Virus record (IMG/VR): IMGVR_UViG_2541047726_000007 | Reading direction: 5' to 3' (one strand) | Source: a virus | Taxonomy: Duplodnaviria > Heunggongvirae > Uroviricota > Caudoviricetes | Length of the DNA stretch: 23,312 nt | Shown: positions 1 through 23,312 of the stretch, piece by piece | Numbering within the stretch: the first letter of the stretch is position 1 | Layout: each line of letters starts with the position of its first letter | Notes under the pieces: generated by a model | Seen by the model: the letters and a program-made list of their open reading frames with translations, nothing else | Databases searched by the model: none | Told to the model about the DNA's origin: nothing | Program-made: the position numbers and the translations under genes

Positions 1-1143
1 CTATGCTGTTTTGATATCTACGATAATCCAGTCTTTACCACGATCATCATTGTATCGGTCGGTCATTTTTCTGGATTTATGACCTAACAACTTTTGCGTA
101 TCCAGACCCTGTTCCCGATATAACCGTTCTGACAGAGATCGCTGCTCATGAAATGTGGGCGCAGTTCCTGGCTCCCATTTTATGCCACATTTTTCCCTGG
201 CCTTTTTAAAAGCCGTTGTAAGAGTATTTGCAGACACCTGGTCTCCTCTGTTTGCTTGAGAGGTAGTGTGACGGTAATGGACCAGATATTTACTAACAAC
301 AGCATCCCTGCACTGAGATATAACTTCACGAAGGGTAATATTCAGAGCATCGCATTTCAGGTTAAGCGGAATAGCAAGTTTTGAACCGGTTTTTTCCTGA
401 GTAATGTGCAACATGTCGTCCCAGATATCAGAGAATTTCAAATTGCAGATATCGCCTAAACGTTGTCCAGTGACAAGAGCAAGTAGCATCCCGCATTTTA
501 AATAGGGCTGCCGTCTGCTTACGCTGTCAAATATTGCCTGCCATTCGGGCAGTGATAATCTTTGGCGGTTTACTCGATTTCGCGGTTGTTTTGTTGCCTG
601 CGCTGGGTTAAATCCTGGCGGAACATGTCCTGCGTGTTGTGCTTCTTTGAAGACGTCGATCAACACCATTCTCACGACTTGCGCCATCCTGTTATGACCT
701 TCAGCCTTTACAGCATCAATTATTTCGGCAATATCAAGTGCGGTAATATCCTTGAGGTGTTGCATTCCACAATGCTCACGGAAAAGACGAATGGGTTTGC
801 CTTTTTGCCGATAGGAGTTGGGTCTTAGTTCATTATGTTGCAGCCTGTCCTCCTGGATAGAAATATATTTATCAAGCCATTCTGTCACCGTAATGTCTGA
901 GCGCCTGCCTTTCATTCTTTCTAGACGCTCATTGACGCTTAATATTTGTCGGGTACGTTGTTCAGCAATAATGGTATTTGCTTCAGTAGCAACTTGTTTT
1001 GCTTCATTCTCATCAGTTCCTAAGCTATGAAAACGACCGGATAGTGGATGTTTGTATTGCCAATATACCTTTCCGGTTCGCTTATCTAATTTGCAATATA
1101 AATTGGGTATAGAGATTTTGTGAGATCGGGGTCTAGCAGCCAT
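1..1143 (-). CDS. int: Tyrosine integrase, lambda Int family; stop codon at window position 1-3
   Basis: 380-aa ORF with a C-terminal tyrosine-recombinase-like region (HxxR...Y context); overlaps xis by 11 nt as in lambda int/xis. Confidence 0.9.
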   Translation of the reverse strand: MAARPRSHKISIPNLYCKLDKRTGKVYWQYKHPLSGRFHSLGTDENEAKQVATEANTIIAEQRTRQILSVNERLERMKGRRSDITVTEWLDKYISIQEDRLQHNELRPNSYRQKGKPIRLFREHCGMQHLKDITALDIAEIIDAVKAEGHNRMAQVVRMVLIDVFKEAQHAGHVPPGFNPAQATKQPRNRVNRQRLSLPEWQAIFDSVSRRQPYLKCGMLLALVTGQRLGDICNLKFSDIWDDMLHITQEKTGSKLAIPLNLKCDALNITLREVISQCRDAVVSKYLVHYRHTTSQANRGDQVSANTLTTAFKKAREKCGIKWEPGTAPTFHEQRSLSERLYREQGLDTQKLLGHKSRKMTDRYNDDRGKDWIIVDIKTA

Positions 1144-1369
1144 CAGCGATTATCCGTTGGAGTTTTGGGTTTGCGTTTATTGGGAGTTGCGGTTCTGCAA
1201 GCGTTCCTACAAAACGGGAATTTCGGTCAATCATCCAGTAGCGACCAACTTTTATAGCGGGTGGGGCCATCATTTTCCCTTGCGCGTATTTTTTCAGAAC
1301 TCGCTCACTTGGTGCTAAGTCCCCAAATTCTTCTTTAGCCCAGTCCTGTAAAGTGATTAGTCGAGACAT
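1133..1369 (-). CDS. xis: Excisionase
   Basis: 78-aa ORF directly upstream of and overlapping int; a GGAGG ribosome-binding site precedes the ATG at 1367-1369. Confidence 0.8.
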   Translation of the reverse strand: MSRLITLQDWAKEEFGDLAPSERVLKKYAQGKMMAPPAIKVGRYWMIDRNSRFVGTLAEPQLPINANPKLQRIIADGC

Positions 1370-1508
1370 TTGTCCTCCTCTTAGCTGCTGAGGGAGTTTG
1401 TGACCGATATATCTGACATGATATTAAGCTCATGGCAGGTACATCTCTTGACTGGTCATAGAGATAAATTTAATGCTGAGAAATGCAGTATTGAATTTAT
1501 CAATTTTT

Positions 1509-1748
1509 CTATTTCCTGCGTATGGCACGTAACTTCTTAATGTGTTCTGCTGTTTCGATCTCTTCAGCTATCCGATCTGCGTCAGCTTTATTCACAGGTT
1601 CAAAGTCATGATTAAAGCGGAACATGCTGGCGATACATGTTCTGCCTTTTCGGATGTAGTGAACTTTGTTGTGAGTGGAACGCAGGATTTTGCAGGGAGT
1701 GCCGTGGTGGTCGACGTACCAGGTGTTAGGGTAAATCACTCTGAACAT
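1509..1748 (-). CDS. Hypothetical protein (79 aa), ea/b-region
   Basis: ORF in the leftward early operon; no recognisable motif. Confidence 0.5.
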   Translation of the reverse strand: MFRVIYPNTWYVDHHGTPCKILRSTHNKVHYIRKGRTCIASMFRFNHDFEPVNKADADRIAEEIETAEHIKKLRAIRRK

Positions 1749-1773
1749 TCTTGACCTTGTGTTGTGCGGATTG

Positions 1774-2058
1774 TTATTCAGTGCCGATATTTACCTTTAT
1801 CGCGTATACCTTTACCGGTTTATCACCGAAGTGCGGATGTGTGATTGTCTTCACTTCATATCCGTCATACGGAACATCAACTCTGCGGCTGGAATCGTCG
1901 CGCTTCGGATATCCCTTTGTGATAATCAGGCGGTCATGCTTACGGTTAACGAGGCGCTTTTTCCAGTAGTCATTACACAGGCGATACTCTTCCGTTTTCT
2001 CTCCGCGAATCATGGCATCGAAGTATTCACCTTTAACGGCAAGTTGCAGGTTAGCCAC
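1774..2058 (-). CDS. ASCH/PUA-like domain protein (94 aa), GTG start
   Basis: N-terminal KGEYFDAMIRGEKTEEYR resembles the ASCH signature; GTG at 2056-2058 lies 2 nt after the upstream TAA and is preceded by GGAG. Confidence 0.5.
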   Translation of the reverse strand: MANLQLAVKGEYFDAMIRGEKTEEYRLCNDYWKKRLVNRKHDRLIITKGYPKRDDSSRRVDVPYDGYEVKTITHPHFGDKPVKVYAIKVNIGTE

Positions 2059-2791
2059 GGTTAACTCCTTGCTGTGTGGCGTCGAGTAATAAATCCCACA
2101 ACCGCTGAGAGCAATTTCCGCATGTACAGCGTTGACCCACAACGTTTATCGCGTTGCTGATTTCCGGCGTTACCTGTTTAGGAACCATAACCCAACCATC
2201 CGGAGTTACCGGAAGCGAGAACGGCAGCACATCTCTGTGAACAAGTTTTTGCTGTGACAGGTTATCCAGAACTTTCTGTACTGCTGCATCACCGAATACA
2301 CCAAGCGCATCTGCCATAACTCCTACAACCTGATAAGCCTCAGCGCATACCGTGGATAAACCATCCGGAATTACCGGAGAGTTGCCGGGTTCTTTAATGT
2401 GCAAGCGAGGCTCACCATCTTTTGGCTCAGGCCACTGGCGCTCCATGTTGATCTTCAATTTATCTTCCATAGCAACGGTAATTTCAGCATCGCTGATGCC
2501 AGCACGGCGCTGTGCATCCCACAACAGAAACTGCATATCAGCCCACTCGCTAAGATCGTCTGGTTCGGCTGCGGCTTCCAGTGCCTCTTTTGAGAGGTGT
2601 TTCAGTGGACCAATGGGGCCAACGCAGCCAAATGTGGAGTCAGACCATTTGGCATGCTCGTGGCGAATCTGTTCGCGTTCCAGTGATGCCAGTGCAATTC
2701 GTGCTAGTTCCATTTGTTCGCCACGAGTAAGCCCGTTTTCAAGCGGATTTTTAATGAACAATTCAATACGTTCTTTGGTAATAGTGGTCAT
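2051..2791 (-). CDS. Hypothetical ea-region protein (246 aa)
   Basis: Long ORF; its N-terminal module (ARIALASLE) is shared with the gene at 3550-3804. Confidence 0.6.
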   Translation of the reverse strand: MTTITKERIELFIKNPLENGLTRGEQMELARIALASLEREQIRHEHAKWSDSTFGCVGPIGPLKHLSKEALEAAAEPDDLSEWADMQFLLWDAQRRAGISDAEITVAMEDKLKINMERQWPEPKDGEPRLHIKEPGNSPVIPDGLSTVCAEAYQVVGVMADALGVFGDAAVQKVLDNLSQQKLVHRDVLPFSLPVTPDGWVMVPKQVTPEISNAINVVGQRCTCGNCSQRLWDLLLDATQQGVNRG

Positions 2792-2997
2792 GTGTTAATC
2801 CTCAAAACTTTATGCCCGGGCGCAAAAGTACGTGTTTTGTCTTTGCTTATTCGCCACCCGTCTTTACGGGCCTCTTTTGCACAACCAGACCATGACGTAC
2901 CGATATACTCACCGAAGTCTGGCACTGGATATACACCTTCCGTACACTGGCGACAATCACAATAGAGATGCATGGTGTAACTTGCGGCAATAGCCAT
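2788..2997 (-). CDS. Hypothetical Cys-rich small protein (69 aa)
   Basis: ATG at 2995-2997 lies 1 nt after the upstream TGA (TGAtATG coupling); the longer 83-aa track ORF would overlap the upstream gene by 41 nt. Confidence 0.45.
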   Translation of the reverse strand: MAIAASYTMHLYCDCRQCTEGVYPVPDFGEYIGTSWSGCAKEARKDGWRISKDKTRTFAPGHKVLRINT

Positions 2998-2998
2998 A

Positions 2999-3607
2999 TC
3001 ACTCTCTTTTTCCCTGAAGCATGGCAGCGTGGCAGGCATCCTCTACGCCCTTAACTGCATCTGCGCAGTAGTTATAGCGATTGCATTCCACTAACTTCTG
3101 CCTGAGATTTTCAATTGCTTGCGCGACATCAGCCTGTATTACAGGAACTGGCGGAACGGCTGTCTGCTGCTCTCGAACGTCATTAGTCGCTATCGGTTCT
3201 GCTGCCAACTGACTGGCATATTTGTTAATGGTAACGATAAGCTCTTGCTCAGCCTCATCCAGACAATCACCGATACCTCGCCTGTCGCCGTCAAAATCAT
3301 CGAAATCAGCACGAACTCTGGCAAATTTCAGGATTGCGGACAACACCTCACCAGGAATTACCGGAGAGTTGGTTGACGTTTCCGAAATTTCCCGAAAATT
3401 ATTGGTTGACGAATTCGCGTTTTCCCGAAAGTTTCCGGCATGAAGCATAGCCGCGCGGCAGGCGTTCCAGCCTCTCACCTCTGCAATAGCGGCAACAGCA
3501 TCGACCGCGTACATGCTAAGAGGGTTAGGCATTGGTTTTTCTTCAGGTACTACTGGCACTGGCTTGGCATATATAGCGGCTGAACATACCAACCCTTTGA
3601 TAACCAA
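2999..3607 (-). CDS. Hypothetical ea-region protein (202 aa)
   Basis: ORF in the operon; shares the NSPVIPGE motif and an 18-nt DNA repeat with the gene at 2051-2791. Confidence 0.55.
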   Translation of the reverse strand: MVIKGLVCSAAIYAKPVPVVPEEKPMPNPLSMYAVDAVAAIAEVRGWNACRAAMLHAGNFRENANSSTNNFREISETSTNSPVIPGEVLSAILKFARVRADFDDFDGDRRGIGDCLDEAEQELIVTINKYASQLAAEPIATNDVREQQTAVPPVPVIQADVAQAIENLRQKLVECNRYNYCADAVKGVEDACHAAMLQGKRE

Positions 3608-3804
3608 CTGTCAGCAATGTTTTTACTCCTCGTTATTGCCGGAATACCTAAGCCATTGTCTGAATGCAGCCATGCCACCGGATTCTCTTCCAGCGATGCC
3701 AGAGCAATTTCATAAGCCCGGCGCTCAACATTGTCTCGCACATCCAAACTGCTGATACGCTCTTTGATTTCTTTAATCAGTTCTTTGTCGGTAAAAGTGC
3801 TCAT
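3550..3804 (-). CDS. Hypothetical protein (84 aa)
   Basis: ATG at 3802-3804 preceded by GGAG and lying 1 nt after the upstream TGA. Confidence 0.5.
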   Translation of the reverse strand: MSTFTDKELIKEIKERISSLDVRDNVERRAYEIALASLEENPVAWLHSDNGLGIPAITRSKNIADSWLSKGWYVQPLYMPSQCQ

Positions 3805-4227
3805 ATCAATCTCCATTGGTATCAATGTTTACAGCCTGACAAGACTCTTTGAGCACCCAGTCAATAGCGTCTTTCCATGCCTCTGTTTCGACTGGTGGAT
3901 TTTCACGCTTAACCTGTTCATAGAAGCGCACTGCTTTAACCAGTCCTTCCGGTACTACTGGTGATGGCTGTTTAGCTTCTAAATCAGCAATTCTGTCAAC
4001 CACGGCATCGACAGCATCTGAAAAGCCGAACCAGTTGCTCCACTCCGGCTCATCCCCGGTTGCTGCAAAGTACATATCTGCTAAAGCAGATTCAGCATGG
4101 TCACGCTCGTTAATGAGTTGCTCTTCGCTTTTCTCCAGTTCAGCAATACGCTTACTGAAGTGGTTTACTGAATTTGGCCACCTGAACAGAGGTGATATGC
4201 TCACCTCAGAACAACACAGGTGCCATA

Positions 4228-5375
<1,148 letters not shown>

Positions 5376-5819
5376 CTCGGTGGCCAGTTTTTGTTGACCA
5401 CTTCATACCCCCATCCGAGATAACACCTTCGTAATACTCACGCTGCTCGTTGAGTTTTGATTTTGTCTCCTCAAGCTCAACTCTCAGCTTCCCAACAGTA
5501 AGAGCAATATCCTCGTTCTCCTGGTCGCGGCGTTTTATGTATTGCTGGTTTCTTTCCCGTTCATCCAGCAGTGCCAGCACAGTAGCCGGATTGGCTGCGG
5601 CGATGAATTCAGCATTGGCCTGCTGTTCCATTTGGAAATCTTCATCGAAACCGCTTTCTGGATGCGCTCCTTCAATTCTGCAAATGGGAATATATCCAGC
5701 AACTTCACGATGAATTAGCGCATAATCACCATCAAATCGGCTCTCTCCATATTCGAGCGACCACTCACCACACGTTGCTTTTTCTGCCGCTTCACGCAGT
5801 GCCTGATAGTTAATTTCGC

Positions 5820-6041
5820 TCACTTCGAACCTCTCTGTTTACTGATAAGCTCCAGATCCTCCTGGCAACTTGCACAAGTCCGACAACCCTGAACGACCAG
5901 GCGTCTTCGTTCATCTATGGGATCGCCACACTCACAACAATGAGTGGCGGATATAGTCTGGTAGTTCAGACGACGCATTTTTATTGCTGTATTGCGCTGT
6001 AATTCTTCAATTTCTGATGCTGAATCAATGATGTCCGCCAT
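5820..6041 (-). CDS. TraR/DksA-family C4 zinc-finger protein (73 aa)
   Basis: CxxC...CxxC arrangement (CCECGDPIDERRRLVVQGCRTCASC); ATGA overlap with the downstream ea22-like start. Confidence 0.7.
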   Translation of the reverse strand: MADIIDSASEIEELQRNTAIKMRRLNYQTISATHCCECGDPIDERRRLVVQGCRTCASCQEDLELISKQRGSK

Positions 6042-6102
6042 CTTTCATTAATCCCTGAATTGTTGGTTAATACGCTTGAGGGTGAATGCGAATAATAAAA
6101 AA

Positions 6103-6117
6103 GGAGCCTGTAGCTCC
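6103..6117 (-). terminator. Candidate intrinsic terminator (short stem GGAGC/GCTCC followed by a U-run on the minus strand)
   Basis: Minus strand reads GGAGCuacagGCUCC then UUUUUUAUUAUU. Confidence 0.35.
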
Positions 6118-6139
6118 CTGATGATTTTGCTTTTCATGT

Positions 6140-6355
6140 TCACCGTTCCTTAAAGACGCCGTTTAACATGCCGATCGCCAGGCTTAAATGAGTCGGTGTG
6201 AATCCCATCAGCGTTACCGTTTCGCGGTGCTTCTTTAGTACGCTACGGCAAATGTCATCGACGTTTTTATCCGGAAACTGCTGTCTGGCTTTTTTGATTT
6301 CAGAATTAGCCTGACGGGCAATGCTGCGAAGGGCGTTTTCTTGCTGAGGTGTCAC
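6140..6355 (-). CDS. Hypothetical protein (about 71 aa; start uncertain, GTG at 6353-6355 proposed)
   Basis: The 93-aa track ORF has an N-terminus overlapping a better-placed small ORF; the GTG overlaps that ORF's stop (GTGA). Confidence 0.4.
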   Translation of the reverse strand: MTPQQENALRSIARQANSEIKKARQQFPDKNVDDICRSVLKKHRETVTLMGFTPTHLSLAIGMLNGVFKER

Positions 6356-6435
6356 TGAACAAGCCCCATGTCGGCAAGCATAAGCACACAGAATATGAAG
6401 CCCGCTGCCAGAAAAATGCATTCAGTGGTTGTCAT
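6352..6435 (-). CDS. Small hydrophobic peptide (27 aa, MTTTECIFLAAGFIFCVLMLADMGLVQ)
   Basis: ATG overlaps the upstream stop (ATGA); single predicted membrane helix; below the ORF-track size cut-off. Confidence 0.3.
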   Translation of the reverse strand: MTTTECIFLAAGFIFCVLMLADMGLVQ

Positions 6436-6623
6436 ACCTGGTCTCTCTCATCTGCTTCTGCTTTCGCCACCATCATTTCCAGCTTTTGTGAAAGGGATGT
6501 GGCTAACGTATGAAATTCTTCGTCTGTTTCTACTGGTATTGGCACAAACCTGACTCCAATTTGAGCAAGGCTATGTGCCATCTCAATACTCGTTCTTAAC
6601 TCAACAGGAGATGCTTTGTGCAT
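6432..6623 (-). CDS. Lambda orf63-like small protein (63 aa)
   Basis: Same position and size as the small ORFs left of exo in lambda. Confidence 0.55.
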   Translation of the reverse strand: MHKASPVELRTSIEMAHSLAQIGVRFVPIPVETDEEFHTLATSLSQKLEMMVAKAEADERDQV

Positions 6624-6778
6624 ACCGCCTCCCGTTTATTATTTATCTTCTCAGCCAGCCGCTGTGCTTTCAGTGGATTTCTGATAACAGAAAGGCCGGG
6701 AAATACCCAGCCTCGCTTTGTAACGGAGTAGACGAAAGTGATCGCGCCTACCCGGATATTATCGTGAGGATGCGTCAT
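6596..6778 (-). CDS. Lambda orf60a-like small protein (60 aa)
   Basis: ATG at 6776-6778 overlaps the exo stop (ATGA); an alternative start lies 2 codons upstream. Confidence 0.5.
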
Positions 6779-7455
6779 CGCCATTGCTCCCCAAATACAA
6801 AACTAATTTCAGCCAGTGCCTCGTCCATTTTTTCGATGAACTCCGGCACCATCTCGTCAAAACTCGCCATGTACTTTTCATCCCGCTCAACCACGACATA
6901 ATGCAGTCCTTCACGCTTCATACGCGGGTCATAGTTGGCAAAGTACCAGGCATCTTTTCGCGTCACCCACATGCTGTACTGCACCTGGGCCATGTAAGCC
7001 GATTTTATGGCCTCGAAACCACCGAGCCGGAACTTCATGAAATCCCGGGAGGTAAACGGGCATTTCAGCTCAAGGCCGTTGCCGTCACTGCATAAACCAT
7101 CGGGAGAGCAGGCGGTGCGCATACTTTCGTCGCGATAGATGATCGGGGATTCAGTAACATTCACGCCGGAAGTAAACTCAAACAGGGCTCTGGCGTCGTT
7201 CTCGTACTGTTTTCCCCAAGCCAGCGCCTTAGCGTTAACTTCCGGAGCCACACCGGTGCAAACCTCAGCAAGCAGGGTGTGGAAGTAGGACATTTTCATG
7301 TCAGGCCATTTCTTTCCGGAGCGGGGTTTTGCTATCACGTTGTGAACTTCTGAAGCGGTGATGACGCCGAGCCGTAATTTGTGCCATGCATCATCCCCCT
7401 GTTCGACAGCTCTCACGTCGATCCCGGTACGCTGCAGGATAATGTCCGGTGTCAT
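6775..7455 (-). CDS. exo: Lambda exonuclease (Red alpha)
   Basis: 226-aa product near-identical to remembered lambda Exo. Confidence 0.95.
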
Positions 7456-8237
7456 GCTGCCACCTTCTGCTCAGTGGCTTTCTGTTTCAGGAATCCAAGA
7501 GCTTTCACTGCTTCGGCCTGTGTCAGTTCTGACGATGCGCGAATGTCGCGGCGAAATATCTGGGAACAGAGCGGCAATAAGTCGTCATCCCATGTTTTAT
7601 CCAGGGCGATCAGCAGAGTGTTAATCTCCTGCATGGTTTCATCGTTAACCGGAGTGATGTCGCGTTCCGGCTGACGTTCTGCAGTGTATGCGGTATTTTC
7701 GACAATGCGCTCGGCTTCATCCTTGTCATAGATACCAGCAAATCCGAAGGCGAGACGGGCACACTGAATCATGGCTTTATGCCGTAACATCCGTTTGGGA
7801 TGCGACTGCCACGGCCCCGTGATTTCTCTGCCTTCGCGGGTTTTGAATGGTTCGCGGCGGCATTCATCCATCCACTCGGTAACGCAGATCGGATGATTGC
7901 GGTCTTTGCGGTAAATCCGGCATGTACATGATTCATTGTCCTGCTCAAAGTCCATACCATCAAACTGCTGGTTTTCATTGATGATGCGGGACCAGCCATC
8001 AACGCCCACCACCGGAACAATGCCGTTCTGCTTATCAGGGAAGGCGTAAATTTCTTTCGTCCACGGATTAAGGCCGTACTGGTTGGCGACGATCAACAAT
8101 GCGATGAACTGCGCATCGCTGGCATCACCTTTAAATGCCGTCTGGCGAAGAGTGGTGATCAGTTCCTGTGGGTCGACAGAATCCATGCCGACACGTTCAG
8201 CCAGCTTCCCTGCCAGCGTTGCGAGTGCTGTACTCAT
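7452..8237 (-). CDS. bet: Recombinase Bet (Red beta), single-strand annealing protein
   Basis: 261-aa product near-identical to remembered lambda Bet; overlaps exo by 4 nt. Confidence 0.95.
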
Positions 8238-8242
8238 CCGTT

Positions 8243-8539
8243 TTATACCTCTGAATCAATATCAGCCTGATGGTGAGCAATGGTTTCAACTATGTACCGG
8301 ATGTGTTCTGCCATGCGCTCCTGAAACTCAACATCGTCATCAAACGCACGGGTAATGGCTTTTTTGCTGGCCCCGTGGCGTTGTAAATGATCGATGCATA
8401 GCGATTCAAACAGGTGCTGGGGCAGGCCTTTTTCCATGTCGTCTGCCAGTTCTGCCTCTTTCTCTTCACGGGCGATCTGCTGGTAGTGACGCGCCCAGCT
8501 CTGAGCCTCAAGACGATCCTGAATGTAATAAGCGTTCAT
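8243..8539 (-). CDS. gam: Gam (RecBCD inhibitor), 98-aa GamS form
   Basis: [21 protein letters not shown]...; AGGAG ribosome-binding site upstream. Confidence 0.9.
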
Positions 8540-8614
8540 GGCTGAACTCCTGAAAATGGCTGTGAAAATATCGCCCGCGAAATGCCAGGCTGATTAGGAA
8601 AACAGGAAAGGGGG

Positions 8615-8758
8615 TTAGTGAATGCTTTTGCTTGATCTCAGTTTCAGTATTAATATCCATTTTTTATAAGCGTCGACGGCCTCACGAAACATCTTTTCAT
8701 CGCCAATAAAAGTGGCGATAGTGAATTTAGTCTGGATAGCCATAATTGTTTGATCCAT
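8615..8758 (-). CDS. kil: Kil (host-killing / cell-division inhibitor), 47 aa
   Basis: [47 protein letters not shown] is lambda Kil-like; start lies inside the 3' end of cIII. Confidence 0.75.
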
Positions 8759-8891
8759 TTTTTGGGACTCCTGGCTGATTAAGTATGTCGATAAGGCGTT
8801 TCCATCCGTCACGTAATTTACGGGTGATTCGTTCAAGTAAAGATTCGGAAGGGCAGCCAGCAACAGGCCACCCTGCAATGGCATATTGCAT
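8727..8891 (-). CDS. cIII: CIII (FtsH inhibitor that stabilises CII), 54 aa
   Basis: Hand translation gives [54 protein letters not shown]; TAAGGAG site upstream; below the ORF-track cut-off. Confidence 0.75.
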   Translation of the reverse strand: MQYAIAGWPVAGCPSESLLERITRKLRDGWKRLIDILNQPGVPKNGSNNYGYPD

Positions 8892-8963
8892 GGTGTGCTC
8901 CTTATTTATACATAACGAAAAACGCCTCGAGTGAAGCGTAATTGGTATGCGGTAACGCCGCGC

Positions 8964-9332
8964 TCAGGCGGCCTTGATAGTCATATCATCTGAATCAAAT
9001 ATTCCTGATGTATCGATATCGGTAATTCTTATTCCTTCACTACCATCCATTGGAGGCCATCCTTCCTGACCATTTCCATCATTCCAGTCGAACTCACACA
9101 CAACACCATATGCATTTAAGTCGCTTGAAATTGCTATAAGCAGAGCATGTTGCGCCAGCATGATTAATACAGCATTTAATACAGAGCCGTGTTTATTGAG
9201 TCGGTATTCAGAGTCTGACCAGAAATTATTAATCTGGTGAAGTTTTTCCTCTGTCATTACGTCATGGTCAATTTCAATTTCTATTGATGCTTTCCAGTCG
9301 TAATCAATGATGTATTTTTTGATGTTTGACAT
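8964..9332 (-). CDS. ea10: Ea10-like protein (122 aa)
   Basis: Position between cIII and ral and the same length as lambda Ea10. Confidence 0.65.
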   Translation of the reverse strand: MSNIKKYIIDYDWKASIEIEIDHDVMTEEKLHQINNFWSDSEYRLNKHGSVLNAVLIMLAQHALLIAISSDLNAYGVVCEFDWNDGNGQEGWPPMDGSEGIRITDIDTSGIFDSDDMTIKAA

Positions 9333-9352
9333 CTATTCATATCCTCATAGAT

Positions 9353-9378
9353 AAAAAATCGCCCTCACACTGGAGGGC
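9353..9378 (-). terminator. Candidate intrinsic terminator between ral and ea10
   Basis: Minus strand: GCCCUCcagugu-GAGGGC followed by GAUUUUUUAUCU. Confidence 0.5.
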
Positions 9379-9514
9379 AAAGAAGATTTCCAATAATCAG
9401 AACAAGTCGGCTCCTGTTTAGTTACGAGCGACATTGCTCCGTGTATTCACTCGTTGGAATGAATACACAGTGCAGTGTTTATTCTGTTATTTATGCCAAA
9501 AATAAAGGCCACTA

Positions 9515-9715
9515 TCAGGCAGCTTTGTTGTTCTGTTTACCAAGTTCTCTGGCAATCATTGCCGTCGTTCGTATTGCCCATTTATCGACATATTTCCCAT
9601 CTTCCATTACAGGAAACATTTCTTCAGGCTTAACCATGCATTCCGATTGCAGCTTGCATCCATTGCATCGTTTGAATTGTCCACACCATTGATTTGTATC
9701 AATAGTCGTAGTCAT
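9515..9715 (-). CDS. ral: Ral (restriction alleviation), 66 aa
   Basis: MTTTIDTNQWCGQFKRCNGCKLQSECMVKPEE... is lambda Ral-like. Confidence 0.8.
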   Translation of the reverse strand: MTTTIDTNQWCGQFKRCNGCKLQSECMVKPEEMFPVMEDGKYVDKWAIRTTAMIARELGKQNNKAA

Positions 9716-9785
9716 ACGGATAGTCCTGGTATTGTTCCATCACATCTTGAGGATGCTCTTCGAACTCTTCAAATTCTTCTTCCAT
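9699..9785 (-). CDS. Small acidic protein (28 aa, MEEEFEEFEEHPQDVMEQYQDYPYDYDY), lambda orf28 position
   Basis: AAGGTG site 5 nt before the ATG; overlaps the ral start; below the ORF-track cut-off. Confidence 0.4.
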   Translation of the reverse strand: MEEEFEEFEEHPQDVMEQYQDYPYDYDY

Positions 9786-9928
9786 ATATCACCTTAAATA
9801 GTGGATTGCGGTAGTAAAGATTGTGCCTGTCTTTTAACCACATCAGGCTCGGTGGTTCTCGTGTACCCCTACAACGAGAAATCGGATAAACTCTATTCAC
9901 CCCTACAGAGAGCAAAAGAGAAACGCCG

Positions 9929-10510
9929 ATGAACAACTCATGGTGGCAGGAACTAATGCATTTTTTCCTGCAAGGAATGACACTTAAACAGTTGATTCAT
10001 ATGCTAATCATCCTGATCATATTGATTATTGTTATGCCGGTAAGCGTAAAAGAATGGATAAACCTGCATAGTCCAGAAATCCTTCCTCATTACTGGATGT
10101 ATTACATCCTGTTGTTTTGCGTTAGCTATGTGCTTAACGGCGTTGTTAATTCCGCTTATCACGCTGTGACTGAAAGAATTGAGGTATTCGCTGCTCAGAA
10201 GCGCAAATCTAAAGAAGAAAAATATGTGCAAGATTTGTTTGATTCGTTAACTCTTGGAGAAAGAGCGTATTTGGCATTCGCTGTAGCCGCTAATAACCAG
10301 CTACAAACGGAAAAGGGCGCTCATGAATCAATTTCATTGCTCAAAAAAGGACTCCTCGTTCGAAGGCCTCCTGCTGTTGGATATCCTGATACCGACCGTT
10401 TCGTTATCCCTGAAAGCTATAGACATGAGTGCTACATTAGGTTTGCCGGGAAGGCAGACAGCCTTATGGATGAACTTATCGCTCAGGATAAGCATGGCAA
10501 AAACAAGTAA
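9929..10510 (+). CDS. sieB: Superinfection exclusion protein B (membrane protein)
   Basis: 193-aa product with hydrophobic N-terminal helices, lambda SieB-like; transcribed opposite to the pL operon as in lambda. Confidence 0.85.
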   Translation: MNNSWWQELMHFFLQGMTLKQLIHMLIILIILIIVMPVSVKEWINLHSPEILPHYWMYYILLFCVSYVLNGVVNSAYHAVTERIEVFAAQKRKSKEEKYVQDLFDSLTLGERAYLAFAVAANNQLQTEKGAHESISLLKKGLLVRRPPAVGYPDTDRFVIPESYRHECYIRFAGKADSLMDELIAQDKHGKNK

Positions 10511-10526
10511 TTAGCAAATGAATTTA

Positions 10527-10799
10527 TCATCTCGCCGTCAGTTGTTTTGATTTCCGGTAGCCTGCCGCGTAAAGAGCTACGTTCGGAAGACAAGTTGAAC
10601 CTTCATATTTTCTGGTCAACGTTGTCAGAGTTATCACTTCTGCTCTCATTGCTGGTTTGAGCTTGCATTGCAAGACCACTCGTGAAGGGGTTGGCCTGTG
10701 TAGCTTGTCGGAGCTGATCGCCTCCTGACTTTGCAGATTTGCGCGACGAGCTCTACGGCGAGAAGCTGCGGTGCCTTTAAATTCTGTTTTTCTGGACAT
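10527..10799 (-). CDS. N: N-like transcription antiterminator (90 aa) with an arginine-rich motif, not lambda N
   Basis: N-terminal GTAASRRRARRA motif; first gene downstream of pL/nutL; GGAGG site before the ATG at 10797-10799. Confidence 0.7.
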   Translation of the reverse strand: MSRKTEFKGTAASRRRARRANLQSQEAISSDKLHRPTPSRVVLQCKLKPAMRAEVITLTTLTRKYEGSTCLPNVALYAAGYRKSKQLTAR

Positions 10800-10824
10800 G
10801 GATTCCTCCCGAATAAACTTTGGC

Positions 10825-10871
10825 GATGCAATCTCGAAGCTCCTCCTGAGACGGTTGCTTCGGCATTGCAT
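10825..10871 (-). promoter_or_regulatory. Long imperfect hairpin in the N leader (candidate RNase III site / translational control element)
   Basis: 15-nt arms GATGCAATCTCGAAG and CTTCGGCATTGCATC (2 mismatches) separated by 17 nt, 26 nt upstream of the N start. Confidence 0.4.
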
Positions 10872-10897
10872 CCCACAGCTTATGTGGTTGGGTGATC

Positions 10898-10942
10898 TGG
10901 CTTTTCAGCCACGTAGTCGAGAGTCGACGTTGTTTAAAGAGC
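10898..10942 (-). promoter_or_regulatory. nutL candidate: boxA (GCTCTTTAA), spacer hairpin, boxB (UGGCU-GAAA-AGCCA)
   Basis: boxA-like nonamer and a GAAA-loop hairpin on the minus strand between pL and N; same architecture as the nutR candidate. Confidence 0.5.
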
Positions 10943-10984
10943 CTGCCAGTCTGTTCCATTTGGCTTCCAGCGTCCTGCTGACGG

Positions 10985-11020
10985 TTAAATAGTACGATAT
11001 GTACTTTACAAGATCAATAC
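10985..11020 (-). promoter_or_regulatory. pL/oL candidate (TTGATC-17-TACTAT with an embedded AGTACATATCGTACT palindrome)
   Basis: Sigma-70-like hexamers about 36 nt upstream of boxA; the palindrome resembles motifs in the cI-cro intergenic region. Confidence 0.35.
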
Positions 11021-11199
11021 AATTTGTTGTAAGTTGGCGTGGTTTTTTATAACGCTTTGTATTTAATAGTGTTGTTTTTTAGCGTGGATGTATTGCCTCG
11101 GCGATGTAAGGAGAGATCAGAATTGCGTGGTTTAGTGGGTTGCATCTATTTATTTTTCAATAAATATAATTGGTTATGTGTTTTTAGGTGGGCGAACGT

Positions 11200-11232
11200 G
11201 AGGCAAAGAAAACCCGGCGCTGAGGCCGGGTT
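11200..11232 (-). terminator. Intrinsic terminator ending the cI-geneA-geneB operon
   Basis: Perfect 8-bp stem AACCCGGC/GCCGGGTT with a 6-nt loop, followed on the minus strand by UUUUCUUUG, 3 nt after the gene B stop. Confidence 0.7.
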
Positions 11233-11235
11233 GTA

Positions 11236-11988
11236 TTATGCTGCAAGTCTCTTAACCCAAGTCTCTCTTTTGGAGAATGGTAGAACTTGGCTTGATTCAT
11301 GGAAGAGTAAGGAGAGTTGTTGCATTTGATCACCAATTGCTTCGCTGTCTATAACAACAAATCTGTTGTTATACTCCTCACTTGAAGCTTTAAGATCAAT
11401 TAGTTTCCCAAGCAATGAGTAAGCACTATTCCAGCTTCCTCCGTGTTTCACGCTTGATGTAAAAACGTATTTAGGTATGTCGGTTTTTATTGTTACAGGG
11501 ACGGTAATTTGATGTCCACTCAAGCCATATACGTTTTCACGAAGAGAAAGTGCGTCTCTAAGCTCTGTGTGATATAGATAATCAATAACCATACTTTCAA
11601 ACTTTTCAGCTTGAACTGGCTGATACCAGTCTAACGACAAAGTTGATGCGAGTATACCAGCTCTAATTATGTTCGATGTAATCGCACCGACATCCTTTTC
11701 TGTTGCCCAAGCAATGATTTCTCCTCGAGCATTGAGTTCTGCGCCTTCTTTAAGCAGTAATTGTCGTATCTCATCAAGTCGTTTTTTGGTAAGCGAGATC
11801 CCTCTTGCCTCCATATTCATTAAGGCATCGCATCTGTCACTAACTAAATACCTACCATTGACTTCACGGATAAAGGCACCGACATGCTCTCCATCATCAC
11901 AGTAAGTGAATGGACTGATAATTCTCAAGGTCTTGCCTATTGGATGGCATTCGAAACCTAGTTGTGAGATCACTGTTGAGCACATCAT
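11236..11988 (-). CDS. Hypothetical protein, rex-position cassette gene B (250 aa)
   Basis: Long ORF whose ATG overlaps the gene A stop (ATGA); AT-rich; no transmembrane segments evident. Confidence 0.7.
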   Translation of the reverse strand: MMCSTVISQLGFECHPIGKTLRIISPFTYCDDGEHVGAFIREVNGRYLVSDRCDALMNMEARGISLTKKRLDEIRQLLLKEGAELNARGEIIAWATEKDVGAITSNIIRAGILASTLSLDWYQPVQAEKFESMVIDYLYHTELRDALSLRENVYGLSGHQITVPVTIKTDIPKYVFTSSVKHGGSWNSAYSLLGKLIDLKASSEEYNNRFVVIDSEAIGDQMQQLSLLFHESSQVLPFSKRETWVKRLAA

Positions 11989-12542
11989 ATTCCAAACCCC
12001 ATTTGCCCCGACTCATCTTCAAGCGGTAAAGGTATTCTCCCAGAGTAAGTTATGTTCAGATGTTTACAGAAGTAATTCCAATACCCTACCAGGTCATCTG
12101 GGTTTATGTCATCTTCGATTGGAAACGCTATTCTATCACTATAGTATCCAGCTTCTTCATAGTATACATGGTAGTGAGCACCGTAAATGATATCTTGGTA
12201 CTTCGGATGATCGACCTTGTAACTATTCGTGTGTTTGTCAAAGTGATAGGTATCTACCGCGAAAACCCTCTTGTTATGATAGAAAGCAATAATATTTATT
12301 TTAGGGTAAGAAATCGGGTCATCAGGTTCTGAATCCTGATCTGGTTTCCATTTCAGTTCAAACTTTAGCCCTTGTATAGGTATACAATCCTCATCCAAGG
12401 GGATGATATGGGCTTGTAGCCACATATCAGAGCGACTTGGTTTCTGTTTCCATTTAACGCCAGAAAAGTTAACTATTTTTTTACAATAAAGTACTTTATC
12501 AACTTCTACTTGGCTTGGCTGATAATCATCTATTTTTGCCAA
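11985..12542 (-). CDS. Hypothetical protein, rex-position cassette gene A (185 aa; TTG start, uncertain)
   Basis: ORF 39 nt downstream of cI; AT-rich; Tyr/His/Asp-rich, no recognisable motif. Confidence 0.6.
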   Translation of the reverse strand: MAKIDDYQPSQVEVDKVLYCKKIVNFSGVKWKQKPSRSDMWLQAHIIPLDEDCIPIQGLKFELKWKPDQDSEPDDPISYPKINIIAFYHNKRVFAVDTYHFDKHTNSYKVDHPKYQDIIYGAHYHVYYEEAGYYSDRIAFPIEDDINPDDLVGYWNYFCKHLNITYSGRIPLPLEDESGQMGFGI

Positions 12543-12581
12543 TGTTTACCGCCCTGTAAATTGTAGATAAAAGTGGTTTCA

Positions 12582-13235
12582 TCACCCAAACGTCTCTTCA
12601 GGCCATTGGCTGGCGATAACTTTCCCCACAACGGAACAACTCTCATTGCATGGGATCATTGGGTATTGTGGGTTTAGTGGCTGTAGAAACACCTGACCGC
12701 TATCCCTGATCAGTTTCTTGAAGGTAAATTCATCACCACCAAGTCTGGCTATGCAGAAATCGCCGGGCTCAACAGCTTGCTCAGGGTCAACCAGAATTAA
12801 CATCCCGTCAGGAAAGCTGGGTTTGGAACCTGTTGGTGCGGTCATTGAGTTACCTTCAACCTCAAGCCAGAATGCAGAGTCACTGGCTTTTTTGGTTGTG
12901 CTTACCAATCTCTCCGCATCGCCTTTGGTAAAGGTTCTGAGTTCTGGAGAGAACATCCCAGCCTGAACATGAGAAAAAACAGGGTACTCATATTGTTTTT
13001 TAACTGGGGCCGATGAGTATTCGCCAACAGGTGAAAATGTCCCGTCGTGGTTGAATGATATGTTATCAATACCAAGGTATTTAAACACCACACCAATATC
13101 ACTAAGAGATGGATGACGAGATCCGCGCAACCAGTGTCCAATCCCACCCTGCGTCATACCTAGCTCTTCGGCTAACTTCTCTTGAGTTATGCCGAGCTCT
13201 TTCATTCTGGATCTAGCCAGTTCATACCATTTCAT
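12582..13235 (-). CDS. cI: CI repressor, chimeric: lambda-type C-terminal domain with a non-lambda HTH N-terminal domain
   Basis: C-terminal about 130 aa match remembered lambda cI ([13 protein letters not shown]...[10 protein letters not shown]); the N-terminus differs; start taken as ATG 13233-13235 (an ATG two codons upstream is also possible). Confidence 0.85.
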
Positions 13236-13352
13236 TTTCATGTCCTTATTATTACGCTCTGTACTGGAACCATCCATGCACAATGTGTATTTTTACTTGT
13301 ATTCGCAAAGTACATATTGTATTTTTTTATTCGTGTTTACTATGGAGGGCAT
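13236..13352. promoter_or_regulatory. Divergent pRM/pR operator-promoter region (oR candidate)
   Basis: AT-rich 117-bp spacer between divergent cI and cro with several imperfect palindromes containing GTAC/TGTA half-sites. Confidence 0.5.
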
Positions 13353-13568
13353 ATGAGCAACCTACGAAAATATCGAGAGTCACTGAATATCTCTCAAACA
13401 ACACTTGCTAAGGCAGTTGGATGCACACAGGGAGCTATCGGACATTGGGAATCTGGTCGTCGCTTCCCAGACCTTAAAACATGCCGTGCTCTTGTTGCGT
13501 GCCTAAACAAGTTAGGCGCAAAAGTCAGTCTTGATGACGTGTTCCCGCCGGAACACAAAGCCGCTTAA
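13353..13568 (+). CDS. cro: Cro-like HTH repressor (71 aa), non-lambda
   Basis: HTH motif (QTTLAKAVGCTQGAIGHWESG); GGAGGG site before the ATG; divergent from cI. Confidence 0.8.
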   Translation: MSNLRKYRESLNISQTTLAKAVGCTQGAIGHWESGRRFPDLKTCRALVACLNKLGAKVSLDDVFPPEHKAA

Positions 13569-13578
13569 TAAGCGGATC

Positions 13579-13624
13579 CGCTCTTTGTAACAACGGACAT
13601 TCGTCCTACGTCGCTGAAAAGCGA
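13579..13624 (+). promoter_or_regulatory. nutR candidate: boxA (CGCTCTTTG), spacer hairpin, boxB (UCGCU-GAAA-AGCGA)
   Basis: Located just after the cro stop; mirrors the nutL candidate. Confidence 0.5.
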
Positions 13625-13709
13625 GTTCCAAGATATCTGACCAACTAAGGCCATATGCGTTTCCACGCATACCTTTCAACTAACTATTCACTATTGGAAA
13701 TCTTAAGAA

Positions 13710-14006
13710 ATGGAAAGAACAAGTTACAGCAAACTATCACAGCGTGACGTTGATCGCGCAGAAACAGATTTACTTATCAATCTGTCAGCTATTACCCAGC
13801 GCGGTCTGGCAAAGATGATTGGCTGTCATGAATCGAAGATAAGCAGAACGGACTGGAGATTTATTGCTTCGGTCTTGTGTGCTTTCGGAATGGCATCAGA
13901 CATCAGTCCGATTAGCAGGGCTTTTAAGTATGCGCTTGATGGACTCACCAATAAAAAACGCCCGGCGGCAACCGAGCGTTCTGAACAAATCCAGATGGAA
14001 TTCTGA
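13710..14006 (+). CDS. cII: CII transcriptional activator, chimeric: lambda-like C-terminus, divergent N-terminus
   Basis: The C-terminal TNKKRPAATERSEQIQMEF matches lambda CII. Confidence 0.75.
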   Translation: MERTSYSKLSQRDVDRAETDLLINLSAITQRGLAKMIGCHESKISRTDWRFIASVLCAFGMASDISPISRAFKYALDGLTNKKRPAATERSEQIQMEF

Positions 14007-14028
14007 GGTCATTACTGGATCAATCCAC
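13952..14028 (-). ncRNA. oop: OOP antisense RNA (about 77 nt) with its terminator
   Basis: Minus strand reads ...GTTGCCGCCGGGCGTTTTTTAT, matching the remembered lambda oop 3' end; antisense to the cII 3' end. Confidence 0.55.
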
Positions 14029-14038
14029 AGGAGTCATT

Positions 14039-14938
14039 ATGACAAATACAGCAAAAATACTCAACTTCTGCAGAGGTAACTTTGCCAAACAGGAGCGTAA
14101 TGTGGCAGATCTCGATGATGGTTACGCCAGACTATCAAATATGCTGCTTGAGGCTTATTCAGGCGCAGATCTGACCAAGCGACAGTTTAAAGTGCTGCTT
14201 GCCATTCTGCGTAAAACCTATGGATGGAATAAACCAATGGACAGAATCACCGATTCTCAACTTAGCGAGATTACAAAGTTACCCGTCAAACGGTGCAATG
14301 AAGCCAAGTTAGAACTCGTCAGAATGAATATTATCAAGCAGCAAGGCGGCATGTTTGGACCAAATAAAAACATCTCAGAATGGTGTATCCCTCAAAACGA
14401 GGGAAAATCCCCTAAAACGAGGGATAAAACATCCCTCAAATTGGGGGATTGCTATCCCTCAAAACAGGGGGACACAAAAGACACTATTACAAAAGAAAAA
14501 AGAAAAGATTATTCGTCAGAGAATTCTGGCGAATCCTCTGACCAGCCAGAAAACGACCTTTCTGTGGTGAAACCGGATGCTGCAATTCAGAGCGGCAGCA
14601 AGTGGGGGACAGCAGAAGACCTGACCGCCGCAGAATGGATGTTTGACATGGTGAAGACCATCGCGCCATCAGCCAGAAAACCGAATTTTGCAGGGTGGGC
14701 TAACGATATCCGCCTGATGCGTGAACGTGACGGACGTAACCATCGCGACATGTGTGTACTGTTCCGCTGGGCATGCCAGGACAACTTCTGGTCCGGTAAC
14801 GTGCTGAGCCCGGCCAAACTCCGCGACAAGTGGACCCAGCTCGAAATCAACCGTAACAAGCAACAGGCAGGTGTGACAGCCTGCAAACCAAAACTCGACC
14901 TGACAAACACTGACTGGATTTACGGGGTGGATTTATGA
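14039..14938 (+). CDS. O: Replication initiator O
   Basis: 299-aa lambda O-like product with the ori iterons inside the gene. Confidence 0.9.
   Translation: MTNTAKILNFCRGNFAKQERNVADLDDGYARLSNMLLEAYSGADLTKRQFKVLLAILRKTYGWNKPMDRITDSQLSEITKLPVKRCNEAKLELVRMNIIKQQGGMFGPNKNISEWCIPQNEGKSPKTRDKTSLKLGDCYPSKQGDTKDTITKEKRKDYSSENSGESSDQPENDLSVVKPDAAIQSGSKWGTAEDLTAAEWMFDMVKTIAPSARKPNFAGWANDIRLMRERDGRNHRDMCVLFRWACQDNFWSGNVLSPAKLRDKWTQLEINRNKQQAGVTACKPKLDLTNTDWIYGVDL
14386..14515. repeat. Replication origin: four iterons (ATCCCTCAAAACGAGGGA-like) plus an adjacent A/T-rich segment
   Basis: Four direct repeats of an about 18-bp inverted-repeat unit at 14386-14471, followed by ACAAAAGACACTATTACAAAAGAAAAAAGAAAAG. 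Confidence 0.85.
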
Positions 14939-15636
14939 AAAACATCGCCGCACAGATGGTTAATTTTGACCGTGAGCAGATGCGTCGGATCGCCAACAAC
15001 ATGCCGGAACAGTACGACGAAAAGCCGCAGGTACAGCAGGTAGCGCAGATCATCAACGGTGTGTTCAGCCAGTTACTGGCAACTTTCCCGGCGAGTCTGG
15101 CTAACCGTGACCAGAACGAACTGAACGAAATCCGCCGCCAGTGGGTTCTGGCTTTCCGGGAAAACGGGATCACCACAATGGAACAGGTTAACGCAGGAAT
15201 GCGCGTAGCCCGTCGGCAGAATCGACCATTTCTGCCATCACCCGGGCAGTTTGTTGCATGGTGCCGGGAAGAAGCATCCGTTATCGCCGGACTGCCAAAC
15301 GTCAGCGAGCTGGTTGATATGGTTTACGAGTATTGCCGGAAGCGAGGCCTGTATCCGGATGCAGAGTCTTATCCGTGGAAATCGAACGCGCACTACTGGC
15401 TGGTTACCAACCTGTACCAGAACATGCGGGCCAATGCGCTGACTGACGCGGAATTACGACGCAAGGCTGCCGATGAACTGACCTGTATGACAGCGCGAAT
15501 TAACCGTGGTGAGACGATACCTGAACCAGTAAAACAACTTCCTGTCATGGGCGGCAGACCTCTAAATCGTGTTCAGGCGCTGGCGAAGATCGCAGAAATT
15601 AAAGCTAAGTTAGGACTGAAAGGAGCAAGTGTATGA
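14935..15636 (+). CDS. P: Replication protein P (DnaB helicase loader)
   Basis: 233-aa lambda P-like product; overlaps the O stop. Confidence 0.9.
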   Translation: MKNIAAQMVNFDREQMRRIANNMPEQYDEKPQVQQVAQIINGVFSQLLATFPASLANRDQNELNEIRRQWVLAFRENGITTMEQVNAGMRVARRQNRPFLPSPGQFVAWCREEASVIAGLPNVSELVDMVYEYCRKRGLYPDAESYPWKSNAHYWLVTNLYQNMRANALTDAELRRKAADELTCMTARINRGETIPEPVKQLPVMGGRPLNRVQALAKIAEIKAKLGLKGASV

Positions 15637-15923
15637 CGGGCAAAGAGGCAATTATTCATTACCTGGGGACGCATAATAGCTTCTGTGCGCCGGACGTTGC
15701 CGCGCTAACAGGCGCAACAGTAACCAGCATAAATCAGGCCGCGGCTAAAATGGCACGGGCAGGTCTTCTGGTTATCGAAGGTAAGGTCTGGCGAACGGTG
15801 TATTACCGGTTTGCTACCAAGGAAGAACGGGAAGGAAAGATGAGCACGAACCTGATTTTTAAGGAGTGTCGCCAGAGTGCCACGATGAAACGGATATTGG
15901 CGGTATATGGAGTTAAAAGATGA
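15633..15923 (+). CDS. ren: Ren (rex exclusion protection), 96 aa
   Basis: Lambda Ren-like sequence and position. Confidence 0.8.
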   Translation: MTGKEAIIHYLGTHNSFCAPDVAALTGATVTSINQAAAKMARAGLLVIEGKVWRTVYYRFATKEEREGKMSTNLIFKECRQSATMKRILAVYGVKR

Positions 15924-15948
15924 CCATCTACATCACTGAGCTAATAAC

Positions 15949-15976
15949 AGGCCTGCAGGTAATCGCAGGCCTTTTT
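15949..15976 (+). terminator. Intrinsic terminator between ren and ninB (tR2-like)
   Basis: 8-bp stem AGGCCTGC/GCAGGCCT with an 8-nt loop, followed by TTTTTATTT. Confidence 0.7.
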
Positions 15977-15996
15977 ATTTGGGGGAGAGGGAAGTC

Positions 15997-16437
15997 ATGA
16001 AAAAACTAACCTTTGAAATTCGATCTCCGGCACATCAGCAAAACGCTATTCACGCAGTACAGCAAATCCTTCCAGACCCAACCAAACCAATCGTAGTAAC
16101 CATTCAGGAACGCAACCGCAGCTTAGACCAAAACAGGAAGCTATGGGCCTGCTTAGGTGACGTCTCTCGTCAGGTTGAATGGCATGGTCGCTGGCTGGAT
16201 GCAGAAAGCTGGAAGTGTGTGTTTACCGCAGCATTAAAGCAGCAGGATGTTGTTCCTAACCTTGCCGGGAATGGCTTTGTGGTAATAGGCCAGTCAACCA
16301 GCAGGATGCGTGTAAGCGAATTTGCGGAGCTATTAGAGCTTATACAGGCATTCGGTACAGAGCGTGGCGTTAAGTGGTCAGACGAAGCGCGACTGGCTCT
16401 CGAATGGAAAGCGCGATGGGGAGATCGGGCTGCATGA
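15997..16437 (+). CDS. ninB: NinB (Orf recombination mediator), 146 aa
   Basis: MKKLTFEIRSPAHQQNAIHAVQQILPDPTKPIVVTIQERNRSLDQNRKLWA... is lambda NinB-like. Confidence 0.85.
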   Translation: MKKLTFEIRSPAHQQNAIHAVQQILPDPTKPIVVTIQERNRSLDQNRKLWACLGDVSRQVEWHGRWLDAESWKCVFTAALKQQDVVPNLAGNGFVVIGQSTSRMRVSEFAELLELIQAFGTERGVKWSDEARLALEWKARWGDRAA

Positions 16438-16961
16438 CTATCAAATCAAATACGCCAGCACACGACAAGGACTGCTGGCAAACGCCGCTTTGGCTTTTTG
16501 ATGCACTGGATATTGAGTTTGGATTCTGGCTGGATTCGGCAGCGAGCGACAAAAATGCTCTGTGCGCTCACTGGCTAACTGAGGACGACGACGCGCTCAA
16601 TTCTGAGTGGGTAAGCCACGGTGCAATCTGGAATAACCCACCGTACAGCAATATCAGGCCGTGGGTGGAAAAAGCCGCTGAGCAGTGTATACAACAGCGA
16701 CAGACGGTAGTGATGCTTGTGCCAGAGGATATGTCTGTCGGATGGTTCAGCAAGGCTCTGGAGAGTGTTGACGAAGTTCGTATTATCACTGATGGACGGA
16801 TTAATTTTATCGAACCATCGACAGGGCTGGAGAAGAAGGGAAACAGCAAAGGCTCCATGCTGCTGATTTGGCGACCGTTCATCAGTCCTCGACGGATGTT
16901 TACTACCGTATCCAAAGCGGCATTGATGGCGATCGGGCAGGGCGTCAGGAGGGCTGCATGA
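16434..16961 (+). CDS. Orphan DNA N6-adenine methyltransferase (phage Dam-like), 175 aa
   Basis: NPPY catalytic motif ([10 protein letters not shown]); ATGA overlaps with ninB and ninE. Confidence 0.75.
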
Positions 16962-17134
16962 GACGACAGCGACGAAGCATCACCGACATAATCTGCGAAA
17001 ACTGCAAATACCTTCCAACGAAACGCTCCAGAAATAAACGCAAGCTAATCCCAAAAGAATCTGACGTAAAAACCTTCAATTACACAGCCCACCTGTGGGA
17101 TATCCGGTGGCTAAGATATCGTGCGAGGAAATGA
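16958..17134 (+). CDS. ninE: NinE, 58 aa
   Basis: [23 protein letters not shown]...[13 protein letters not shown] is lambda/DLP12 NinE-like. Confidence 0.75.
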
Positions 17135-17478
17135 CAATGGATTATTCACAGTTAAGTGATTTTGAAATTAACAGAATGGTAGGAGACATAATTTTTAAAG
17201 GCCTTTGGGCAAGTAAACCGGAAACATCAGGGAATAACACCAACAAATGGTATTACGGAAATGCTGATACAACTTTTGAGCCATTAAATCATTTGCCTGA
17301 CTACTGCAATGATCCGAGCGCTTCATGGCCGATTATTGAGAAATACAGGATTTCTATCTTAGACCAGTTAACTGAATGGTGTGTGGATGCAAAAGGCGTA
17401 AGCCCAATATTTGATACCAGACCTCTCCGCGCCGCCATGATTGTCTTTCTCCTGATGCAGGAGGCCAATAATGCTTAG
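17131..17478 (+). CDS. Hypothetical nin-region protein (115 aa)
   Basis: ATGA overlap with ninE; GAGGAA ribosome-binding site. Confidence 0.6.
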
Positions 17479-17665
17479 CCCATCTCAATCCCTTCAATAC
17501 CTGAAAGAAAGCATAGAGCGGGCTTCAATGTGCACAGAGTGGATTCTATCTAGGTTTAGCGCATACAGAAGATTGCCGGTAAAGGGCATGCCAAGCAAGT
17601 CGATGCTGCATATGCAAAAGAATGCGCGCTGGAAGGTATGGCGAGAACACAGGTTATGTGGCTGA
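17471..17665 (+). CDS. NinF-like small protein (64 aa; N-terminus NinF-like, C-terminus divergent)
   Basis: N-terminal [10 protein letters not shown] matches remembered NinF; the rest does not. Confidence 0.45.
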
Positions 17666-17684
17666 AAGAGGGGGTTATTAAGGC

Positions 17685-18047
17685 GTGAATACCTACAGCA
17701 TCACATTACCCTGGCCTCCGAGCAATAATCGCTATTACCGCCATAATCGCGGGCGCACGCACGTCAGCGCAGAGGGGCAGGCATACCGCGATAACGTCGC
17801 CCGAATCATTAAAAACGCAATGCTGGATATCGGCCTGGCTATGCCTGTGAAAATCCGCATTGAGTGCCACATGCCGGATCGCCGTCGCCGTGACCTGGAT
17901 AATCTGCAAAAAGCCGCTTTTGACGCACTCACTAAAGCAGGTTTCTGGCTGGATGATGCTCAGGTCGTTGATTACCGCGTTGTGAAGATGCCTGTTACCA
18001 AAGGTGGGAGGCTGGAACTGACCATCACCGAAATGGGGAATGAATGA
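17685..18047 (+). CDS. rusA: Holliday junction resolvase RusA
   Basis: 120-aa product matching remembered E. coli DLP12 RusA. Confidence 0.9.
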
Positions 18048-18184
18048 TGTTTGAGTTTAATATGGCAGAACTTCTTCGCCACCGCTGGGGGCGTCTGCGC
18101 TTATATCGTTTCCTCGGTTCTGTTTTGACCGATTACCGAATACTGAAGAATTACGCCAAAACCCTGACAGGAACAGGAGTATGA
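18044..18184 (+). CDS. Small protein in the ylcG position (46 aa)
   Basis: [23 protein letters not shown]...; ATG overlaps the rusA stop; below the ORF-track cut-off. Confidence 0.5.
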
Positions 18185-18269
18185 AGTCAGAGATAACAAT
18201 CAACTAATACTGTTTTGTTGATTTTTGCTTGTAATTGGCGTTCTGGTCTGATTTTTGTGGAGTAAGTTG

Positions 18270-18653
18270 ATGCGTGATATTCAGATGGTTCTTGAGCGTT
18301 GGGGTGCGTGGGCGGCTAATAATCATGAAGATGTGACCTGGTCGTCCATTGCCGCCGGTTTTAAGGGATTAATTCCTTCAAAAGTAAAATCTCGCCCGCA
18401 ATGTTGTGACGATGACGCGATGATCATTTGCGGGTGCATGGCCCGTCTGAAAAAGAACAACAGCGATTTACACGATTTATTAGTAGATTATTATGTATGT
18501 GGTATGACATTCATGTCACTGGCAAGTAAGCATTGCTGCTCGGATGGTTATATCGGGAAAAGGTTACAGAAGGCTGAGGGCATAATTGAAGGGATGTTAA
18601 TGGCATTAGATATCCGGTTAGATATGGATATCGTTGCTAATAATTCTAATTGA
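18270..18653 (+). CDS. Q: Late-gene antiterminator Q (DLP12 QuuD / phage 21-82 type), 127 aa
   Basis: [24 protein letters not shown]... matches remembered QuuD; GGAG site before the ATG at 18270. Confidence 0.8.
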
Positions 18654-18679
18654 TATGCAATTGTTTACTAAAAGTTATT

Positions 18680-18703
18680 AAAAATGGGGCGTGGAAACGC
18701 CCC
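18680..18703 (-). terminator. GC-rich hairpin with a minus-strand U-tract (possible nmpC terminator or pR'-proximal structure)
   Basis: GGGGCG-uggaaa-CGCCCC; the minus strand continues AUUUUUAAU. Confidence 0.35.
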
Positions 18704-18790
18704 CAAAATAAAGGGTAATATATAACAGAAGGTTTATATAGTAAGAAGCAAGGTAGTGCTTCTAAAGGAAGTGGCTTGAGGGCTCCACTT

Positions 18791-18830
18791 ATATGTTGCG
18801 GAGGCAAAGCCTCCCGCAACATATCTTTTT
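18791..18830 (+). terminator. Intrinsic terminator downstream of Q (tR'-like), convergent with the nmpC 3' end
   Basis: About 15-bp stem ATATGTTGCGGAGGC / GCCTCCCGCAACATAT, then CTTTTTCG. Confidence 0.55.
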
Positions 18831-18841
18831 CGTAAGTCAGA

Positions 18842-19924
18842 TTAGAACTGATAAACCAGACCTACAGCGACGATGTCGTCGGTATCAATACCAGCTGTTT
18901 TGGTAAACTTACTATCGTCAATTAAGTTGATTTTGTAATCAACAAAAGTGGACATGTTTTTATTAAAGTAGTAAGTAGCACCGACATCGACATACTTGAC
19001 TAAGTCTCGGTCACCATGAACACCAAGGTCTTTACCTTTTGACTGAAGGTAAGCAACAGATGGACGCAGACCGAAGTCAAACTGATATTGTGCTACTGCT
19101 TCAAAGTTTTGTGCTTTGTTTGCAATATGGTTATTACCAAAAACGGTCATATTCTGAGTTTCAGAATATGTGGTAGCCAGATAGATATTGTTCGCATCAT
19201 ATTTCAGGCCTGCAGCCCATACTTCCGCATTTTTGCCGGAGGCATTGAATTTGCTCTTACCATAGGCGACCTGACCGTCAGTGCGATCTGATTTAGCATA
19301 GGTTGCACCCACGCCGAATCCTTCATACTCATAAGTAGTGGAGAAACCGAAACCATCACCATTGGCTTCAGTTACGTCAGTGCGGTCATTTTTACCCTGA
19401 TACTGAGCAGCAAAGTTCAGGCCATCGACCAGACCAAAGAAGTCGTTGTTACGATAAGTTGCAACACCAGTAGTGCGACCAGTCATGAACACATCTGTTT
19501 GGGTCCAGGTATCACCACCGAATTCTGGCAGAACGTCAGTCCACGCACCGATGTCGTATGCTACACCGTAGTTACGGCCGTAATCGATTGAGCCGTAATC
19601 ACCAAATTTCAGGCCTGCAAATGCAAGACGGGTTTTGTCTTTGGAAGAACCTTGAGATTCAGCACGGTTGCCTTTGAATTCATATTCCCACTGACCGAAA
19701 CCAGTCAGTTGATCGTTGATTTGGGTTTCACCTTTGAAGCCAAGACGGGCATAAGTAGTATCACCATCATCTGCATCATTAGAGGAGAAGTAGTGCTTGG
19801 CATTAACTTTCCCGTATAGATCCAGCTTGTTACTGTCTTTATTATAAATTTCAGCTGCCTGAGCAGACATCGCCATCAGTACTGATGCAGCTACAGCAGA
19901 AATTGCCACTGTTAATTTTTTCAT
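18842..19924 (-). CDS. nmpC: Outer-membrane porin, OmpC/OmpF family (NmpC / Lc-type lysogenic-conversion porin), intact
   Basis: Signal peptide [23 protein letters not shown] followed by porin beta-barrel features and a C-terminal ...VGLVYQF. Confidence 0.9.
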
Positions 19925-20350
19925 TGTACGCCCTTTTTTTGAACTTTTATTAAAAAATGATGTCACTGCGCGATAAATATTCATCTAATCAATGTGATTA
20001 TTTCAAGATGTAAGTTTTAGTTTCTCATTTAATTTGTGAAGTAGATCTCTATTTTTATCTGAACCTTTTCTATCTAATCCTATTCATGGCTCTTGTCTGA
20101 ACAAAAATAAATCTATTAGCTAATTTATATTAATGGCACTTATTTATAAGTGCTCTATAATTCTTTAGCTTAATTTAAACAAACTAAAAATAACATCGGA
20201 AATTATTAACTGGTTATTTGTTGAAGTTTTCTTATGCATTTGTGGTGGTGTTTTGAACACTCGGTGGCATTCTCACAAATATCATTTAGTAGTTTACGTA
20301 CGTAAAAAATTGGTTATGCTGTTAAGAGTGGTTACTTCGTCACACAGCTT

Positions 20351-20383
20351 AAACCCGCCGTCGAGCGGGTTTTTCCATTTTTT
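20351..20383 (+). terminator. Intrinsic terminator in the nmpC-holin intergenic region
   Basis: AAACCCGC-cgtcga-GCGGGTTT followed by TTCCATTTTTTG. Confidence 0.7.
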
Positions 20384-20512
20384 GAGTCTCGATATTAGCT
20401 GATAACCCAATACCTGAGTTATTCACTGACTCCGAATCTGTTACGTTTCTGCCTTTATTGCGATACGTAGTATCCCCTTAATTTACACCCGCTTTGTCTG
20501 CGAGGTGGGGTT

Positions 20513-20728
20513 ATGAAATCCATGGATAAGTTAACAACGGGTGTCGCCTATGGTACCTCAGCAGGTAGTGCCGGGTACTGGTTTTTACAGTTGCTCGATA
20601 AAGTCACGCCCTCACAGTGGGCGGCAATAGGTGTGCTGGGTAGCCTGGTATTTGGCCTGCTGACGTACCTGACAAACCTTTATTTCAAGATTAAAGAAGA
20701 TAAGCGCAAGGCTGCGAGAGGTGAATAA
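20513..20728 (+). CDS. S: Class II holin (phage 21 S-type pinholin) with MKSM dual-start motif
   Basis: 71-aa product with two transmembrane segments, S21-like; GAGGTGGGG site upstream. Confidence 0.85.
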
Positions 20729-21225
20729 TGCCTCCATCATTACGAAAAGCCGTTGCTGCTGCTATTGGTGGCGGAGCAATTGCTATAGCATCAGTGTTAA
20801 TCACTGGCCCAAGTGGTAACGATGGTCTGGAAGGTGTCAGCTACATACCATACAAAGATATTGTTGGTGTATGGACTGTATGTCACGGGCATACAGGAAA
20901 AGACATCATGCTCGGTAAAACGTATACCAAAGCAGAATGCAAAGCCCTCCTGAATAAAGACCTTGCCACGGTCGCCAGACAAATTAACCCGTACATCAAA
21001 GTCGATATACCGGAAACAATGCGCGGCGCTCTTTACTCATTCGTTTACAACGTGGGTGCTGGCAATTTCAGAACATCGACGCTTCTTCGCAAAATAAACC
21101 AGGGCGATATCAAAGGCGCATGTGATCAGCTACGTCGCTGGACATATGCTGGCGGTAAGCAATGGAAAGGTCTCATGACTCGTCGTGAGATTGAGCGTGA
21201 AATCTGTTTGTGGGGTCAGCAATGA
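20728..21225 (+). CDS. R: SAR endolysin (phage 21 R-type lysozyme with N-terminal signal-anchor-release domain)
   Basis: Gly/Ala-rich N-terminal weak transmembrane domain followed by a lysozyme-like region; 165 aa. Confidence 0.85.
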
Positions 21226-21683
21226 ACAGAGTAACCGCGATTATCTCCGCTCTGGTTATCTGCATCATCGTCTGCCTGTCATGGGCTGTTAATCATTACC
21301 GTGATAACGCCATTACCTACAAAGCCCAGCGCGACAAAAATGCCAGAGAACTGACGCTGGCGAACGCGGCAATTACTGACATACAGATGCGTCAGCGTGA
21401 TGTTGCTGCGCTCGATGCAAAATACACGAAGGAGTTAGCTGATGCGAAAGCTGAAAATGATGCTCTGCGTGATGATGTTGCCGCTGGTCGTCGTCGGTTG
21501 CACATCAAAGCAGTCTGTCAGTCAGTGCGTGAAGCCACCACCGCCTCCGGCGTGGATAATGCAGCCTCCCCCCGACTGGCAGACACCGCTGAACGGGATT
21601 ATTTCACCCTCAGAGAGAGGCTGATCACTATGCAAAAACAACTGGAAGGAACCCAGAAGTATATTAATGAGCAGTGCAGATAG
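21222..21683 (+). CDS. Rz: Spanin inner-membrane subunit Rz
   Basis: N-terminal transmembrane helix and coiled-coil-like region; ATGA overlap with R; 153 aa. Confidence 0.8.
21442..21624 (+). CDS. Rz1: Spanin outer-membrane lipoprotein Rz1, embedded in Rz in the +1 frame
   Basis: Lipobox LVVVGC and a proline-rich mature region. Confidence 0.75.
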
Positions 21684-21706
21684 AGCTGCCCGGTAATGAC
21701 TCCAAC

Positions 21707-22210
21707 TTATTGATAGTGTTTTATGTTCAGATAATGCCCGATGACTTTGTCATGCAGCTCCACCGATTTTGAGAACGACAGCGACTTCCGTCCCAGCCGT
21801 GCCAGGTGCTGCCTCAGATTCAGGTTATGCCGCTCAATTCGCTGCGTATATCGCTTGCTGATTACGTGCAGCTTTCCCTTCAGGCGGGATTCATACAGCG
21901 GCCAGCCATCCGTCATCCATATCACCACGTCAAAGGGTGACAGCAGGCTCATAAGACGCCCCAGCGTCGCCATAGTGCGTTCACCGAATACGTGCGCAAC
22001 AACCGTCTTCCGGAGCCTGTCATACGCGTAAAACAGCCAGCGCTGGCGCGATTTAGCCCCGACGTATCCCCACTGTTCGTCCATTTCCGCGCAGACGATG
22101 ACGTCACTGCCCGGCTGTATGCGCGAGGTTACCGACTGCGGCCTGAGTTTTTTAAATGGCGGAAAATCGTGTTGAGGCCAACGCCCATAATGCGGGCGGT
22201 TGCCCGGCAT
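21707..22210 (-). CDS. insB: IS1 InsB reading frame (expressed as InsAB' by frameshift)
   Basis: 167-aa ORF overlapping insA, IS1 InsB-like. Confidence 0.85.
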
Positions 22211-22404
22211 CCAACGCCATTCATGGCCATATCAATGATTTTCTGGTGCGTACCGGGTTGAGAAGCGGTGTAAGTGAACTGCAGTTGCCATGTTTTACGG
22301 CAGTGAGAGCAGAGATAGCGCTGATGTCCGGCGGTGCTTTTGCCGTTACGCACCACCCCGTCAGTAGCTGAACAGGAGGGACAGCTGATAGAAACAGAAG
22401 CCAC
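22129..22404 (-). CDS. insA: IS1 InsA
   Basis: 91-aa product with zinc-finger and HTH features, matching remembered InsA. Confidence 0.85.
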
Positions 22405-22459
22405 TGGAGCACCTCAAAAACACCATCATACACTAAATCAGTAAGTTGGCAGCATCACC

Positions 22460-22731
22460 CAGGCTTGTATGTTAATAGCGCAGCGACAGATGTATTTGCA
22501 GAGAAAACCACATTTGGATGTATTGCAAAAGCTGATGGTCACTTTCATGTGGTGACAAATGGTAAAGCGGTTAATGAAGTTTATTGTGAATATAATGGTG
22601 TGACCGCTGATAAAAATATCCGATTTGGAGGGCAGACGAATACTGGAGAACGACATCTGTTTGGCCATATTCGCAATTTCCGCATATGGCATAAAGAATT
22701 AAATGACAGGCAATTAAAAGAGGTCGTATGA
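22460..22731 (+). pseudogene. 3' fragment of a gene truncated by IS1; C-terminus resembles a LamG/concanavalin-like domain
   Basis: The frame is open from the IS1 boundary; ends ...LFGHIRNFRIWHKELNDRQLKEVV. Confidence 0.4.
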
Positions 22732-23006
22732 AAGATTTAACTTTGAAGTTTCATGACAAACTGCAGTTTAAGGCCTTCCTGTCATCTCTTGACTGGGAGG
22801 AGGATGAAGACCTCCAGAATAAACTGTTAGTCGATGAAATTGGTTTCACCTACACAGAAACAGGGGTAACAGAAGAGGGAGAACCTGTCTGTGTCCGGAA
22901 TGACGGTTATTTTGTCAACATTCGCATTCTTGATGACTTGTTTGATGTTTCTGTATTCTCTGATTATGTCGTGGAGCTGGAAACACCGCTTCGGGAATGG
23001 AGCTGA
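22728..23006 (+). CDS. Hypothetical acidic protein (92 aa)
   Basis: ATGA overlap with the upstream fragment; no recognisable motif. Confidence 0.5.
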   Translation: MKDLTLKFHDKLQFKAFLSSLDWEEDEDLQNKLLVDEIGFTYTETGVTEEGEPVCVRNDGYFVNIRILDDLFDVSVFSDYVVELETPLREWS

Positions 23007-23018
23007 AAGGAGGAAATA

Positions 23019-23312
23019 ATGGATATAAGCCCCTTACTTCATGCGCTTTGTGCTGTGGCTGCGCAGATACTGGTTGGTCTTTTTACCGGAAACTGGGCTT
23101 ACGGAGCGATAGCCGGTTGTACGTTCTTCATTGCGCGTGAACATACCCAGGCAGAATATCGCTGGATTGAAATGTTCGGGCATGGCAAGCGAATGAATAT
23201 GCCGTGGTGGGGCGGTTTTGATCCGCGAGCTTGGGATGTGGCAAGCCTGATGGATTTTGCTGTGCCGGTGGTGGCGTGTCTGCTGGTCTGGCTGTTGGTT
23301 AATCGTGGGTGA
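23019..23312 (+). CDS. Hypothetical small membrane protein (97 aa)
   Basis: GGAGG site upstream; predicted transmembrane segments at both ends; stop at the window end. Confidence 0.5.
   Translation: MDISPLLHALCAVAAQILVGLFTGNWAYGAIAGCTFFIAREHTQAEYRWIEMFGHGKRMNMPWWGGFDPRAWDVASLMDFAVPVVACLLVWLLVNRG

Follow-up and report, generated by a model that had tools for sequence, protein, structure and literature searches.

The window analyzed here, a 23,312-nt stretch of DNA, belongs to a lambdoid phage. In a sequence search, its segment 10500-11250 was 100% identical to the Escherichia phages ev017, ev207, PhiR57_1, and PhiR63_2, and it shared 93-94% identity with VT2-Sakai, an Stx1-converting phage, and many Stx2a phages. 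The segment carries, on the (-) strand, the leftward promoter pL, the antitermination site nutL, and the gene of the N protein:

11017..10989, (-): pL promoter, with the -35 element TTGATC at 11017-11012, a 17-nt spacer, and the -10 element TACTAT at 10994-10989
10942-10934, (-): nutL boxA, GCTCTTTAA (RNA GCUCUUUAA)
10928-10916, (-): nutL spacer dyad, GUCGA-CUC-UCGAC
10910-10899, (-): nutL boxB, GGCTGAAAAGCC (RNA GGCUGAAAAGCC)
10810-10804, (-): Shine-Dalgarno (SD) sequence of N, GGGAGGA, 5 nt upstream of AUG 10799
10799-10527, (-): N open reading frame of 90 aa, with its AUG at 10799-10797

The N reading frame was taken from the list of open reading frames, and pL, boxA, and boxB were read directly from the sequence. 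A promoter scan of the window did not call pL; the promoter occupies the position of the feature named "putative major leftward promoter" in VT2-Sakai, whose annotation was mapped to the window by an offset of +9926. Likewise, the "putative N-utilization leftward" feature of VT2-Sakai maps to approximately 10903-10943, and the same 273-nt N CDS (90-aa form) is annotated in that phage. The N protein of the window matches the Pfam family PF25694 (N_peptide), is 100% identical to P0001, and contains the arginine-rich motif MSRKTEFKGTAASRRRARRA. We take the spacer dyad at 10928-10916 to be a "reducer" of the H-19B type, the name used by Neely and Friedman (2000). In relatives, the arms of the dyad are kept, and loops of differing length and sequence are found between them (CUC, AUC, ACUC, ACAC, GCAC).

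As GTCAGCAGGACGC in the window is homologous to ATCAGCAGGACGC at position +1 of lambda, transcription from pL probably starts at about G10982, which would result in an N leader of 183 nt. The 5' end of this leader, from the start to boxA, is common to many lambdoid phages; the hairpin segment discussed below is specific to the N type of the window. Leaders of this type were present in 58 phage records and in the viral contigs fetched (more than 80). Across loci L003-L082, this N leader is found next to five or more pL/operator (immunity) sequences that are unrelated to each other (window ~10982-11020). The junction falls right at the start motif ATCAGCAGGACGC, which lambda shares, and thus looks like a mosaic boundary at +1. 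Farther upstream, a terminator-like hairpin, AACCCGGCCTCAGCGCCGGGTT, followed by a T-run, is found at 11232-11211 (-), just downstream of a DUF1828 ORF (11988-11236); the annotation of VT2-Sakai has a rho-independent terminator of the pRM transcript at a roughly corresponding place.

An earlier note on this DNA had described a hairpin at 10825-10871 with 15-nt arms, 2 mismatches, and a 17-nt gap, and had proposed that it may be the analogue of the RNase III-processed leader structure of lambda. Our inverted-repeat search recovered the same object with the same 2 mismatches, but the geometry was one base off: the arms, 10825-10840 and 10857-10872, are 16 nt each and 14 of 16 positions (88%) are complementary, with 16 nt between them. 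The hairpin lies, as proposed, between nutL and the N ribosome-binding site, flanked by boxB (10910-10899) and the SD sequence (10810-10804), and its 3' end at 10825 is indeed 26 nt from the A of AUG 10799. Folded as N-sense (-) RNA (10872-10825), it reached -24.8 kcal/mol compared to -13.9 ± 2.8 kcal/mol for dinucleotide shuffles (z = -3.88), and 1 of 200 shuffles was as stable. Structure prediction in the transcript context gave a stable fold as well, with pair probabilities of 0.995-1.0 for the hairpin in the ensemble of the whole leader. It is composed of the following parts:

10872-10865 with 10832-10825, (-): inner helix of 8 bp, GAUGCAAU/AUUGCAUC
10864-10863 and 10834-10833, (-): 2x2 internal loop (GC/AG)
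10862-10857 with 10840-10835, (-): upper helix of 6 bp, CGAAGC/GCUUCG
10856-10841, (-): apical loop of 16 nt, in which four more pairs are possible and which displays the SD-like sequence CAGGAGGAG

According to the predicted folds, these 48 nt make up only the inner helix and the apex of a larger structure that also includes their immediate surroundings. In the MFE structure of the leader context, the hairpin is extended downward by an 11-bp basal helix (10883-10873 with 10823-10813), so that the complete stem-loop spans 10883-10813 (~71 nt) and ends 2 nt before the SD sequence. In the inner part of the basal helix, UGG (10875-10873) pairs with CCA (10823-10821) across a bulged G, with CC (10823-10822) opposite GG (10873-10874). 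In the outer part, AUAAGCU (10883-10877) pairs with AGUUUAU (10819-10813) beyond a G-A mismatch (10876/10820). The additional features are:

10873..10883, (-): element B, 5' strand of the basal helix, AUAAGCUGUGG, from MFE folds and columns 4-14 of alignment A2 (see below)
10824, (-): bulged G, which is G or A among relatives and is the counterpart of lambda A195
10823-10813, (-): element C, 3' strand of the basal helix, CCAAAGUUUAU, from MFE folds and alignment

The predicted helices amount to 10 (of 11) + 8 + 6 bp, and another 4 bp may form inside the loop; a mismatch, a bulge, and a 2x2 loop interrupt the pairing. This length is in the range of RNase III substrates, i.e., irregular helices of about two turns or more (≥ ~20 bp). 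The probability of the outer helix was 0.65 when the sequence from the transcription start site (TSS) to +40 was folded and 0.99 in the boxA-to-AUG context. With its G-A mismatch at 10876/10820 and one G-U pair, the outer helix of the window is weaker than that of other leaders, and without it the remaining duplex of 14-18 bp would be short for RNase III. A permissive scan of 10300-11400 against Rfam 15 (E up to 10) returned no match overlapping 10813-10883, and apparently no curated Rfam family covers N leaders. A candidate long-range pairing of AAGCUGUGG (10881-10873) with CCGCAGCUU (10771-10763, in the N ORF) had a probability below 0.01 and uncompensated linked variants, and was dismissed as a chance match.

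Within the family of the window, for which we compiled 19 unique variants from 85 related loci, most changes affect unpaired positions, i.e., those of the apical and internal loops, the bulge (G10824 to A), and the mismatch (A10820 to G). The changes A10881G, A10871G, and C10857U are compatible with wobble pairing, while three singleton variants disrupt the outer (basal) helix. Apart from two of the wobble-compatible changes, the arms of the hairpin are invariant in variants of the same length. No double compensatory changes were found in these arms among the 19 variants, and the upper 6-bp helix and the loop showed no covariation; since the arms are nearly invariant, the case for the upper helix stays one of thermodynamics and within-family conservation. 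The SD-like sequence of the apical loop varies even among close relatives (GGAGGGG, GGAGTAG, GGAAGAG, GGGGGTGG), which makes a specific role of the loop, for example as a ribosome decoy or standby site, doubtful.

Inverted repeats of this size occasionally arise by chance, and both DNA strands can form the hairpin, as would be compatible with a chance palindrome or a site acting at the level of DNA. However, chance is at odds with the stability of the fold (z = -3.9, with 1 of 200 shuffles as good), with the invariance of the arms in the same-length variants of the 85 loci (save the two wobble-compatible changes) next to loops that vary, and with the covariation of the inner helix across leader types described below. 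An intrinsic terminator was rejected because the hairpin is followed by GCCAAAGUUUAUUCGG, which contains no U-tract, and a terminator scan did not call the hairpin either. We therefore regard a chance palindrome, a DNA-level site, a terminator, or a pause hairpin as very improbable.

Coding sequence offers another explanation, in which the hairpin lies inside an N-terminal extension of a 114-aa N protein starting at ATG 10871. This ATG is in frame with N, and the record of an Stx1 phage (AP005153) annotates the long form (601-945 of locus L002). Yet no SD sequence is found upstream of ATG 10871, which sits within the stem, and a strong one precedes AUG 10799 by 5 nt. Locus L013 has a frameshift in the extension, and L111 has a stop codon and a frameshift there, with the N ORF being intact in both. 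In addition, VT2-Sakai is annotated with the 90-aa form, and other N types do not have the extension. A coding role of the hairpin is thus extremely improbable, and the 114-aa start in some public records is probably wrong.

In order to place the stem-loop in a broader context, N loci were collected from viral contigs and from one representative genome per species; further loci came from contigs encoding N proteins 82-48% identical to that of the window and from annotated phages with other N types, including lambda. The leaders share a common order of elements, namely boxB, element A (CCAAAG), element B (N7-UUUGG-GRUG...), a hypervariable apex, and element C (...CAYC-R-CCAAAG-N7'), which ends ~10 nt before the SD sequence. 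Upon unconstrained folding, the CC of CCAAAG paired with the GG of UUUGG in 41 of the 44 unique leaders. The three exceptions are L059 and L083, which have one disruptive point change each, and L115, which has no stem-loop.

We then aligned 27 distinct leader types as gapless mini-sequences anchored on the two GG/CC pairs (alignment A2). Lambda, 21-, P22-, and 933W-type leaders are among them, and all share a 19-bp helix with a one-base bulge. In this alignment, 90.3% of the cells were paired, a value somewhat favored by the anchors, which were taken from per-sequence MFE folds; shuffles gave 70.7 ± 1.2% (0 of 500 reached the observed value) and slid partners 34-45%. Thirteen of the 19 pairs were changed on both sides, cells with double changes numbered 102 compared to 34 expected, and the covariation score was 0.565 versus 0.199. 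The low scores obtained with slid partners and the variety of pair types within single columns argue that the covariation signal is real. The two GG/CC pairs were invariant in 27/27 leader types. The inner helix of the hairpin (10872-10865 with 10832-10825) corresponds to columns 15-22/27-34 and covaries across types as well. The window carries UGUGG where other leaders have UUUGG, which results in its one G-A mismatch. Overall, the strong covariation suggests that the basal helix has been kept by compensatory evolution across lambdoid N leaders, and together with the alignable basal helix it argues for the kinship with the lambda structure that the earlier note had proposed, and does so with more force than an analogy would.

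The apex of the stem-loop is hypervariable and ranges from a 7-nt loop to about 150 nt (L120, L087, and L112 versus L106, L107, and L128). Many 21-, P22-, and Pantoea-type leaders share the apical module GAAUUGCAG ... GAAGAUAAGCAUC, which is absent from lambda and from the window. The structure of L120 combines a tiny apex with an inner helix of only 5 bp. In L115, a metagenome scaffold with an N protein 64% identical to that of the window, comparison with L114 and L121 showed that the stem-loop is precisely missing between two CCAAAGTTAA direct repeats, boxB being directly followed by CCAAAGTTAACTCAGGAGG-ATG. L115 is apparently a natural hairpin-less N leader that arose by recombination between the repeats. 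These two leaders, L120 and L115, show that the element is dispensable in some phages.

For the comparison with lambda, we verified the lambda leader sequence, in which the leader index + 34 gives the position in the transcript. The predicted fold of this leader contains the pairs G88-C196 and G87-C197, with A195 as the bulged base. Steege et al., in 1987, reportedly found that RNase III cuts the lambda leader at +88 and +197. Presumably, these cuts sit in the basal helix and flank the two G-C pairs that are invariant in 27/27 types. With G88 paired to C196, cuts at these positions would leave the canonical 2-nt 3' overhang around these pairs. For double cuts made by E. coli RNase III in vivo, a transcriptome-wide study reported that the two positions between the cuts are paired in ~90% of the targets, with a preference for G-C/C-G (PMC6212723). 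The window keeps both the bulged purine and the two G-C pairs, and its local context fits this in vivo rule. In lambda, RNase III is a positive regulator of N (PMC9032294, citing Kameyama 1991) and targets the N leader (PMC5371410, citing Steege 1987). A dependence of N translation on rnc and on an intact stem is reported for lambda in the work cited by PMC9032294 and PMC5725501.

Based on position and sequence, the hairpin is very probably the counterpart of the RNase III-processed lambda structure in a leader of the VT2-Sakai type. We further consider it likely that the stem-loop 10883-10813 is the counterpart of an RNase III processing site whose cutting raises N translation; for the phage of the window, both the RNase III cut and its influence on N translation are inferred from lambda. 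Homology to the lambda site between G88 and G89 would place the 5' cut between G10873 and G10872, and the 3' cut is predicted between C10822 and A10821. Both predicted cuts are thus located just below the arms of the hairpin rather than within them.

Such a processing event would involve a staggered double cut by host RNase III in the basal helix, on either side of the invariant G-C pairs. The cut would part a 5' fragment of ~110 nt bearing nutL from the N message, with the hairpin being excised and the N mRNA left with an unstructured 5' leader of 22 nt. N translation would be raised by the removal of a bulky helix whose base is 2 nt away from the SD sequence, and additionally by uncoupling the N ribosome-binding site from the cis-repressing complex of N, Nus factors, and RNA polymerase at NUTL. 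The supply of N, and hence the outcome of the lysis-lysogeny decision or of induction, would then track the RNase III activity of the cell.

According to PMC5725501, which cites Wilson 1997 and 2002, N and Nus factors at NutL repress N translation, and the leader in between is "highly structured". The stem-loop might be a compaction or insulator element that RNase III leaves unprocessed, and that shortens the distance from NUTL to the N ribosome-binding site for repression by the N-Nus-RNA polymerase complex or protects the leader from decay. PMC5725501 also suggests that the structured leader may compact the loop between NutL and RNA polymerase, the hypervariable length of the apex is as expected if only closure of the base matters, and the outer helix of the window is marginal. 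In contrast, conservation is highest precisely where lambda is cut, at the bulged purine and the invariant GG/CC pairs, in agreement with the RNase III rule (PMC6212723), and cleavage of the homologous lambda helix is reported in the literature cited by PMC5371410 and PMC9032294. Compaction without processing is in our view quite unlikely, and compaction and cleavage do not exclude each other.

Additional information on the fate of such structures comes from P22B, a 96-nt small RNA of phage P22 encoded "just upstream of gene 24", which is abundant in infected cells and in outer-membrane vesicles (PMC13397905, 2026). We found that P22B matches nt 80-175 of the leader L129 (Salmonella phage Emek, P22-like) exactly. 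Gene 24 is the P22 homologue of N, and P22B makes up the 3' half of the homologous stem-loop in its leader, ending at the last paired base of the basal helix; an origin from a stem-loop is not stated in PMC13397905. This match indicates that fragments of the homologous element accumulate in vivo. The end of P22B is at the base of the helix, away from the RNase III site predicted there, so that nucleases other than RNase III may be involved in processing these leaders.

The exact match of P22B also raises the question of whether the stem-loop is the precursor of a stable phage small RNA that acts in trans or is exported, with the excised hairpin or its 3' half as the functional product; the SD-like CAGGAGGAG in the apical loop of the window would be in line with this. 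However, P22B has no known target or function, and any leader that is processed should give rise to structured fragments that accumulate. A conserved seed acting in trans is disfavored by the lack of apical conservation from one leader type to another and by the variation of the loop even in close relatives. The literature was also searched for links between nutL, Shiga toxin, and sRNA, and nothing was retrieved. Overall, we consider a small-RNA precursor decidedly unlikely, although such a role would be compatible with cleavage.

Besides element C, element B can pair with a second partner:

10883..10887, (-): element A, CCACA, pairing with UGUGG at 10877-10873 (element B)

The A:B pairing (10887-10873 in the window) excludes the basal helix. 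In the TSS-to-+40 ensemble, A:B had a probability of 0.33 compared to 0.65 for the outer helix, and it is the MFE structure of the 5' fragment. In other leaders, the pairing consists of CCAAAG with CUUUGG, and it is found in nearly all N-leader types. The resulting hairpin of 5-7 bp closes exactly at the two G's adjoining the predicted 5' cut. For its analysis, we used anchored mini-sequences of 20 types (alignment A4), as raw segments were out of register in MAFFT due to differing loop lengths. Here, 88.6% of the cells were paired versus 80.5% in shuffles and 21-61% when slid. Compensatory changes comprised A-U to C-G in the family of the window, A-U to G-C in L108, and G-C to C-G in the P22 type. 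Where element B departs from UUUGG (window, L108), it is element A that compensates and not element C, which suggests that the A:B hairpin itself is under selection. Hypothetically, the hairpin could have its effect while the leader is being transcribed, or it could form the 3' terminus of the nutL fragment once this is released.

Taken further, these data would allow the lambdoid N leader to be a conserved three-part RNA switch (A, B, C) that is more than a cleavable hairpin. Elements A and C would compete for element B. Once RNase III has cut next to element B, A:B pairing would close a hairpin precisely at the 3' terminus of the nutL fragment, thereby displacing the N mRNA. The products would be a stable NUTL RNA with a 3' hairpin cap and an excised stem-loop RNA (compare P22B), and the CCAAAG direct repeats would serve as recombination handles by which the hypervariable apex is swapped or deleted (as in L115). 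A switch of this kind is an unlikely extension.

Viewed as the counterpart of the lambda processing site, the stem-loop of the window is a newly recognized copy of a known control element in a new leader type, and the textbook picture is extended but unchanged. In lambdoid phages, the tempo of early gene expression is set by N. In the Shiga toxin phages that share this leader (VT2-Sakai, the Stx1 phage, and others), the path to late transcription and toxin release begins with antitermination by N. Provided that N synthesis is gated by RNase III here as in lambda, the activity of the host enzyme would be a testable input to induction and toxin output in a large group of phages. Furthermore, the signature UUUGG-GRUG ... 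CAYC-R-CCAAAG just before an SD sequence could help to annotate N leaders and N start codons correctly.

With regard to known systems, lambda cIII and T7 R1.1-type sites are irregular hairpins in 5' leaders at which processing by RNase III raises translation (PMC5371410, PMC9032294). The window resembles them in having an irregular hairpin with internal loops in a 5' leader; there is no homology in sequence or position, and the mechanisms differ, binding of RNase III to cIII shifting alternative structures at the ribosome-binding site. P22B, as a fragment of a homologous stem-loop, differs from the window in its apical sequence, and its ends are not at the lambda-type RNase III positions.

Another parallel is offered by the rrn leader. 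The boxC of lambda nutL, GGUGUGUG, presumably is the 5' strand of the inner helix. BoxC has been counted as part of nut (PMC2724277). Like the boxA-boxC/16S stem of rrn, the lambda N leader has an antitermination site (boxA, boxB) with a G/U-rich boxC behind it, and this boxC provides the 5' strand of a helix cleaved by RNase III. In rrn, however, the partner strand lies ~1.7 kb downstream and the product is an rRNA, whereas the window has a local helix (~70 nt) before the start codon of an mRNA.

The RNase III site in the N leader of lambda, the proposed counterpart, is a large stem-loop between NUTL and the N ribosome-binding site whose processing is reportedly described in the work of Steege et al. 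1987, Kameyama et al. 1991, and Wilson et al. 1997 and 2002. The N protein of the window, of the 90-aa VT2-Sakai type, belongs to a different sequence family than lambda N. Unlike lambda, the window has a G-A mismatch in the outer helix and an H-19B-type nutL with a spacer dyad; the apical segment beyond the 19-bp helix is 28 nt compared to 86 nt in lambda, with unrelated sequences. Their location in the pL transcript is the same, as each element follows boxB and reaches almost to the SD sequence. Their basal helices align without gaps (putative cuts marked by slashes): GGCUUUGG/GGUGUGUG ... CACACACC-A-CC/AAAGCU in lambda and AAGCUGUGG/GAUGCAAU ... AUUGCAUC-G-CC/AAAGUU in the window. Lambda and the window have in common a bulged purine and a couple of G-C pairs enclosed by the putative cuts, and their SD sequences lie in similar surroundings (GGAGAAUCC and GGAGGAAUCC, respectively).

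What the first reader, a model, noticed from the sequence alone, without database searches (positions are those of the whole stretch)
10898..10942. Paired nutL and nutR sites with an extra small hairpin between boxA and boxB
Both candidate nut sites share the same architecture: a boxA-like nonamer, a spacer of about 22-24 nt holding a short palindrome (GTCGActcTCGAC in nutL; GGACattcGTCC in nutR at 13592-13603), then a 5-bp stem with a GAAA loop as boxB (nutR spans 13579-13624). Lambda has about 8 nt between boxA and boxB and a 5-nt loop. The N protein is non-lambda, so this looks like a co-evolved N/nut pair.
Basis: seen in the sequence. Interest (0 to 1): 0.55.

Follow-up and report, generated by a model that had tools for sequence, protein, structure and literature searches.

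The report
Known Stx-phage-type nutL/nutR antitermination sites
These are the two N-utilisation (nut) RNA sites of a lambdoid phage of the VT2-Sakai/H-19B group; the extra hairpin between boxA and boxB is real and conserved, but the sites are already annotated in GenBank and the hairpin has been described for phage H-19B, so the finding is correct but ordinary.

Summary
nutL (10898-10942, minus strand) and nutR (13579-13624, plus strand) share one layout: consensus boxA, ACAAC, a short hairpin, UACG, then a 5-bp boxB stem with a GAAA loop. The composite motif occurs only at these two places in the window, with none expected by chance. A covariance model finds exactly two such sites per phage in this N clade and none in the P22-type, HK620-like, phi21-like or Vibrio-phage loci tested. 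The spacer hairpin is under selection as RNA: at least five unrelated stems occupy the same anchored position, every cell pairs, 4 of 5 pairs show changes on both sides, and G.U intermediates occur. It is not new. The window's nutL and the core of its nutR are identical to sites annotated in VT2-Sakai, and the nutR spacer hairpin is identical to that of H-19B nutR, where N+NusA/NusG and Rho footprints have been mapped. One modest addition: across 229 loci the boxB loop size tracks the N arginine-rich motif without exception. RRR(A/E)(R/H)RA.LQ goes with 4-nt GNRA loops. RRRERLK... goes with 5-nt GACAA-type loops. I found no experimental test of the tetraloop class.

The parts
10898..10942 (-). 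nutL, complete site (boxA - structured spacer - boxB)
   Evidence: CM R1 hit at 68.4 bits; identical to the annotated VT2-Sakai nutL.
10929..10942 (-). nutL boxA GCUCUUUAA plus the conserved ACAAC flank; resembles rrn boxA plus the first four spacer bases (ugcucuuuaacaa)
   Evidence: Sequence; rrn and lambda boxA sequences from PMC2724277.
10916..10928 (-). nutL spacer hairpin GUCGA-CUC-UCGAC
   Evidence: In relatives with the same N only the loop varies: CUC, ACAC, ACUC, AUC, GCAC. Covariation.
10912..10915 (-). Invariant UACG linker between the spacer hairpin and boxB (nutL)
   Evidence: Of 440 genuine clade sites in the scan, 439 have TACG and one has CACG.
10898..10911 (-). nutL boxB: stem UGGCU/AGCCA with GNRA tetraloop GAAA (10903-10906)
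13579..13624 (+). nutR, complete site
   Evidence: CM R1 hit at 38.3 bits. The boxA-to-boxB core is identical to the annotated VT2-Sakai nutR.
13579..13594 (+). nutR boxA CGCUCUUUG plus the UAACAAC flank
   Evidence: Sequence.
13595..13606 (+). nutR spacer hairpin GGAC-AUUC-GUCC, identical to that of H-19B and 933W nutR
13607..13610 (+). Invariant UACG linker (nutR)
13611..13624 (+). nutR boxB: stem UCGCU/AGCGA with tetraloop GAAA (13616-13619). H-19B has the same stem with the pentaloop GACAA.
10527..10799 (-). N gene, 90 aa, MSRKTEFKGTAASRRRARRANLQ...; the cognate antiterminator with an N-terminal arginine-rich motif
   Evidence: PF25694, E 1.5e-32; 98.9% identical to VT2-Sakai N; 42% identical to H-19B N.
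10805..10891 (-). Long stem in the N leader between nutL and the N ribosome-binding site, resembling the RNase III site of the lambda N leader (that comparison is from my own knowledge)
   Evidence: MFE -39.3 kcal/mol, z -3.82, 0 of 200 shuffles fold as well.
13350..13568 (+). cro (HTH_3); nutR starts 11 nt after its stop codon
13654..13679 (+). tR1 region, mapped from the VT2-Sakai annotation 'putative rho dependent terminator for pR transcript'
   Evidence: Annotation. The alignment ends at window 13660, so the rest of the interval is extrapolated by offset from the VT2-Sakai coordinates.
13710..14006 (+). cII (PF05269), the first gene after nutR and tR1

Best explanation
These are the nutL and nutR sites of a lambdoid phage whose N protein belongs to the H-19B/933W/HK97 - VT2-Sakai - epsilon34 clade. 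Transcripts from pL and pR carry the sites. The arginine-rich N-terminus of N binds the boxB hairpin, which here has a true 4-nt GNRA loop (GAAA) closed by U-A. The consensus boxA should recruit NusB/S10. The spacer between them is a short conserved hairpin flanked by invariant ACAAY and UACG. By homology with H-19B nutR, this spacer is the region protected by N+NusA/NusG, and it overlaps where Rho first loads for tR1. The assembled complex then reads through tR1, the leftward terminators and later ones. Shown here: the positions, the identity to annotated sites, covariation of both helices, and the perfect match of ARM type to loop size. Inferred: actual N binding, dependence on Nus factors, and what the spacer hairpin does mechanistically.
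For: The composite motif occurs only at the two expected positions. The flanking genes are N, cI, cro and cII. nutL and the nutR core are identical to the sites annotated in VT2-Sakai. 933W has equivalent annotated sites. From the spacer hairpin to the end of the aligned tR1-proximal region, H-19B nutR differs from the window by three positions, including the extra C in the boxB loop; boxA also differs. [quoted passage not shown] CM R1 finds exactly two sites per phage of the clade and none in the P22-type, HK620-like, phi21-like or Vibrio-phage loci. In the pair counts all 276 cells pair, 4 of 5 spacer pairs and 2 of 5 boxB pairs change on both sides, and the covariation score is 0.401 against 0.080 for shuffles (0 of 500 reach it); slid controls reach at most 0.062. 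At least five unrelated spacer stems occupy the same position: GUCGA, GGAC, GAUUC, GGUGA and GGCC. The series GGAC/GUCC, GGGC/GUCC, GGGC/GCCC passes through a G.U pair that works only on the transcribed strand. No clade site lacks the hairpin. ARM type and loop size match in all 229 loci.
Against: No experiment exists for this N/nut pair, and I found none in the searchable literature for the tetraloop class. The alignment used for pair counting was fitted to the model's structure, which favours pairing. The number of independent stem types is small (five to seven), and many sequences are close relatives. With flanks included, the thermodynamic optimum of nutL is not the two-hairpin fold: boxA pairs with the loop and 3' arm of boxB (-14.1 against -12.0 kcal/mol). 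boxB would then need co-transcriptional folding or protein binding to form. The role I assign to the spacer hairpin is transferred from H-19B footprints, and those do not separate the hairpin from its single-stranded flanks.
Confidence: 0.88

Rival explanations
1. The spacer hairpin mainly controls Rho rather than docking NusA. By folding part of the C-rich nut/rut region, or by causing a pause, it would set how fast Rho loads at tR1 and at the leftward terminators, and so give N time to bind boxB. This overlaps with the main explanation and does not exclude it.
For: In H-19B the nut and rut sites overlap, and Rho alone protects the spacer region with a footprint of about 22 nt (PMC3526286). 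The window's nutR spacer is identical to H-19B's. The region annotated as a Rho-dependent terminator follows nutR within about 30 nt.
Against: nutL carries the same kind of hairpin with a different sequence, so nothing about it is specific to tR1. Rho binds single-stranded C-rich RNA, and a hairpin would hide such RNA. I have no pause or termination data for any hairpin mutant.
Confidence: 0.25
2. The functional unit is a switch between two folds. boxA pairs with the loop and 3' arm of boxB, enclosing the spacer hairpin, until N (on boxB) or NusB/S10 (on boxA) captures one partner and frees the other. Assembly would then be cooperative. The spacer hairpin would be the fixed hinge of the switch.
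For: The predicted optimum of both window sites with flanks is this alternative fold: nutL -14.1 against -12.0 kcal/mol, with boxB pair probability about 0.03; nutR -11.9 against -11.7, about 0.5. The spacer hairpin persists in both folds with probability 0.88-0.97. The title of Neely & Friedman 2000 mentions 'alternative NUT RNA structures' for H-19B (cited; the paper is not held).
Against: Of 79 distinct clade sites, 58 have the two-hairpin fold as optimum. About half of the tetraloop-class sites have no boxA at all. The outermost alternative pair is not maintained in 8 of 29 distinct sites. The pairing may just reflect the partial complementarity of the boxA consensus GCUCUUU to AAAAGC. I found no covariation specific to this fold.
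Confidence: 0.15
3. The palindromes act at the DNA level as a protein-binding site, a cruciform or a restriction-site relic (the nutL palindrome contains GTCGAC, the SalI recognition sequence, from my own knowledge), or they are neutral insertions with no function.
For: They are perfect short DNA palindromes. The terminator scan even picks up the nutL palindrome on the opposite strand.
Against: The sequence is not conserved but the pairing is: at least five unrelated stems with changes on both sides. G.U intermediates pair only on the transcribed strand. Variation among close relatives is confined to the loop. The position is fixed to the nucleotide relative to boxB in 439 of 440 sites.
Confidence: 0.02

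Closest known systems
nutL/nutR of Stx2 phage VT2-Sakai (GenBank AP000422, 'putative N-utilization leftward/rightward')
   Same: nutL is 100% identical over the whole site and its flanks. The nutR core from boxA to boxB is identical. N is 98.9% identical. Phages ev207, ev017 and PhiR57_1 are 100% identical over N and nutL.
   Different: Nothing in the nut sites themselves differs. The operator and immunity region next to pL differs, since the match to VT2-Sakai stops at base 574 of 601. The VT2-Sakai annotation is a prediction and has not been tested.
nutR/nutL of phage H-19B (and 933W, HK97), studied experimentally by Neely & Friedman 2000 and the Sen laboratory
   Same: The layout is the same: ACAAY, spacer hairpin, UACG, then a 5-bp boxB. 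The nutR spacer hairpin GGACAUUCGUCC, the UACG linker and the boxB stem UCGCU/AGCGA are identical. The N proteins are homologous at 42% identity and share the C-terminus.
   Different: The H-19B boxB loop is the pentaloop GACAA, as in P22, and not GAAA. The H-19B ARM is RSRRRERLKAKALANG, against SRRRARRANLQ here. The H-19B boxA is degenerate: CGCUAUUUU in nutR and none recognisable in nutL, whereas the window has consensus boxA at both sites. The H-19B nutL spacer stem is GAUUC/GAAUC.
nut sites of phage lambda
   Same: The order boxA - spacer - boxB is the same. So are the positions, after pL and after cro. boxB is a 5-bp stem closed by U-A with a GNRA-type loop, and the cognate N has an arginine-rich motif.
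   Different: The lambda spacer is 8-9 nt and single-stranded (PMC2724277). The lambda loops are 5 nt (GAAAA, GAAGA) and fold as a GNRA tetraloop with one base extruded (PMC12027372). Here the spacer is 22-23 nt with a hairpin and the loop is a true 4-nt GNRA.
Salmonella phage epsilon34 N/nut (Villafane et al. 2008, PMC2629481)
   Same: It belongs to the same tetraloop class: ARM GRRRERRAALQ, boxB CGGCU-GAAA-AGCCG and UCGCU-GAAA-AGCGA, the same spacer hairpins and the same UACG. That paper predicted 'a novel BoxB specificity' from the divergent N-terminus.
   Different: epsilon34 has no recognisable boxA at either site. Its N is 120 aa, against 90 aa here. Its nutL spacer stem is GAUUC/GAAUC.

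Membership tests
Lambdoid N-utilisation (nut) site | One site lies in each early operon: between pL and N, and just downstream of cro before tR1 and cII | tested here: met
   nutL ends 98 nt upstream of the N start codon. nutR starts 11 nt after the cro stop and 86 nt before cII.
Lambdoid N-utilisation (nut) site | boxA element matching CGCUCUU(U)A | tested here: met
   nutL has GCUCUUUAA and nutR has CGCUCUUUG. The references are lambda boxA CGCUCUUA and rrn boxA UGCUCUUUA (PMC2724277).
Lambdoid N-utilisation (nut) site | boxB hairpin 3' of boxA: a 5-bp stem closed by U-A with a GNRA-type loop | tested here: met
   UGGCU-GAAA-AGCCA and UCGCU-GAAA-AGCGA. The boxB helix pairs in every sequence, and 2 of its 5 pairs change on both sides.
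Lambdoid N-utilisation (nut) site | A cognate N protein with an N-terminal arginine-rich motif is encoded downstream of nutL | tested here: met
   PF25694 N_peptide, E 1.5e-32. The ARM is SRRRARRA. ARM type tracks loop type in all 229 loci.
Lambdoid N-utilisation (nut) site | N-dependent read-through of downstream terminators | not testable with these tools
   This needs a reporter or an in vitro transcription assay. It has been shown only for the homologous H-19B nutR (PMC3526286).
H-19B-type nut site (structured spacer) | A hairpin in the boxA-boxB spacer immediately 5' of UACG and boxB | tested here: met
   It is identical to H-19B in nutR. It is conserved and covaries. No clade site lacks it.
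H-19B-type nut site (structured spacer) | boxB pentaloop GACAA recognised by the ARM RSRRRERLKAKALANG | tested here: not met
   The window has a 4-nt GAAA loop and the ARM SRRRARRANLQ. It is therefore a sister specificity class. It works like the H-19B site but is not the same specificity type.
H-19B-type nut site (structured spacer) | [quoted passage not shown] | not testable with these tools
   The window has consensus boxA at both sites, unlike H-19B, so a dependence on NusB/S10 is possible. In the tetraloop class about half of the distinct sites lack boxA.
Lambda-type nut site in the strict sense | A short (8-9 nt) single-stranded spacer and a 5-nt GNRNA loop | tested here: not met
   The spacer is 22-23 nt with a hairpin, and the loop is 4 nt.

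The most novel reading that the evidence does not exclude
The tetraloop class found here, in VT2-Sakai, in epsilon34 and in prophages of Citrobacter, Atlantibacter, Enterobacter, Erwinia and Pantoea may be a separate, orthogonal N-boxB specificity. In it an ARM of the form RRR(A/E)(R/H)RA.LQ would read a canonical 4-nt GNRA loop with no extruded base. That would mean the extruded loop nucleotide of lambda and P22 boxB is not needed to build a NusA-containing antitermination complex. It would also make the structured spacer, with its invariant ACAAY and UACG flanks, an obligatory and still unexplained part of the site for the whole clade.
Probability: 0.5. Interest if true: 0.35.

Novelty: already known. 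Interest (0 to 1): 0.2.

Why it matters
For this window it matters little. The sites are the expected early-antitermination signals of a well-known group of E. coli prophages, and identical sequences are already annotated. N antitermination in Stx phages is upstream of Q and therefore of toxin expression (my own knowledge), so the N/nut specificity classes have some practical relevance. The comparative results here could be useful to people who use N/boxB pairs as RNA-tethering tools or who study how the N-Nus complex assembles. Those results are the strict coupling of ARM type to loop size, the natural GNRA-tetraloop boxB, and the clade-wide covarying spacer hairpin with invariant flanks. They extend known biology and do not change it.

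Tried and rejected
(1) An Rfam scan of the window found no nut family, only the lambda cIII thermoregulator. Rfam appears to have no nut/boxB model, so this says nothing either way.

(2) A MAFFT alignment of 17 nut sites (A2) did not put the different spacer stems in register. I could not use it for pair counting and replaced it with a CM-derived alignment.

(3) The first IMG/VR scan with the window's N returned only proteins 98-100% identical. It was useful only for showing that nutL variation is confined to the hairpin loop. Diversity came from the phage collection and from GTDB genomes.

(4) Neely & Friedman 2000 and the paper I tried under PMC93574 (my recollection of the id for Plunkett 1999, the 933W genome) are not held. 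My account of the H-19B spacer therefore rests on PMC3526286 and on the title of the 2000 paper.

(5) I tested whether the alternative boxA:boxB pairing is conserved. It is not supported across the clade.

(6) I considered a DNA-level palindrome or protein-binding site and rejected it on the covariation and the G.U intermediates.

(7) I considered whether the NusA-critical AUU motif of the lambda spacers (PMC2724277) is presented in the hairpin loop. It is present in the nutR loop (AUUC) but not in the nutL loops (CUC, ACAC, CGGA and others), so this is not a general explanation.

(8) The Vibrio phage locus L094 has a different nut layout and a different N-terminus, so I did not pursue it.

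Full report
**Observation**

The window is the immunity and early-regulation region of a lambdoid phage. N is on the minus strand at 10527-10799 (PF25694 N_peptide, E 1.5e-32). cI is at 12582-13283 on the minus strand, cro at 13350-13568 and cII at 13710-14006.

Read on its transcribed (minus) strand, the first site is GCTCTTTAAACAAC-GTCGACTCTCGAC-TACG-TGGCTGAAAAGCCA, from 10942 down to 10898. The second, on the plus strand, is CGCTCTTTGTAACAAC-GGACATTCGTCC-TACG-TCGCTGAAAAGCGA at 13579-13624.

The composite pattern GCTCTTT-N(12-40)-CTGAAAAG occurs exactly twice in the window, at these sites. None is expected from shuffles. The only slip is that the nutR palindrome lies at 13595-13606, not 13592-13603.

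Folded on their own, the 45-46-nt sites give the two hairpins for nutL (-11.4 kcal/mol, z -2.56). For nutR they give an alternative fold.

**Identity**

The N/nutL region is 100% identical to phages ev207, ev017 and PhiR57_1, and about 94% identical to many Stx phages.

The VT2-Sakai GenBank record annotates a 'putative N-utilization leftward' site that is base-for-base identical to the window's nutL. It also annotates a 'putative N-utilization rightward' site whose boxA-to-boxB core is identical to the window's nutR. That site is followed by a 'putative rho dependent terminator for pR transcript'. Phage 933W carries equivalent annotated nutL and nutR sites.

On the right side, homology to Stx phages with other cro genes begins at window position 13578, one base before the first base of nutR. 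This fits nutR being a module boundary.

**The experimentally studied relative**

H-19B nutR reads CGCUAUUUUCACAAU-GGACAUUCGUCC-UACG-UCGCUGACAAAGCGA. From the spacer hairpin to the end of the aligned tR1-proximal region it differs from the window at three positions, one of which is an extra C in the boxB loop. Its boxA is also degenerate.

For that site, PMC3526286 reports the following:
[quoted passage not shown] - protection of the spacer by Rho alone, and overlapping nut and rut sites;
- efficient antitermination in vitro with only NusA and NusG;
- loss of function in ARM mutants (R15, R18).

[quoted passage not shown] The extra hairpin is thus a described feature of this phage group.

**Comparative test of the spacer hairpin**

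I collected nut sites from three sources:
- a panel of phages;
- divergent prophages in Citrobacter, Atlantibacter, Enterobacter, Erwinia and Pantoea from GTDB genomes;
- about 230 IMG/VR loci.

Every N of the M(S/T)R(K/R)TxFxG clade has both nut sites built as ACAAY - hairpin - UACG - boxB. At least five unrelated stems occupy the same anchored position: GUCGA/UCGAC, GGAC/GUCC, GAUUC/GAAUC, GGUGA/UCACC and GGCC/GGCC. Among close relatives of the window, nutL varies only in the hairpin loop.

A covariance model built from two stem types found exactly two sites per clade phage. It found none in the P22-type, HK620-like (ECP1, mEpX2), phi21-like (VT1-Sakai) or Vibrio-phage loci.

On the resulting alignment all 276 cells pair. 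Four of the 5 spacer pairs and 2 of the 5 boxB pairs change on both sides. The covariation score is 0.401 against 0.080 for shuffles, and none of 500 shuffles reaches it. Slid controls reach at most 0.062. The caveat is that this alignment was fitted to the model.

A relaxed scan that did not require a hairpin found 439 TACG-boxB sites, all with a hairpin. The one genuine variant, with CACG, also has it.

The series GGAC/GUCC, then GGGC/GUCC, then GGGC/GCCC passes through a G.U pair that works only on the transcribed strand. The hairpin is therefore selected as RNA.

**Coupling of N and boxB**

N proteins whose ARM continues RRRERLK(A/V)(K/Q)A... have 5-nt loops (GACAA or GUCAA) at both sites. 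This group includes H-19B, 933W, an HK97-length contig, Oslo and sal5.

N proteins with RRR(A/E)(R/H)RA.LQ have 4-nt GNRA loops (GAAA or GCAA) at both sites. This group includes the window, VT2-Sakai, POCJ13, epsilon34, S137 and all the divergent prophages.

There is no mixed case among 229 loci, although nutR sits in a mosaic region. One pair is especially informative: SSAARRRERLKAQAIAHG goes with GACAA, and SSAARRRERRAHLQSEAA goes with GCAA. This places the determinant just after RRRER.

The epsilon34 genome paper had already guessed 'a novel BoxB specificity' from the N-terminus (PMC2629481). I found no paper that describes the tetraloop or tests this class.

**boxA**

The window has consensus boxA at both sites, resembling rrn boxA plus ACAA (PMC2724277). 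H-19B has a degenerate boxA. About half of the distinct tetraloop-class sites have none.

**Alternative fold**

With flanks included, the predicted optimum of both window sites pairs boxA with the loop and 3' arm of boxB, around the spacer hairpin:

| Site | Alternative fold (kcal/mol) | Two-hairpin fold (kcal/mol) | boxB pair probability |
|---|---|---|---|
| nutL | -14.1 | -12.0 | about 0.03 |
| nutR | -11.9 | -11.7 | about 0.5 |

The spacer hairpin persists in both folds with probability 0.88-0.97. This alternative is not conserved across the clade: 58 of 79 distinct sites prefer two hairpins, and many have no boxA. I therefore treat it as a lead and not as a finding.

**Mechanism**

The most likely mechanism is standard N antitermination. 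N binds boxB through its ARM. NusB/S10 bind boxA. The structured spacer, with its invariant flanks, serves as the NusA-contact region and overlaps the Rho-loading region, as footprinted in H-19B. I have shown the anatomy, the conservation and the coupling. Binding and function are inferred.

**Verdict**

The observation and the interpretation are correct, but the feature is already annotated and its architecture has been described. The only modest addition is the clade-wide evidence for the spacer hairpin and the rule linking ARM type to loop size. Interest is low (0.2).

Noticed in passing
window 11236-11988 (-) and 11985-12542 (-): Two overlapping ORFs of 250 and 185 aa lie directly downstream of cI, in the position that rexAB occupies in lambda (that comparison is from my own knowledge). 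They match the PADLOC candidate defence system PDC-M24: PDC-M24B at E 4.7e-10 and PDC-M24A at E 4.8e-4. In Pfam they match DUF1828 and, below its threshold, DUF6978. A terminator-like hairpin follows at 11232-11211. This may be a prophage-encoded defence module expressed with the repressor.
   Followed up: partly
window 10805-10891 (-): The N leader between nutL and the N ribosome-binding site folds into a long, nearly perfect stem (-39.3 kcal/mol, z -3.82, 0 of 200 shuffles fold as well). It resembles the RNase III processing site in the lambda N leader (my own knowledge). Comparable CCAAAG...CUUUGGG and ...CACCAAAGUU elements are visible in the N leaders of all panel phages.
   Followed up: partly
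window 8846-8904 (-): Rfam Lambda_thermo, the cIII thermoregulator element, matches at 88.5 bits over the full model.
   Followed up: no
window 10894-10947 (-) and 13575-13627 (+): With flanks included, the predicted optimum fold of both nut sites pairs boxA (GCUCUUU) with the loop and 3' arm of boxB (AAAAGC), enclosing the spacer hairpin. For nutL this fold is 2.1 kcal/mol better than the two-hairpin fold. It may relate to the 'alternative NUT RNA structures' in the title of the H-19B paper. It is not conserved across the clade.
   Followed up: partly
all clade nut sites, e.g. window 10912-10915 and 10929-10933 (-); 13590-13594 and 13607-13610 (+): The flanks of the spacer hairpin are almost invariant across genera: ACAAY on the 5' side and UACG on the 3' side, with 439 of 440 sites carrying TACG. 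The hairpin stem itself changes completely. These flanks are probably the bases actually recognised, perhaps by NusA or as an extended boxA, but nothing here shows by what.
   Followed up: partly
window 9929-10510 (+): A sieB superinfection-exclusion gene (PF14163, E 9.1e-22) lies convergent with N, immediately downstream of it. P22, VT1-Sakai and Oslo have the same arrangement.
   Followed up: no
L094 (Vibrio phage IKEMa6-1), about 300 nt upstream of position 4801: This phage has an N-like C-terminus (CLPDVAIYQAGHRK). Its leader carries a consensus boxA (CGCTCTTTAACAA) followed after a short spacer by a different hairpin (CCTACCCGATGCGGGTAGG), with no spacer hairpin and no UACG. It may represent a further N/boxB specificity type outside the Enterobacterales.
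   Followed up: no
window 10527-10871 (-): The longest ORF over N starts at an upstream ATG and gives 114 aa. The Stx1-phage record AP005153 annotates N that way, whereas VT2-Sakai annotates the 90-aa form. The 90-aa start (MSRKTEF...) has the GGGAGG ribosome-binding site and aligns with all homologues, so the long form looks like a mis-annotation.
   Followed up: partly

Follow-up and report, generated by a model that had tools for sequence, protein, structure and literature searches.

A repressor-linked gene pair in the rexAB slot of a lambda-like prophage as a candidate anti-phage defence module

In the lambda-like phage or prophage of IMG/VR record IMGVR_UViG_2541047726_000007 (23,312 nucleotides, the whole of which is referred to as the window in the following), the place held by rexA and rexB in phage lambda is taken by two coupled genes, A and B, which make a good candidate for repressor-linked prophage defence cargo. 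On balance, we consider this cassette to be probably a lysogen-expressed, two-component anti-phage defence module that acts by exclusion or abortive infection. We favour this assignment because the slot is known for lysogen-expressed defence genes (rexAB, bstA) and varies in its cargo from phage to phage, because the linkage to a repressor is invariant across unrelated prophage backbones, because the pair is homologous to a cassette found in restriction and BREX loci, an independent defence context, because the DefensePredictor study arrived at its own, independent prediction, and because the folds are typical of sensor-effector defence proteins. Among these lines of evidence, the constant repressor linkage is the strongest new result.

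The region around the cassette is shared with several known phages. Positions 11100–12700 are 100% identical in the Escherichia phages ev207, ev017, PhiR57_1 and PhiR63_2, and 98.5% identical in an Stx1a-converting phage. In the record of PhiR57_1, the annotated order is int ... exo-bet-gam-kil-cIII-ea10-ral / sieB / N / two hypothetical genes / cI / cro-cII-O-P-ren-nin-Q, where the two genes labelled hypothetical are A and B. The PhiR phages probably stem from the work of Brenes and Laub (2025; Cell Host Microbe 33:1004), in which the cassette may also have been screened.

The whole unit lies on the minus strand. It begins with a gene for a cI-type prophage repressor (12582–13283; Pfam Peptidase_S24, E 1e-28, and HTH_3, E 2e-10), which is annotated as cI in PhiR57_1 and is presumably the first gene of the PRM operon. 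A spacer of 39 nt (12543–12581), in which a pattern scan found no terminator-like site, carries a Shine-Dalgarno-like AGGGCGG 8–14 nt upstream of the TTG start of gene A (11985–12542; 185 aa). Gene B (11236–11988; 250 aa) is coupled to A through an ATGA stop/start overlap (11985–11988), and an intrinsic terminator, a hairpin with a T-run, follows at 11211–11232. Read from 11232 to 11211, its stem comprises 8 pairs, six of which are G-C, with a folding energy of −14.6 kcal/mol (z = −2.86 against shuffles), and the immunity-region records of mEp332, HK244 and HK542 carry a terminator annotation at the corresponding place. From this layout, cI, A and B would reasonably be expected to be co-transcribed. 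The first-pass annotation of this stretch had already described two coupled genes of these lengths with an ATGA overlap on the cI strand and a strong terminator behind them, and both descriptions are borne out here.

In an alignment with lambda, HK542 and 2B8, the terminator stem is identical to lambda tIMM base for base. Homology resumes exactly at this stem and extends into the pL region, and the cargo to its right is unrelated; the stem is the left boundary of an exchangeable slot, and the cassette, which runs from the cI stop to tIMM, therefore occupies precisely the slot of rexAB, just where the first-pass annotation had placed it. The interval between cI and N is a documented mosaic hotspot, occupied by rexAB in lambda and by the abortive-infection gene bstA in BTP1 (PMC8585504). 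Our survey of the slot added phage 2B8, with a NYN-domain gene, and HK542, with another gene pair, in keeping with a cargo that varies, and found that the A–B pair recurs beside repressors, as described below.

The likeness to lambda rexAB thus includes the slot, the strand, the terminator and the organization as a two-gene operon downstream of the repressor, and presumably also expression in the lysogen. The proteins themselves, however, are different. RexA and RexB have 279 and 144 aa, against 185 and 250 aa for A and B, and neither A nor B showed similarity to them, with E values of at least 1 in BLASTP against the two Rex sequences and negative bit scores against the family profiles. While RexB is a polytopic inner-membrane protein, A and B appear soluble: the highest Kyte-Doolittle hydropathy over 19 residues is 0.45 in A and 1.19 in B, compared with 2.39 in RexB, and hydropathy suggests neither a segment of transmembrane strength nor a signal peptide in either protein. 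The initial impression that the pair resembles neither RexA nor RexB and has no RexB-like transmembrane helices was therefore correct. BstA of the Salmonella prophage BTP1 is likewise encoded just downstream of a prophage repressor, an arrangement kept in diverse prophages of Gram-negative bacteria, and its expression in lysogens is high (PMC8585504). Unlike the A–B pair, it is a single protein. It has a self-immunity (aba) element, and the PADLOC scan, which returned only PDC-M24 models for A and B, detected no relation between them and BstA.

The composition of the cassette also sets it apart from its surroundings. Its GC content is 39.6% (A 38.2%, B 40.6%) versus 46.5% in the window, 46.3% in cI and 49.9% in N, and its GC3 is 34–36% versus 45–48% in cI and N (45% in cI). 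The cassette thus looks foreign; the AT-richness had been put at 37–40% GC by eye, an estimate close to these values.

Several other genes of the window deserve mention. The superinfection-exclusion gene sieB (9929–10510, plus strand; Pfam E 9e-22, phrog_1301) lies between N and ral, beside the cassette but on the other strand, so that a second exclusion function is present in the immunity-left region. Synteny with PhiR57_1, an identical phage that is annotated, indicates that ren (15633–15923, plus strand), whose product protects lambda from Rex exclusion, is retained despite the replacement of rexAB. Just downstream of the Q antiterminator gene, a gene on the minus strand (18842–19984) encodes an OmpC-type porin of 380 aa (Pfam Porin_1, E 2e-151), which resembles the phage-borne porin morons of the Lc/NmpC type. 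An IS1 transposase ORF (21707–22210, minus strand; DDE_Tnp_IS1, E 2e-78) is located within the late/lysis region, where the insertion element may interrupt this copy of the phage. Finally, a gene of the dATP/dGTP pyrophosphohydrolase family (2051–2791, minus strand; PF04447, E 8e-42) lies between int and the recombination genes.

The window carries other morons that are directed at the host, such as the porin, and one could accordingly take the cassette for a lysogenic-conversion moron whose benefit to the host, for instance in stress tolerance, virulence or metabolism, is unrelated to phages. Its AT-rich, foreign-looking composition and its occurrence in uropathogenic CFT073 and probiotic Nissle-type strains would suit this interpretation. 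We nevertheless consider it very unlikely, given that both proteins are predicted to be cytoplasmic from their hydropathy, that their folds are of the nucleic-acid-enzyme and chaperone type, and that distant homologues are found inside restriction and BREX loci. For the assignment as a defence module, we count the foreign composition, together with the strict co-inheritance of A and B, in favour.

B is built of two domains. Its N-terminal domain (residues ~1–120) belongs to DUF1828 (Pfam PF08861; 33.5 bits over residues 26–110, above the gathering cut-off of 22 bits) and has a secretion-chaperone/YbjN-like fold, with resemblance, among others, to the excision-controlling factor XisI and to regulator-type YbjN/DUF2170 proteins. 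The C-terminal domain (residues ~125–250) is a DUF1829 domain with the restriction-endonuclease-like alpha/beta core fold of the PD-(D/E)xK clan. The HHpred annotation published for WP_000968518.1, which is identical to B, makes the same assignments (DUF1828 99.5%; DUF1829, clan PDDEXK, 98.8%; DefensePredictor, PMC13092281). Searches of NCBIfam with A and B returned noise only, and searches of PDB sequences, with the single proteins as well as with family profiles, returned nothing real.

Across the B family, the residues C3, C14, D32, D51, D54, G89-E90, S157-G158-H159, P164, T177, W186, D198 and R209 are invariant. Conservation in the family and in the Pseudomonas homologue does not reveal the canonical D...(D/E)xK acidic residues; by strand order, the expected catalytic positions carry H159 and K173 with no conserved acidic pair, and the Pseudomonas homologue lacks K173. 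A nuclease activity of B is plausible but, because the canonical acidic residues are not evident, uncertain. In this respect, B also differs from Can2 and Card1, which combine a sensor with PD-(D/E)xK effectors: their sensor is a CARF domain, as opposed to the chaperone/YbjN-like domain of B, their canonical catalytic acidic residues have no evident counterpart in B, and the system described here includes A as a second obligatory protein. We also considered a Cys/His zinc site in B (C3, C14, C30, H35) and gave it little weight, as C30 and H35 are absent from the Pseudomonas homologue.

A is a soluble, acidic and beta-rich protein of 185 aa. While the profile and structure searches yielded folds for both domains of B (DUF1828, DUF1829) and the PDC-M24 match discussed below, family and structure searches gave no fold or family match above threshold for A. 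Its best lead in Pfam, DUF6978 (PF22398), scores 22 bits, below the gathering cut-off of 29.6 bits; this weak match recurs in 15 of 18 members of the A family, with a best E value of 1e-4. A profile search of 1.84 billion cluster representatives returned a small family, with only 20 members at E ≤ 1e-3, all of which have 99–184 residues, most of them 160–184. Down to 21–25% identity, W31, R92, D97, H104, N106, H123, H125, W155, F158, N163, P173 and Q180 are invariant, and the set D97/H104/N106/H123/H125 looks like a putative metal or catalytic centre. We considered a cupin-like or HIT-like protein on account of the H-x-H motif and dropped both ideas, as the structure search returned no fold match in their support, and discarded a match to the designed Kelch propeller SAKe6AC in the PDB (E 1e-9) as a summed-repeat artefact, with about 5 bits per repeat and per-domain E values >100.

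The last ~12 residues of A (PLEDESGQxGxx) are predicted to be disordered, yet are strongly conserved, a combination that is typical of a docking peptide. Extended peptides are typical ligands of secretion-chaperone folds, which would make the first domain of B the obvious candidate receptor for this tail.

Both proteins have been touched upon by earlier surveys of defence genes. In a PADLOC scan, they match the candidate models PDC-M24A and PDC-M24B, in the same A-then-B order, and no other model at E ≤ 1. The match of B to PDC-M24B is end to end (E 4.7e-10; residues 2–249 on model positions 4–254 of 256), and all 20 members of the B family examined match this model, the best with 8e-12. The match of A to PDC-M24A is partial (E 4.8e-4; residues 104–163 on model positions 79–134 of 148), and six of ten distant A relatives reach E < 0.01. 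Judged from these alignments, B would be a clear and A a marginal homologue of PDC-M24. PDC systems, which are themselves only candidates, came to light through their position inside BREX, DISARM or type I RM loci (Payne et al., 2024, bioRxiv 10.1101/2024.01.29.577857). Whereas PDC-M24 was defined inside such loci, the pair in the window belongs to a divergent branch that we find only in prophage immunity regions. The two share the two-gene A-then-B organization and the full-length alignment of B, and differ in A, where the similarity to PDC-M24 and DUF6978 is limited to the C-terminal third and, for the latter, lies below the Pfam cut-off.

A second, independent prediction comes from DefensePredictor (Science 2026, PMC13092281), in which the proteins WP_001062368.1 (A) and WP_000968518.1 (B) are labelled 'Predicted novel defense gene', with log-odds of 4.9–5.4 for A and 5.6–6.3 for B. 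Of the 94 units tested in that study, 45% were validated; neither this pair nor the accessions of the second allele described below occur in its tables, be it among the 94 tested or the 42 validated units (PMC13092281). Therein, DUF1829 was validated only in DS-6/HipAD, within DS-6B, for which the authors propose an antitoxin-like role (PMC13092281). While DS-6B thus holds a DUF1829 domain like B, the likeness ends there: DS-6B combines it with DUF3037, not DUF1828, its partner is a HipA-family kinase, and A has no counterpart.

Full-text literature searches with DUF1828, DUF1829, DUF6978, PDC-M24 and both WP accessions, to whose scope Brenes & Laub 2025 did not belong, returned only the DefensePredictor papers and irrelevant mentions. 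The first-pass annotation had spoken of an undescribed family, which goes too far, as B consists of the Pfam domains DUF1828 and DUF1829, the pair is represented in PHROG 2017 and 1960, and it had been flagged before; what stands is that we found no experimental characterization of the pair in the literature covered. The pair is already computationally flagged, and uncharacterised rather than undescribed.

Full-length homologues of A and B are found at 37–84% identity in Enterobacterales and Aeromonas and at about 24–29% in a Pseudomonas phage; we therefore regard both as real genes. The latter, the D3-like phage VB_PaD_phPA-G (PP083311.1), has an annotated B-like gene (29% identity), and an unannotated ORF at 2486–3004 is a clear member of the A family with all invariant residues, which overlaps the B-like gene by 4 nt and lies downstream of a CI-like repressor gene and a gene for a 216-aa protein. 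Throughout the loci examined (80 from IMG/VR and the bacterial ones), A is located directly upstream of B, with an overlap of 4 or 13 nt, and the divergence of A from its window copy correlates with that of B (r = 0.90).

Within E. coli, two alleles of the cassette occur. Of 5426 complete genomes, 241 carry the window allele, among them those of CFT073, a Nissle derivative and ATCC 11775, and 61 carry the second allele, among them those of ED1a and O104:H4; the pair is present in only five sequenced coliphages. The second allele encodes A' with 180 aa and B' with 258 aa (the pair WP_001074607.1 / WP_000528776.1; 51% identical) and also fills the slot between cI and N, next to a cI of lambda length (237 aa) and a Cro of the lambda type (PF09048). 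A partial match in E. coli FDAARGOS_1255, considered as an alternative cassette, actually reflects an insertion of the IS3-family element ISEc52 with an associated deletion, in which ISEc52 replaces most of A, all of B, N and part of sieB, leaving the first 165 nt of A beside cI.

In every context examined, a prophage repressor gene lies just upstream of the pair, on the same strand and divergent from a cro-like gene. In IMG/VR, this holds for all 80 contigs retrieved; in 77 of them the repressor is recognizable by BLAST against a small panel, and the other three carry different repressor types. It likewise holds for 11 bacterial contexts, including Aeromonas, Klebsiella, Thorsellia, Pectobacterium, Izhakiella and Yersinia, with two Providencia species, Xenorhabdus and Pantoea as further examples. 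The Klebsiella pair is part of a Rac-like prophage with a small HTH repressor. Some Izhakiella and Providencia prophages have a gene for a 113-aa DUF3024 protein (E 3e-27 for the copy in locus L016) between the repressor gene and A (L016, 3044–3385; L018, 3053–3394; L019, 3052–3393). This gene may belong to the system as an optional third component, or it may be a moron in its own right. The linkage to repressors across unrelated prophages argues for an expression of the pair in lysogens.

The same linkage would, however, also fit a role in lysogeny itself, and this speaks against the defence assignment. The pair could be an accessory part of the phage's own lysogeny circuit, with an influence on induction, excision or early DNA transactions. 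Its constant place beside repressors of many types in all contexts would thereby be explained, and the resemblance of the N-terminal domain of B to XisI and YbjN/DUF2170 regulators, among others, points in the same direction. Yet the slot is dispensable, with cargo that is swapped freely between phages with the same flanks (rexAB, the NYN-domain gene, other pairs), and the counts given above, 241 and 61 of the E. coli genomes and five coliphages, are low for a component of such a circuit. Furthermore, one and the same pair serves unrelated backbones and repressors, as is better expected of a portable moron, and the defence predictions were made without reference to the prophage-repressor context. 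We thus find a role in the lysogeny circuit quite improbable.

Small, translationally coupled and strictly co-inherited genes are also reminiscent of toxin-antitoxin-like addiction modules, in which one partner would be toxic and the other a labile neutralizer, and which would stabilize the prophage with an absent or secondary anti-phage effect. A degron-like C-terminus would suit the labile partner: the last residues of B are L-A-A in 18 of 25 family members, the Pseudomonas homologue (29% identity) terminates with ALAA, and such an LAA ending resembles the ssrA/ClpX C-terminal degron (ClpX C-motif 1). As a putative ClpX degron, this ending is a lead only, and since the C-terminus of B is helical in the predicted model, it may not be exposed. 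The occurrence of DUF1829 in DS-6B, proposed to be antitoxin-like by its authors, would also be compatible with an addiction module. On the other hand, A and B match no known toxin or antitoxin family among those searched, and a constant site downstream of a repressor is atypical of such modules. Many toxin-antitoxin systems are moreover defence systems, so that this explanation overlaps with the one we prefer; as an alternative to it, we consider it improbable.

We therefore return to the two-component defence module and outline how it might work. The mechanism that we infer may be mistaken at every step, from expression driven by PRM and the interaction of A with B to an enzymatic activity and the defence phenotype itself. 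Transcription reading through from the repressor promoter would express the pair in the lysogen, as it does rexAB, and A and B would form a complex, with B as sensor-scaffold. The DUF1828 domain may bind an extended peptide, with either the conserved, disordered tail of A or a protein from an invading phage as its ligand, whereas the DUF1829 domain with its restriction-endonuclease fold may bind or cut nucleic acid. A would contribute a second conserved, probably metal-dependent centre (D97, H104, N106, H123, H125). Infection by a heterologous phage would then change the state of the A–B complex and release a nucleic-acid-directed activity, whereby the invader would be blocked or the cell killed.

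A bolder version of this proposal is that the pair founds a new and mechanistically distinct defence family that is obligately tied to prophage immunity regions. In it, a chaperone-like domain would sense the proteins of invading phages and thereby control both a restriction-fold domain of a non-canonical, His-based kind and a partner whose novel fold bears a D-H-N-H-H metal centre. The activity of the module might be gated by the lysogenic state, for example through ClpXP turnover of B via its LAA ending once transcription from the repressor promoter stops. We put this forward as a speculation that we hold to be rather doubtful.

Specialists will not be surprised to find prophage defence between cI and N, as this is well known, and this exact pair was flagged before. 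The system is tractable, as it is present in about 4–5% of complete E. coli genomes, CFT073 and Nissle-type strains among them, and in the culturable phages ev207, ev017 and PhiR57_1. If validated, it would be a defence system composed of two DUFs and a protein with no recognizable fold, and would provide the first functional handle on DUF1828 and the PADLOC candidate PDC-M24. It would also reinforce the slot between the repressor gene and N as a place to mine for immunity genes.

Follow-up and report, generated by a model that had tools for sequence, protein, structure and literature searches.

An already known immunity module with joints to lambda inside cI and cII in a lambda-like phage of Escherichia coli

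Does the mosaic of lambda and non-lambda DNA between the repressor gene cI and the gene cII record a recombination event of this particular phage, and with it a new immunity specificity, or were the joints inherited together with a known module? The question is raised by positions 12582-14006 of the 23,312 nucleotides analysed here (the whole stretch is referred to as the window), for which the original prediction proposed a chimeric cI and a junction inside cII. The limits it gave are exact, as in the ORF list 12582 corresponds to the cI stop and 14006 to the cII stop. The region is very probably a complete and apparently functional module for early regulation (immunity) in a temperate E. coli phage similar to lambda and phage 21, and is of a common and already sequenced immunity type. 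It is already known: the sequence has been deposited repeatedly, Stx phages with this immunity type have been catalogued, and each of the two joints is a lambdoid module boundary of the textbook kind.

Compared with lambda (NC_001416) by blastn, the region falls into three segments. Positions 12581-12992 correspond to lambda 37226-37637, the 3' part of cI (93.4% identity over 412 nt), and positions 13944-16437 to lambda 38591-41084, which comprise the last 21 codons of cII, oop, O, P, ren and ninB (97.3% identity). The interval 12993-13943, with the cI DNA-binding domain, OR, cro, nutR and codons 1-77 of cII, has no blastn match to NC_001416. In a 50-nt profile the identity to lambda drops abruptly at both edges, from ~90-96% to ~25-50%, and the reading frames are unbroken across both joints. 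The mosaic structure relative to lambda was thus correctly foreseen: a lambda-like C-terminal domain of cI, a non-lambda cI N-terminus followed by non-lambda operators, cro and N-terminal part of cII, and a return to lambda at the cII C-terminus that continues through oop, O and P, with homology breakpoints inside cI (12992/12993) and inside cII (13942-13944).

The first of these breakpoints divides the repressor gene into two parts.

12582-13241, minus strand: cI repressor gene, 219 aa from the ATG at 13241, stop codon 12582-12584 (ORF list)
12582-12992, minus strand: lambda-type cI block, with the hinge from the equivalent of lambda Tyr101, the Ala-Gly site, the S24 catalytic/oligomerisation domain and the stop codon
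12993-13241, minus strand: non-lambda DNA-binding N-terminal domain of cI (83 aa, HTH_3; no lambda blastn match), which sets the immunity specificity

Pfam recognizes HTH_3 (2e-10) and Peptidase_S24 (1e-28) in cI, and all 219 residues are identical to those of cI of Stx2-converting phage II (Stx2 II). In the lambda-type block, 135 of 136 amino acids are those of lambda, and 26 of the 27 codons that differ are synonymous. Alignment to PDB entries 3bdn/8gmu revealed conservation of A111-G112, S149 and K192, the sole change being W129L. The joint falls within the hinge, at the position of lambda Tyr101, and the Ala111-Gly112 cleavage site follows ten residues further on; all phages of this type share this position. 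In the N-terminal domain only 19 of 83 residues (23%) agree with lambda. This domain is identical in ~56 phage records, among them those of 1717, YYZ-2008 and the PA series; its next relatives, in the Salmonella phages SPN9CC, g341c and epsilon34, are ~52% identical.

Public records place the start of cI at 13277, and the mechanical ORF begins with a TTG at 13283. Since the predicted OR3 and OR2 fall within this longer frame, upstream of 13241, cI probably starts at 13241 and encodes 219 residues, and the start in the public records is probably too far upstream. The frame of 231/233 aa was rejected as the likely product for the same reason. An ATG at 13241 (or 13235) would fit a leaderless PRM transcript like that of lambda.

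The control sites and genes around cI were located as follows.

13250-13324: OR, three predicted 17-bp sites (OR3 13250-13266, OR2 13276-13292, OR1 13308-13324), identical to the putative operators of AP005154
13276-13271 (-35) and 13253-13248 (-10), leftward: PRM, overlapping OR, a putative promoter annotated in AP005154, hexamers inferred
~13292-13325, rightward: PR, overlapping OR and divergent from PRM, a putative promoter annotated in AP005154, hexamers inferred
10990-11064: OL, three predicted sites (10990-11006, 11015-11031, 11048-11064) upstream of N, with the same core motif as OR
10527-10871, minus strand: N gene, protein 99% identical to N of Stx2 II
13353-13568, plus strand: cro, 71 aa, a lytic repressor of the HTH_3 type (Pfam, 4e-12) and not of the lambda Cro family
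13579-13624, plus strand: putative nutR, read from the sequence, boxA CGCTCTTTG at 13579-13587 and boxB hairpin TCGCTGAAAAGCGA at 13611-13624
10899-10942, minus strand: putative nutL, boxA 10934-10942 and boxB GGCTGAAAAGCC 10899-10910, matching nutR

A generic sigma-70 consensus scan detected neither PR nor PRM, which were therefore placed by the annotation of the AP005154 depositors and by operator geometry. The nut sites are presumed from their resemblance to those of lambda, and their function is putative. The operator core ACNNNNTGTAYT (AC-N4-TGTAYT) occurs 11 times in the window, against 0.97 expected, and seven of these matches lie inside OR and OL. OR1-3 and OL1 are identical to the corresponding Stx2 II sites, and the other OL sites are nearly so. 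A lambda-type operator, searched for with up to 4 mismatches to TATCACCGCCAGTGGTA, is absent from the whole window; the features that define lambda immunity, namely the lambda cI DNA-binding domain, the TATCACCGC... operators and lambda Cro, are likewise missing. The sites are spaced by 26 and 32 bp at OR and by 25 and 33 bp at OL, unlike the 23-24 bp of lambda, so that pairwise cooperativity as in lambda is not guaranteed. The arrangement is that of a lambdoid module, with divergent cI (minus strand) and cro (plus strand), a tripartite OR between them and a second tripartite operator next to N. The repressor would bind the six 17-bp operators of OR and OL through its non-lambda HTH domain, repress PR and PL and, given the lambda-like geometry, autoregulate PRM.

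Cro agrees in all 71 residues with the 'putative cro' of Stx2 II and is 35% identical to the N-terminal domain of the cI encoded in its own module. A tblastn search of lambda gave no match to it at E<=1e-3. The closest solved structure in the PDB search was 28tn, a 'lambda repressor-like protein', and 434 Cro was not matched; neither the repressor nor the Cro structure of 434 was retrieved at the thresholds used. Like the Cro proteins of 434 and P22, and unlike that of lambda, this Cro is a paralogue, within HTH_3, of the N-terminal domain of the repressor. An immunity of the 434 or P22 type was considered and rejected, as cI is only 31.5% identical to the 434 repressor and 36.7% to P22 c2; a match of the window cro to 434, which imm434 would entail, was not obtained by tblastn at E<=1e-2.

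The second breakpoint lies in cII, where several features overlap.

13710-14006, plus strand: cII, 98 aa (Pfam Phage_CII, 7e-34, full length)
13719-13732, minus strand: probable CII binding site of PRE, TTGC-N6-TTGT, TTGCTGTAACTTGT, found by pattern search inside the 5' end of cII
13942-13944: homology joint in cII at codon 78 (...ALDG/LTNK...), 8-10 nt past the 3' end of oop
13952-14028, minus strand: gene for the oop antisense RNA (77 nt), whose span includes the final 55 nt of cII
13955-13982, minus strand: oop terminator stem, a terminator-like site
14064-14036, minus strand: oop promoter po, TTGAGT-17-CATAAT (sigma-70 scan)
14039-14938, plus strand: O, 97.9% nucleotide identity to lambda O (Pfam Phage_rep_O)
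14935-15636, plus strand: P, 95.4% nucleotide identity to lambda P

Codons 1-77 of cII are of the HK022/HK97/phage 21/Stx2 II type, and from codon 79 on the tail LTNKKRPAATERSEQIQMEF is of the lambda/434 type. The tail is identical to that of lambda, whereas the whole protein is only 43% identical to lambda CII; in tblastn, Stx2 II and phage 21 reach 86-87% and HK022 and HK97 82-83%. On the nucleotide level the tail is 96% identical to lambda and 72% to Stx2 II. In the alignments, the window follows Stx2 II, HK022 and HK97 up to ...GCGCTTGATG and lambda and 434 from CTCACC on. The comparison with Stx2 II had suggested a cII joint unique among all known phages. This was rejected because phage 21 has the identical joint, base for base (GCGCTTGATGGACTCAC; GCGCTTGATGGA/CTCAC). 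The right boundary of imm21 has been described as 'within cII left of oop' (PMC3349717), and in the window, as in imm21, the lambda non-homology ends inside cII just left of oop.

An Rfam scan of the whole window yielded the cIII thermometer and no other match; Rfam contains no family corresponding to oop. The gene was therefore positioned by the 97% alignment with lambda, in which we take oop to extend from 38675 to 38599, and by inspection of its promoter, terminator and fold, the latter being close to that of lambda (-28.4 versus -28.5 kcal/mol). The last 20 residues of cII, together with the overlapping oop, would belong to a lambda-type replication block (to-oop-po-O-P). The DNA-binding and tetramerisation parts of CII would come from the HK022/HK97/21 lineage and would activate PRE within the 5' end of their own gene. 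At the same place in cII, the phage 21 record annotates pRE and states 'CII binding site matches ttgynnnnnnttgy'. A gene of the CII family past cro and nutR, a putative TTGY-N6-TTGY PRE site and a predicted antisense oop are further attributes of a lambdoid module.

Stx2 II, with its identical cI, Cro, OR1-3 and OL1, has 96.7% nucleotide identity to the window over 12584-14046, including the same lambda-type C-terminal block and hinge joint. Its immunity region recurs in the Stx1-converting phage of Morioka V526 and is shared with phage 1717, with YYZ-2008 and with the Stx2a phages of the PA series. This group differs from the window in the cII tail, the oop region and the replication genes, which are of the HK022/P22 type, and in another gene in the slot left of cI; the homology ends at 14046. 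By the identity of the cI DNA-binding domain, cro and the operators, the immunity is predicted to be of the Stx2 II/1717/YYZ-2008 type. In a classification of Stx-phage CI proteins, a group ~61% identical to lambda CI was designated 'Clade I' (PMC8951638), which is probably the same protein as the cI of the window. Hence, of the new specificity that had been proposed, the predicted departure from lambda stands, as the DNA-binding domain, operators and cro all differ, but its novelty does not.

Phage 21 (OL657228) is colinear with window positions 13678-15420 (the tR1 region, cII, oop, O and P) at 96.3% identity, and int-xis and exo-ral are also ~97% identical. Its record annotates a copy of the 3' end of icd with an adjacent attP, and the prophage of E. 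coli ATCC 25922 adjoins icd. Within the overlap of oop and cII, where the window resembles lambda, the phage 21 sequence departs from it by a 3-nt insertion and a small number of substitutions. Its cI is only 36% identical and its N, OL, OR and cro differ; tblastn of the window cro and N gave no match in phage 21 at E<=1e-2, so the imm21 cI, cro and N are absent from the window. Relative to phage 21, the sole substitution would be the block N-OL-(two accessory genes)-cI-OR-cro-nutR, at ~9810-13677. The imm21 substitution also occurs in lambda hybrids such as the DE3 prophage. Lambda itself has the same architecture of cI, OR1-3, cro, nutR, cII, oop, O and P, with OL next to N, but in the window rexA and rexB are replaced by two unrelated genes.

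The module is widespread. Positions 11900-14700 are 100% identical in phages ev207, ev017, PhiR57_1 and PhiR63_2, 12582-14300 in the prophage of E. coli ATCC 11775, and 1-21691 in the ATCC 25922 prophage, which diverges after 21691. In these phages and prophages the genes follow one another as in the window, down to the two accessory genes left of cI, and 12582-14006 shows no difference. The original prediction had been opposed to a region colinear throughout with a single known phage whose cI lacks the lambda-specific C-terminal domain; colinear phages were indeed found, but they too possess the lambda-type cI C-terminus. With presence defined as at least 80% of 12582-14300, the module was counted in 593 of the 5426 complete E. 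coli genomes, about 1 in 9. A megablast query spanning the cII junction extended through the 72%-identical tail and did not cleanly separate chimeric from HK-type cII; for this reason only the 291 E. coli records in the band of at least 99% identity are counted, as a safe lower bound. The lambda-type C-terminal block is found at full length in 1211 of the 5426 genomes (~22%), about twice as many as contain this N-terminal domain, and behaves as a discrete, widely shared unit.

The sharp identity steps at 12992/12993 and 13942-13944 could be taken as the trace of a recent cross that took place in this phage alone, with lambda itself and a heteroimmune Stx-type phage as parents, and that would have created a novel chimeric cI and cII and a new specificity, as the original prediction implied. 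The lambda-type cII tail of the window, as opposed to the HK022-type tail of Stx2 II, agrees with such an event. It is nevertheless extremely unlikely, as the identical cI chimera is present in Stx2 II and ~60 other phage records, the 26 synonymous codon differences show that the C-terminal block was not recently derived from lambda, the cII joint is that of phage 21, isolated in the 1950s, and the exact module resides in hundreds of genomes. Recombination particular to this phage is therefore not borne out. The chance that the mosaic arose by faulty assembly or joining of contigs is negligible; nothing was found in its favour, the frames are intact across both joints, and the same sequence was obtained in several ATCC 25922 assemblies, ATCC 11775, ev207, ev017 and PhiR57_1.

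Alternatively, cI and cII might have diverged in place without any recombination, the DNA-binding parts changing rapidly while selection held the C-terminal parts constant. The C-terminal block is indeed under strong purifying selection (26 synonymous to 1 non-synonymous codon), and in the cII tail the overlapping oop gene imposes a second constraint. Arguing against this scenario, which we regard as very improbable, is the ~93% identity of the synonymous sites in the C-terminal block when the DNA three bases away is unalignable and contains indels. Moreover, the N-terminal family is found on other classes of C-terminal domain (the Salmonella phages are ~52-55% identical in the N-terminal part and 46-70% overall), and one N-part of cII occurs with two different tails and replication modules. 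In the E. coli survey, breakpoints were seen at many other places (past cro, ahead of cII, within cII and past oop), and the present comparisons already indicate discordant phylogenies for the halves of cI and cII. In the more plausible model, both junctions with lambda would be old module boundaries inherited from ancestors; for cI, an old joint is indicated by the 26 synonymous codons among the 27 that differ. Both fall at places that the architecture of the protein tolerates. In cI this is the flexible hinge, ahead of the cleavage site; in CII it is the transition from the structured body to a dispensable regulatory tail, immediately past the 3' end of oop. The value of the region as a discovery is small, and both joints have a modest illustrative value.

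The predicted combination of a non-lambda specificity with lambda-type induction is supported as far as the protein can be read, since the Ala-Gly site and the equivalents of Ser149 and Lys192 are conserved and the lambda-type cleavage apparatus is intact. Because the hinge and C-terminal domain are those of lambda in all but one residue, the repressor would be expected to dimerise, to act cooperatively and, when stimulated by RecA, to cleave itself at Ala-Gly through its Ser/Lys dyad, as in lambda. In practical terms, ATCC 25922, a widely used control strain, carries a heteroimmune, probably SOS-inducible switch. In E. coli prophages the nearly identical C-terminal block is found with two or more kinds of DNA-binding domain, which makes it conceivable, though unlikely, that heteroimmune repressors in polylysogens mix subunits in heterodimers or mixed tetramers and octamers, so that prophages residing together would be linked in their stability and in their thresholds for SOS induction. 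If so, an Stx prophage and a prophage of lambda immunity, for example, would be coupled. The block occupies 1435 places in the 1211 genomes, so that up to ~200 genomes contain two or three copies, which may simply be pairs of homoimmune prophages.

Owing to IS elements elsewhere in the window, the prophage copy may be non-viable even with an intact switch. An ISEc52-like insertion, lacking in PhiR57_1, occupies 4156-5405, and an IS1 is located after Rz.

Relative to lambda, the immunity module is a real mosaic. A blastn comparison with the lambda reference (NC_001416, 25000-48502) yielded three segments: window 12581-12992 corresponds to lambda 37226-37637 with 93.4% identity, window 12993-13943 is without a match in that part of the reference, and window 13944-16437 corresponds to lambda 38591-41084 with 97.3% identity, taking in the 3' end of cII, oop, O, P, ren and ninB. 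An identity profile against lambda in 50-nt steps changes abruptly at either edge of the unmatched block. From the equivalent of lambda Tyr101 to the C-terminus, cI shares 135 of 136 residues with lambda (the sole substitution is W129L), and the cleavage site Ala111-Gly112, Ser149 and Lys192 are all conserved. The N-terminal domain (83 aa) is 23% identical to that of lambda, cro had no lambda match by tblastn at E<=1e-3, and a lambda-type operator was found nowhere in the window. CII is 43% identical to its lambda counterpart overall, yet the final 20 residues are the same. Since blastn segments, protein identities and operator search agree, the original prediction was accurate in describing a lambda cI C-terminal domain, a non-lambda cI N-terminus, operators, cro and front part of cII, and lambda identity from the cII C-terminus through oop, O and P. 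The predicted immunity specificity is non-lambda; the cleavage apparatus is lambda-type.

Open reading frames of the module and its right flank, with Pfam domains
12582-13283, minus strand (leftward): HTH_3 and Peptidase_S24; stop of the cI-like gene at 12582, the left end of the module
13353-13568: HTH_3, in the cro position
13710-14006, plus strand (rightward): Phage_CII, full length; stop of the cII-like gene at 14006, the right end of the module
14039-14938: Phage_rep_O

The sole Rfam match in the window is Lambda_thermo, the cIII mRNA thermoregulator (8846-8904, minus strand, 88.5 bits).

The breakpoints claimed inside cI and cII are present relative to lambda, but neither joint is new. 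In the alignment across the cI joint, the latter falls at 12992/12993 in the codon of lambda Tyr101, within the flexible hinge and 10 residues ahead of the cleavage site. The window and Stx2-converting phage II (Stx2 II) do not differ across this joint, and the chimera is therefore older than their divergence. Of the 136 codons shared with lambda 27 differ, 26 of them synonymously, indicative of an old C-terminal block under strong purifying selection that was not recently acquired from lambda itself. The block (12585-12992) is full-length in 1211 of 5426 complete E. coli genomes, about twice the number with the present N-terminal domain. It occupies 1435 places in these genomes, at most three per genome, and genomes with several repressors sharing this oligomerisation domain are therefore common; multiple copies were seen above all in O157:H7 strains. 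The block behaves as a shared unit attached to more than one DNA-binding domain.

Two alignments across the cII joint place it at 13942-13944, in codon 78. Before it, up to ...GCGCTTGATG, cII is of the Stx2 II/HK022/HK97 type; after it, starting with CTCACC, of the lambda/434 type. Classical phage 21 (OL657228) carries the same joint sequence, GCGCTTGATGGACTCAC, and the same ...ALDG/LT... protein architecture, which identifies the junction as the classical right-hand boundary of imm21. Lambda oop, at 38675-38599 on the lambda map, was used to locate oop in the window.

Elements of the oop region
14028-13952, minus strand: oop, from lambda coordinates carried over via the alignment
13982-13955, minus strand: oop terminator stem
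14064-14036, minus strand: po-like promoter, TTGAGT-17-CATAAT

With oop ending at 13952, the joint lies 8-10 nt past its 3' end, and the oop fold is almost unchanged from that of lambda. The lambda-type block is to-oop-po-O-P and incidentally encodes the CII tail. According to Hayes et al. (PMC3349717), CII activity does not depend on the final 17 residues, but OOP control does. Compared with Stx2 II, the N-terminal part of cII has 13 nucleotide differences, six of them non-synonymous. Identity to that phage is 86-90% in 13701-13800 (the cII 5' end including the PRE region) and 98-100% in the flanks; the segment may be a small extra mosaic patch.

The claim of a new specificity fails, as Stx2 II has the same cI (219/219 aa), cro (71/71 aa), OL1 and all three OR sites (N, 99% identical), and 593 of 5426 complete E. 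coli genomes contain at least 80% of 12582-14300, with the type strain ATCC 11775 at 100%. The module is already known. Phages ev207, ev017, PhiR57_1 and PhiR63_2 match window 11900-14700 at 100% identity, and a prophage adjoining icd in E. coli ATCC 25922 does so over window 1-21691. About 56 phage records, among them 1717, YYZ-2008 and the PA-series Stx2a phages, have an identical cI N-terminal domain; its next closest relatives, from Salmonella phages, are about 52% identical. A survey of Stx-phage CI proteins described a 'Clade I' with about 61% identity to lambda CI (PMC8951638), which is probably the same protein.

A recent event particular to this phage is contradicted as the origin of the mosaic by the presence of the joints in other phages and by the synonymous divergence from lambda. 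Divergence in place, without recombination, is likewise contradicted: alignability is lost abruptly beside synonymous sites that are 93% identical, and the same cI and cII halves occur in other combinations. An assembly artefact is excluded by the same sequence in independent assemblies. In the E. coli survey, breakpoints also recur after cro, ahead of cII and beyond oop, which is ordinary lambdoid modular exchange.

Window 13678-15420 is colinear with phage 21 at 96.3%, and int-xis (1-2057) and exo-bet-gam-kil-cIII-ea10-ral (5830-9809) are about 97% identical. The sole difference from phage 21 is the block N-OL-(two accessory genes)-cI-OR-cro-nutR, at about 9810-13677. The corresponding ATCC 25922 prophage adjoins icd. 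The element is best regarded as a backbone of the phage 21/lambda type that bears a different immunity block.

The core ACNNNNTGTAYT is common to six 17-bp sites and has 11 matches in the window versus 0.97 expected, seven of them inside two clusters. Depositor annotation in AP005154 marks these operator sites too, together with PRM and PR on their flanks.

Predicted control sites
13250, 13276 and 13308 (starts): operators OR3, OR2 and OR1
10990, 11015 and 11048 (starts): operators OL1, OL2 and OL3
13276-13271, leftward: putative PRM -35
13253-13248, leftward: putative PRM -10, AATAAT
13579-13587 and 13611-13624: putative nutR boxA and boxB
10934-10942 and 10899-10910: putative nutL boxA and boxB

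The boxB sequence GCUGAAAAGC is common to nutR and nutL. From the positions of the PRM hexamers, transcription would start at about ATG 13241 and yield a leaderless, lambda-like cI of 219 aa; OR2, abutting the -35, would serve activation and OR3, over the -10, autorepression. The public cI start, ATG 13277 (PhiR57_1, AP005154, RefSeq WP_001302016), falls within predicted OR2 and precedes predicted PRM on the upstream side. This longer start is probably wrong; ATG 13241, or 13235 with AAGGA as a Shine-Dalgarno sequence 7 nt upstream, is more plausible. CII would bind TTGC-N6-TTGT (13732-13719), within the cII 5' end. Induction would be expected to follow the lambda route, since the cleavage site and the catalytic dyad are those of lambda itself. 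Cro, like its counterparts in 434 and P22, is related to the repressor N-terminal domain (35% identity). The closest solved structure to Cro (13353-13565) is PDB 28tn, a 'lambda repressor-like protein' (E 4.5e-17, residues 1-69); apparently a close relative was solved recently.

Two co-directional ORFs (11985-12542 and 11236-11988, minus strand) lie 3' of cI in the slot of lambda rexA/rexB. The limits of the slot are the cI stop and a terminator-like hairpin (11211-11232), the latter within sequence (11111-11232) that shares 90% identity with lambda. The related phages 2G7b, 2B8 and Stx2 II, with the same cI, have different genes there. In PADLOC the two ORFs match PDC-M24A (E 4.8e-4) and PDC-M24B (E 4.7e-10), a candidate defence pair, and in Pfam DUF6978 (weakly) and DUF1828; they may form a prophage defence system expressed from PRM. 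A literature search found no mention of PDC-M24.

A segment of about 1.25 kb (4156-5405) that PhiR57_1 does not contain corresponds to a copy of the IS3-family element ISEc52, annotated as frameshifted in the ATCC 25922 prophage and inserted in the orf61/orf63 region. Identity to PhiR57_1 and the ATCC 25922 prophage stops at 21691, immediately past Rz. The next ORFs, 22129-22404 and 21707-22210 (minus strand), are putative IS1 InsA/InsB genes, and the prophage copy may be interrupted or truncated at 21692-22460. Between Q and the lysis genes, the PhiR57_1 and ATCC 25922 annotations place an OmpC/OmpD-like porin gene (about 18842-19984, minus strand), which is cargo of the lysogenic-conversion type.

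Follow-up and report, generated by a model that had tools for sequence, protein, structure and literature searches.

An orphan phage Dam-type N6-adenine methyltransferase gene, nearly identical to VT2-Sakai orf32, in the nin region of a lambdoid prophage

The PF05869 family of phage methyltransferases includes the Dam enzyme of phage T1, whose DNA is GATC-methylated in dam- hosts. The described enzyme closest to the one reported here is M.EcoVT2Dam of the Stx2 phage VT2-Sakai, which targets GATC according to two papers citing Radlinska & Bujnicki 2001 (PMC6602927; PMC7556043); by the account of these papers, the result was obtained in 2001 by expression of the cloned gene, and the test by expression in a dam-minus host has already been done for the VT2 enzyme. 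In PMC7556043, the VT-2 and HP1 members of the family appear under the phage Dam-like genes, and off-target methylation is discussed as possible for over-produced Dam-like enzymes (PMC10810198). Since VT2-Sakai has no product other than orf32 (NP_050531) with a DNA methyltransferase annotation, we took orf32 to be M.EcoVT2Dam. The same gene is present in Phi24B, HK97 and Min27, with the Phi24B Dam being 100% identical to NP_050531 and 99% identical to the HK97 protein.

Genes of the M.EcoGV type lie at the opposite end of the early region of their phages. M.EcoGV/M.EcoPA8orf6770P is, like the enzyme studied here, prophage-borne and bears the annotation of a GATC Dam homologue in STEC genomes (PMC6602927; PMC10810198), but it belongs to a METTL3/14-like fold family, has a partner subunit and acts on an RNA substrate (PMC10810198), whereas our enzyme is of a different family. 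The Stx-phage enzyme carrying this GATC Dam annotation was shown in 2023 to be mainly a 16S rRNA methyltransferase, which needs the partner PNB-2 (PMC10810198). VT2-Sakai orf4 was considered as a possible homologue of the M.EcoGV type and set aside, as the scan shows a DUF551 protein.

The stretch of DNA analysed here (the window, 23,312 nucleotides) is a lambdoid prophage adjoining icd, with the genes int, xis, exo, bet, gam, kil, cIII, ral, sieB and N, a two-gene cassette, the genes cI, cro, cII, O, P, ren and ninB, the methyltransferase gene, then ninE, ninX, rusA, ylcG and Q, a gene for a porin, and those for lysis. VT2-Sakai is an Stx2 phage, whereas the prophage at icd is lambda-like, with no Stx genes in the window. 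A prophage of Escherichia coli ATCC 25922 is 100% identical to it over window positions 1-21691, apart from the positions of IS elements. In ATCC 25922 the ISEc52-like element is present in two copies, at two other positions, and is missing from the site of the single copy in the window (Table 1); these differing positions in otherwise identical prophages indicate that the IS3-family element was recently active in this lineage. At the right end, the match to the ATCC 25922 prophage extends no further than position 21691, next to the IS1, and the late region of the window prophage may be interrupted or deleted.

Three other loci of this prophage were noted in passing. The two-gene cassette occupies the position of lambda rexAB and codes for a 250-aa DUF1828 protein and for one of 185 aa that hits DUF6978 weakly; in the PADLOC scan it matches PDC-M24, a candidate defence system (B, 4.7e-10; A, 4.8e-4), and is possibly a prophage-encoded anti-phage system. 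The OmpC-type porin gene, named 'porin OmpC' by PGAP in ATCC 25922, looks like a lysogenic-conversion gene. The dATP/dGTP pyrophosphohydrolase-domain protein of the early-left region gave no PADLOC hit.

A preliminary description of this DNA had placed a methyltransferase gene with an NPPY catalytic motif between ninB and ninE, and both the ORF, from its ATG to its TGA, and the motif were found there (Table 1). A GTG at position 16374, which would give a 195-aa ORF, was considered as an alternative start and rejected in favour of the ATG, because homologues matching PF05869 only are mostly 172-185 aa long, the matches to the family profiles start at residues 2-4 when the protein is counted from the ATG, and the ATG is also the start in the PGAP annotation. 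The gene overlaps both of its neighbours by an ATGA. The overlaps were read directly from the sequence, whereas the translational coupling to ninB and ninE, also proposed in the preliminary description, is deduced from them; it is in line with a published account in which the genes of lambdoid nin regions are closely packed by way of ATGA junctions (PMC8022706). On the 3' side of ninE, the Pfam scan identified the genes for NinX, RusA and the antiterminator Q.

Table 1. Positions of the methyltransferase gene, its sequence elements and other features in the window.
Feature	Position	Strand	Remarks
dATP/dGTP pyrophosphohydrolase-domain protein	2051-2791	-	PF04447, 8.2e-42; early-left region
IS3-family element (ISEc52-like)	4156..5405		early-left region; one copy in the window
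ORF corresponding to an 'antirestriction Ral family protein' gene of ATCC 25922	9515-9715	-	66 aa
N gene	10527..10871	-	present in the window
Two-gene cassette	11236-12542	-	between cI (12582-13283) and N
tR2-like intrinsic terminator	15949..15980	+	between ren and ninB; stem AGGCCTGC-loop-GCAGGCCT, then TTTTATTT
ninB (orf)	15997..16437	+	upstream gene, same operon; PF05772, 1.1e-54
Left junction 11-mer GGGCTGCATGA	16427..16437	+	flanks the methyltransferase cassette
Phage Dam-type N6-adenine DNA methyltransferase gene	16434..16961	+	175 aa plus stop; ATG 16434-16436, TGA 16959-16961, read from sequence
ATGA overlap, ninB stop with methyltransferase start	16434..16437	+	ninB TGA 16435-16437; sequence
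WQTP segment (residues 15-18), followed by a motif X-like helix, and FWLDSAAS, motif I-like strand (residues 31-38)	16476..16547	+	presumed AdoMet-binding region
Catalytic motif IV, NPPY (residues 68-71)	16635..16646	+	read from sequence
Right junction 11-mer GGGCTGCATGA	16951..16961	+	flanks the methyltransferase cassette
ATGA overlap, methyltransferase stop with ninE start	16958..16961	+	ninE ATG 16958-16960; sequence
ninE	16958..17134	+	downstream gene; PF05322, 1.8e-41
OmpC-type porin gene	18842-19984	-	complete; Porin_1, 2.2e-151; between Q and lysis genes
IS1	about 21692-22460		directly after Rz gene; transposase ORF 21707-22210 (-), 2.3e-78

The encoded protein matches PF05869, 'DNA N-6-adenine-methyltransferase (Dam)', over profile positions 1-167 of 169 (3.7e-65; 219.1 bits against a cut-off of 28.1), and the NCBIfam equivalog TIGR01712, 'phage N-6-adenine-methyltransferase', over the whole profile (1-165 of 165; 1.2e-79; 265.6 bits against a cut-off of 97.05), and scores so far above both cut-offs rule out a chance ORF. 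It is also matched by phrog_111 (PHROG 111, 'DNA methyltransferase'; 8.3e-88) and by the PADLOC 'orphan methyltransferase' models, and in ATCC 25922 the gene is named 'phage N-6-adenine-methyltransferase' by PGAP. Judged from its sequence, the protein is a member of the phage Dam family PF05869/TIGR01712, the type of the HP1, T1 and VT2 Dam enzymes, whose members are likewise phage-borne, orphan, single-domain proteins of about 170-180 aa with an (N/D)PPY motif; its own 175 residues form one domain of the size usual among the PF05869-only homologues. Across a set of 53 homologues, whose identity to the window protein is 59-86%, N68, P69, P70 and Y71 plus 41 other positions are invariant, all of which are kept here, and T17, P18 and D34 are invariant in the same set. 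More distant family members, detected by tblastn in phages of Klebsiella, Vibrio and Lactococcus and in many other Escherichia phages, have about 30-43% identity to the window protein, and their specificity need not be the same. We hold the biochemical identification as a phage Dam-type N6-adenine methyltransferase with high confidence.

The protein orf32 of VT2-Sakai has the same length and is identical in 174 of the 175 residues, the sole substitution being an aspartate at position 51 in the window protein for an alanine in VT2-Sakai. As here, orf32 lies between ninB and ninE with ATGA overlaps, but the ninB upstream of the methyltransferase cassette is a lambda-type allele in the window and a different allele in VT2-Sakai. 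By coincidence, the gene has the very same coordinates in the VT2-Sakai record as in the window; the genes that precede it are different ones and lie at different coordinates. The assignment made in the preliminary description, to an orphan N6-adenine DNA methyltransferase of the nin region, is correct on the evidence of PF05869, TIGR01712, phrog_111, PADLOC, PGAP and the VT2-Sakai identity: the kind of enzyme had been rightly assigned, whereas its correspondence to an already named and cloned enzyme type had gone unrecognised.

With this degree of identity, the target of the window enzyme is very probably GATC, the same site as that of the host Dam. Since the two enzymes would share their site, no new adenine motif is expected in a dam+ lysogen, and its absence in a dam+ host would not refute activity of the enzyme; expression in a dam-minus host is the informative experiment. 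In SMRT data, Dam and its phage homologues have been reported as indistinguishable (PMC6602927).

The gene was also described as having no restriction endonuclease partner nearby, which is borne out over the whole 23-kb window by the PGAP annotation of ATCC 25922 and by the Pfam and PADLOC scans: no cognate endonuclease, as in a type II restriction-modification system, was found in the window, and the flanking genes are ninB, ninE, ninX and rusA. Elsewhere in the prophage, the counterpart of a short ORF (Table 1) is named 'antirestriction Ral family protein' by PGAP in ATCC 25922, so that a second function linked to restriction-modification is present beside the Dam-type methyltransferase.

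Short conserved sequences at gene boundaries are thought to be the sites at which lambdoid phages exchange modules. In comparison with lambda, the window has 98.1% identity up to the last base of ninB, and the identity resumes (94.6%) at the third codon of ninE; between these points lambda ninC and ninD are replaced by the 528-bp methyltransferase gene. In comparison with VT2-Sakai, on the other hand, DNA homology of 97.7% sets in 7 nt ahead of the methyltransferase start codon and lasts until ninE ends. The cassette is flanked by the 11-mer GGGCTGCATGA, which occurs in exactly two copies in the window against 0.01 expected, and it is only a few bases from these junctions that the homology to lambda and that to VT2-Sakai are interrupted. 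The same 11-mer also ends lambda ninB, at the ninB/ninC junction (near 1575-1585 of the lambda sequence compared), and GAAGCTGCATGA is found at the lambda ninC/ninD junction. This arrangement suggests a cassette exchange at conserved gene-boundary sequences.

The gene is widespread. The 1.8-kb stretch from ninB to ninX, methyltransferase included, is found with 100% DNA identity in phages ev207, ev017 and PhiR57_1; partial matches to it occur in 449 phage records. At the level of at least 95% identity, the methyltransferase gene is present in 1566 of the 5426 complete E. coli genomes (roughly 29%), among them Nissle 1917 and ATCC 11775, always annotated as 'phage N-6-adenine-methyltransferase', and tblastn gave homologues in 1906 of 50,697 phage records, some of them annotated as Dam-like.

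Where lambda has its tR2, the interval between ren and ninB holds a strong hairpin resembling an intrinsic terminator, at 15949-15972, with 8 pairs (6 of them G-C) and a T-run after it (Table 1). The search for an internal or private promoter gave 7 promoter-like sites against 8.1 expected in shuffled sequence, i.e. no excess. With no excess of promoters and a terminator upstream, the simplest reading is that the methyltransferase is a delayed-early gene of the pR operon that depends on antitermination by N, whose gene is present. In the lysogen the gene would probably be silent under cI repression, and upon infection or induction N antitermination would allow the methyltransferase to be made while phage DNA replicates. 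For the Phi24B orthologue, a significant change of expression on prophage induction has been reported, and the Phi24B Dam protein was also detected in lysogen cultures (PMC3342100), which could reflect some expression in the lysogen or spontaneous induction in part of the culture.

Two GATC sites are found close to the gene borders, one in the Shine-Dalgarno region of the methyltransferase (16423) and another 27 nt 5' of the ninE start (16931), both inside GATCGGGC. The window as a whole has 62 GATC sites, a moderate depletion (observed/expected 0.62), but other palindromes are depleted too, CTAG strongly (0.32), and TATA (0.66) and GGCC (0.72) as well, so that the depletion of GATC was rejected as functional evidence.

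Since E. coli is already Dam+, a GATC methylase carried by its phage looks redundant. The DNA in virions of lambda and P22 has been described as under-methylated at Dam sites, possibly because the host enzyme does not keep pace with replication (PMC8022706). By the mechanism that we propose, the limited amount of host Dam would leave GATC sites under-methylated during rapid phage replication, and the phage enzyme would top up their methylation before packaging, so that the packaged genomes would be fully GATC-methylated. Such genomes would be protected in the next host from methylation-sensitive enzymes that cut GATC (MboI or DpnII type), and full methylation would also deny MutH its hemi-methylated or unmethylated GATC substrate in phage replication and recombination. 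The overall reading, a small AdoMet-dependent GATC Dam, orthologous to M.EcoVT2Dam, that is orphan, probably expressed as a pR delayed-early gene and would top up the GATC methylation of phage DNA, is one we consider likely and hold with good confidence, whereas any single biological role of the phage Dam would have to be put forward tentatively at most. The functions guessed in the preliminary description, protection from restriction or gene regulation, are both plausible as hypotheses.

The benefit could be regulatory, with the extra GATC methylation supplementing host Dam for phage promoters or for the stability of lysogeny. For the Stx phage 933W, stable lysogeny is reported to depend on host Dam (Murphy et al. 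2008, cited in PMC3342100), a supplementary role was proposed for the identical Phi24B Dam, a protein detected in lysogen cultures (PMC3342100), and one of the GATC sites mentioned above lies in the methyltransferase's own Shine-Dalgarno region. However, the gene stands behind a terminator in a pR operon under repression, where promoter signals do not rise above chance, and the Phi24B Dam signal in lysogen cultures may stem from spontaneously induced cells. In addition, chromosomal GATC is 99.9% methylated, by SMRT data, in both of two compared STEC strains that have the host Dam in common and differ in the number of phage Dam homologues (PMC6602927), which leaves little for an extra Dam to change. 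We thus consider a regulatory benefit unlikely, and prefer the topping-up of GATC methylation in replicating phage DNA.

The fold of the enzyme was examined next to that of other methyltransferase classes. A sequence search of the PDB gave matches at chance level only (E 0.31 and 0.69), with no detectable solved relative, and the fold comparison was therefore made with a predicted model. The AlphaFold2 model, built on 53 homologues (pLDDT 85.2, pTM 0.83), has one Rossmann-type alpha/beta domain, with no extra or separate target-recognition domain predicted. The invariant T17-P18 are followed by a helix (residues 19-29), a strand (31-36) that includes D34, and a strand (64-68) leading into NPPY, after which come three more helix-strand units, a hairpin and a C-terminal helix. 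The linear order of TP-helix, motif I-like strand and NPPY is, in the model, the gamma-class arrangement without a target-recognition domain. The hairpin region of residues 116-141, which includes the invariant R116, G121, F125, K139 and G140, is a candidate for reading GATC.

The predicted fold is most like those of gamma-class adenine methyltransferases (M.TaqI) and of PCIF1, with PCIF1 as the closest structural match. However, M.TaqI, other gamma-class enzymes and PCIF1/CAPAM have large extra target-recognition domains (382-751 residues or more), whereas the window protein would be the catalytic domain alone, and its sequence identity to them is 11-16%. To the alpha-class Dam enzymes (E. 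coli Dam, T4 Dam and DpnM; PF02086) the protein has no detectable sequence homology: neither a PF02086 hit nor MethyltransfD12 homology with an inserted target-recognition domain was found. Compared with E. coli Dam and T4 Dam, it is about 100 residues shorter, has a gamma-like motif order and is devoid of a separate target-recognition domain. In view of this lack of sequence relation to E. coli Dam, a shared GATC specificity would be convergent. A relationship to MT-A70 (METTL3/14-like) enzymes was not found either, as there is no MT-A70 Pfam hit in the protein and METTL3-METTL14 comes at rank 50 of the Foldseek list (E 0.18).

A main role in vivo other than shielding GATC from restriction is, in our estimate, distinctly improbable, and could take two forms. 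In the first, the enzyme may act with NinB/Orf and RusA, full methylation hiding the DNA from MutH, which may apply to recombination between diverged phages. In the second, it may methylate RNA too, as its closest structural match, PCIF1, does. A stronger form of the latter, in which the main substrate is RNA (an rRNA or mRNA adenine) and the methylation of GATC a side activity of over-expression, as with M.EcoPA8orf6770P, draws on that precedent of a mis-annotated phage 'Dam' (PMC10810198), and on a predicted structure that resembles PCIF1 and has no recognisable domain for recognition of a DNA target. Nevertheless, the window protein is of a different family from the rRNA enzyme and is not matched by MT-A70, on which grounds we rejected its identification as a 16S rRNA methyltransferase of the M.EcoGV type (PMC10810198); nothing like a partner subunit is seen among the annotated neighbours, the immediate ones being NinB and NinE, and the VT-2 and HP1 members are counted among the phage Dam-like genes (PMC7556043). 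We regard RNA as the main substrate as very improbable. A paper on Phytophthora DAMT that mentions PF05869 deals mainly with another domain family, and was set aside as evidence. That the methyltransferase is a non-functional relic in a decaying prophage, to which the IS3-family and IS1 insertions might point, is hardly credible for an ORF that is full length against both curated profiles, keeps all the invariant residues of the family and is identical in 100% of its DNA to the gene of sequenced phages, in a prophage that has kept intact copies of O, P, N, cI and Q.

The enzyme itself is already known: NCBI's pipeline gives its gene the name of a phage N-6-adenine-methyltransferase, and hundreds of sequenced phages carry it. 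In methylome studies of dam+ hosts, what the enzyme does cannot be told apart from the action of host Dam. The methyltransferase of this prophage is an intact copy of a well-known and widespread gene of lambdoid phages.

Follow-up and report, generated by a model that had tools for sequence, protein, structure and literature searches.

The locus analysed here raises the question of how the late transcription of a lambdoid prophage reaches the lysis genes, when a porin gene that is read in the opposite direction is located between these genes and the gene of the antiterminator Q. The locus is part of a 23,312-nucleotide stretch of Caudoviricetes DNA (IMG/VR record IMGVR_UViG_2541047726_000007), which we refer to as the window, and all positions are given in its coordinates. 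The best explanation of the locus as a whole, to which we assign a probability of roughly 80%, is that a self-contained, leftward porin/IpeX unit is located between Q and Q's own late promoter, PR′.

The porin cassette and its neighbours

The porin gene is located on the minus strand, between a QuuD-type antiterminator Q of the Q21/933W family (127 aa; 18270..18653, plus strand; PF06530, E 7.7e-54) and a phage-21-type lysis cassette (20513..21683, plus strand; PF04971, PF00959 and PF03245); the cassette comprises an S21-type holin (20513-20728), a lysozyme (20728-21225) and Rz (21210-21683) with an embedded Rz1 (21442-21624), and is annotated as essD, rrrD and rzpD in CFT073 and K-12. RusA is also found among the phage neighbours, and both the reverse orientation of the porin and the identity of its neighbours are as the initial annotation had stated. 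Q is 96% identical to K-12 QuuD and 81% identical over 119 aa to Q of VT2-Sakai/933W, while the solved Q21 structure 6P18 is a distant match (E 4e-8). Prophages of E. coli CFT073, Nissle 1917 and ATCC 25922 carry the segment with 100% identity, as does phage ev017, and of 5426 complete genomes of E. coli, 2395 contain no less than 80% of it.

The minus-strand open reading frame 18842-19984 has 380 aa when counted from its first ATG; translation begins at the ATG at 19924, and the product is an intact general porin of the NmpC/Lc/OmpD type with 360 aa (18842..19924, minus strand; homology and translation), a 23-aa signal peptide and a mature protein that begins with AEIYNKD. The cleavage site is fixed by the mature PDB chains of OmpC, OmpK36 and OmpF, the alignment of which covers residues 24 to 360 (C-terminal ...VYQF), the solved OmpC chains matching at E ~1e-137; the Pfam family Porin_1 (PF00267) spans the full length of the protein (E 1.9e-151, profile positions 1-337 of 337). 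The marks of the family are present, i.e. a Sec signal peptide, the mature N-terminus AE(I/V)YNKD and a C-terminal aromatic residue (..YQF). The protein shares 90-94% identity with the clusters that carry the names NmpC precursor, porin protein LC and "outer membrane porin; DLP12 prophage", 91% with the nmpC fragments of K-12 and ~79-80% with Salmonella OmpD. The Porin_1 match, the PDB alignment and the NmpC/LC identity confirm the earlier description of a complete OmpC-family porin with a signal peptide; judged from its sequence, the protein would form a trimeric, 16-strand β-barrel diffusion channel.

The locus represents, in its intact form, the classical porin cassette of lambdoid prophages (nmpC of DLP12, lc of phage PA-2), and is already known. 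It shares with K-12 DLP12 (qsr′) the PR′ block and the gene order rusA, ylcG, quuD, nmpC (minus strand), essD, rrrD, rzpD; unlike DLP12, where nmpC is split by IS5, the porin gene of the window is intact, 17 extra nt are located upstream of S, and Rz is followed by IS1, where K-12 has borD. The lc porin of the lambdoid phage PA-2 is reportedly a case of lysogenic conversion. Like the porin of the window, it is a phage-borne member of the OmpC family; it is expressed in lysogens and has a 3′ UTR that carries ipeX, and close database homologues of the window porin are named "porin protein LC"; the comparison was made through these LC-named proteins and not through the PA-2 sequence, and the identity to them is ~90%, not 100%. 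OmpD of Salmonella enterica, the general porin mentioned above, differs in that it is not known to have a Q/lysis context and is not described as prophage-borne in the literature consulted.

The initial annotation had proposed the porin as a lysogenic-conversion gene, and this is supported by CFT073, where the nmpC genes c1560 and c2348 are both expressed, as mRNA and protein, more strongly at 37 °C (PMC12890032); one of the two is 100% identical to the window porin. NmpC has been found in 89% of UPEC outer-membrane proteomes, and nmpC mRNA, like ompD, is reported to be a target of RybB. The same data bear on the reading that the cassette is silent cargo, quiescent under H-NS silencing and without a role in the lysogen: an AT-rich upstream region, the disruption of the K-12 copy by IS5 and a literature description of nmpC in E. 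coli B as quiescent would all agree with it, but the expression of both CFT073 genes, the high frequency of NmpC in the UPEC proteomes and an intact open reading frame that is 100% conserved in many genomes make such a reading extremely improbable.

The DNA on either side of the porin gene

Past the porin stop codon, a 3′ UTR that is homologous to the IpeX sRNA region of DLP12 (18678..18841, minus strand) leads to the intrinsic terminator of the porin/IpeX transcript (18676..18703, minus strand; terminator scan, dG -13.8 kcal/mol), the stem of which (18703-18686, GGGGCG..CGCCCC) is followed by AUUUUUAAUA. The distance from the stop codon to the T-run of this terminator is ~164 nt, similar to the 167 nt that have been reported for IpeX in K-12; the UTR folds into five hairpins (z -7.1), and the spacer between Q and the porin is 95% identical to the quuD-nmpC spacer of K-12. 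The GC hairpin that had been noted earlier at 18686-18703 therefore exists, while its role is corrected to that of a minus-strand terminator; on the plus strand, the hairpin is not followed by a T-run. In the literature, IpeX is described as a part of the porin transcript that lowers the host porins OmpC and OmpF, and it may have this function in the window phage as well. Rfam has no family or model for IpeX, and a scan of 17500-21500 at E<=1 returned only a sub-threshold chance match, sau-19, on the hairpin at 18791.

That hairpin, with its T-run (18791..18836, plus strand), is formed by a 15-bp stem and CUUUUU (dG -21.9 kcal/mol, z -6.5 vs shuffles) and would end the rightward transcription of the Q gene before the porin, with the 3′ end of the Q mRNA antisense to IpeX; the minus strand has no T-run after it. 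Terminator-like sites are no more numerous than expected by chance (three found vs 2.1 +/- 1.1 in shuffles). The reality of the three terminators discussed here rests on their fold energies and on their conservation in related loci. The designation of 18791-18830 as tR′-like stands insofar as this is a real plus-strand terminator; it is not tR′: its place is between Q and the porin, and the DNA that separates it from Q has no promoter above background, the best PWM score there being at the background median.

If PR′ directly followed Q and 18791-18830 were tR′, late transcription would read through the porin in antisense until S, and the porin would be lowered in lytic growth. This arrangement, which was that of the initial annotation, would correspond to the canonical lambda layout, and is consistent with a strong plus-strand terminator 140-180 nt after Q and with a weak candidate promoter, TGGAAA-18-TAATAT, at 18692-18721; the score of this candidate, however, is at the background median, its -35 is located within the IpeX terminator hairpin, and nothing in the spacer that separates Q from the porin resembles a PR′ of this Q family.

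On the other side of the porin gene, the AT-rich 5′ UTR/regulatory region of the porin (19925..20290; composition profile) has 25-29% GC; GC remains at this level over 19900-20300 and climbs to 37-46% from 20200 to 20600. An AT-rich region of 590 bp had been described here: according to the GC profile, about 400 bp of the 588-bp spacer are AT-rich, and the remainder is not. The best candidate for the porin promoter is TTGAAA-18-GAATAT (20006 to 19977, minus strand), found by a PWM scan with a score that is not above background. Neither consensus nor PWM scans discriminated any promoter in this AT-rich DNA (PR′ homologue 7.1, best post-Q candidate 7.5, background median 7.3), and promoter assignments consequently rest on homology and co-variation. 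The score of 7.1 of the predicted PR′ itself is only that of the background median.

The predicted late promoter and its terminator

The predicted late promoter PR′ (20293..20347, plus strand) has been located through homology: the block 20293-20383 is ~80% identical to the PR′ block of the VT2-Sakai Stx2a phage, including the early hairpin. Its predicted elements are the -35 hexamer TTTACG (20293-20298), a 16-nt spacer, the -10 hexamer TATGCT (20315-20320) and a TSS at ~20327 (+/-3), followed by the conserved initial transcribed sequence AAGAGTGGTTAC.T.G.CAC. The TSS of the Sakai PR′ has been mapped by dRNA-seq, with 258 nt to tR′ and an RNase E site at +173, and corresponds to position 1959 of the surveyed locus L005. 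The initial transcribed region is strongly conserved, but has no clear -10-like hexamer with A2/T6 kept across the loci. The PR′ block is kept in K-12 DLP12, CFT073 and phage Turner; 362 phage records were matched by the Q-core query and 363 by the PR′ block query, and all near-identical Q loci with enough DNA show the order porin, PR′ motif, S.

The PR′ homologue is located 1.67 kb from the Q stop codon, i.e. the late promoter is not immediately downstream of Q; judging from the homology, its position is most likely 20293-20327, to the right of the porin and 186 nt before S. Because PR′ sits to the right of the porin, late transcription need not cross it, contrary to the claim that the late polymerase must read antisense through the porin to reach S and so lowers its expression. 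The initial annotation had itself named a late promoter downstream of the porin gene as the observation that would speak against its model, and this is the placement to which homology and the literature, rather than new transcript mapping, have led; the literature consulted contains no transcript mapping of exactly this locus. With the cognate PR′ block and a clade-specific dyad at 20293-20383, with 15 other cargo classes occupying the same interval between Q and PR′ in related phages, and with a published lysis-promoter construct that leaves out the spacer between Q and the porin, we regard a PR′ directly after Q as very improbable.

The terminator right after PR′ (20351..20383, plus strand, +25 to +57; terminator scan and fold energy) consists of the stem 20351-20372 and a T-run, and is the sole terminator between PR′ and S; the strong terminator that had been noted at this position thus exists, as the terminator that follows PR′ (functional tR′). 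Related loci keep a hairpin and a T-run at the same position, although their stems differ, and a recombination junction with other late regions is located directly after the T-run. RNA polymerase is not stopped by the homologous early hairpin in lysogens of Sakai, where it continues to +258, so the hairpin at 20351-20383 may be a leaky terminator. Both the TSS position and the terminator efficiencies in the window phage are inferred.

A second candidate for the late promoter is provided by DLP12, the lysis-operon promoter of which is said to have been assigned to sigmaE. The position of this published promoter, "essDp", corresponds in the window to the SigmaE-like GAACTT-N16-TCAC (19941..19966, plus strand), with a +1 at ~19973 that is located 354 nt to the left of the predicted TSS of PR′. 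The +1 was placed indirectly, from the primers of Pasqua 2021 (PMC7918800), where -121..+650 of the lysis-operon promoter was cloned: the forward primer maps to 19852-19871 and the reverse primer inside S, and the construct, beginning at 19852, to the right of the porin ORF body, excludes the Q-proximal spacer. The operative Q-dependent promoter could be the sigmaE-type essDp, divergent from the porin start, with 20293-20327 as a fossil or secondary promoter and 20351-20383 as the terminator of essDp; late transcription would then cross the porin promoter region, but not the ORF. The primer mapping and the motif are consistent with this reading, as is a statement in PMC7918800, made with its references 27 and 28, that the DLP12 lysis operon is under the control of Q and RpoE. 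Yet the construct also includes the 933W-like block, so that the Q response is not assignable to essDp; moreover, essDp is part of the DNA of the porin cassette, which other phages of this Q family lack, whereas the dyad block accompanies diverse surveyed Q clades of the family, including that of 2E9. We therefore consider essDp unlikely to be the operative late promoter, and retain PR′ at 20293-20327. A literature search on quuD together with essD found nothing.

The Q-clade dyad and the cargo slot

The -35 hexamer of PR′ is overlapped by the dyad TTACGTACGTAA (20294..20305, plus strand; motif survey), which is followed by an A-run and is present exactly once in the window; it is a candidate Q-binding element, i.e. 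a site to which Q may bind. In 79 motif-selected loci, a palindrome is always present at the dyad position, and each Q clade has its own sequence there, irrespective of how far Q is from the TSS: the palindrome at -38..-27 varies between Q clades, yet stays palindromic. One pair of Q clade and dyad occurs at gaps of 41 and 1585 nt, and another at 45 and 1183-1676 nt. The dyad of 933W is TTACGATCGTAA, and a further dyad sequence is GCGGTCCGC. The same rule located the promoter of phage 2E9, where the clade-specific dyad and a -10 hexamer are found 1.9 kb downstream of Q; Lambda_2E9, which has a related Q and lacks the AAGAGTGGTTAC motif, and in which Q is directly followed by a promoter-like site with a terminator, had been considered as a counter-example, and was rejected as such on this finding. 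A role of the dyad as a cargo terminator was also rejected, as the dyad is followed by an A-run on the plus strand, while on the minus strand the T-run comes before it. Given the physical linkage of Q clade and dyad, shared descent could account for part of their co-variation. The experimentally defined QBE of Q21 is a direct repeat in the spacer, unlike the dyad over the -35.

A first survey of IMG/VR, with the whole Q protein as the query, returned only near-identical porin-bearing loci, and was uninformative on other contexts; in a second survey, the PR′ promoter motif was used as bait, and 80 loci were chosen by the motif only. Upstream of the motif, 66 of these 80 loci have a Q21-family Q on the same strand, at gaps of 25 to 2472 nt, and the rest mostly lack upstream DNA. 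The interval between Q and PR′ holds at least 16 cargo classes in related phages, 15 of which are reverse-oriented, and several match candidate defence families; examples from elsewhere include a KAP NTPase, an HNH nuclease and other candidate defence genes. The porin unit shows the features of a moron, with its own minus-strand terminator and with presence or absence among related phages, where the same Q family occurs without cargo or with the 15 other cargo classes.

The porin had also been described as occupying the site where Stx phages carry their toxin genes, and this placement does not hold. The Stx phages 933W and VT2-Sakai resemble the window in Q (81% identical) and in the homologous PR′ block with its early hairpin; their PR′, however, overlaps the end of Q (gap 22-25 nt), and their cargo (stx, nanS-p) is located downstream of PR′-tR′ on the late strand, whereas the cargo of the window is upstream of PR′, on the opposite strand. 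Both slots, i.e. between Q and PR′ and downstream of PR′-tR′, are found side by side in four surveyed loci (L025 and L040-L042). Phage 21 has the same Pfam family of Q, the same type of lysis genes and a compact promoter-to-terminator unit of ~50 nt; its cassette is composed of Q21, QBE, SDPE and a terminator at +3..+50 (Yin et al. 2019). Differences from the window are the distant relationship of Q21, the direct-repeat type of its QBE, described above, and a PR′ that directly follows Q21.

On the basis of these comparisons, we lean towards the view that a Q of the Q21/933W family finds its late promoter by a clade-specific -35 dyad, so that the Q gene and the promoter need not adjoin; the interval between them would be a general insertion slot for cargo that is almost always counter-oriented, insulated by the post-Q terminator and by PR′-tR′.

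In the wiring that we propose for the window, the leftward porin unit would start in the AT-rich region and end ~164 nt past the stop codon, at the minus-strand terminator 18703-18676, while rightward transcription through Q would be stopped at the plus-strand terminator 18791-18836. Q would act in trans on PR′ (20293-20327), 1.67 kb from its gene, and the PR′ transcript would meet the terminator 20351-20383 at +25..+57, with the holin gene S 186 nt after PR′; the lysis genes would thus be guarded by a single compact promoter-terminator unit. Late transcription would head away from the porin, leaving the cassette outside the late operon, and for this reason we do not expect porin expression to follow Q-dependent late transcription as that of stx does. 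In the lysogen, the cassette would swap the porins of the cell (lysogenic conversion, receptor change), as would follow from the presence of the porin together with an IpeX RNA of the kind reported to lower OmpC and OmpF.

The porin itself is textbook lysogenic conversion, annotated already in prophages of the UPEC and Nissle type, and is not a new discovery; what matters is the corrected wiring. If true, the relationship between Q clade and dyad would provide a sequence rule for finding late promoters and a new place to seek the defence cargo of prophages, and the dyad and the cargo slot together could help to annotate late promoters and to find defence genes in many E. coli prophages of this type.

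The porin gene and the spacer between Q and it

The genes that occupy positions 17685-21683 of the window are arranged in the order rusA (17685-18047), ylcG (18044-18184), the Q-type antiterminator gene (18270-18653), the porin gene (18842-19924), and the genes of an S21-type holin (20513-20728), a lysozyme (20728-21225) and Rz/Rz1 (21210-21683), all located on the plus strand except for the porin gene, which is on the minus strand. The initial annotation had described an intact reverse-strand porin moron between Q and the lysis genes, and this observation is correct, since Pfam Porin_1 matches the porin over its full length (E 1.9e-151), and the mature OmpC, OmpK36 and OmpF chains align from residue 24 through the terminal ..VYQF. 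The ORF can also be read from an ATG further upstream, at 19984; a normal signal peptide, of 23 residues followed by the mature AEIYNKD, results from the start at 19924.

The moron is genuine and intact, and it is not new. Database homologues annotated as NmpC precursor or as "outer membrane porin protein LC" share 90-94% identity with the porin, and OmpD of Salmonella about 79-80%. The Q-to-S segment of 2.5 kb matches prophages of E. coli CFT073, Nissle 1917 and ATCC 25922, and also the temperate phage ev017, at 100% identity; its identity to a series of lambda-like phages is about 99%, and 2395 of the 5426 complete E. coli genomes contain at least 80% of it. The cryptic prophage DLP12 of K-12 has the same order (quuD, nmpC, essD, rrrD, rzpD), but its nmpC is interrupted by IS5, and it lacks 17 nt that the window (20440-20456, CTGCCTTTATTGCGATA) shares with phage Turner in the leader from the terminator to the holin gene. 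Most UPEC outer-membrane proteomes contain NmpC; in CFT073, mRNA and protein have been detected from both nmpC genes, at higher levels at 37 C (PMC12890032).

The Q-porin spacer (18654-18841) is 95% identical to the quuD-nmpC spacer of K-12, where the 167-nt IpeX RNA is placed by the literature. The GC hairpin at 18686-18703 is indeed a hairpin, and it is called as a minus-strand terminator, with the stem being followed by AUUUUUAAUA, which puts the 3' end of the porin transcript about 164 nt beyond the stop codon. The hairpin at 18791-18830, which lies between Q and the porin gene and was previously read as tR'-like, is a strong terminator on the plus strand (dG -21.9, z -6.5) and has no U-tract on the minus strand, and no promoter-like sequence above background was found in 18654-18790. 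Transcription of the Q gene most likely stops at 18791-18836, and the porin/IpeX transcript ends at 18703-18676. Within 18676-18836, the terminator of the porin adjoins the Q stop codon and the terminator that follows Q adjoins the porin stop codon; each transcript therefore crosses most of the spacer before stopping, so that the 3' end of the Q mRNA and the IpeX region are complementary for about 160 nt, an antisense overlap that could permit mutual regulation.

The probable position of the late promoter

The Q protein of the window is 81% identical to that of VT2-Sakai/933W over 119 residues, with the homology ending right after the conserved ...RL(D/E)MD. In Sakai, the late transcription start site (TSS) has been mapped to a point 258 nt before the 3' end of tR', and RNase E has a site (GU|AUU) at +173 (PMC7547250), distances that place the phage TSS at the A of AAGAGTGG. 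The Sakai PR' (-35 TTTACG, -10 TATCAT) overlaps the end of Q, whereas the copy in the window, about 80% identical from -35 to about +50, is located away from Q, at 20293-20383 between the porin gene and S. By homology to the Sakai block, this copy comprises, on the plus strand, the -35 TTTACG (20293-20298), a 16-nt spacer, the -10 TATGCT (20315-20320), AAGAGTGGTTAC (20324-20335) and a hairpin with a T-run (20351-20383). The same block is found in K-12 DLP12, CFT073 and phage Turner, and in a survey of 80 IMG/VR loci with near-identical Q, the order Q, porin (minus strand), PR' motif, S occurs in every locus with enough DNA.

Position weight matrix scores by themselves support no promoter at the locus. 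Homology, the co-variation presented below and a published construct place the late promoter most likely to the right of the porin gene, and 20351-20383 is the predicted terminator on which Q acts; in Sakai lysogens, the polymerase passes the homologous early hairpin (PMC7547250), so this terminator may be leaky. The terminator roles given in the initial annotation are not supported, and neither is its claim that polymerase modified by Q has to read through the porin gene antisense in order to reach S, which had followed from taking PR' as adjoining Q. By analogy with lambda, early transcripts from PR that are antiterminated by N could still extend across the porin gene during lytic growth.

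The construct belongs to DLP12: in PMC7918800, the lysis operon is reported to be under the control of a Q-like protein and RpoE (its references 27, 28), and the promoter fragment used spans -121..+650. The forward primer maps to window 19852-19871 and the reverse primer inside S, which sets the published +1 at about 19973; a sigmaE-like GAACTT-N16-TCAC (19941-19966, plus strand) adjoins this position and overlaps the porin 5' UTR. Like the 933W-like block at 20293-20383, the published promoter is located right of the porin ORF body, and since the fragment spans both, the Q response may belong to either. The published promoter (19941-19973) would diverge from, and overlap, the porin start region. 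The best sigma-70 consensus match of the region (ATGGCA-17-TATAAT, 10/12) occurs at 20133-20161 on the plus strand, in the AT-rich sequence upstream of the porin gene; any transcript from this site would reach the 20351 terminator before S.

A dyad specific to each Q clade

A second set of 80 loci was picked solely by the motif TAAGAGTGGTTACNTNGNCAC. A PF06530 Q homologue (40-100% identity) is located upstream on the same strand in 66 of them, and most of the remaining 14 have no upstream DNA; one locus (L145) has 3.9 kb upstream with no detectable Q-family gene. When positions -60..+75 were aligned, three features proved to be kept: a TANNNT hexamer (-13..-8), an A-run (about -26..-22) and a hairpin followed by a T-run (about +25..+55), the stems of which differ. 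Positions -38..-27 form a palindrome in every aligned locus, its sequence varying among loci. The palindrome is seen at 20294-20305 in the window, in the loci of this set (L089-L168), and at position 5773 of a further compared locus, L003.

When Q proteins were clustered at 90% identity, each clade had its own dyad: TTACGTACGTAA in the QuuD clade of the window, TTACGATCGTAA in the 933W/Sakai clade, TTACAATCGTAA in the PhiR55_1 type, GCGGTCCGC and GCGTACGC in two further groups of clades, and TGTTATAACA, TGGAATTCCA and TTCGTTACGAA in others. The pairing is independent of the gap between Q and the promoter, which is 45 versus 1183-1676 nt within one clade and 41 versus 1585 nt within another. 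The co-variation is partly confounded by linkage. Lambda_2E9, considered as a counter-example with a related Q and no motif, was rejected as such: it carries GTTTACAATCGTAAAAA and TATGAT 1.9 kb downstream of Q, and this dyad is the one predicted from its clade, with the promoter position located correctly. The dyad may be regarded, from sequence, as a candidate Q-binding element (QBE). The curated record of phage 21 is similarly compact (-35, QBE, -10, TSS, pause element, and terminator at +3..+50), but its QBE is a direct repeat and not a dyad.

Cargo between Q and PR'

Q and the predicted TSS are separated by about 25 nt in Stx-type phages and by 46-66 nt in others; in 47 loci, the gap amounts to 637-2472 nt. 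In the phage collection, 362 records match the Q-core query and 363 the block query, as two separate counts. The cargo of the 47 long-gap loci falls into 16 classes, with the main ORFs on the minus strand in 15, and the porin-IpeX cassette is the commonest occupant (20 of the 47 in this sample). Of ten cargo proteins that were tested, four match candidate defence families of PADLOC: a KAP NTPase (PDC-S20, E 1.4e-177), an HNH nuclease (PDC-M68A, E 7.5e-27), and matches to PDC-S42 and PDC-M53A; an alpha/beta hydrolase, an NA37-like protein, a lipoprotein and unknowns also occur.

The porin had been assigned to the position of the Stx toxin genes. Four hybrid loci of the survey with near-identical Q (L025, L040-L042), which have Q, the porin gene and the PR' block, carry a Stx-phage-like late region (methylase fragment, nanS-p-like esterase) between the hairpin and S/holin, with the recombination junction at the end of the terminator T-run, and thereby separate the porin slot, before PR', from the Stx slot, after PR'-tR'.

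Directly after Rz, the window carries IS1 (insA/insB, minus strand, 21707-22404), followed at 22405-23312 by the C-terminal fragment of a tail fibre and by small ORFs, whereas CFT073 has iss/bor and terminase genes at this position. The junction seen in the window occurs in none of the complete E. coli genomes in the collection, so the prophage looks IS1-truncated. A further IS1-mediated loss at the locus is seen in an IMG/VR prophage (L020, 7738-8435) that has IS1 inserted shortly before the porin start and lacks both the PR' block and the holin gene.

Possible novelty is confined to the clade-specific dyad and to the slot for reverse-oriented cargo that separates Q from PR'.

Follow-up and report, generated by a model that had tools for sequence, protein, structure and literature searches.

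A 23,100-bp late-region deletion with an intact IS1 at its joint in a phage-21-like prophage of Escherichia coli HVH 68

Results

Origin and gene content of the window

The stretch of DNA analysed here in full, referred to as the window (23,312 nucleotides), is a phage-21-like lambdoid prophage integrated at icd in E. coli HVH 68 (4-0888028), a clinical isolate available as the draft assembly GCA_000456965.1. Positions 1-15823 of the window align to scaffold KE699391.1 of this assembly (204,364 bp) with 100% identity, at an offset of 16,951 positions, and a full-length icd (a 416-aa Iso_dh gene) directly beside int on that scaffold places the prophage at icd. The window extends from the stop codon of the integrase to the gene for a 97-aa membrane protein that precedes sitD in related prophages, and between them it holds xis, exo-bet-gam, kil, cIII, N, cI, cro, cII, O, P, the nin region, Q, a porin gene and a lysis cassette of the S21 type. 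The integrase is of the phage 21 type, 380 aa in length, with arm-binding and catalytic domains (Pfam), and the first 2,057 bp of the window, int included, show 97.4% DNA identity to phage 21. Judging by its relatives, the HVH 68 prophage would be of the sitABCD-carrying type, with the sit genes lying outside the window, and a continuation into sitDCBA and attR is expected to its right.

Comparison with phage genomes, followed by local alignment, provided an intact relative as the reference, Escherichia phage ev017 (NC_049948.1, 50,126 bp, genus Jouyvirus), a deposited phage genome for which a text search of the literature returned no relevant match. Like phage 21 (OL657228.1), ev017 is a lambdoid phage whose b region contains sitABCD and whose attachment site lies in icd. 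Arranged as a prophage, the gene order of ev017 is int...Rz (ending at 48122), bor, a TonB-like gene, the record end and start (cos), terminase, head, tail, J, stf (19316-21376), orf92, orf97, sitDCBA and attP. Three alignments relate the window to it:

Window 1-4155: ev017 27693-31847, 100% identity
Window 5406-21691: ev017 31845-48130, one mismatch
Window 22460-23312: ev017 21105-21957, 100% identity

Outside its two insertion elements the window thus differs from ev017 by 1 mismatch over 21.3 kb. This sole base difference lies at window position 21549, with G here and A in ev017; Rz thus has Gly in the window and Ser in ev017, whereas the protein sequence of the embedded Rz1 does not change. 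The Rz allele of the window is the widespread one, found in 6544 blocks of the collection. PhiR57_1, a phage record with ECOR13 as its listed host, is 100% identical to window 1-21691 once the inserted element in that part is left out.

Features upstream of the lysis cassette include a second insertion element, an RNA thermoregulator and the porin gene:

4156-5405: second insertion element, 1250 bp, IS3 family, IS911-like, inside an ea22-like gene; PGAP assigns identical copies to the ISEc52 family
8846-8904, minus strand: lambda cIII thermoregulator RNA at the start of cIII (Rfam RF01804, 88.5 bits against a gathering score of 50)
18842-19984, minus strand: OmpC/NmpC-type porin gene between Q and the lysis cassette, in antisense orientation (Pfam Porin_1, E=2e-151)

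The second element is flanked by a perfect 3-bp duplication, TAC, at 4153-4155 and 5406-5408. The chimeric Ea22 fragments that it creates (EQP40211.1 and EQP40208.1) occur on one contig only in the protein collection. Insertion elements are also found in related chromosomal prophages with intact late regions: four of these contain an IS3-family element within replication gene O (contig positions ~1500-3700), and in another an IS21-family element together with ISEc52 copies replaces the immunity and replication region (contig positions 1000-6700).

The lysis cassette and the left flank of IS1

The lysis cassette is complete and is followed by a short piece of intergenic DNA:

20513..20728, plus strand: phage-21-type holin (S21/EssD-like), intact (Pfam PF04971, E=2e-35; 100% identical to ev017)
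20728..21225, plus strand: endolysin (R21/RrrD-like lysozyme), intact (Pfam PF00959, E=1.3e-45; 100% identical to ev017)
21222..21683, plus strand: Rz i-spanin, 153 aa, intact (Pfam PF03245, E=7.6e-54)
21442..21624, plus strand: Rz1 o-spanin lipoprotein embedded in Rz, intact (Pfam PF06085, E=2.9e-20)
21684..21691: remnant of the Rz-bor intergenic spacer, 8 nt, AGCTGCCC, ending at the left deletion breakpoint (ev017 48130)

The stop codon of Rz, TAG, occupies 21681-21683, and IS1 begins at 21692, just 8 nt further on, as an earlier note made from the sequence of this DNA had described. The breakpoint is sharp. In 9/9 chromosomal relatives, which are 99.8-100% identical to the window over the shared stretches, the match ceases at exactly 21691, and the 8/9 whose DNA reaches far enough continue with bor and then TonB_C, Nu1, terminase and portal genes, while the contig of the ninth ends just past bor. 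A look-up of Rz in the collection returned only relatives with an intact region. In ev017 the left breakpoint falls within a hairpin between Rz and bor (48122-48150; TGCCCAT-ATCG-ATGGGCA, with a 7-bp core stem and -15 kcal/mol), which is probably a bidirectional terminator between the two convergent genes.

The IS1 element

The segment that follows the spacer remnant is a complete IS1:

21692..22459, minus strand: complete IS1 (IS1R type), 768 bp, with 23-nt imperfect terminal inverted repeats
22129..22404, minus strand: insA, 91 aa, GTG start (Pfam PF03811 and PF12759)
21707..22210, minus strand: insB' frame, the DDE domain of the InsAB' transposase (Pfam PF03400, E=2.3e-78)

The inverted repeats at 21692-21714 and 22437-22459 are 78% complementary. 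The element is identical at 768/768 positions to the copies of plasmids R100 and pHCM1, as it is to those of many other resistance plasmids, and at 761/768 positions to IS1A of K-12, with 7 differences. The A6C motif for the -1 frameshift and the 232-aa InsAB' reading frame are both intact, and from its sequence the element looks fully functional. It is the only copy of IS1 in the window.

Length, inverted repeats, reading frames and sequence identity all place the element in the IS1 family; what is lacking is the target duplication of 8-10 bp, most often 9 bp, that a simple insertion leaves. Re-examination of the direct flanks for any k=2-14 revealed no target-site duplication, so that the difference between the flanking 9-mers reported earlier (GAGCTGCCC versus CAGGCTTGT) stands, and the 20-nt flanks do not have a single 5-mer in common. 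Accordingly, the ev017 alignments abut IS1 without overlap, unlike the 3-bp overlap found at the second element. The latter serves as an internal control within the same window, with the normal duplication of a simple insertion.

The right flank of IS1

Beyond IS1 the window resumes in the middle of a gene, a point on which the earlier note was likewise correct:

22460..22731, plus strand: 3' remnant of the side-tail-fiber gene, 272 nt, the last 89 full codons and the stop codon, starting at the right deletion breakpoint (ev017 21105)
22728..23006, plus strand: hypothetical gene, 92 aa, located behind stf in intact relatives (100% identical and in the same order in ev017 gp22 and phage 21 CPT_21_23)
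23019..23312, plus strand: putative membrane protein of 97 aa, whose gene directly precedes sitDCBA in relatives (ev017 gp23, phage 21 CPT_21_24)

The stf remnant begins at nt 1790 of the 2061-nt gene of ev017, in codon 597 of 686, and is 100% identical both to ev017 21105-21376 and to the phage 21 side tail fiber CPT_21_22. A match to Laminin_G_3 within it is weak and lies below the curated cut-off. Exact protein look-ups with the reading frames called in the remnant (88 aa from TTG, 60 and 59 aa from GTG, 84 aa in antisense) returned only unrelated short contigs or none. In ev017, phage 21 and E. coli ATCC 11775 the gene after the 97-aa frame is sitD. The region from 21684 to 22731 that the earlier note had singled out therefore consists of the 8-nt spacer, IS1 and the tail-fiber remnant.

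The 3' part of stf also drew attention in other strains. In E. coli 2-005-03_S4 strains an IS1 variant of ~90% identity abuts the same stf at ev017 21023, 82 bp upstream of the HVH 68 breakpoint, and an IS3-family element follows at ev017 21421, which points to independent, recurrent erosion of the stf 3' locus by insertion elements. The type strain ATCC 11775 contains the same prophage, collinear with ev017 9105-27630 with 44 mismatches and no gaps; its stf is annotated just as an N-terminal pseudogene fragment (record 10212-12268) and was probably broken by a point mutation. Two public metagenome and Logan contigs with the tail-fiber 3' end start with an untrimmed Nextera adapter (…AGATGTGTATAAGAGACAG; contig positions 1-35 and 1-17) and not with IS1, which is contamination and no biological junction.

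Extent of the deletion

The flanks of IS1 correspond to ev017 48130, where the left one ends, and 21105, where the right one starts; they share one orientation, and the order of the prophage is preserved. The interval missing between them is (50126-48130)+21104 = 23,100 bp: a deletion has removed a block of this size, with a single intact IS1 precisely at the joint. Lost with it are ev017 gp69-gp73, gp01-gp20 and the first 1789/2061 nt (87%) of gp21, and in terms of function bor, the TonB-like gene, cos, terminase, all head and tail genes, J and the 5' part of stf. Note that the assignment of cos to the deleted interval follows from its presumed location at the ends of the ev017 record. Microhomology between the breakpoints was not found.

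As stated in the earlier note, no bor, terminase, head or tail genes follow the lysis cassette within the window, and the comparison with intact relatives that it had recommended, in the form of ev017 and nine chromosomal prophages, shows that the late region is lost from position 21691 onward. Its interpretation as an IS1-mediated deletion or inversion holds for the deletion, with 23,100 bp missing with respect to ev017, and fails for the inversion, since an inversion would reverse the right flank and the two flanks are collinear. Simple insertion of IS1 with subsequent decay of the duplication was rejected in view of the 23 kb that separate the flanks in ev017, and a deletion into which IS1 inserted only later was rejected because it would leave a duplication.

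Searches for the junctions

In exact-match scans the right junction was absent from genome_contigs (GTDB representatives), from IMG/VR viral contigs and from metagenome contigs, and the left junction was absent from genome_contigs (GTDB representatives) and viral contigs. Searches of 5,426 complete E. coli genomes with the left, right and ISEc52 junctions found none of the three in any genome; 2 records covered the left-junction query, but just by the joining of two separate pieces. HVH 68 itself is a draft assembly and its junctions are for this reason missing from the complete genomes; as neither junction of the deletion occurs in any of them, the event is private to HVH 68. An insertion of IS1 into stf with a 9-bp duplication would, in either orientation, yield a Stf::IS1 precursor of 600 aa (Stf(1-599)+Trp), and this predicted protein was absent among ~15 billion proteins. 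The collection takes in the annotated proteins of GCA_000456965.1, and the absence is weak evidence that hinges on gene calling.

Discussion

Origin of the joint

Adjacent deletions promoted by IS1 are known classically from the gal region of E. coli K-12, and Reif and Saedler reportedly established IS1 in 1975 as the classical element for them. Applied to the HVH 68 prophage, an ordinary IS1 insertion would have occurred at one of the two breakpoints, and the IS1 transposase would then have directed an intramolecular transposition into the other one, with the outcome that the intervening DNA would be lost, IS1 would stay and no target duplication would remain. We regard the chances as about even that an adjacent deletion by IS1 made the joint. 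It is the favoured route because it needs one insertion and not two. Missing target duplications are usually put down to adjacent deletion or to recombination between insertion elements, and in long-term evolution lines 14/14 duplication-free IS150 deletions could be attributed to adjacent deletion by an element that had inserted beforehand (PMC11708052). The HVH 68 joint resembles IS1 adjacent deletions and the deletions of those lines in that the deletion starts from the exact end of the element, the element is kept, and neither duplication nor microhomology is present (PMC11708052); unlike in the evolution lines, the order of events in HVH 68 is deduced, and recombination of IS1 with IS1 is equally compatible with the joint.

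This recombination would require that IS1 had inserted twice in like orientation, behind Rz and within stf, with a 9-bp duplication at either site; RecA-dependent recombination between the two copies would then excise 23.1 kb and leave one hybrid IS1. It is the less probable origin, albeit one to be taken seriously, as it yields the exact structure observed: the two flanks would derive from different copies, the left from one and the right from the other, and a duplication would be absent. Insertion elements often strike this prophage family, and RecA-dependent deletions have reportedly been described by Fisher et al. in 2009 for the sit island of Shigella. Recombination between insertion elements is moreover a common cause of missing duplications (PMC11708052). 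Against it stand the two independent insertions of like orientation that must have occurred within 23 kb before the deletion, the single IS1 copy in the window, and the failure to find either the junctions in complete E. coli genomes or the Stf::IS1 precursor in the protein collection. As both routes leave the same joint, adjacent deletion and recombination between two directly repeated copies of IS1 look alike at the level of the sequence.

The source is a scaffold-level draft, in which the path across an IS1 repeat depends on the assembler, and if two IS1 copies flanked an intact late region, a short path from Rz through IS1 to the 3' end of stf would read just as the window does. Such an artefact is very improbable, however, for the 204 kb scaffold crosses repeats of 768 bp and 1250 bp free of gaps, and the 600-aa protein then expected is missing from a collection that includes this assembly, weak as this evidence is. 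Even less probable, to the point of being nearly negligible, is an inversion or translocation after which the late genes would persist elsewhere in the chromosome beside a second IS1. Intramolecular transposition of IS1 can give rise to inversions too, but the right flank retains its native orientation and its position relative to the left flank, and the segment beyond IS1 corresponds to the far 3' end of the late operon, in agreement with ev017, phage 21 and ATCC 11775. We infer that neither a second IS1 nor relocated late genes are to be found elsewhere in the genome.

A single step, in which the insertion of IS1 coincided with a large deletion or double-strand break or went into one, and the duplication was never made, would account for the lack of duplication, of microhomology and of a known precursor. 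It has been raised as an explanation (PMC11708052) and proposed for IS5 in E. coli C, but for IS1 it is a hypothesis only, the classical two-step routes fit the data equally well, and we consider it unlikely. We attach a similarly low, if slightly higher, probability to a more speculative pair of ideas: that a duplication-free IS1 insertion was coupled in one step to a 23-kb deletion or to break repair, as recently proposed for IS5 and IS481, in place of the classical two-step routes, and, separately, that what was selected is a 'domesticated' state that keeps sitABCD, immunity, the porin and an SOS-triggered lysis cassette without virion genes. Adjacent deletion remains the reading that we favour, and whichever route was taken, the deletion is recent, since the remnant is otherwise pristine and virtually identical to ev017, a phage recovered as virions.

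Relation to other prophages

The prophage shares its gene order, its 380-aa integrase and its integration at icd with ev017 and phage 21. With the latter it is 94-97% identical in the integrase, recombination, replication and lysis stretches and 100% identical in the 3' region of stf. It differs from both by the lack of the 23.1 kb from bor to the 5' part of stf, by the IS1 at the joint and by the 1250-bp IS3-family element in the ea22-like gene. The type of lysis cassette, the position of the porin gene between Q and the lysis genes, where phage 21 has two tRNA genes, and the loss of structural genes are also found in DLP12 of K-12 (porin-essD-rrrD-rzpD); matches annotated as essD, rrrD and rzpD show 98.6-98.8% identity, a figure that spans the lysis region and IS1. 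Prophage e14 of K-12 occupies the same integration site, icd, and has likewise lost its structural genes. Both DLP12 and e14 are thought to stem from the loss of late genes driven by insertion elements; unlike these old and heavily eroded prophages, the HVH 68 remnant is otherwise pristine.

In Shigella flexneri the sit genes are, reportedly according to Fisher et al. in 2009, part of a degraded prophage-like island that is rich in insertion elements, prone to deletion and said to have arisen in the same way. The present prophage, by contrast, comes from E. coli; its breakpoints differ from those of the island and are private to HVH 68, and the sit genes lie outside the window.

Functional consequences

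The genes int, xis, exo/bet/gam, cI/cro/cII, O/P, Q and S/R/Rz/Rz1 are 100% identical to those of ev017 except for the one substitution in Rz; the other exception to this identity is the accessory ea22-like gene, disrupted by the unrelated insertion element. From this gene content the remnant probably keeps immunity and can be induced, excise, replicate and lyse the cell, but it should be unable to build capsids or tails and would thus form no virions. As it lacks cos, it would not be packaged by a helper phage either. The suggestion of the earlier note that the prophage is defective for virion production while retaining immunity, recombination and lysis genes agrees with the gene content relative to ev017. 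With cos, terminase, head and tail genes lost and the regulatory genes kept, it is by gene content a defective lambdoid prophage.

The annotation of the HVH 68 prophage should therefore label it as defective, devoid of cos and of packaging, head and tail genes, and exact breakpoints as well as an intact reference, ev017, are now available for the deletion. Beyond annotation the significance is small, as the joint is private to HVH 68 and the kind of event is a textbook one and nothing new. It does present a clean and very recent case of prophage decay driven by an insertion element in the family of sit-carrying, icd-integrated lambdoid prophages that is common in extraintestinal pathogenic E. 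coli. Moreover, SOS induction of such a remnant could kill the host without producing phage, a small and testable point for the domestication of prophages.
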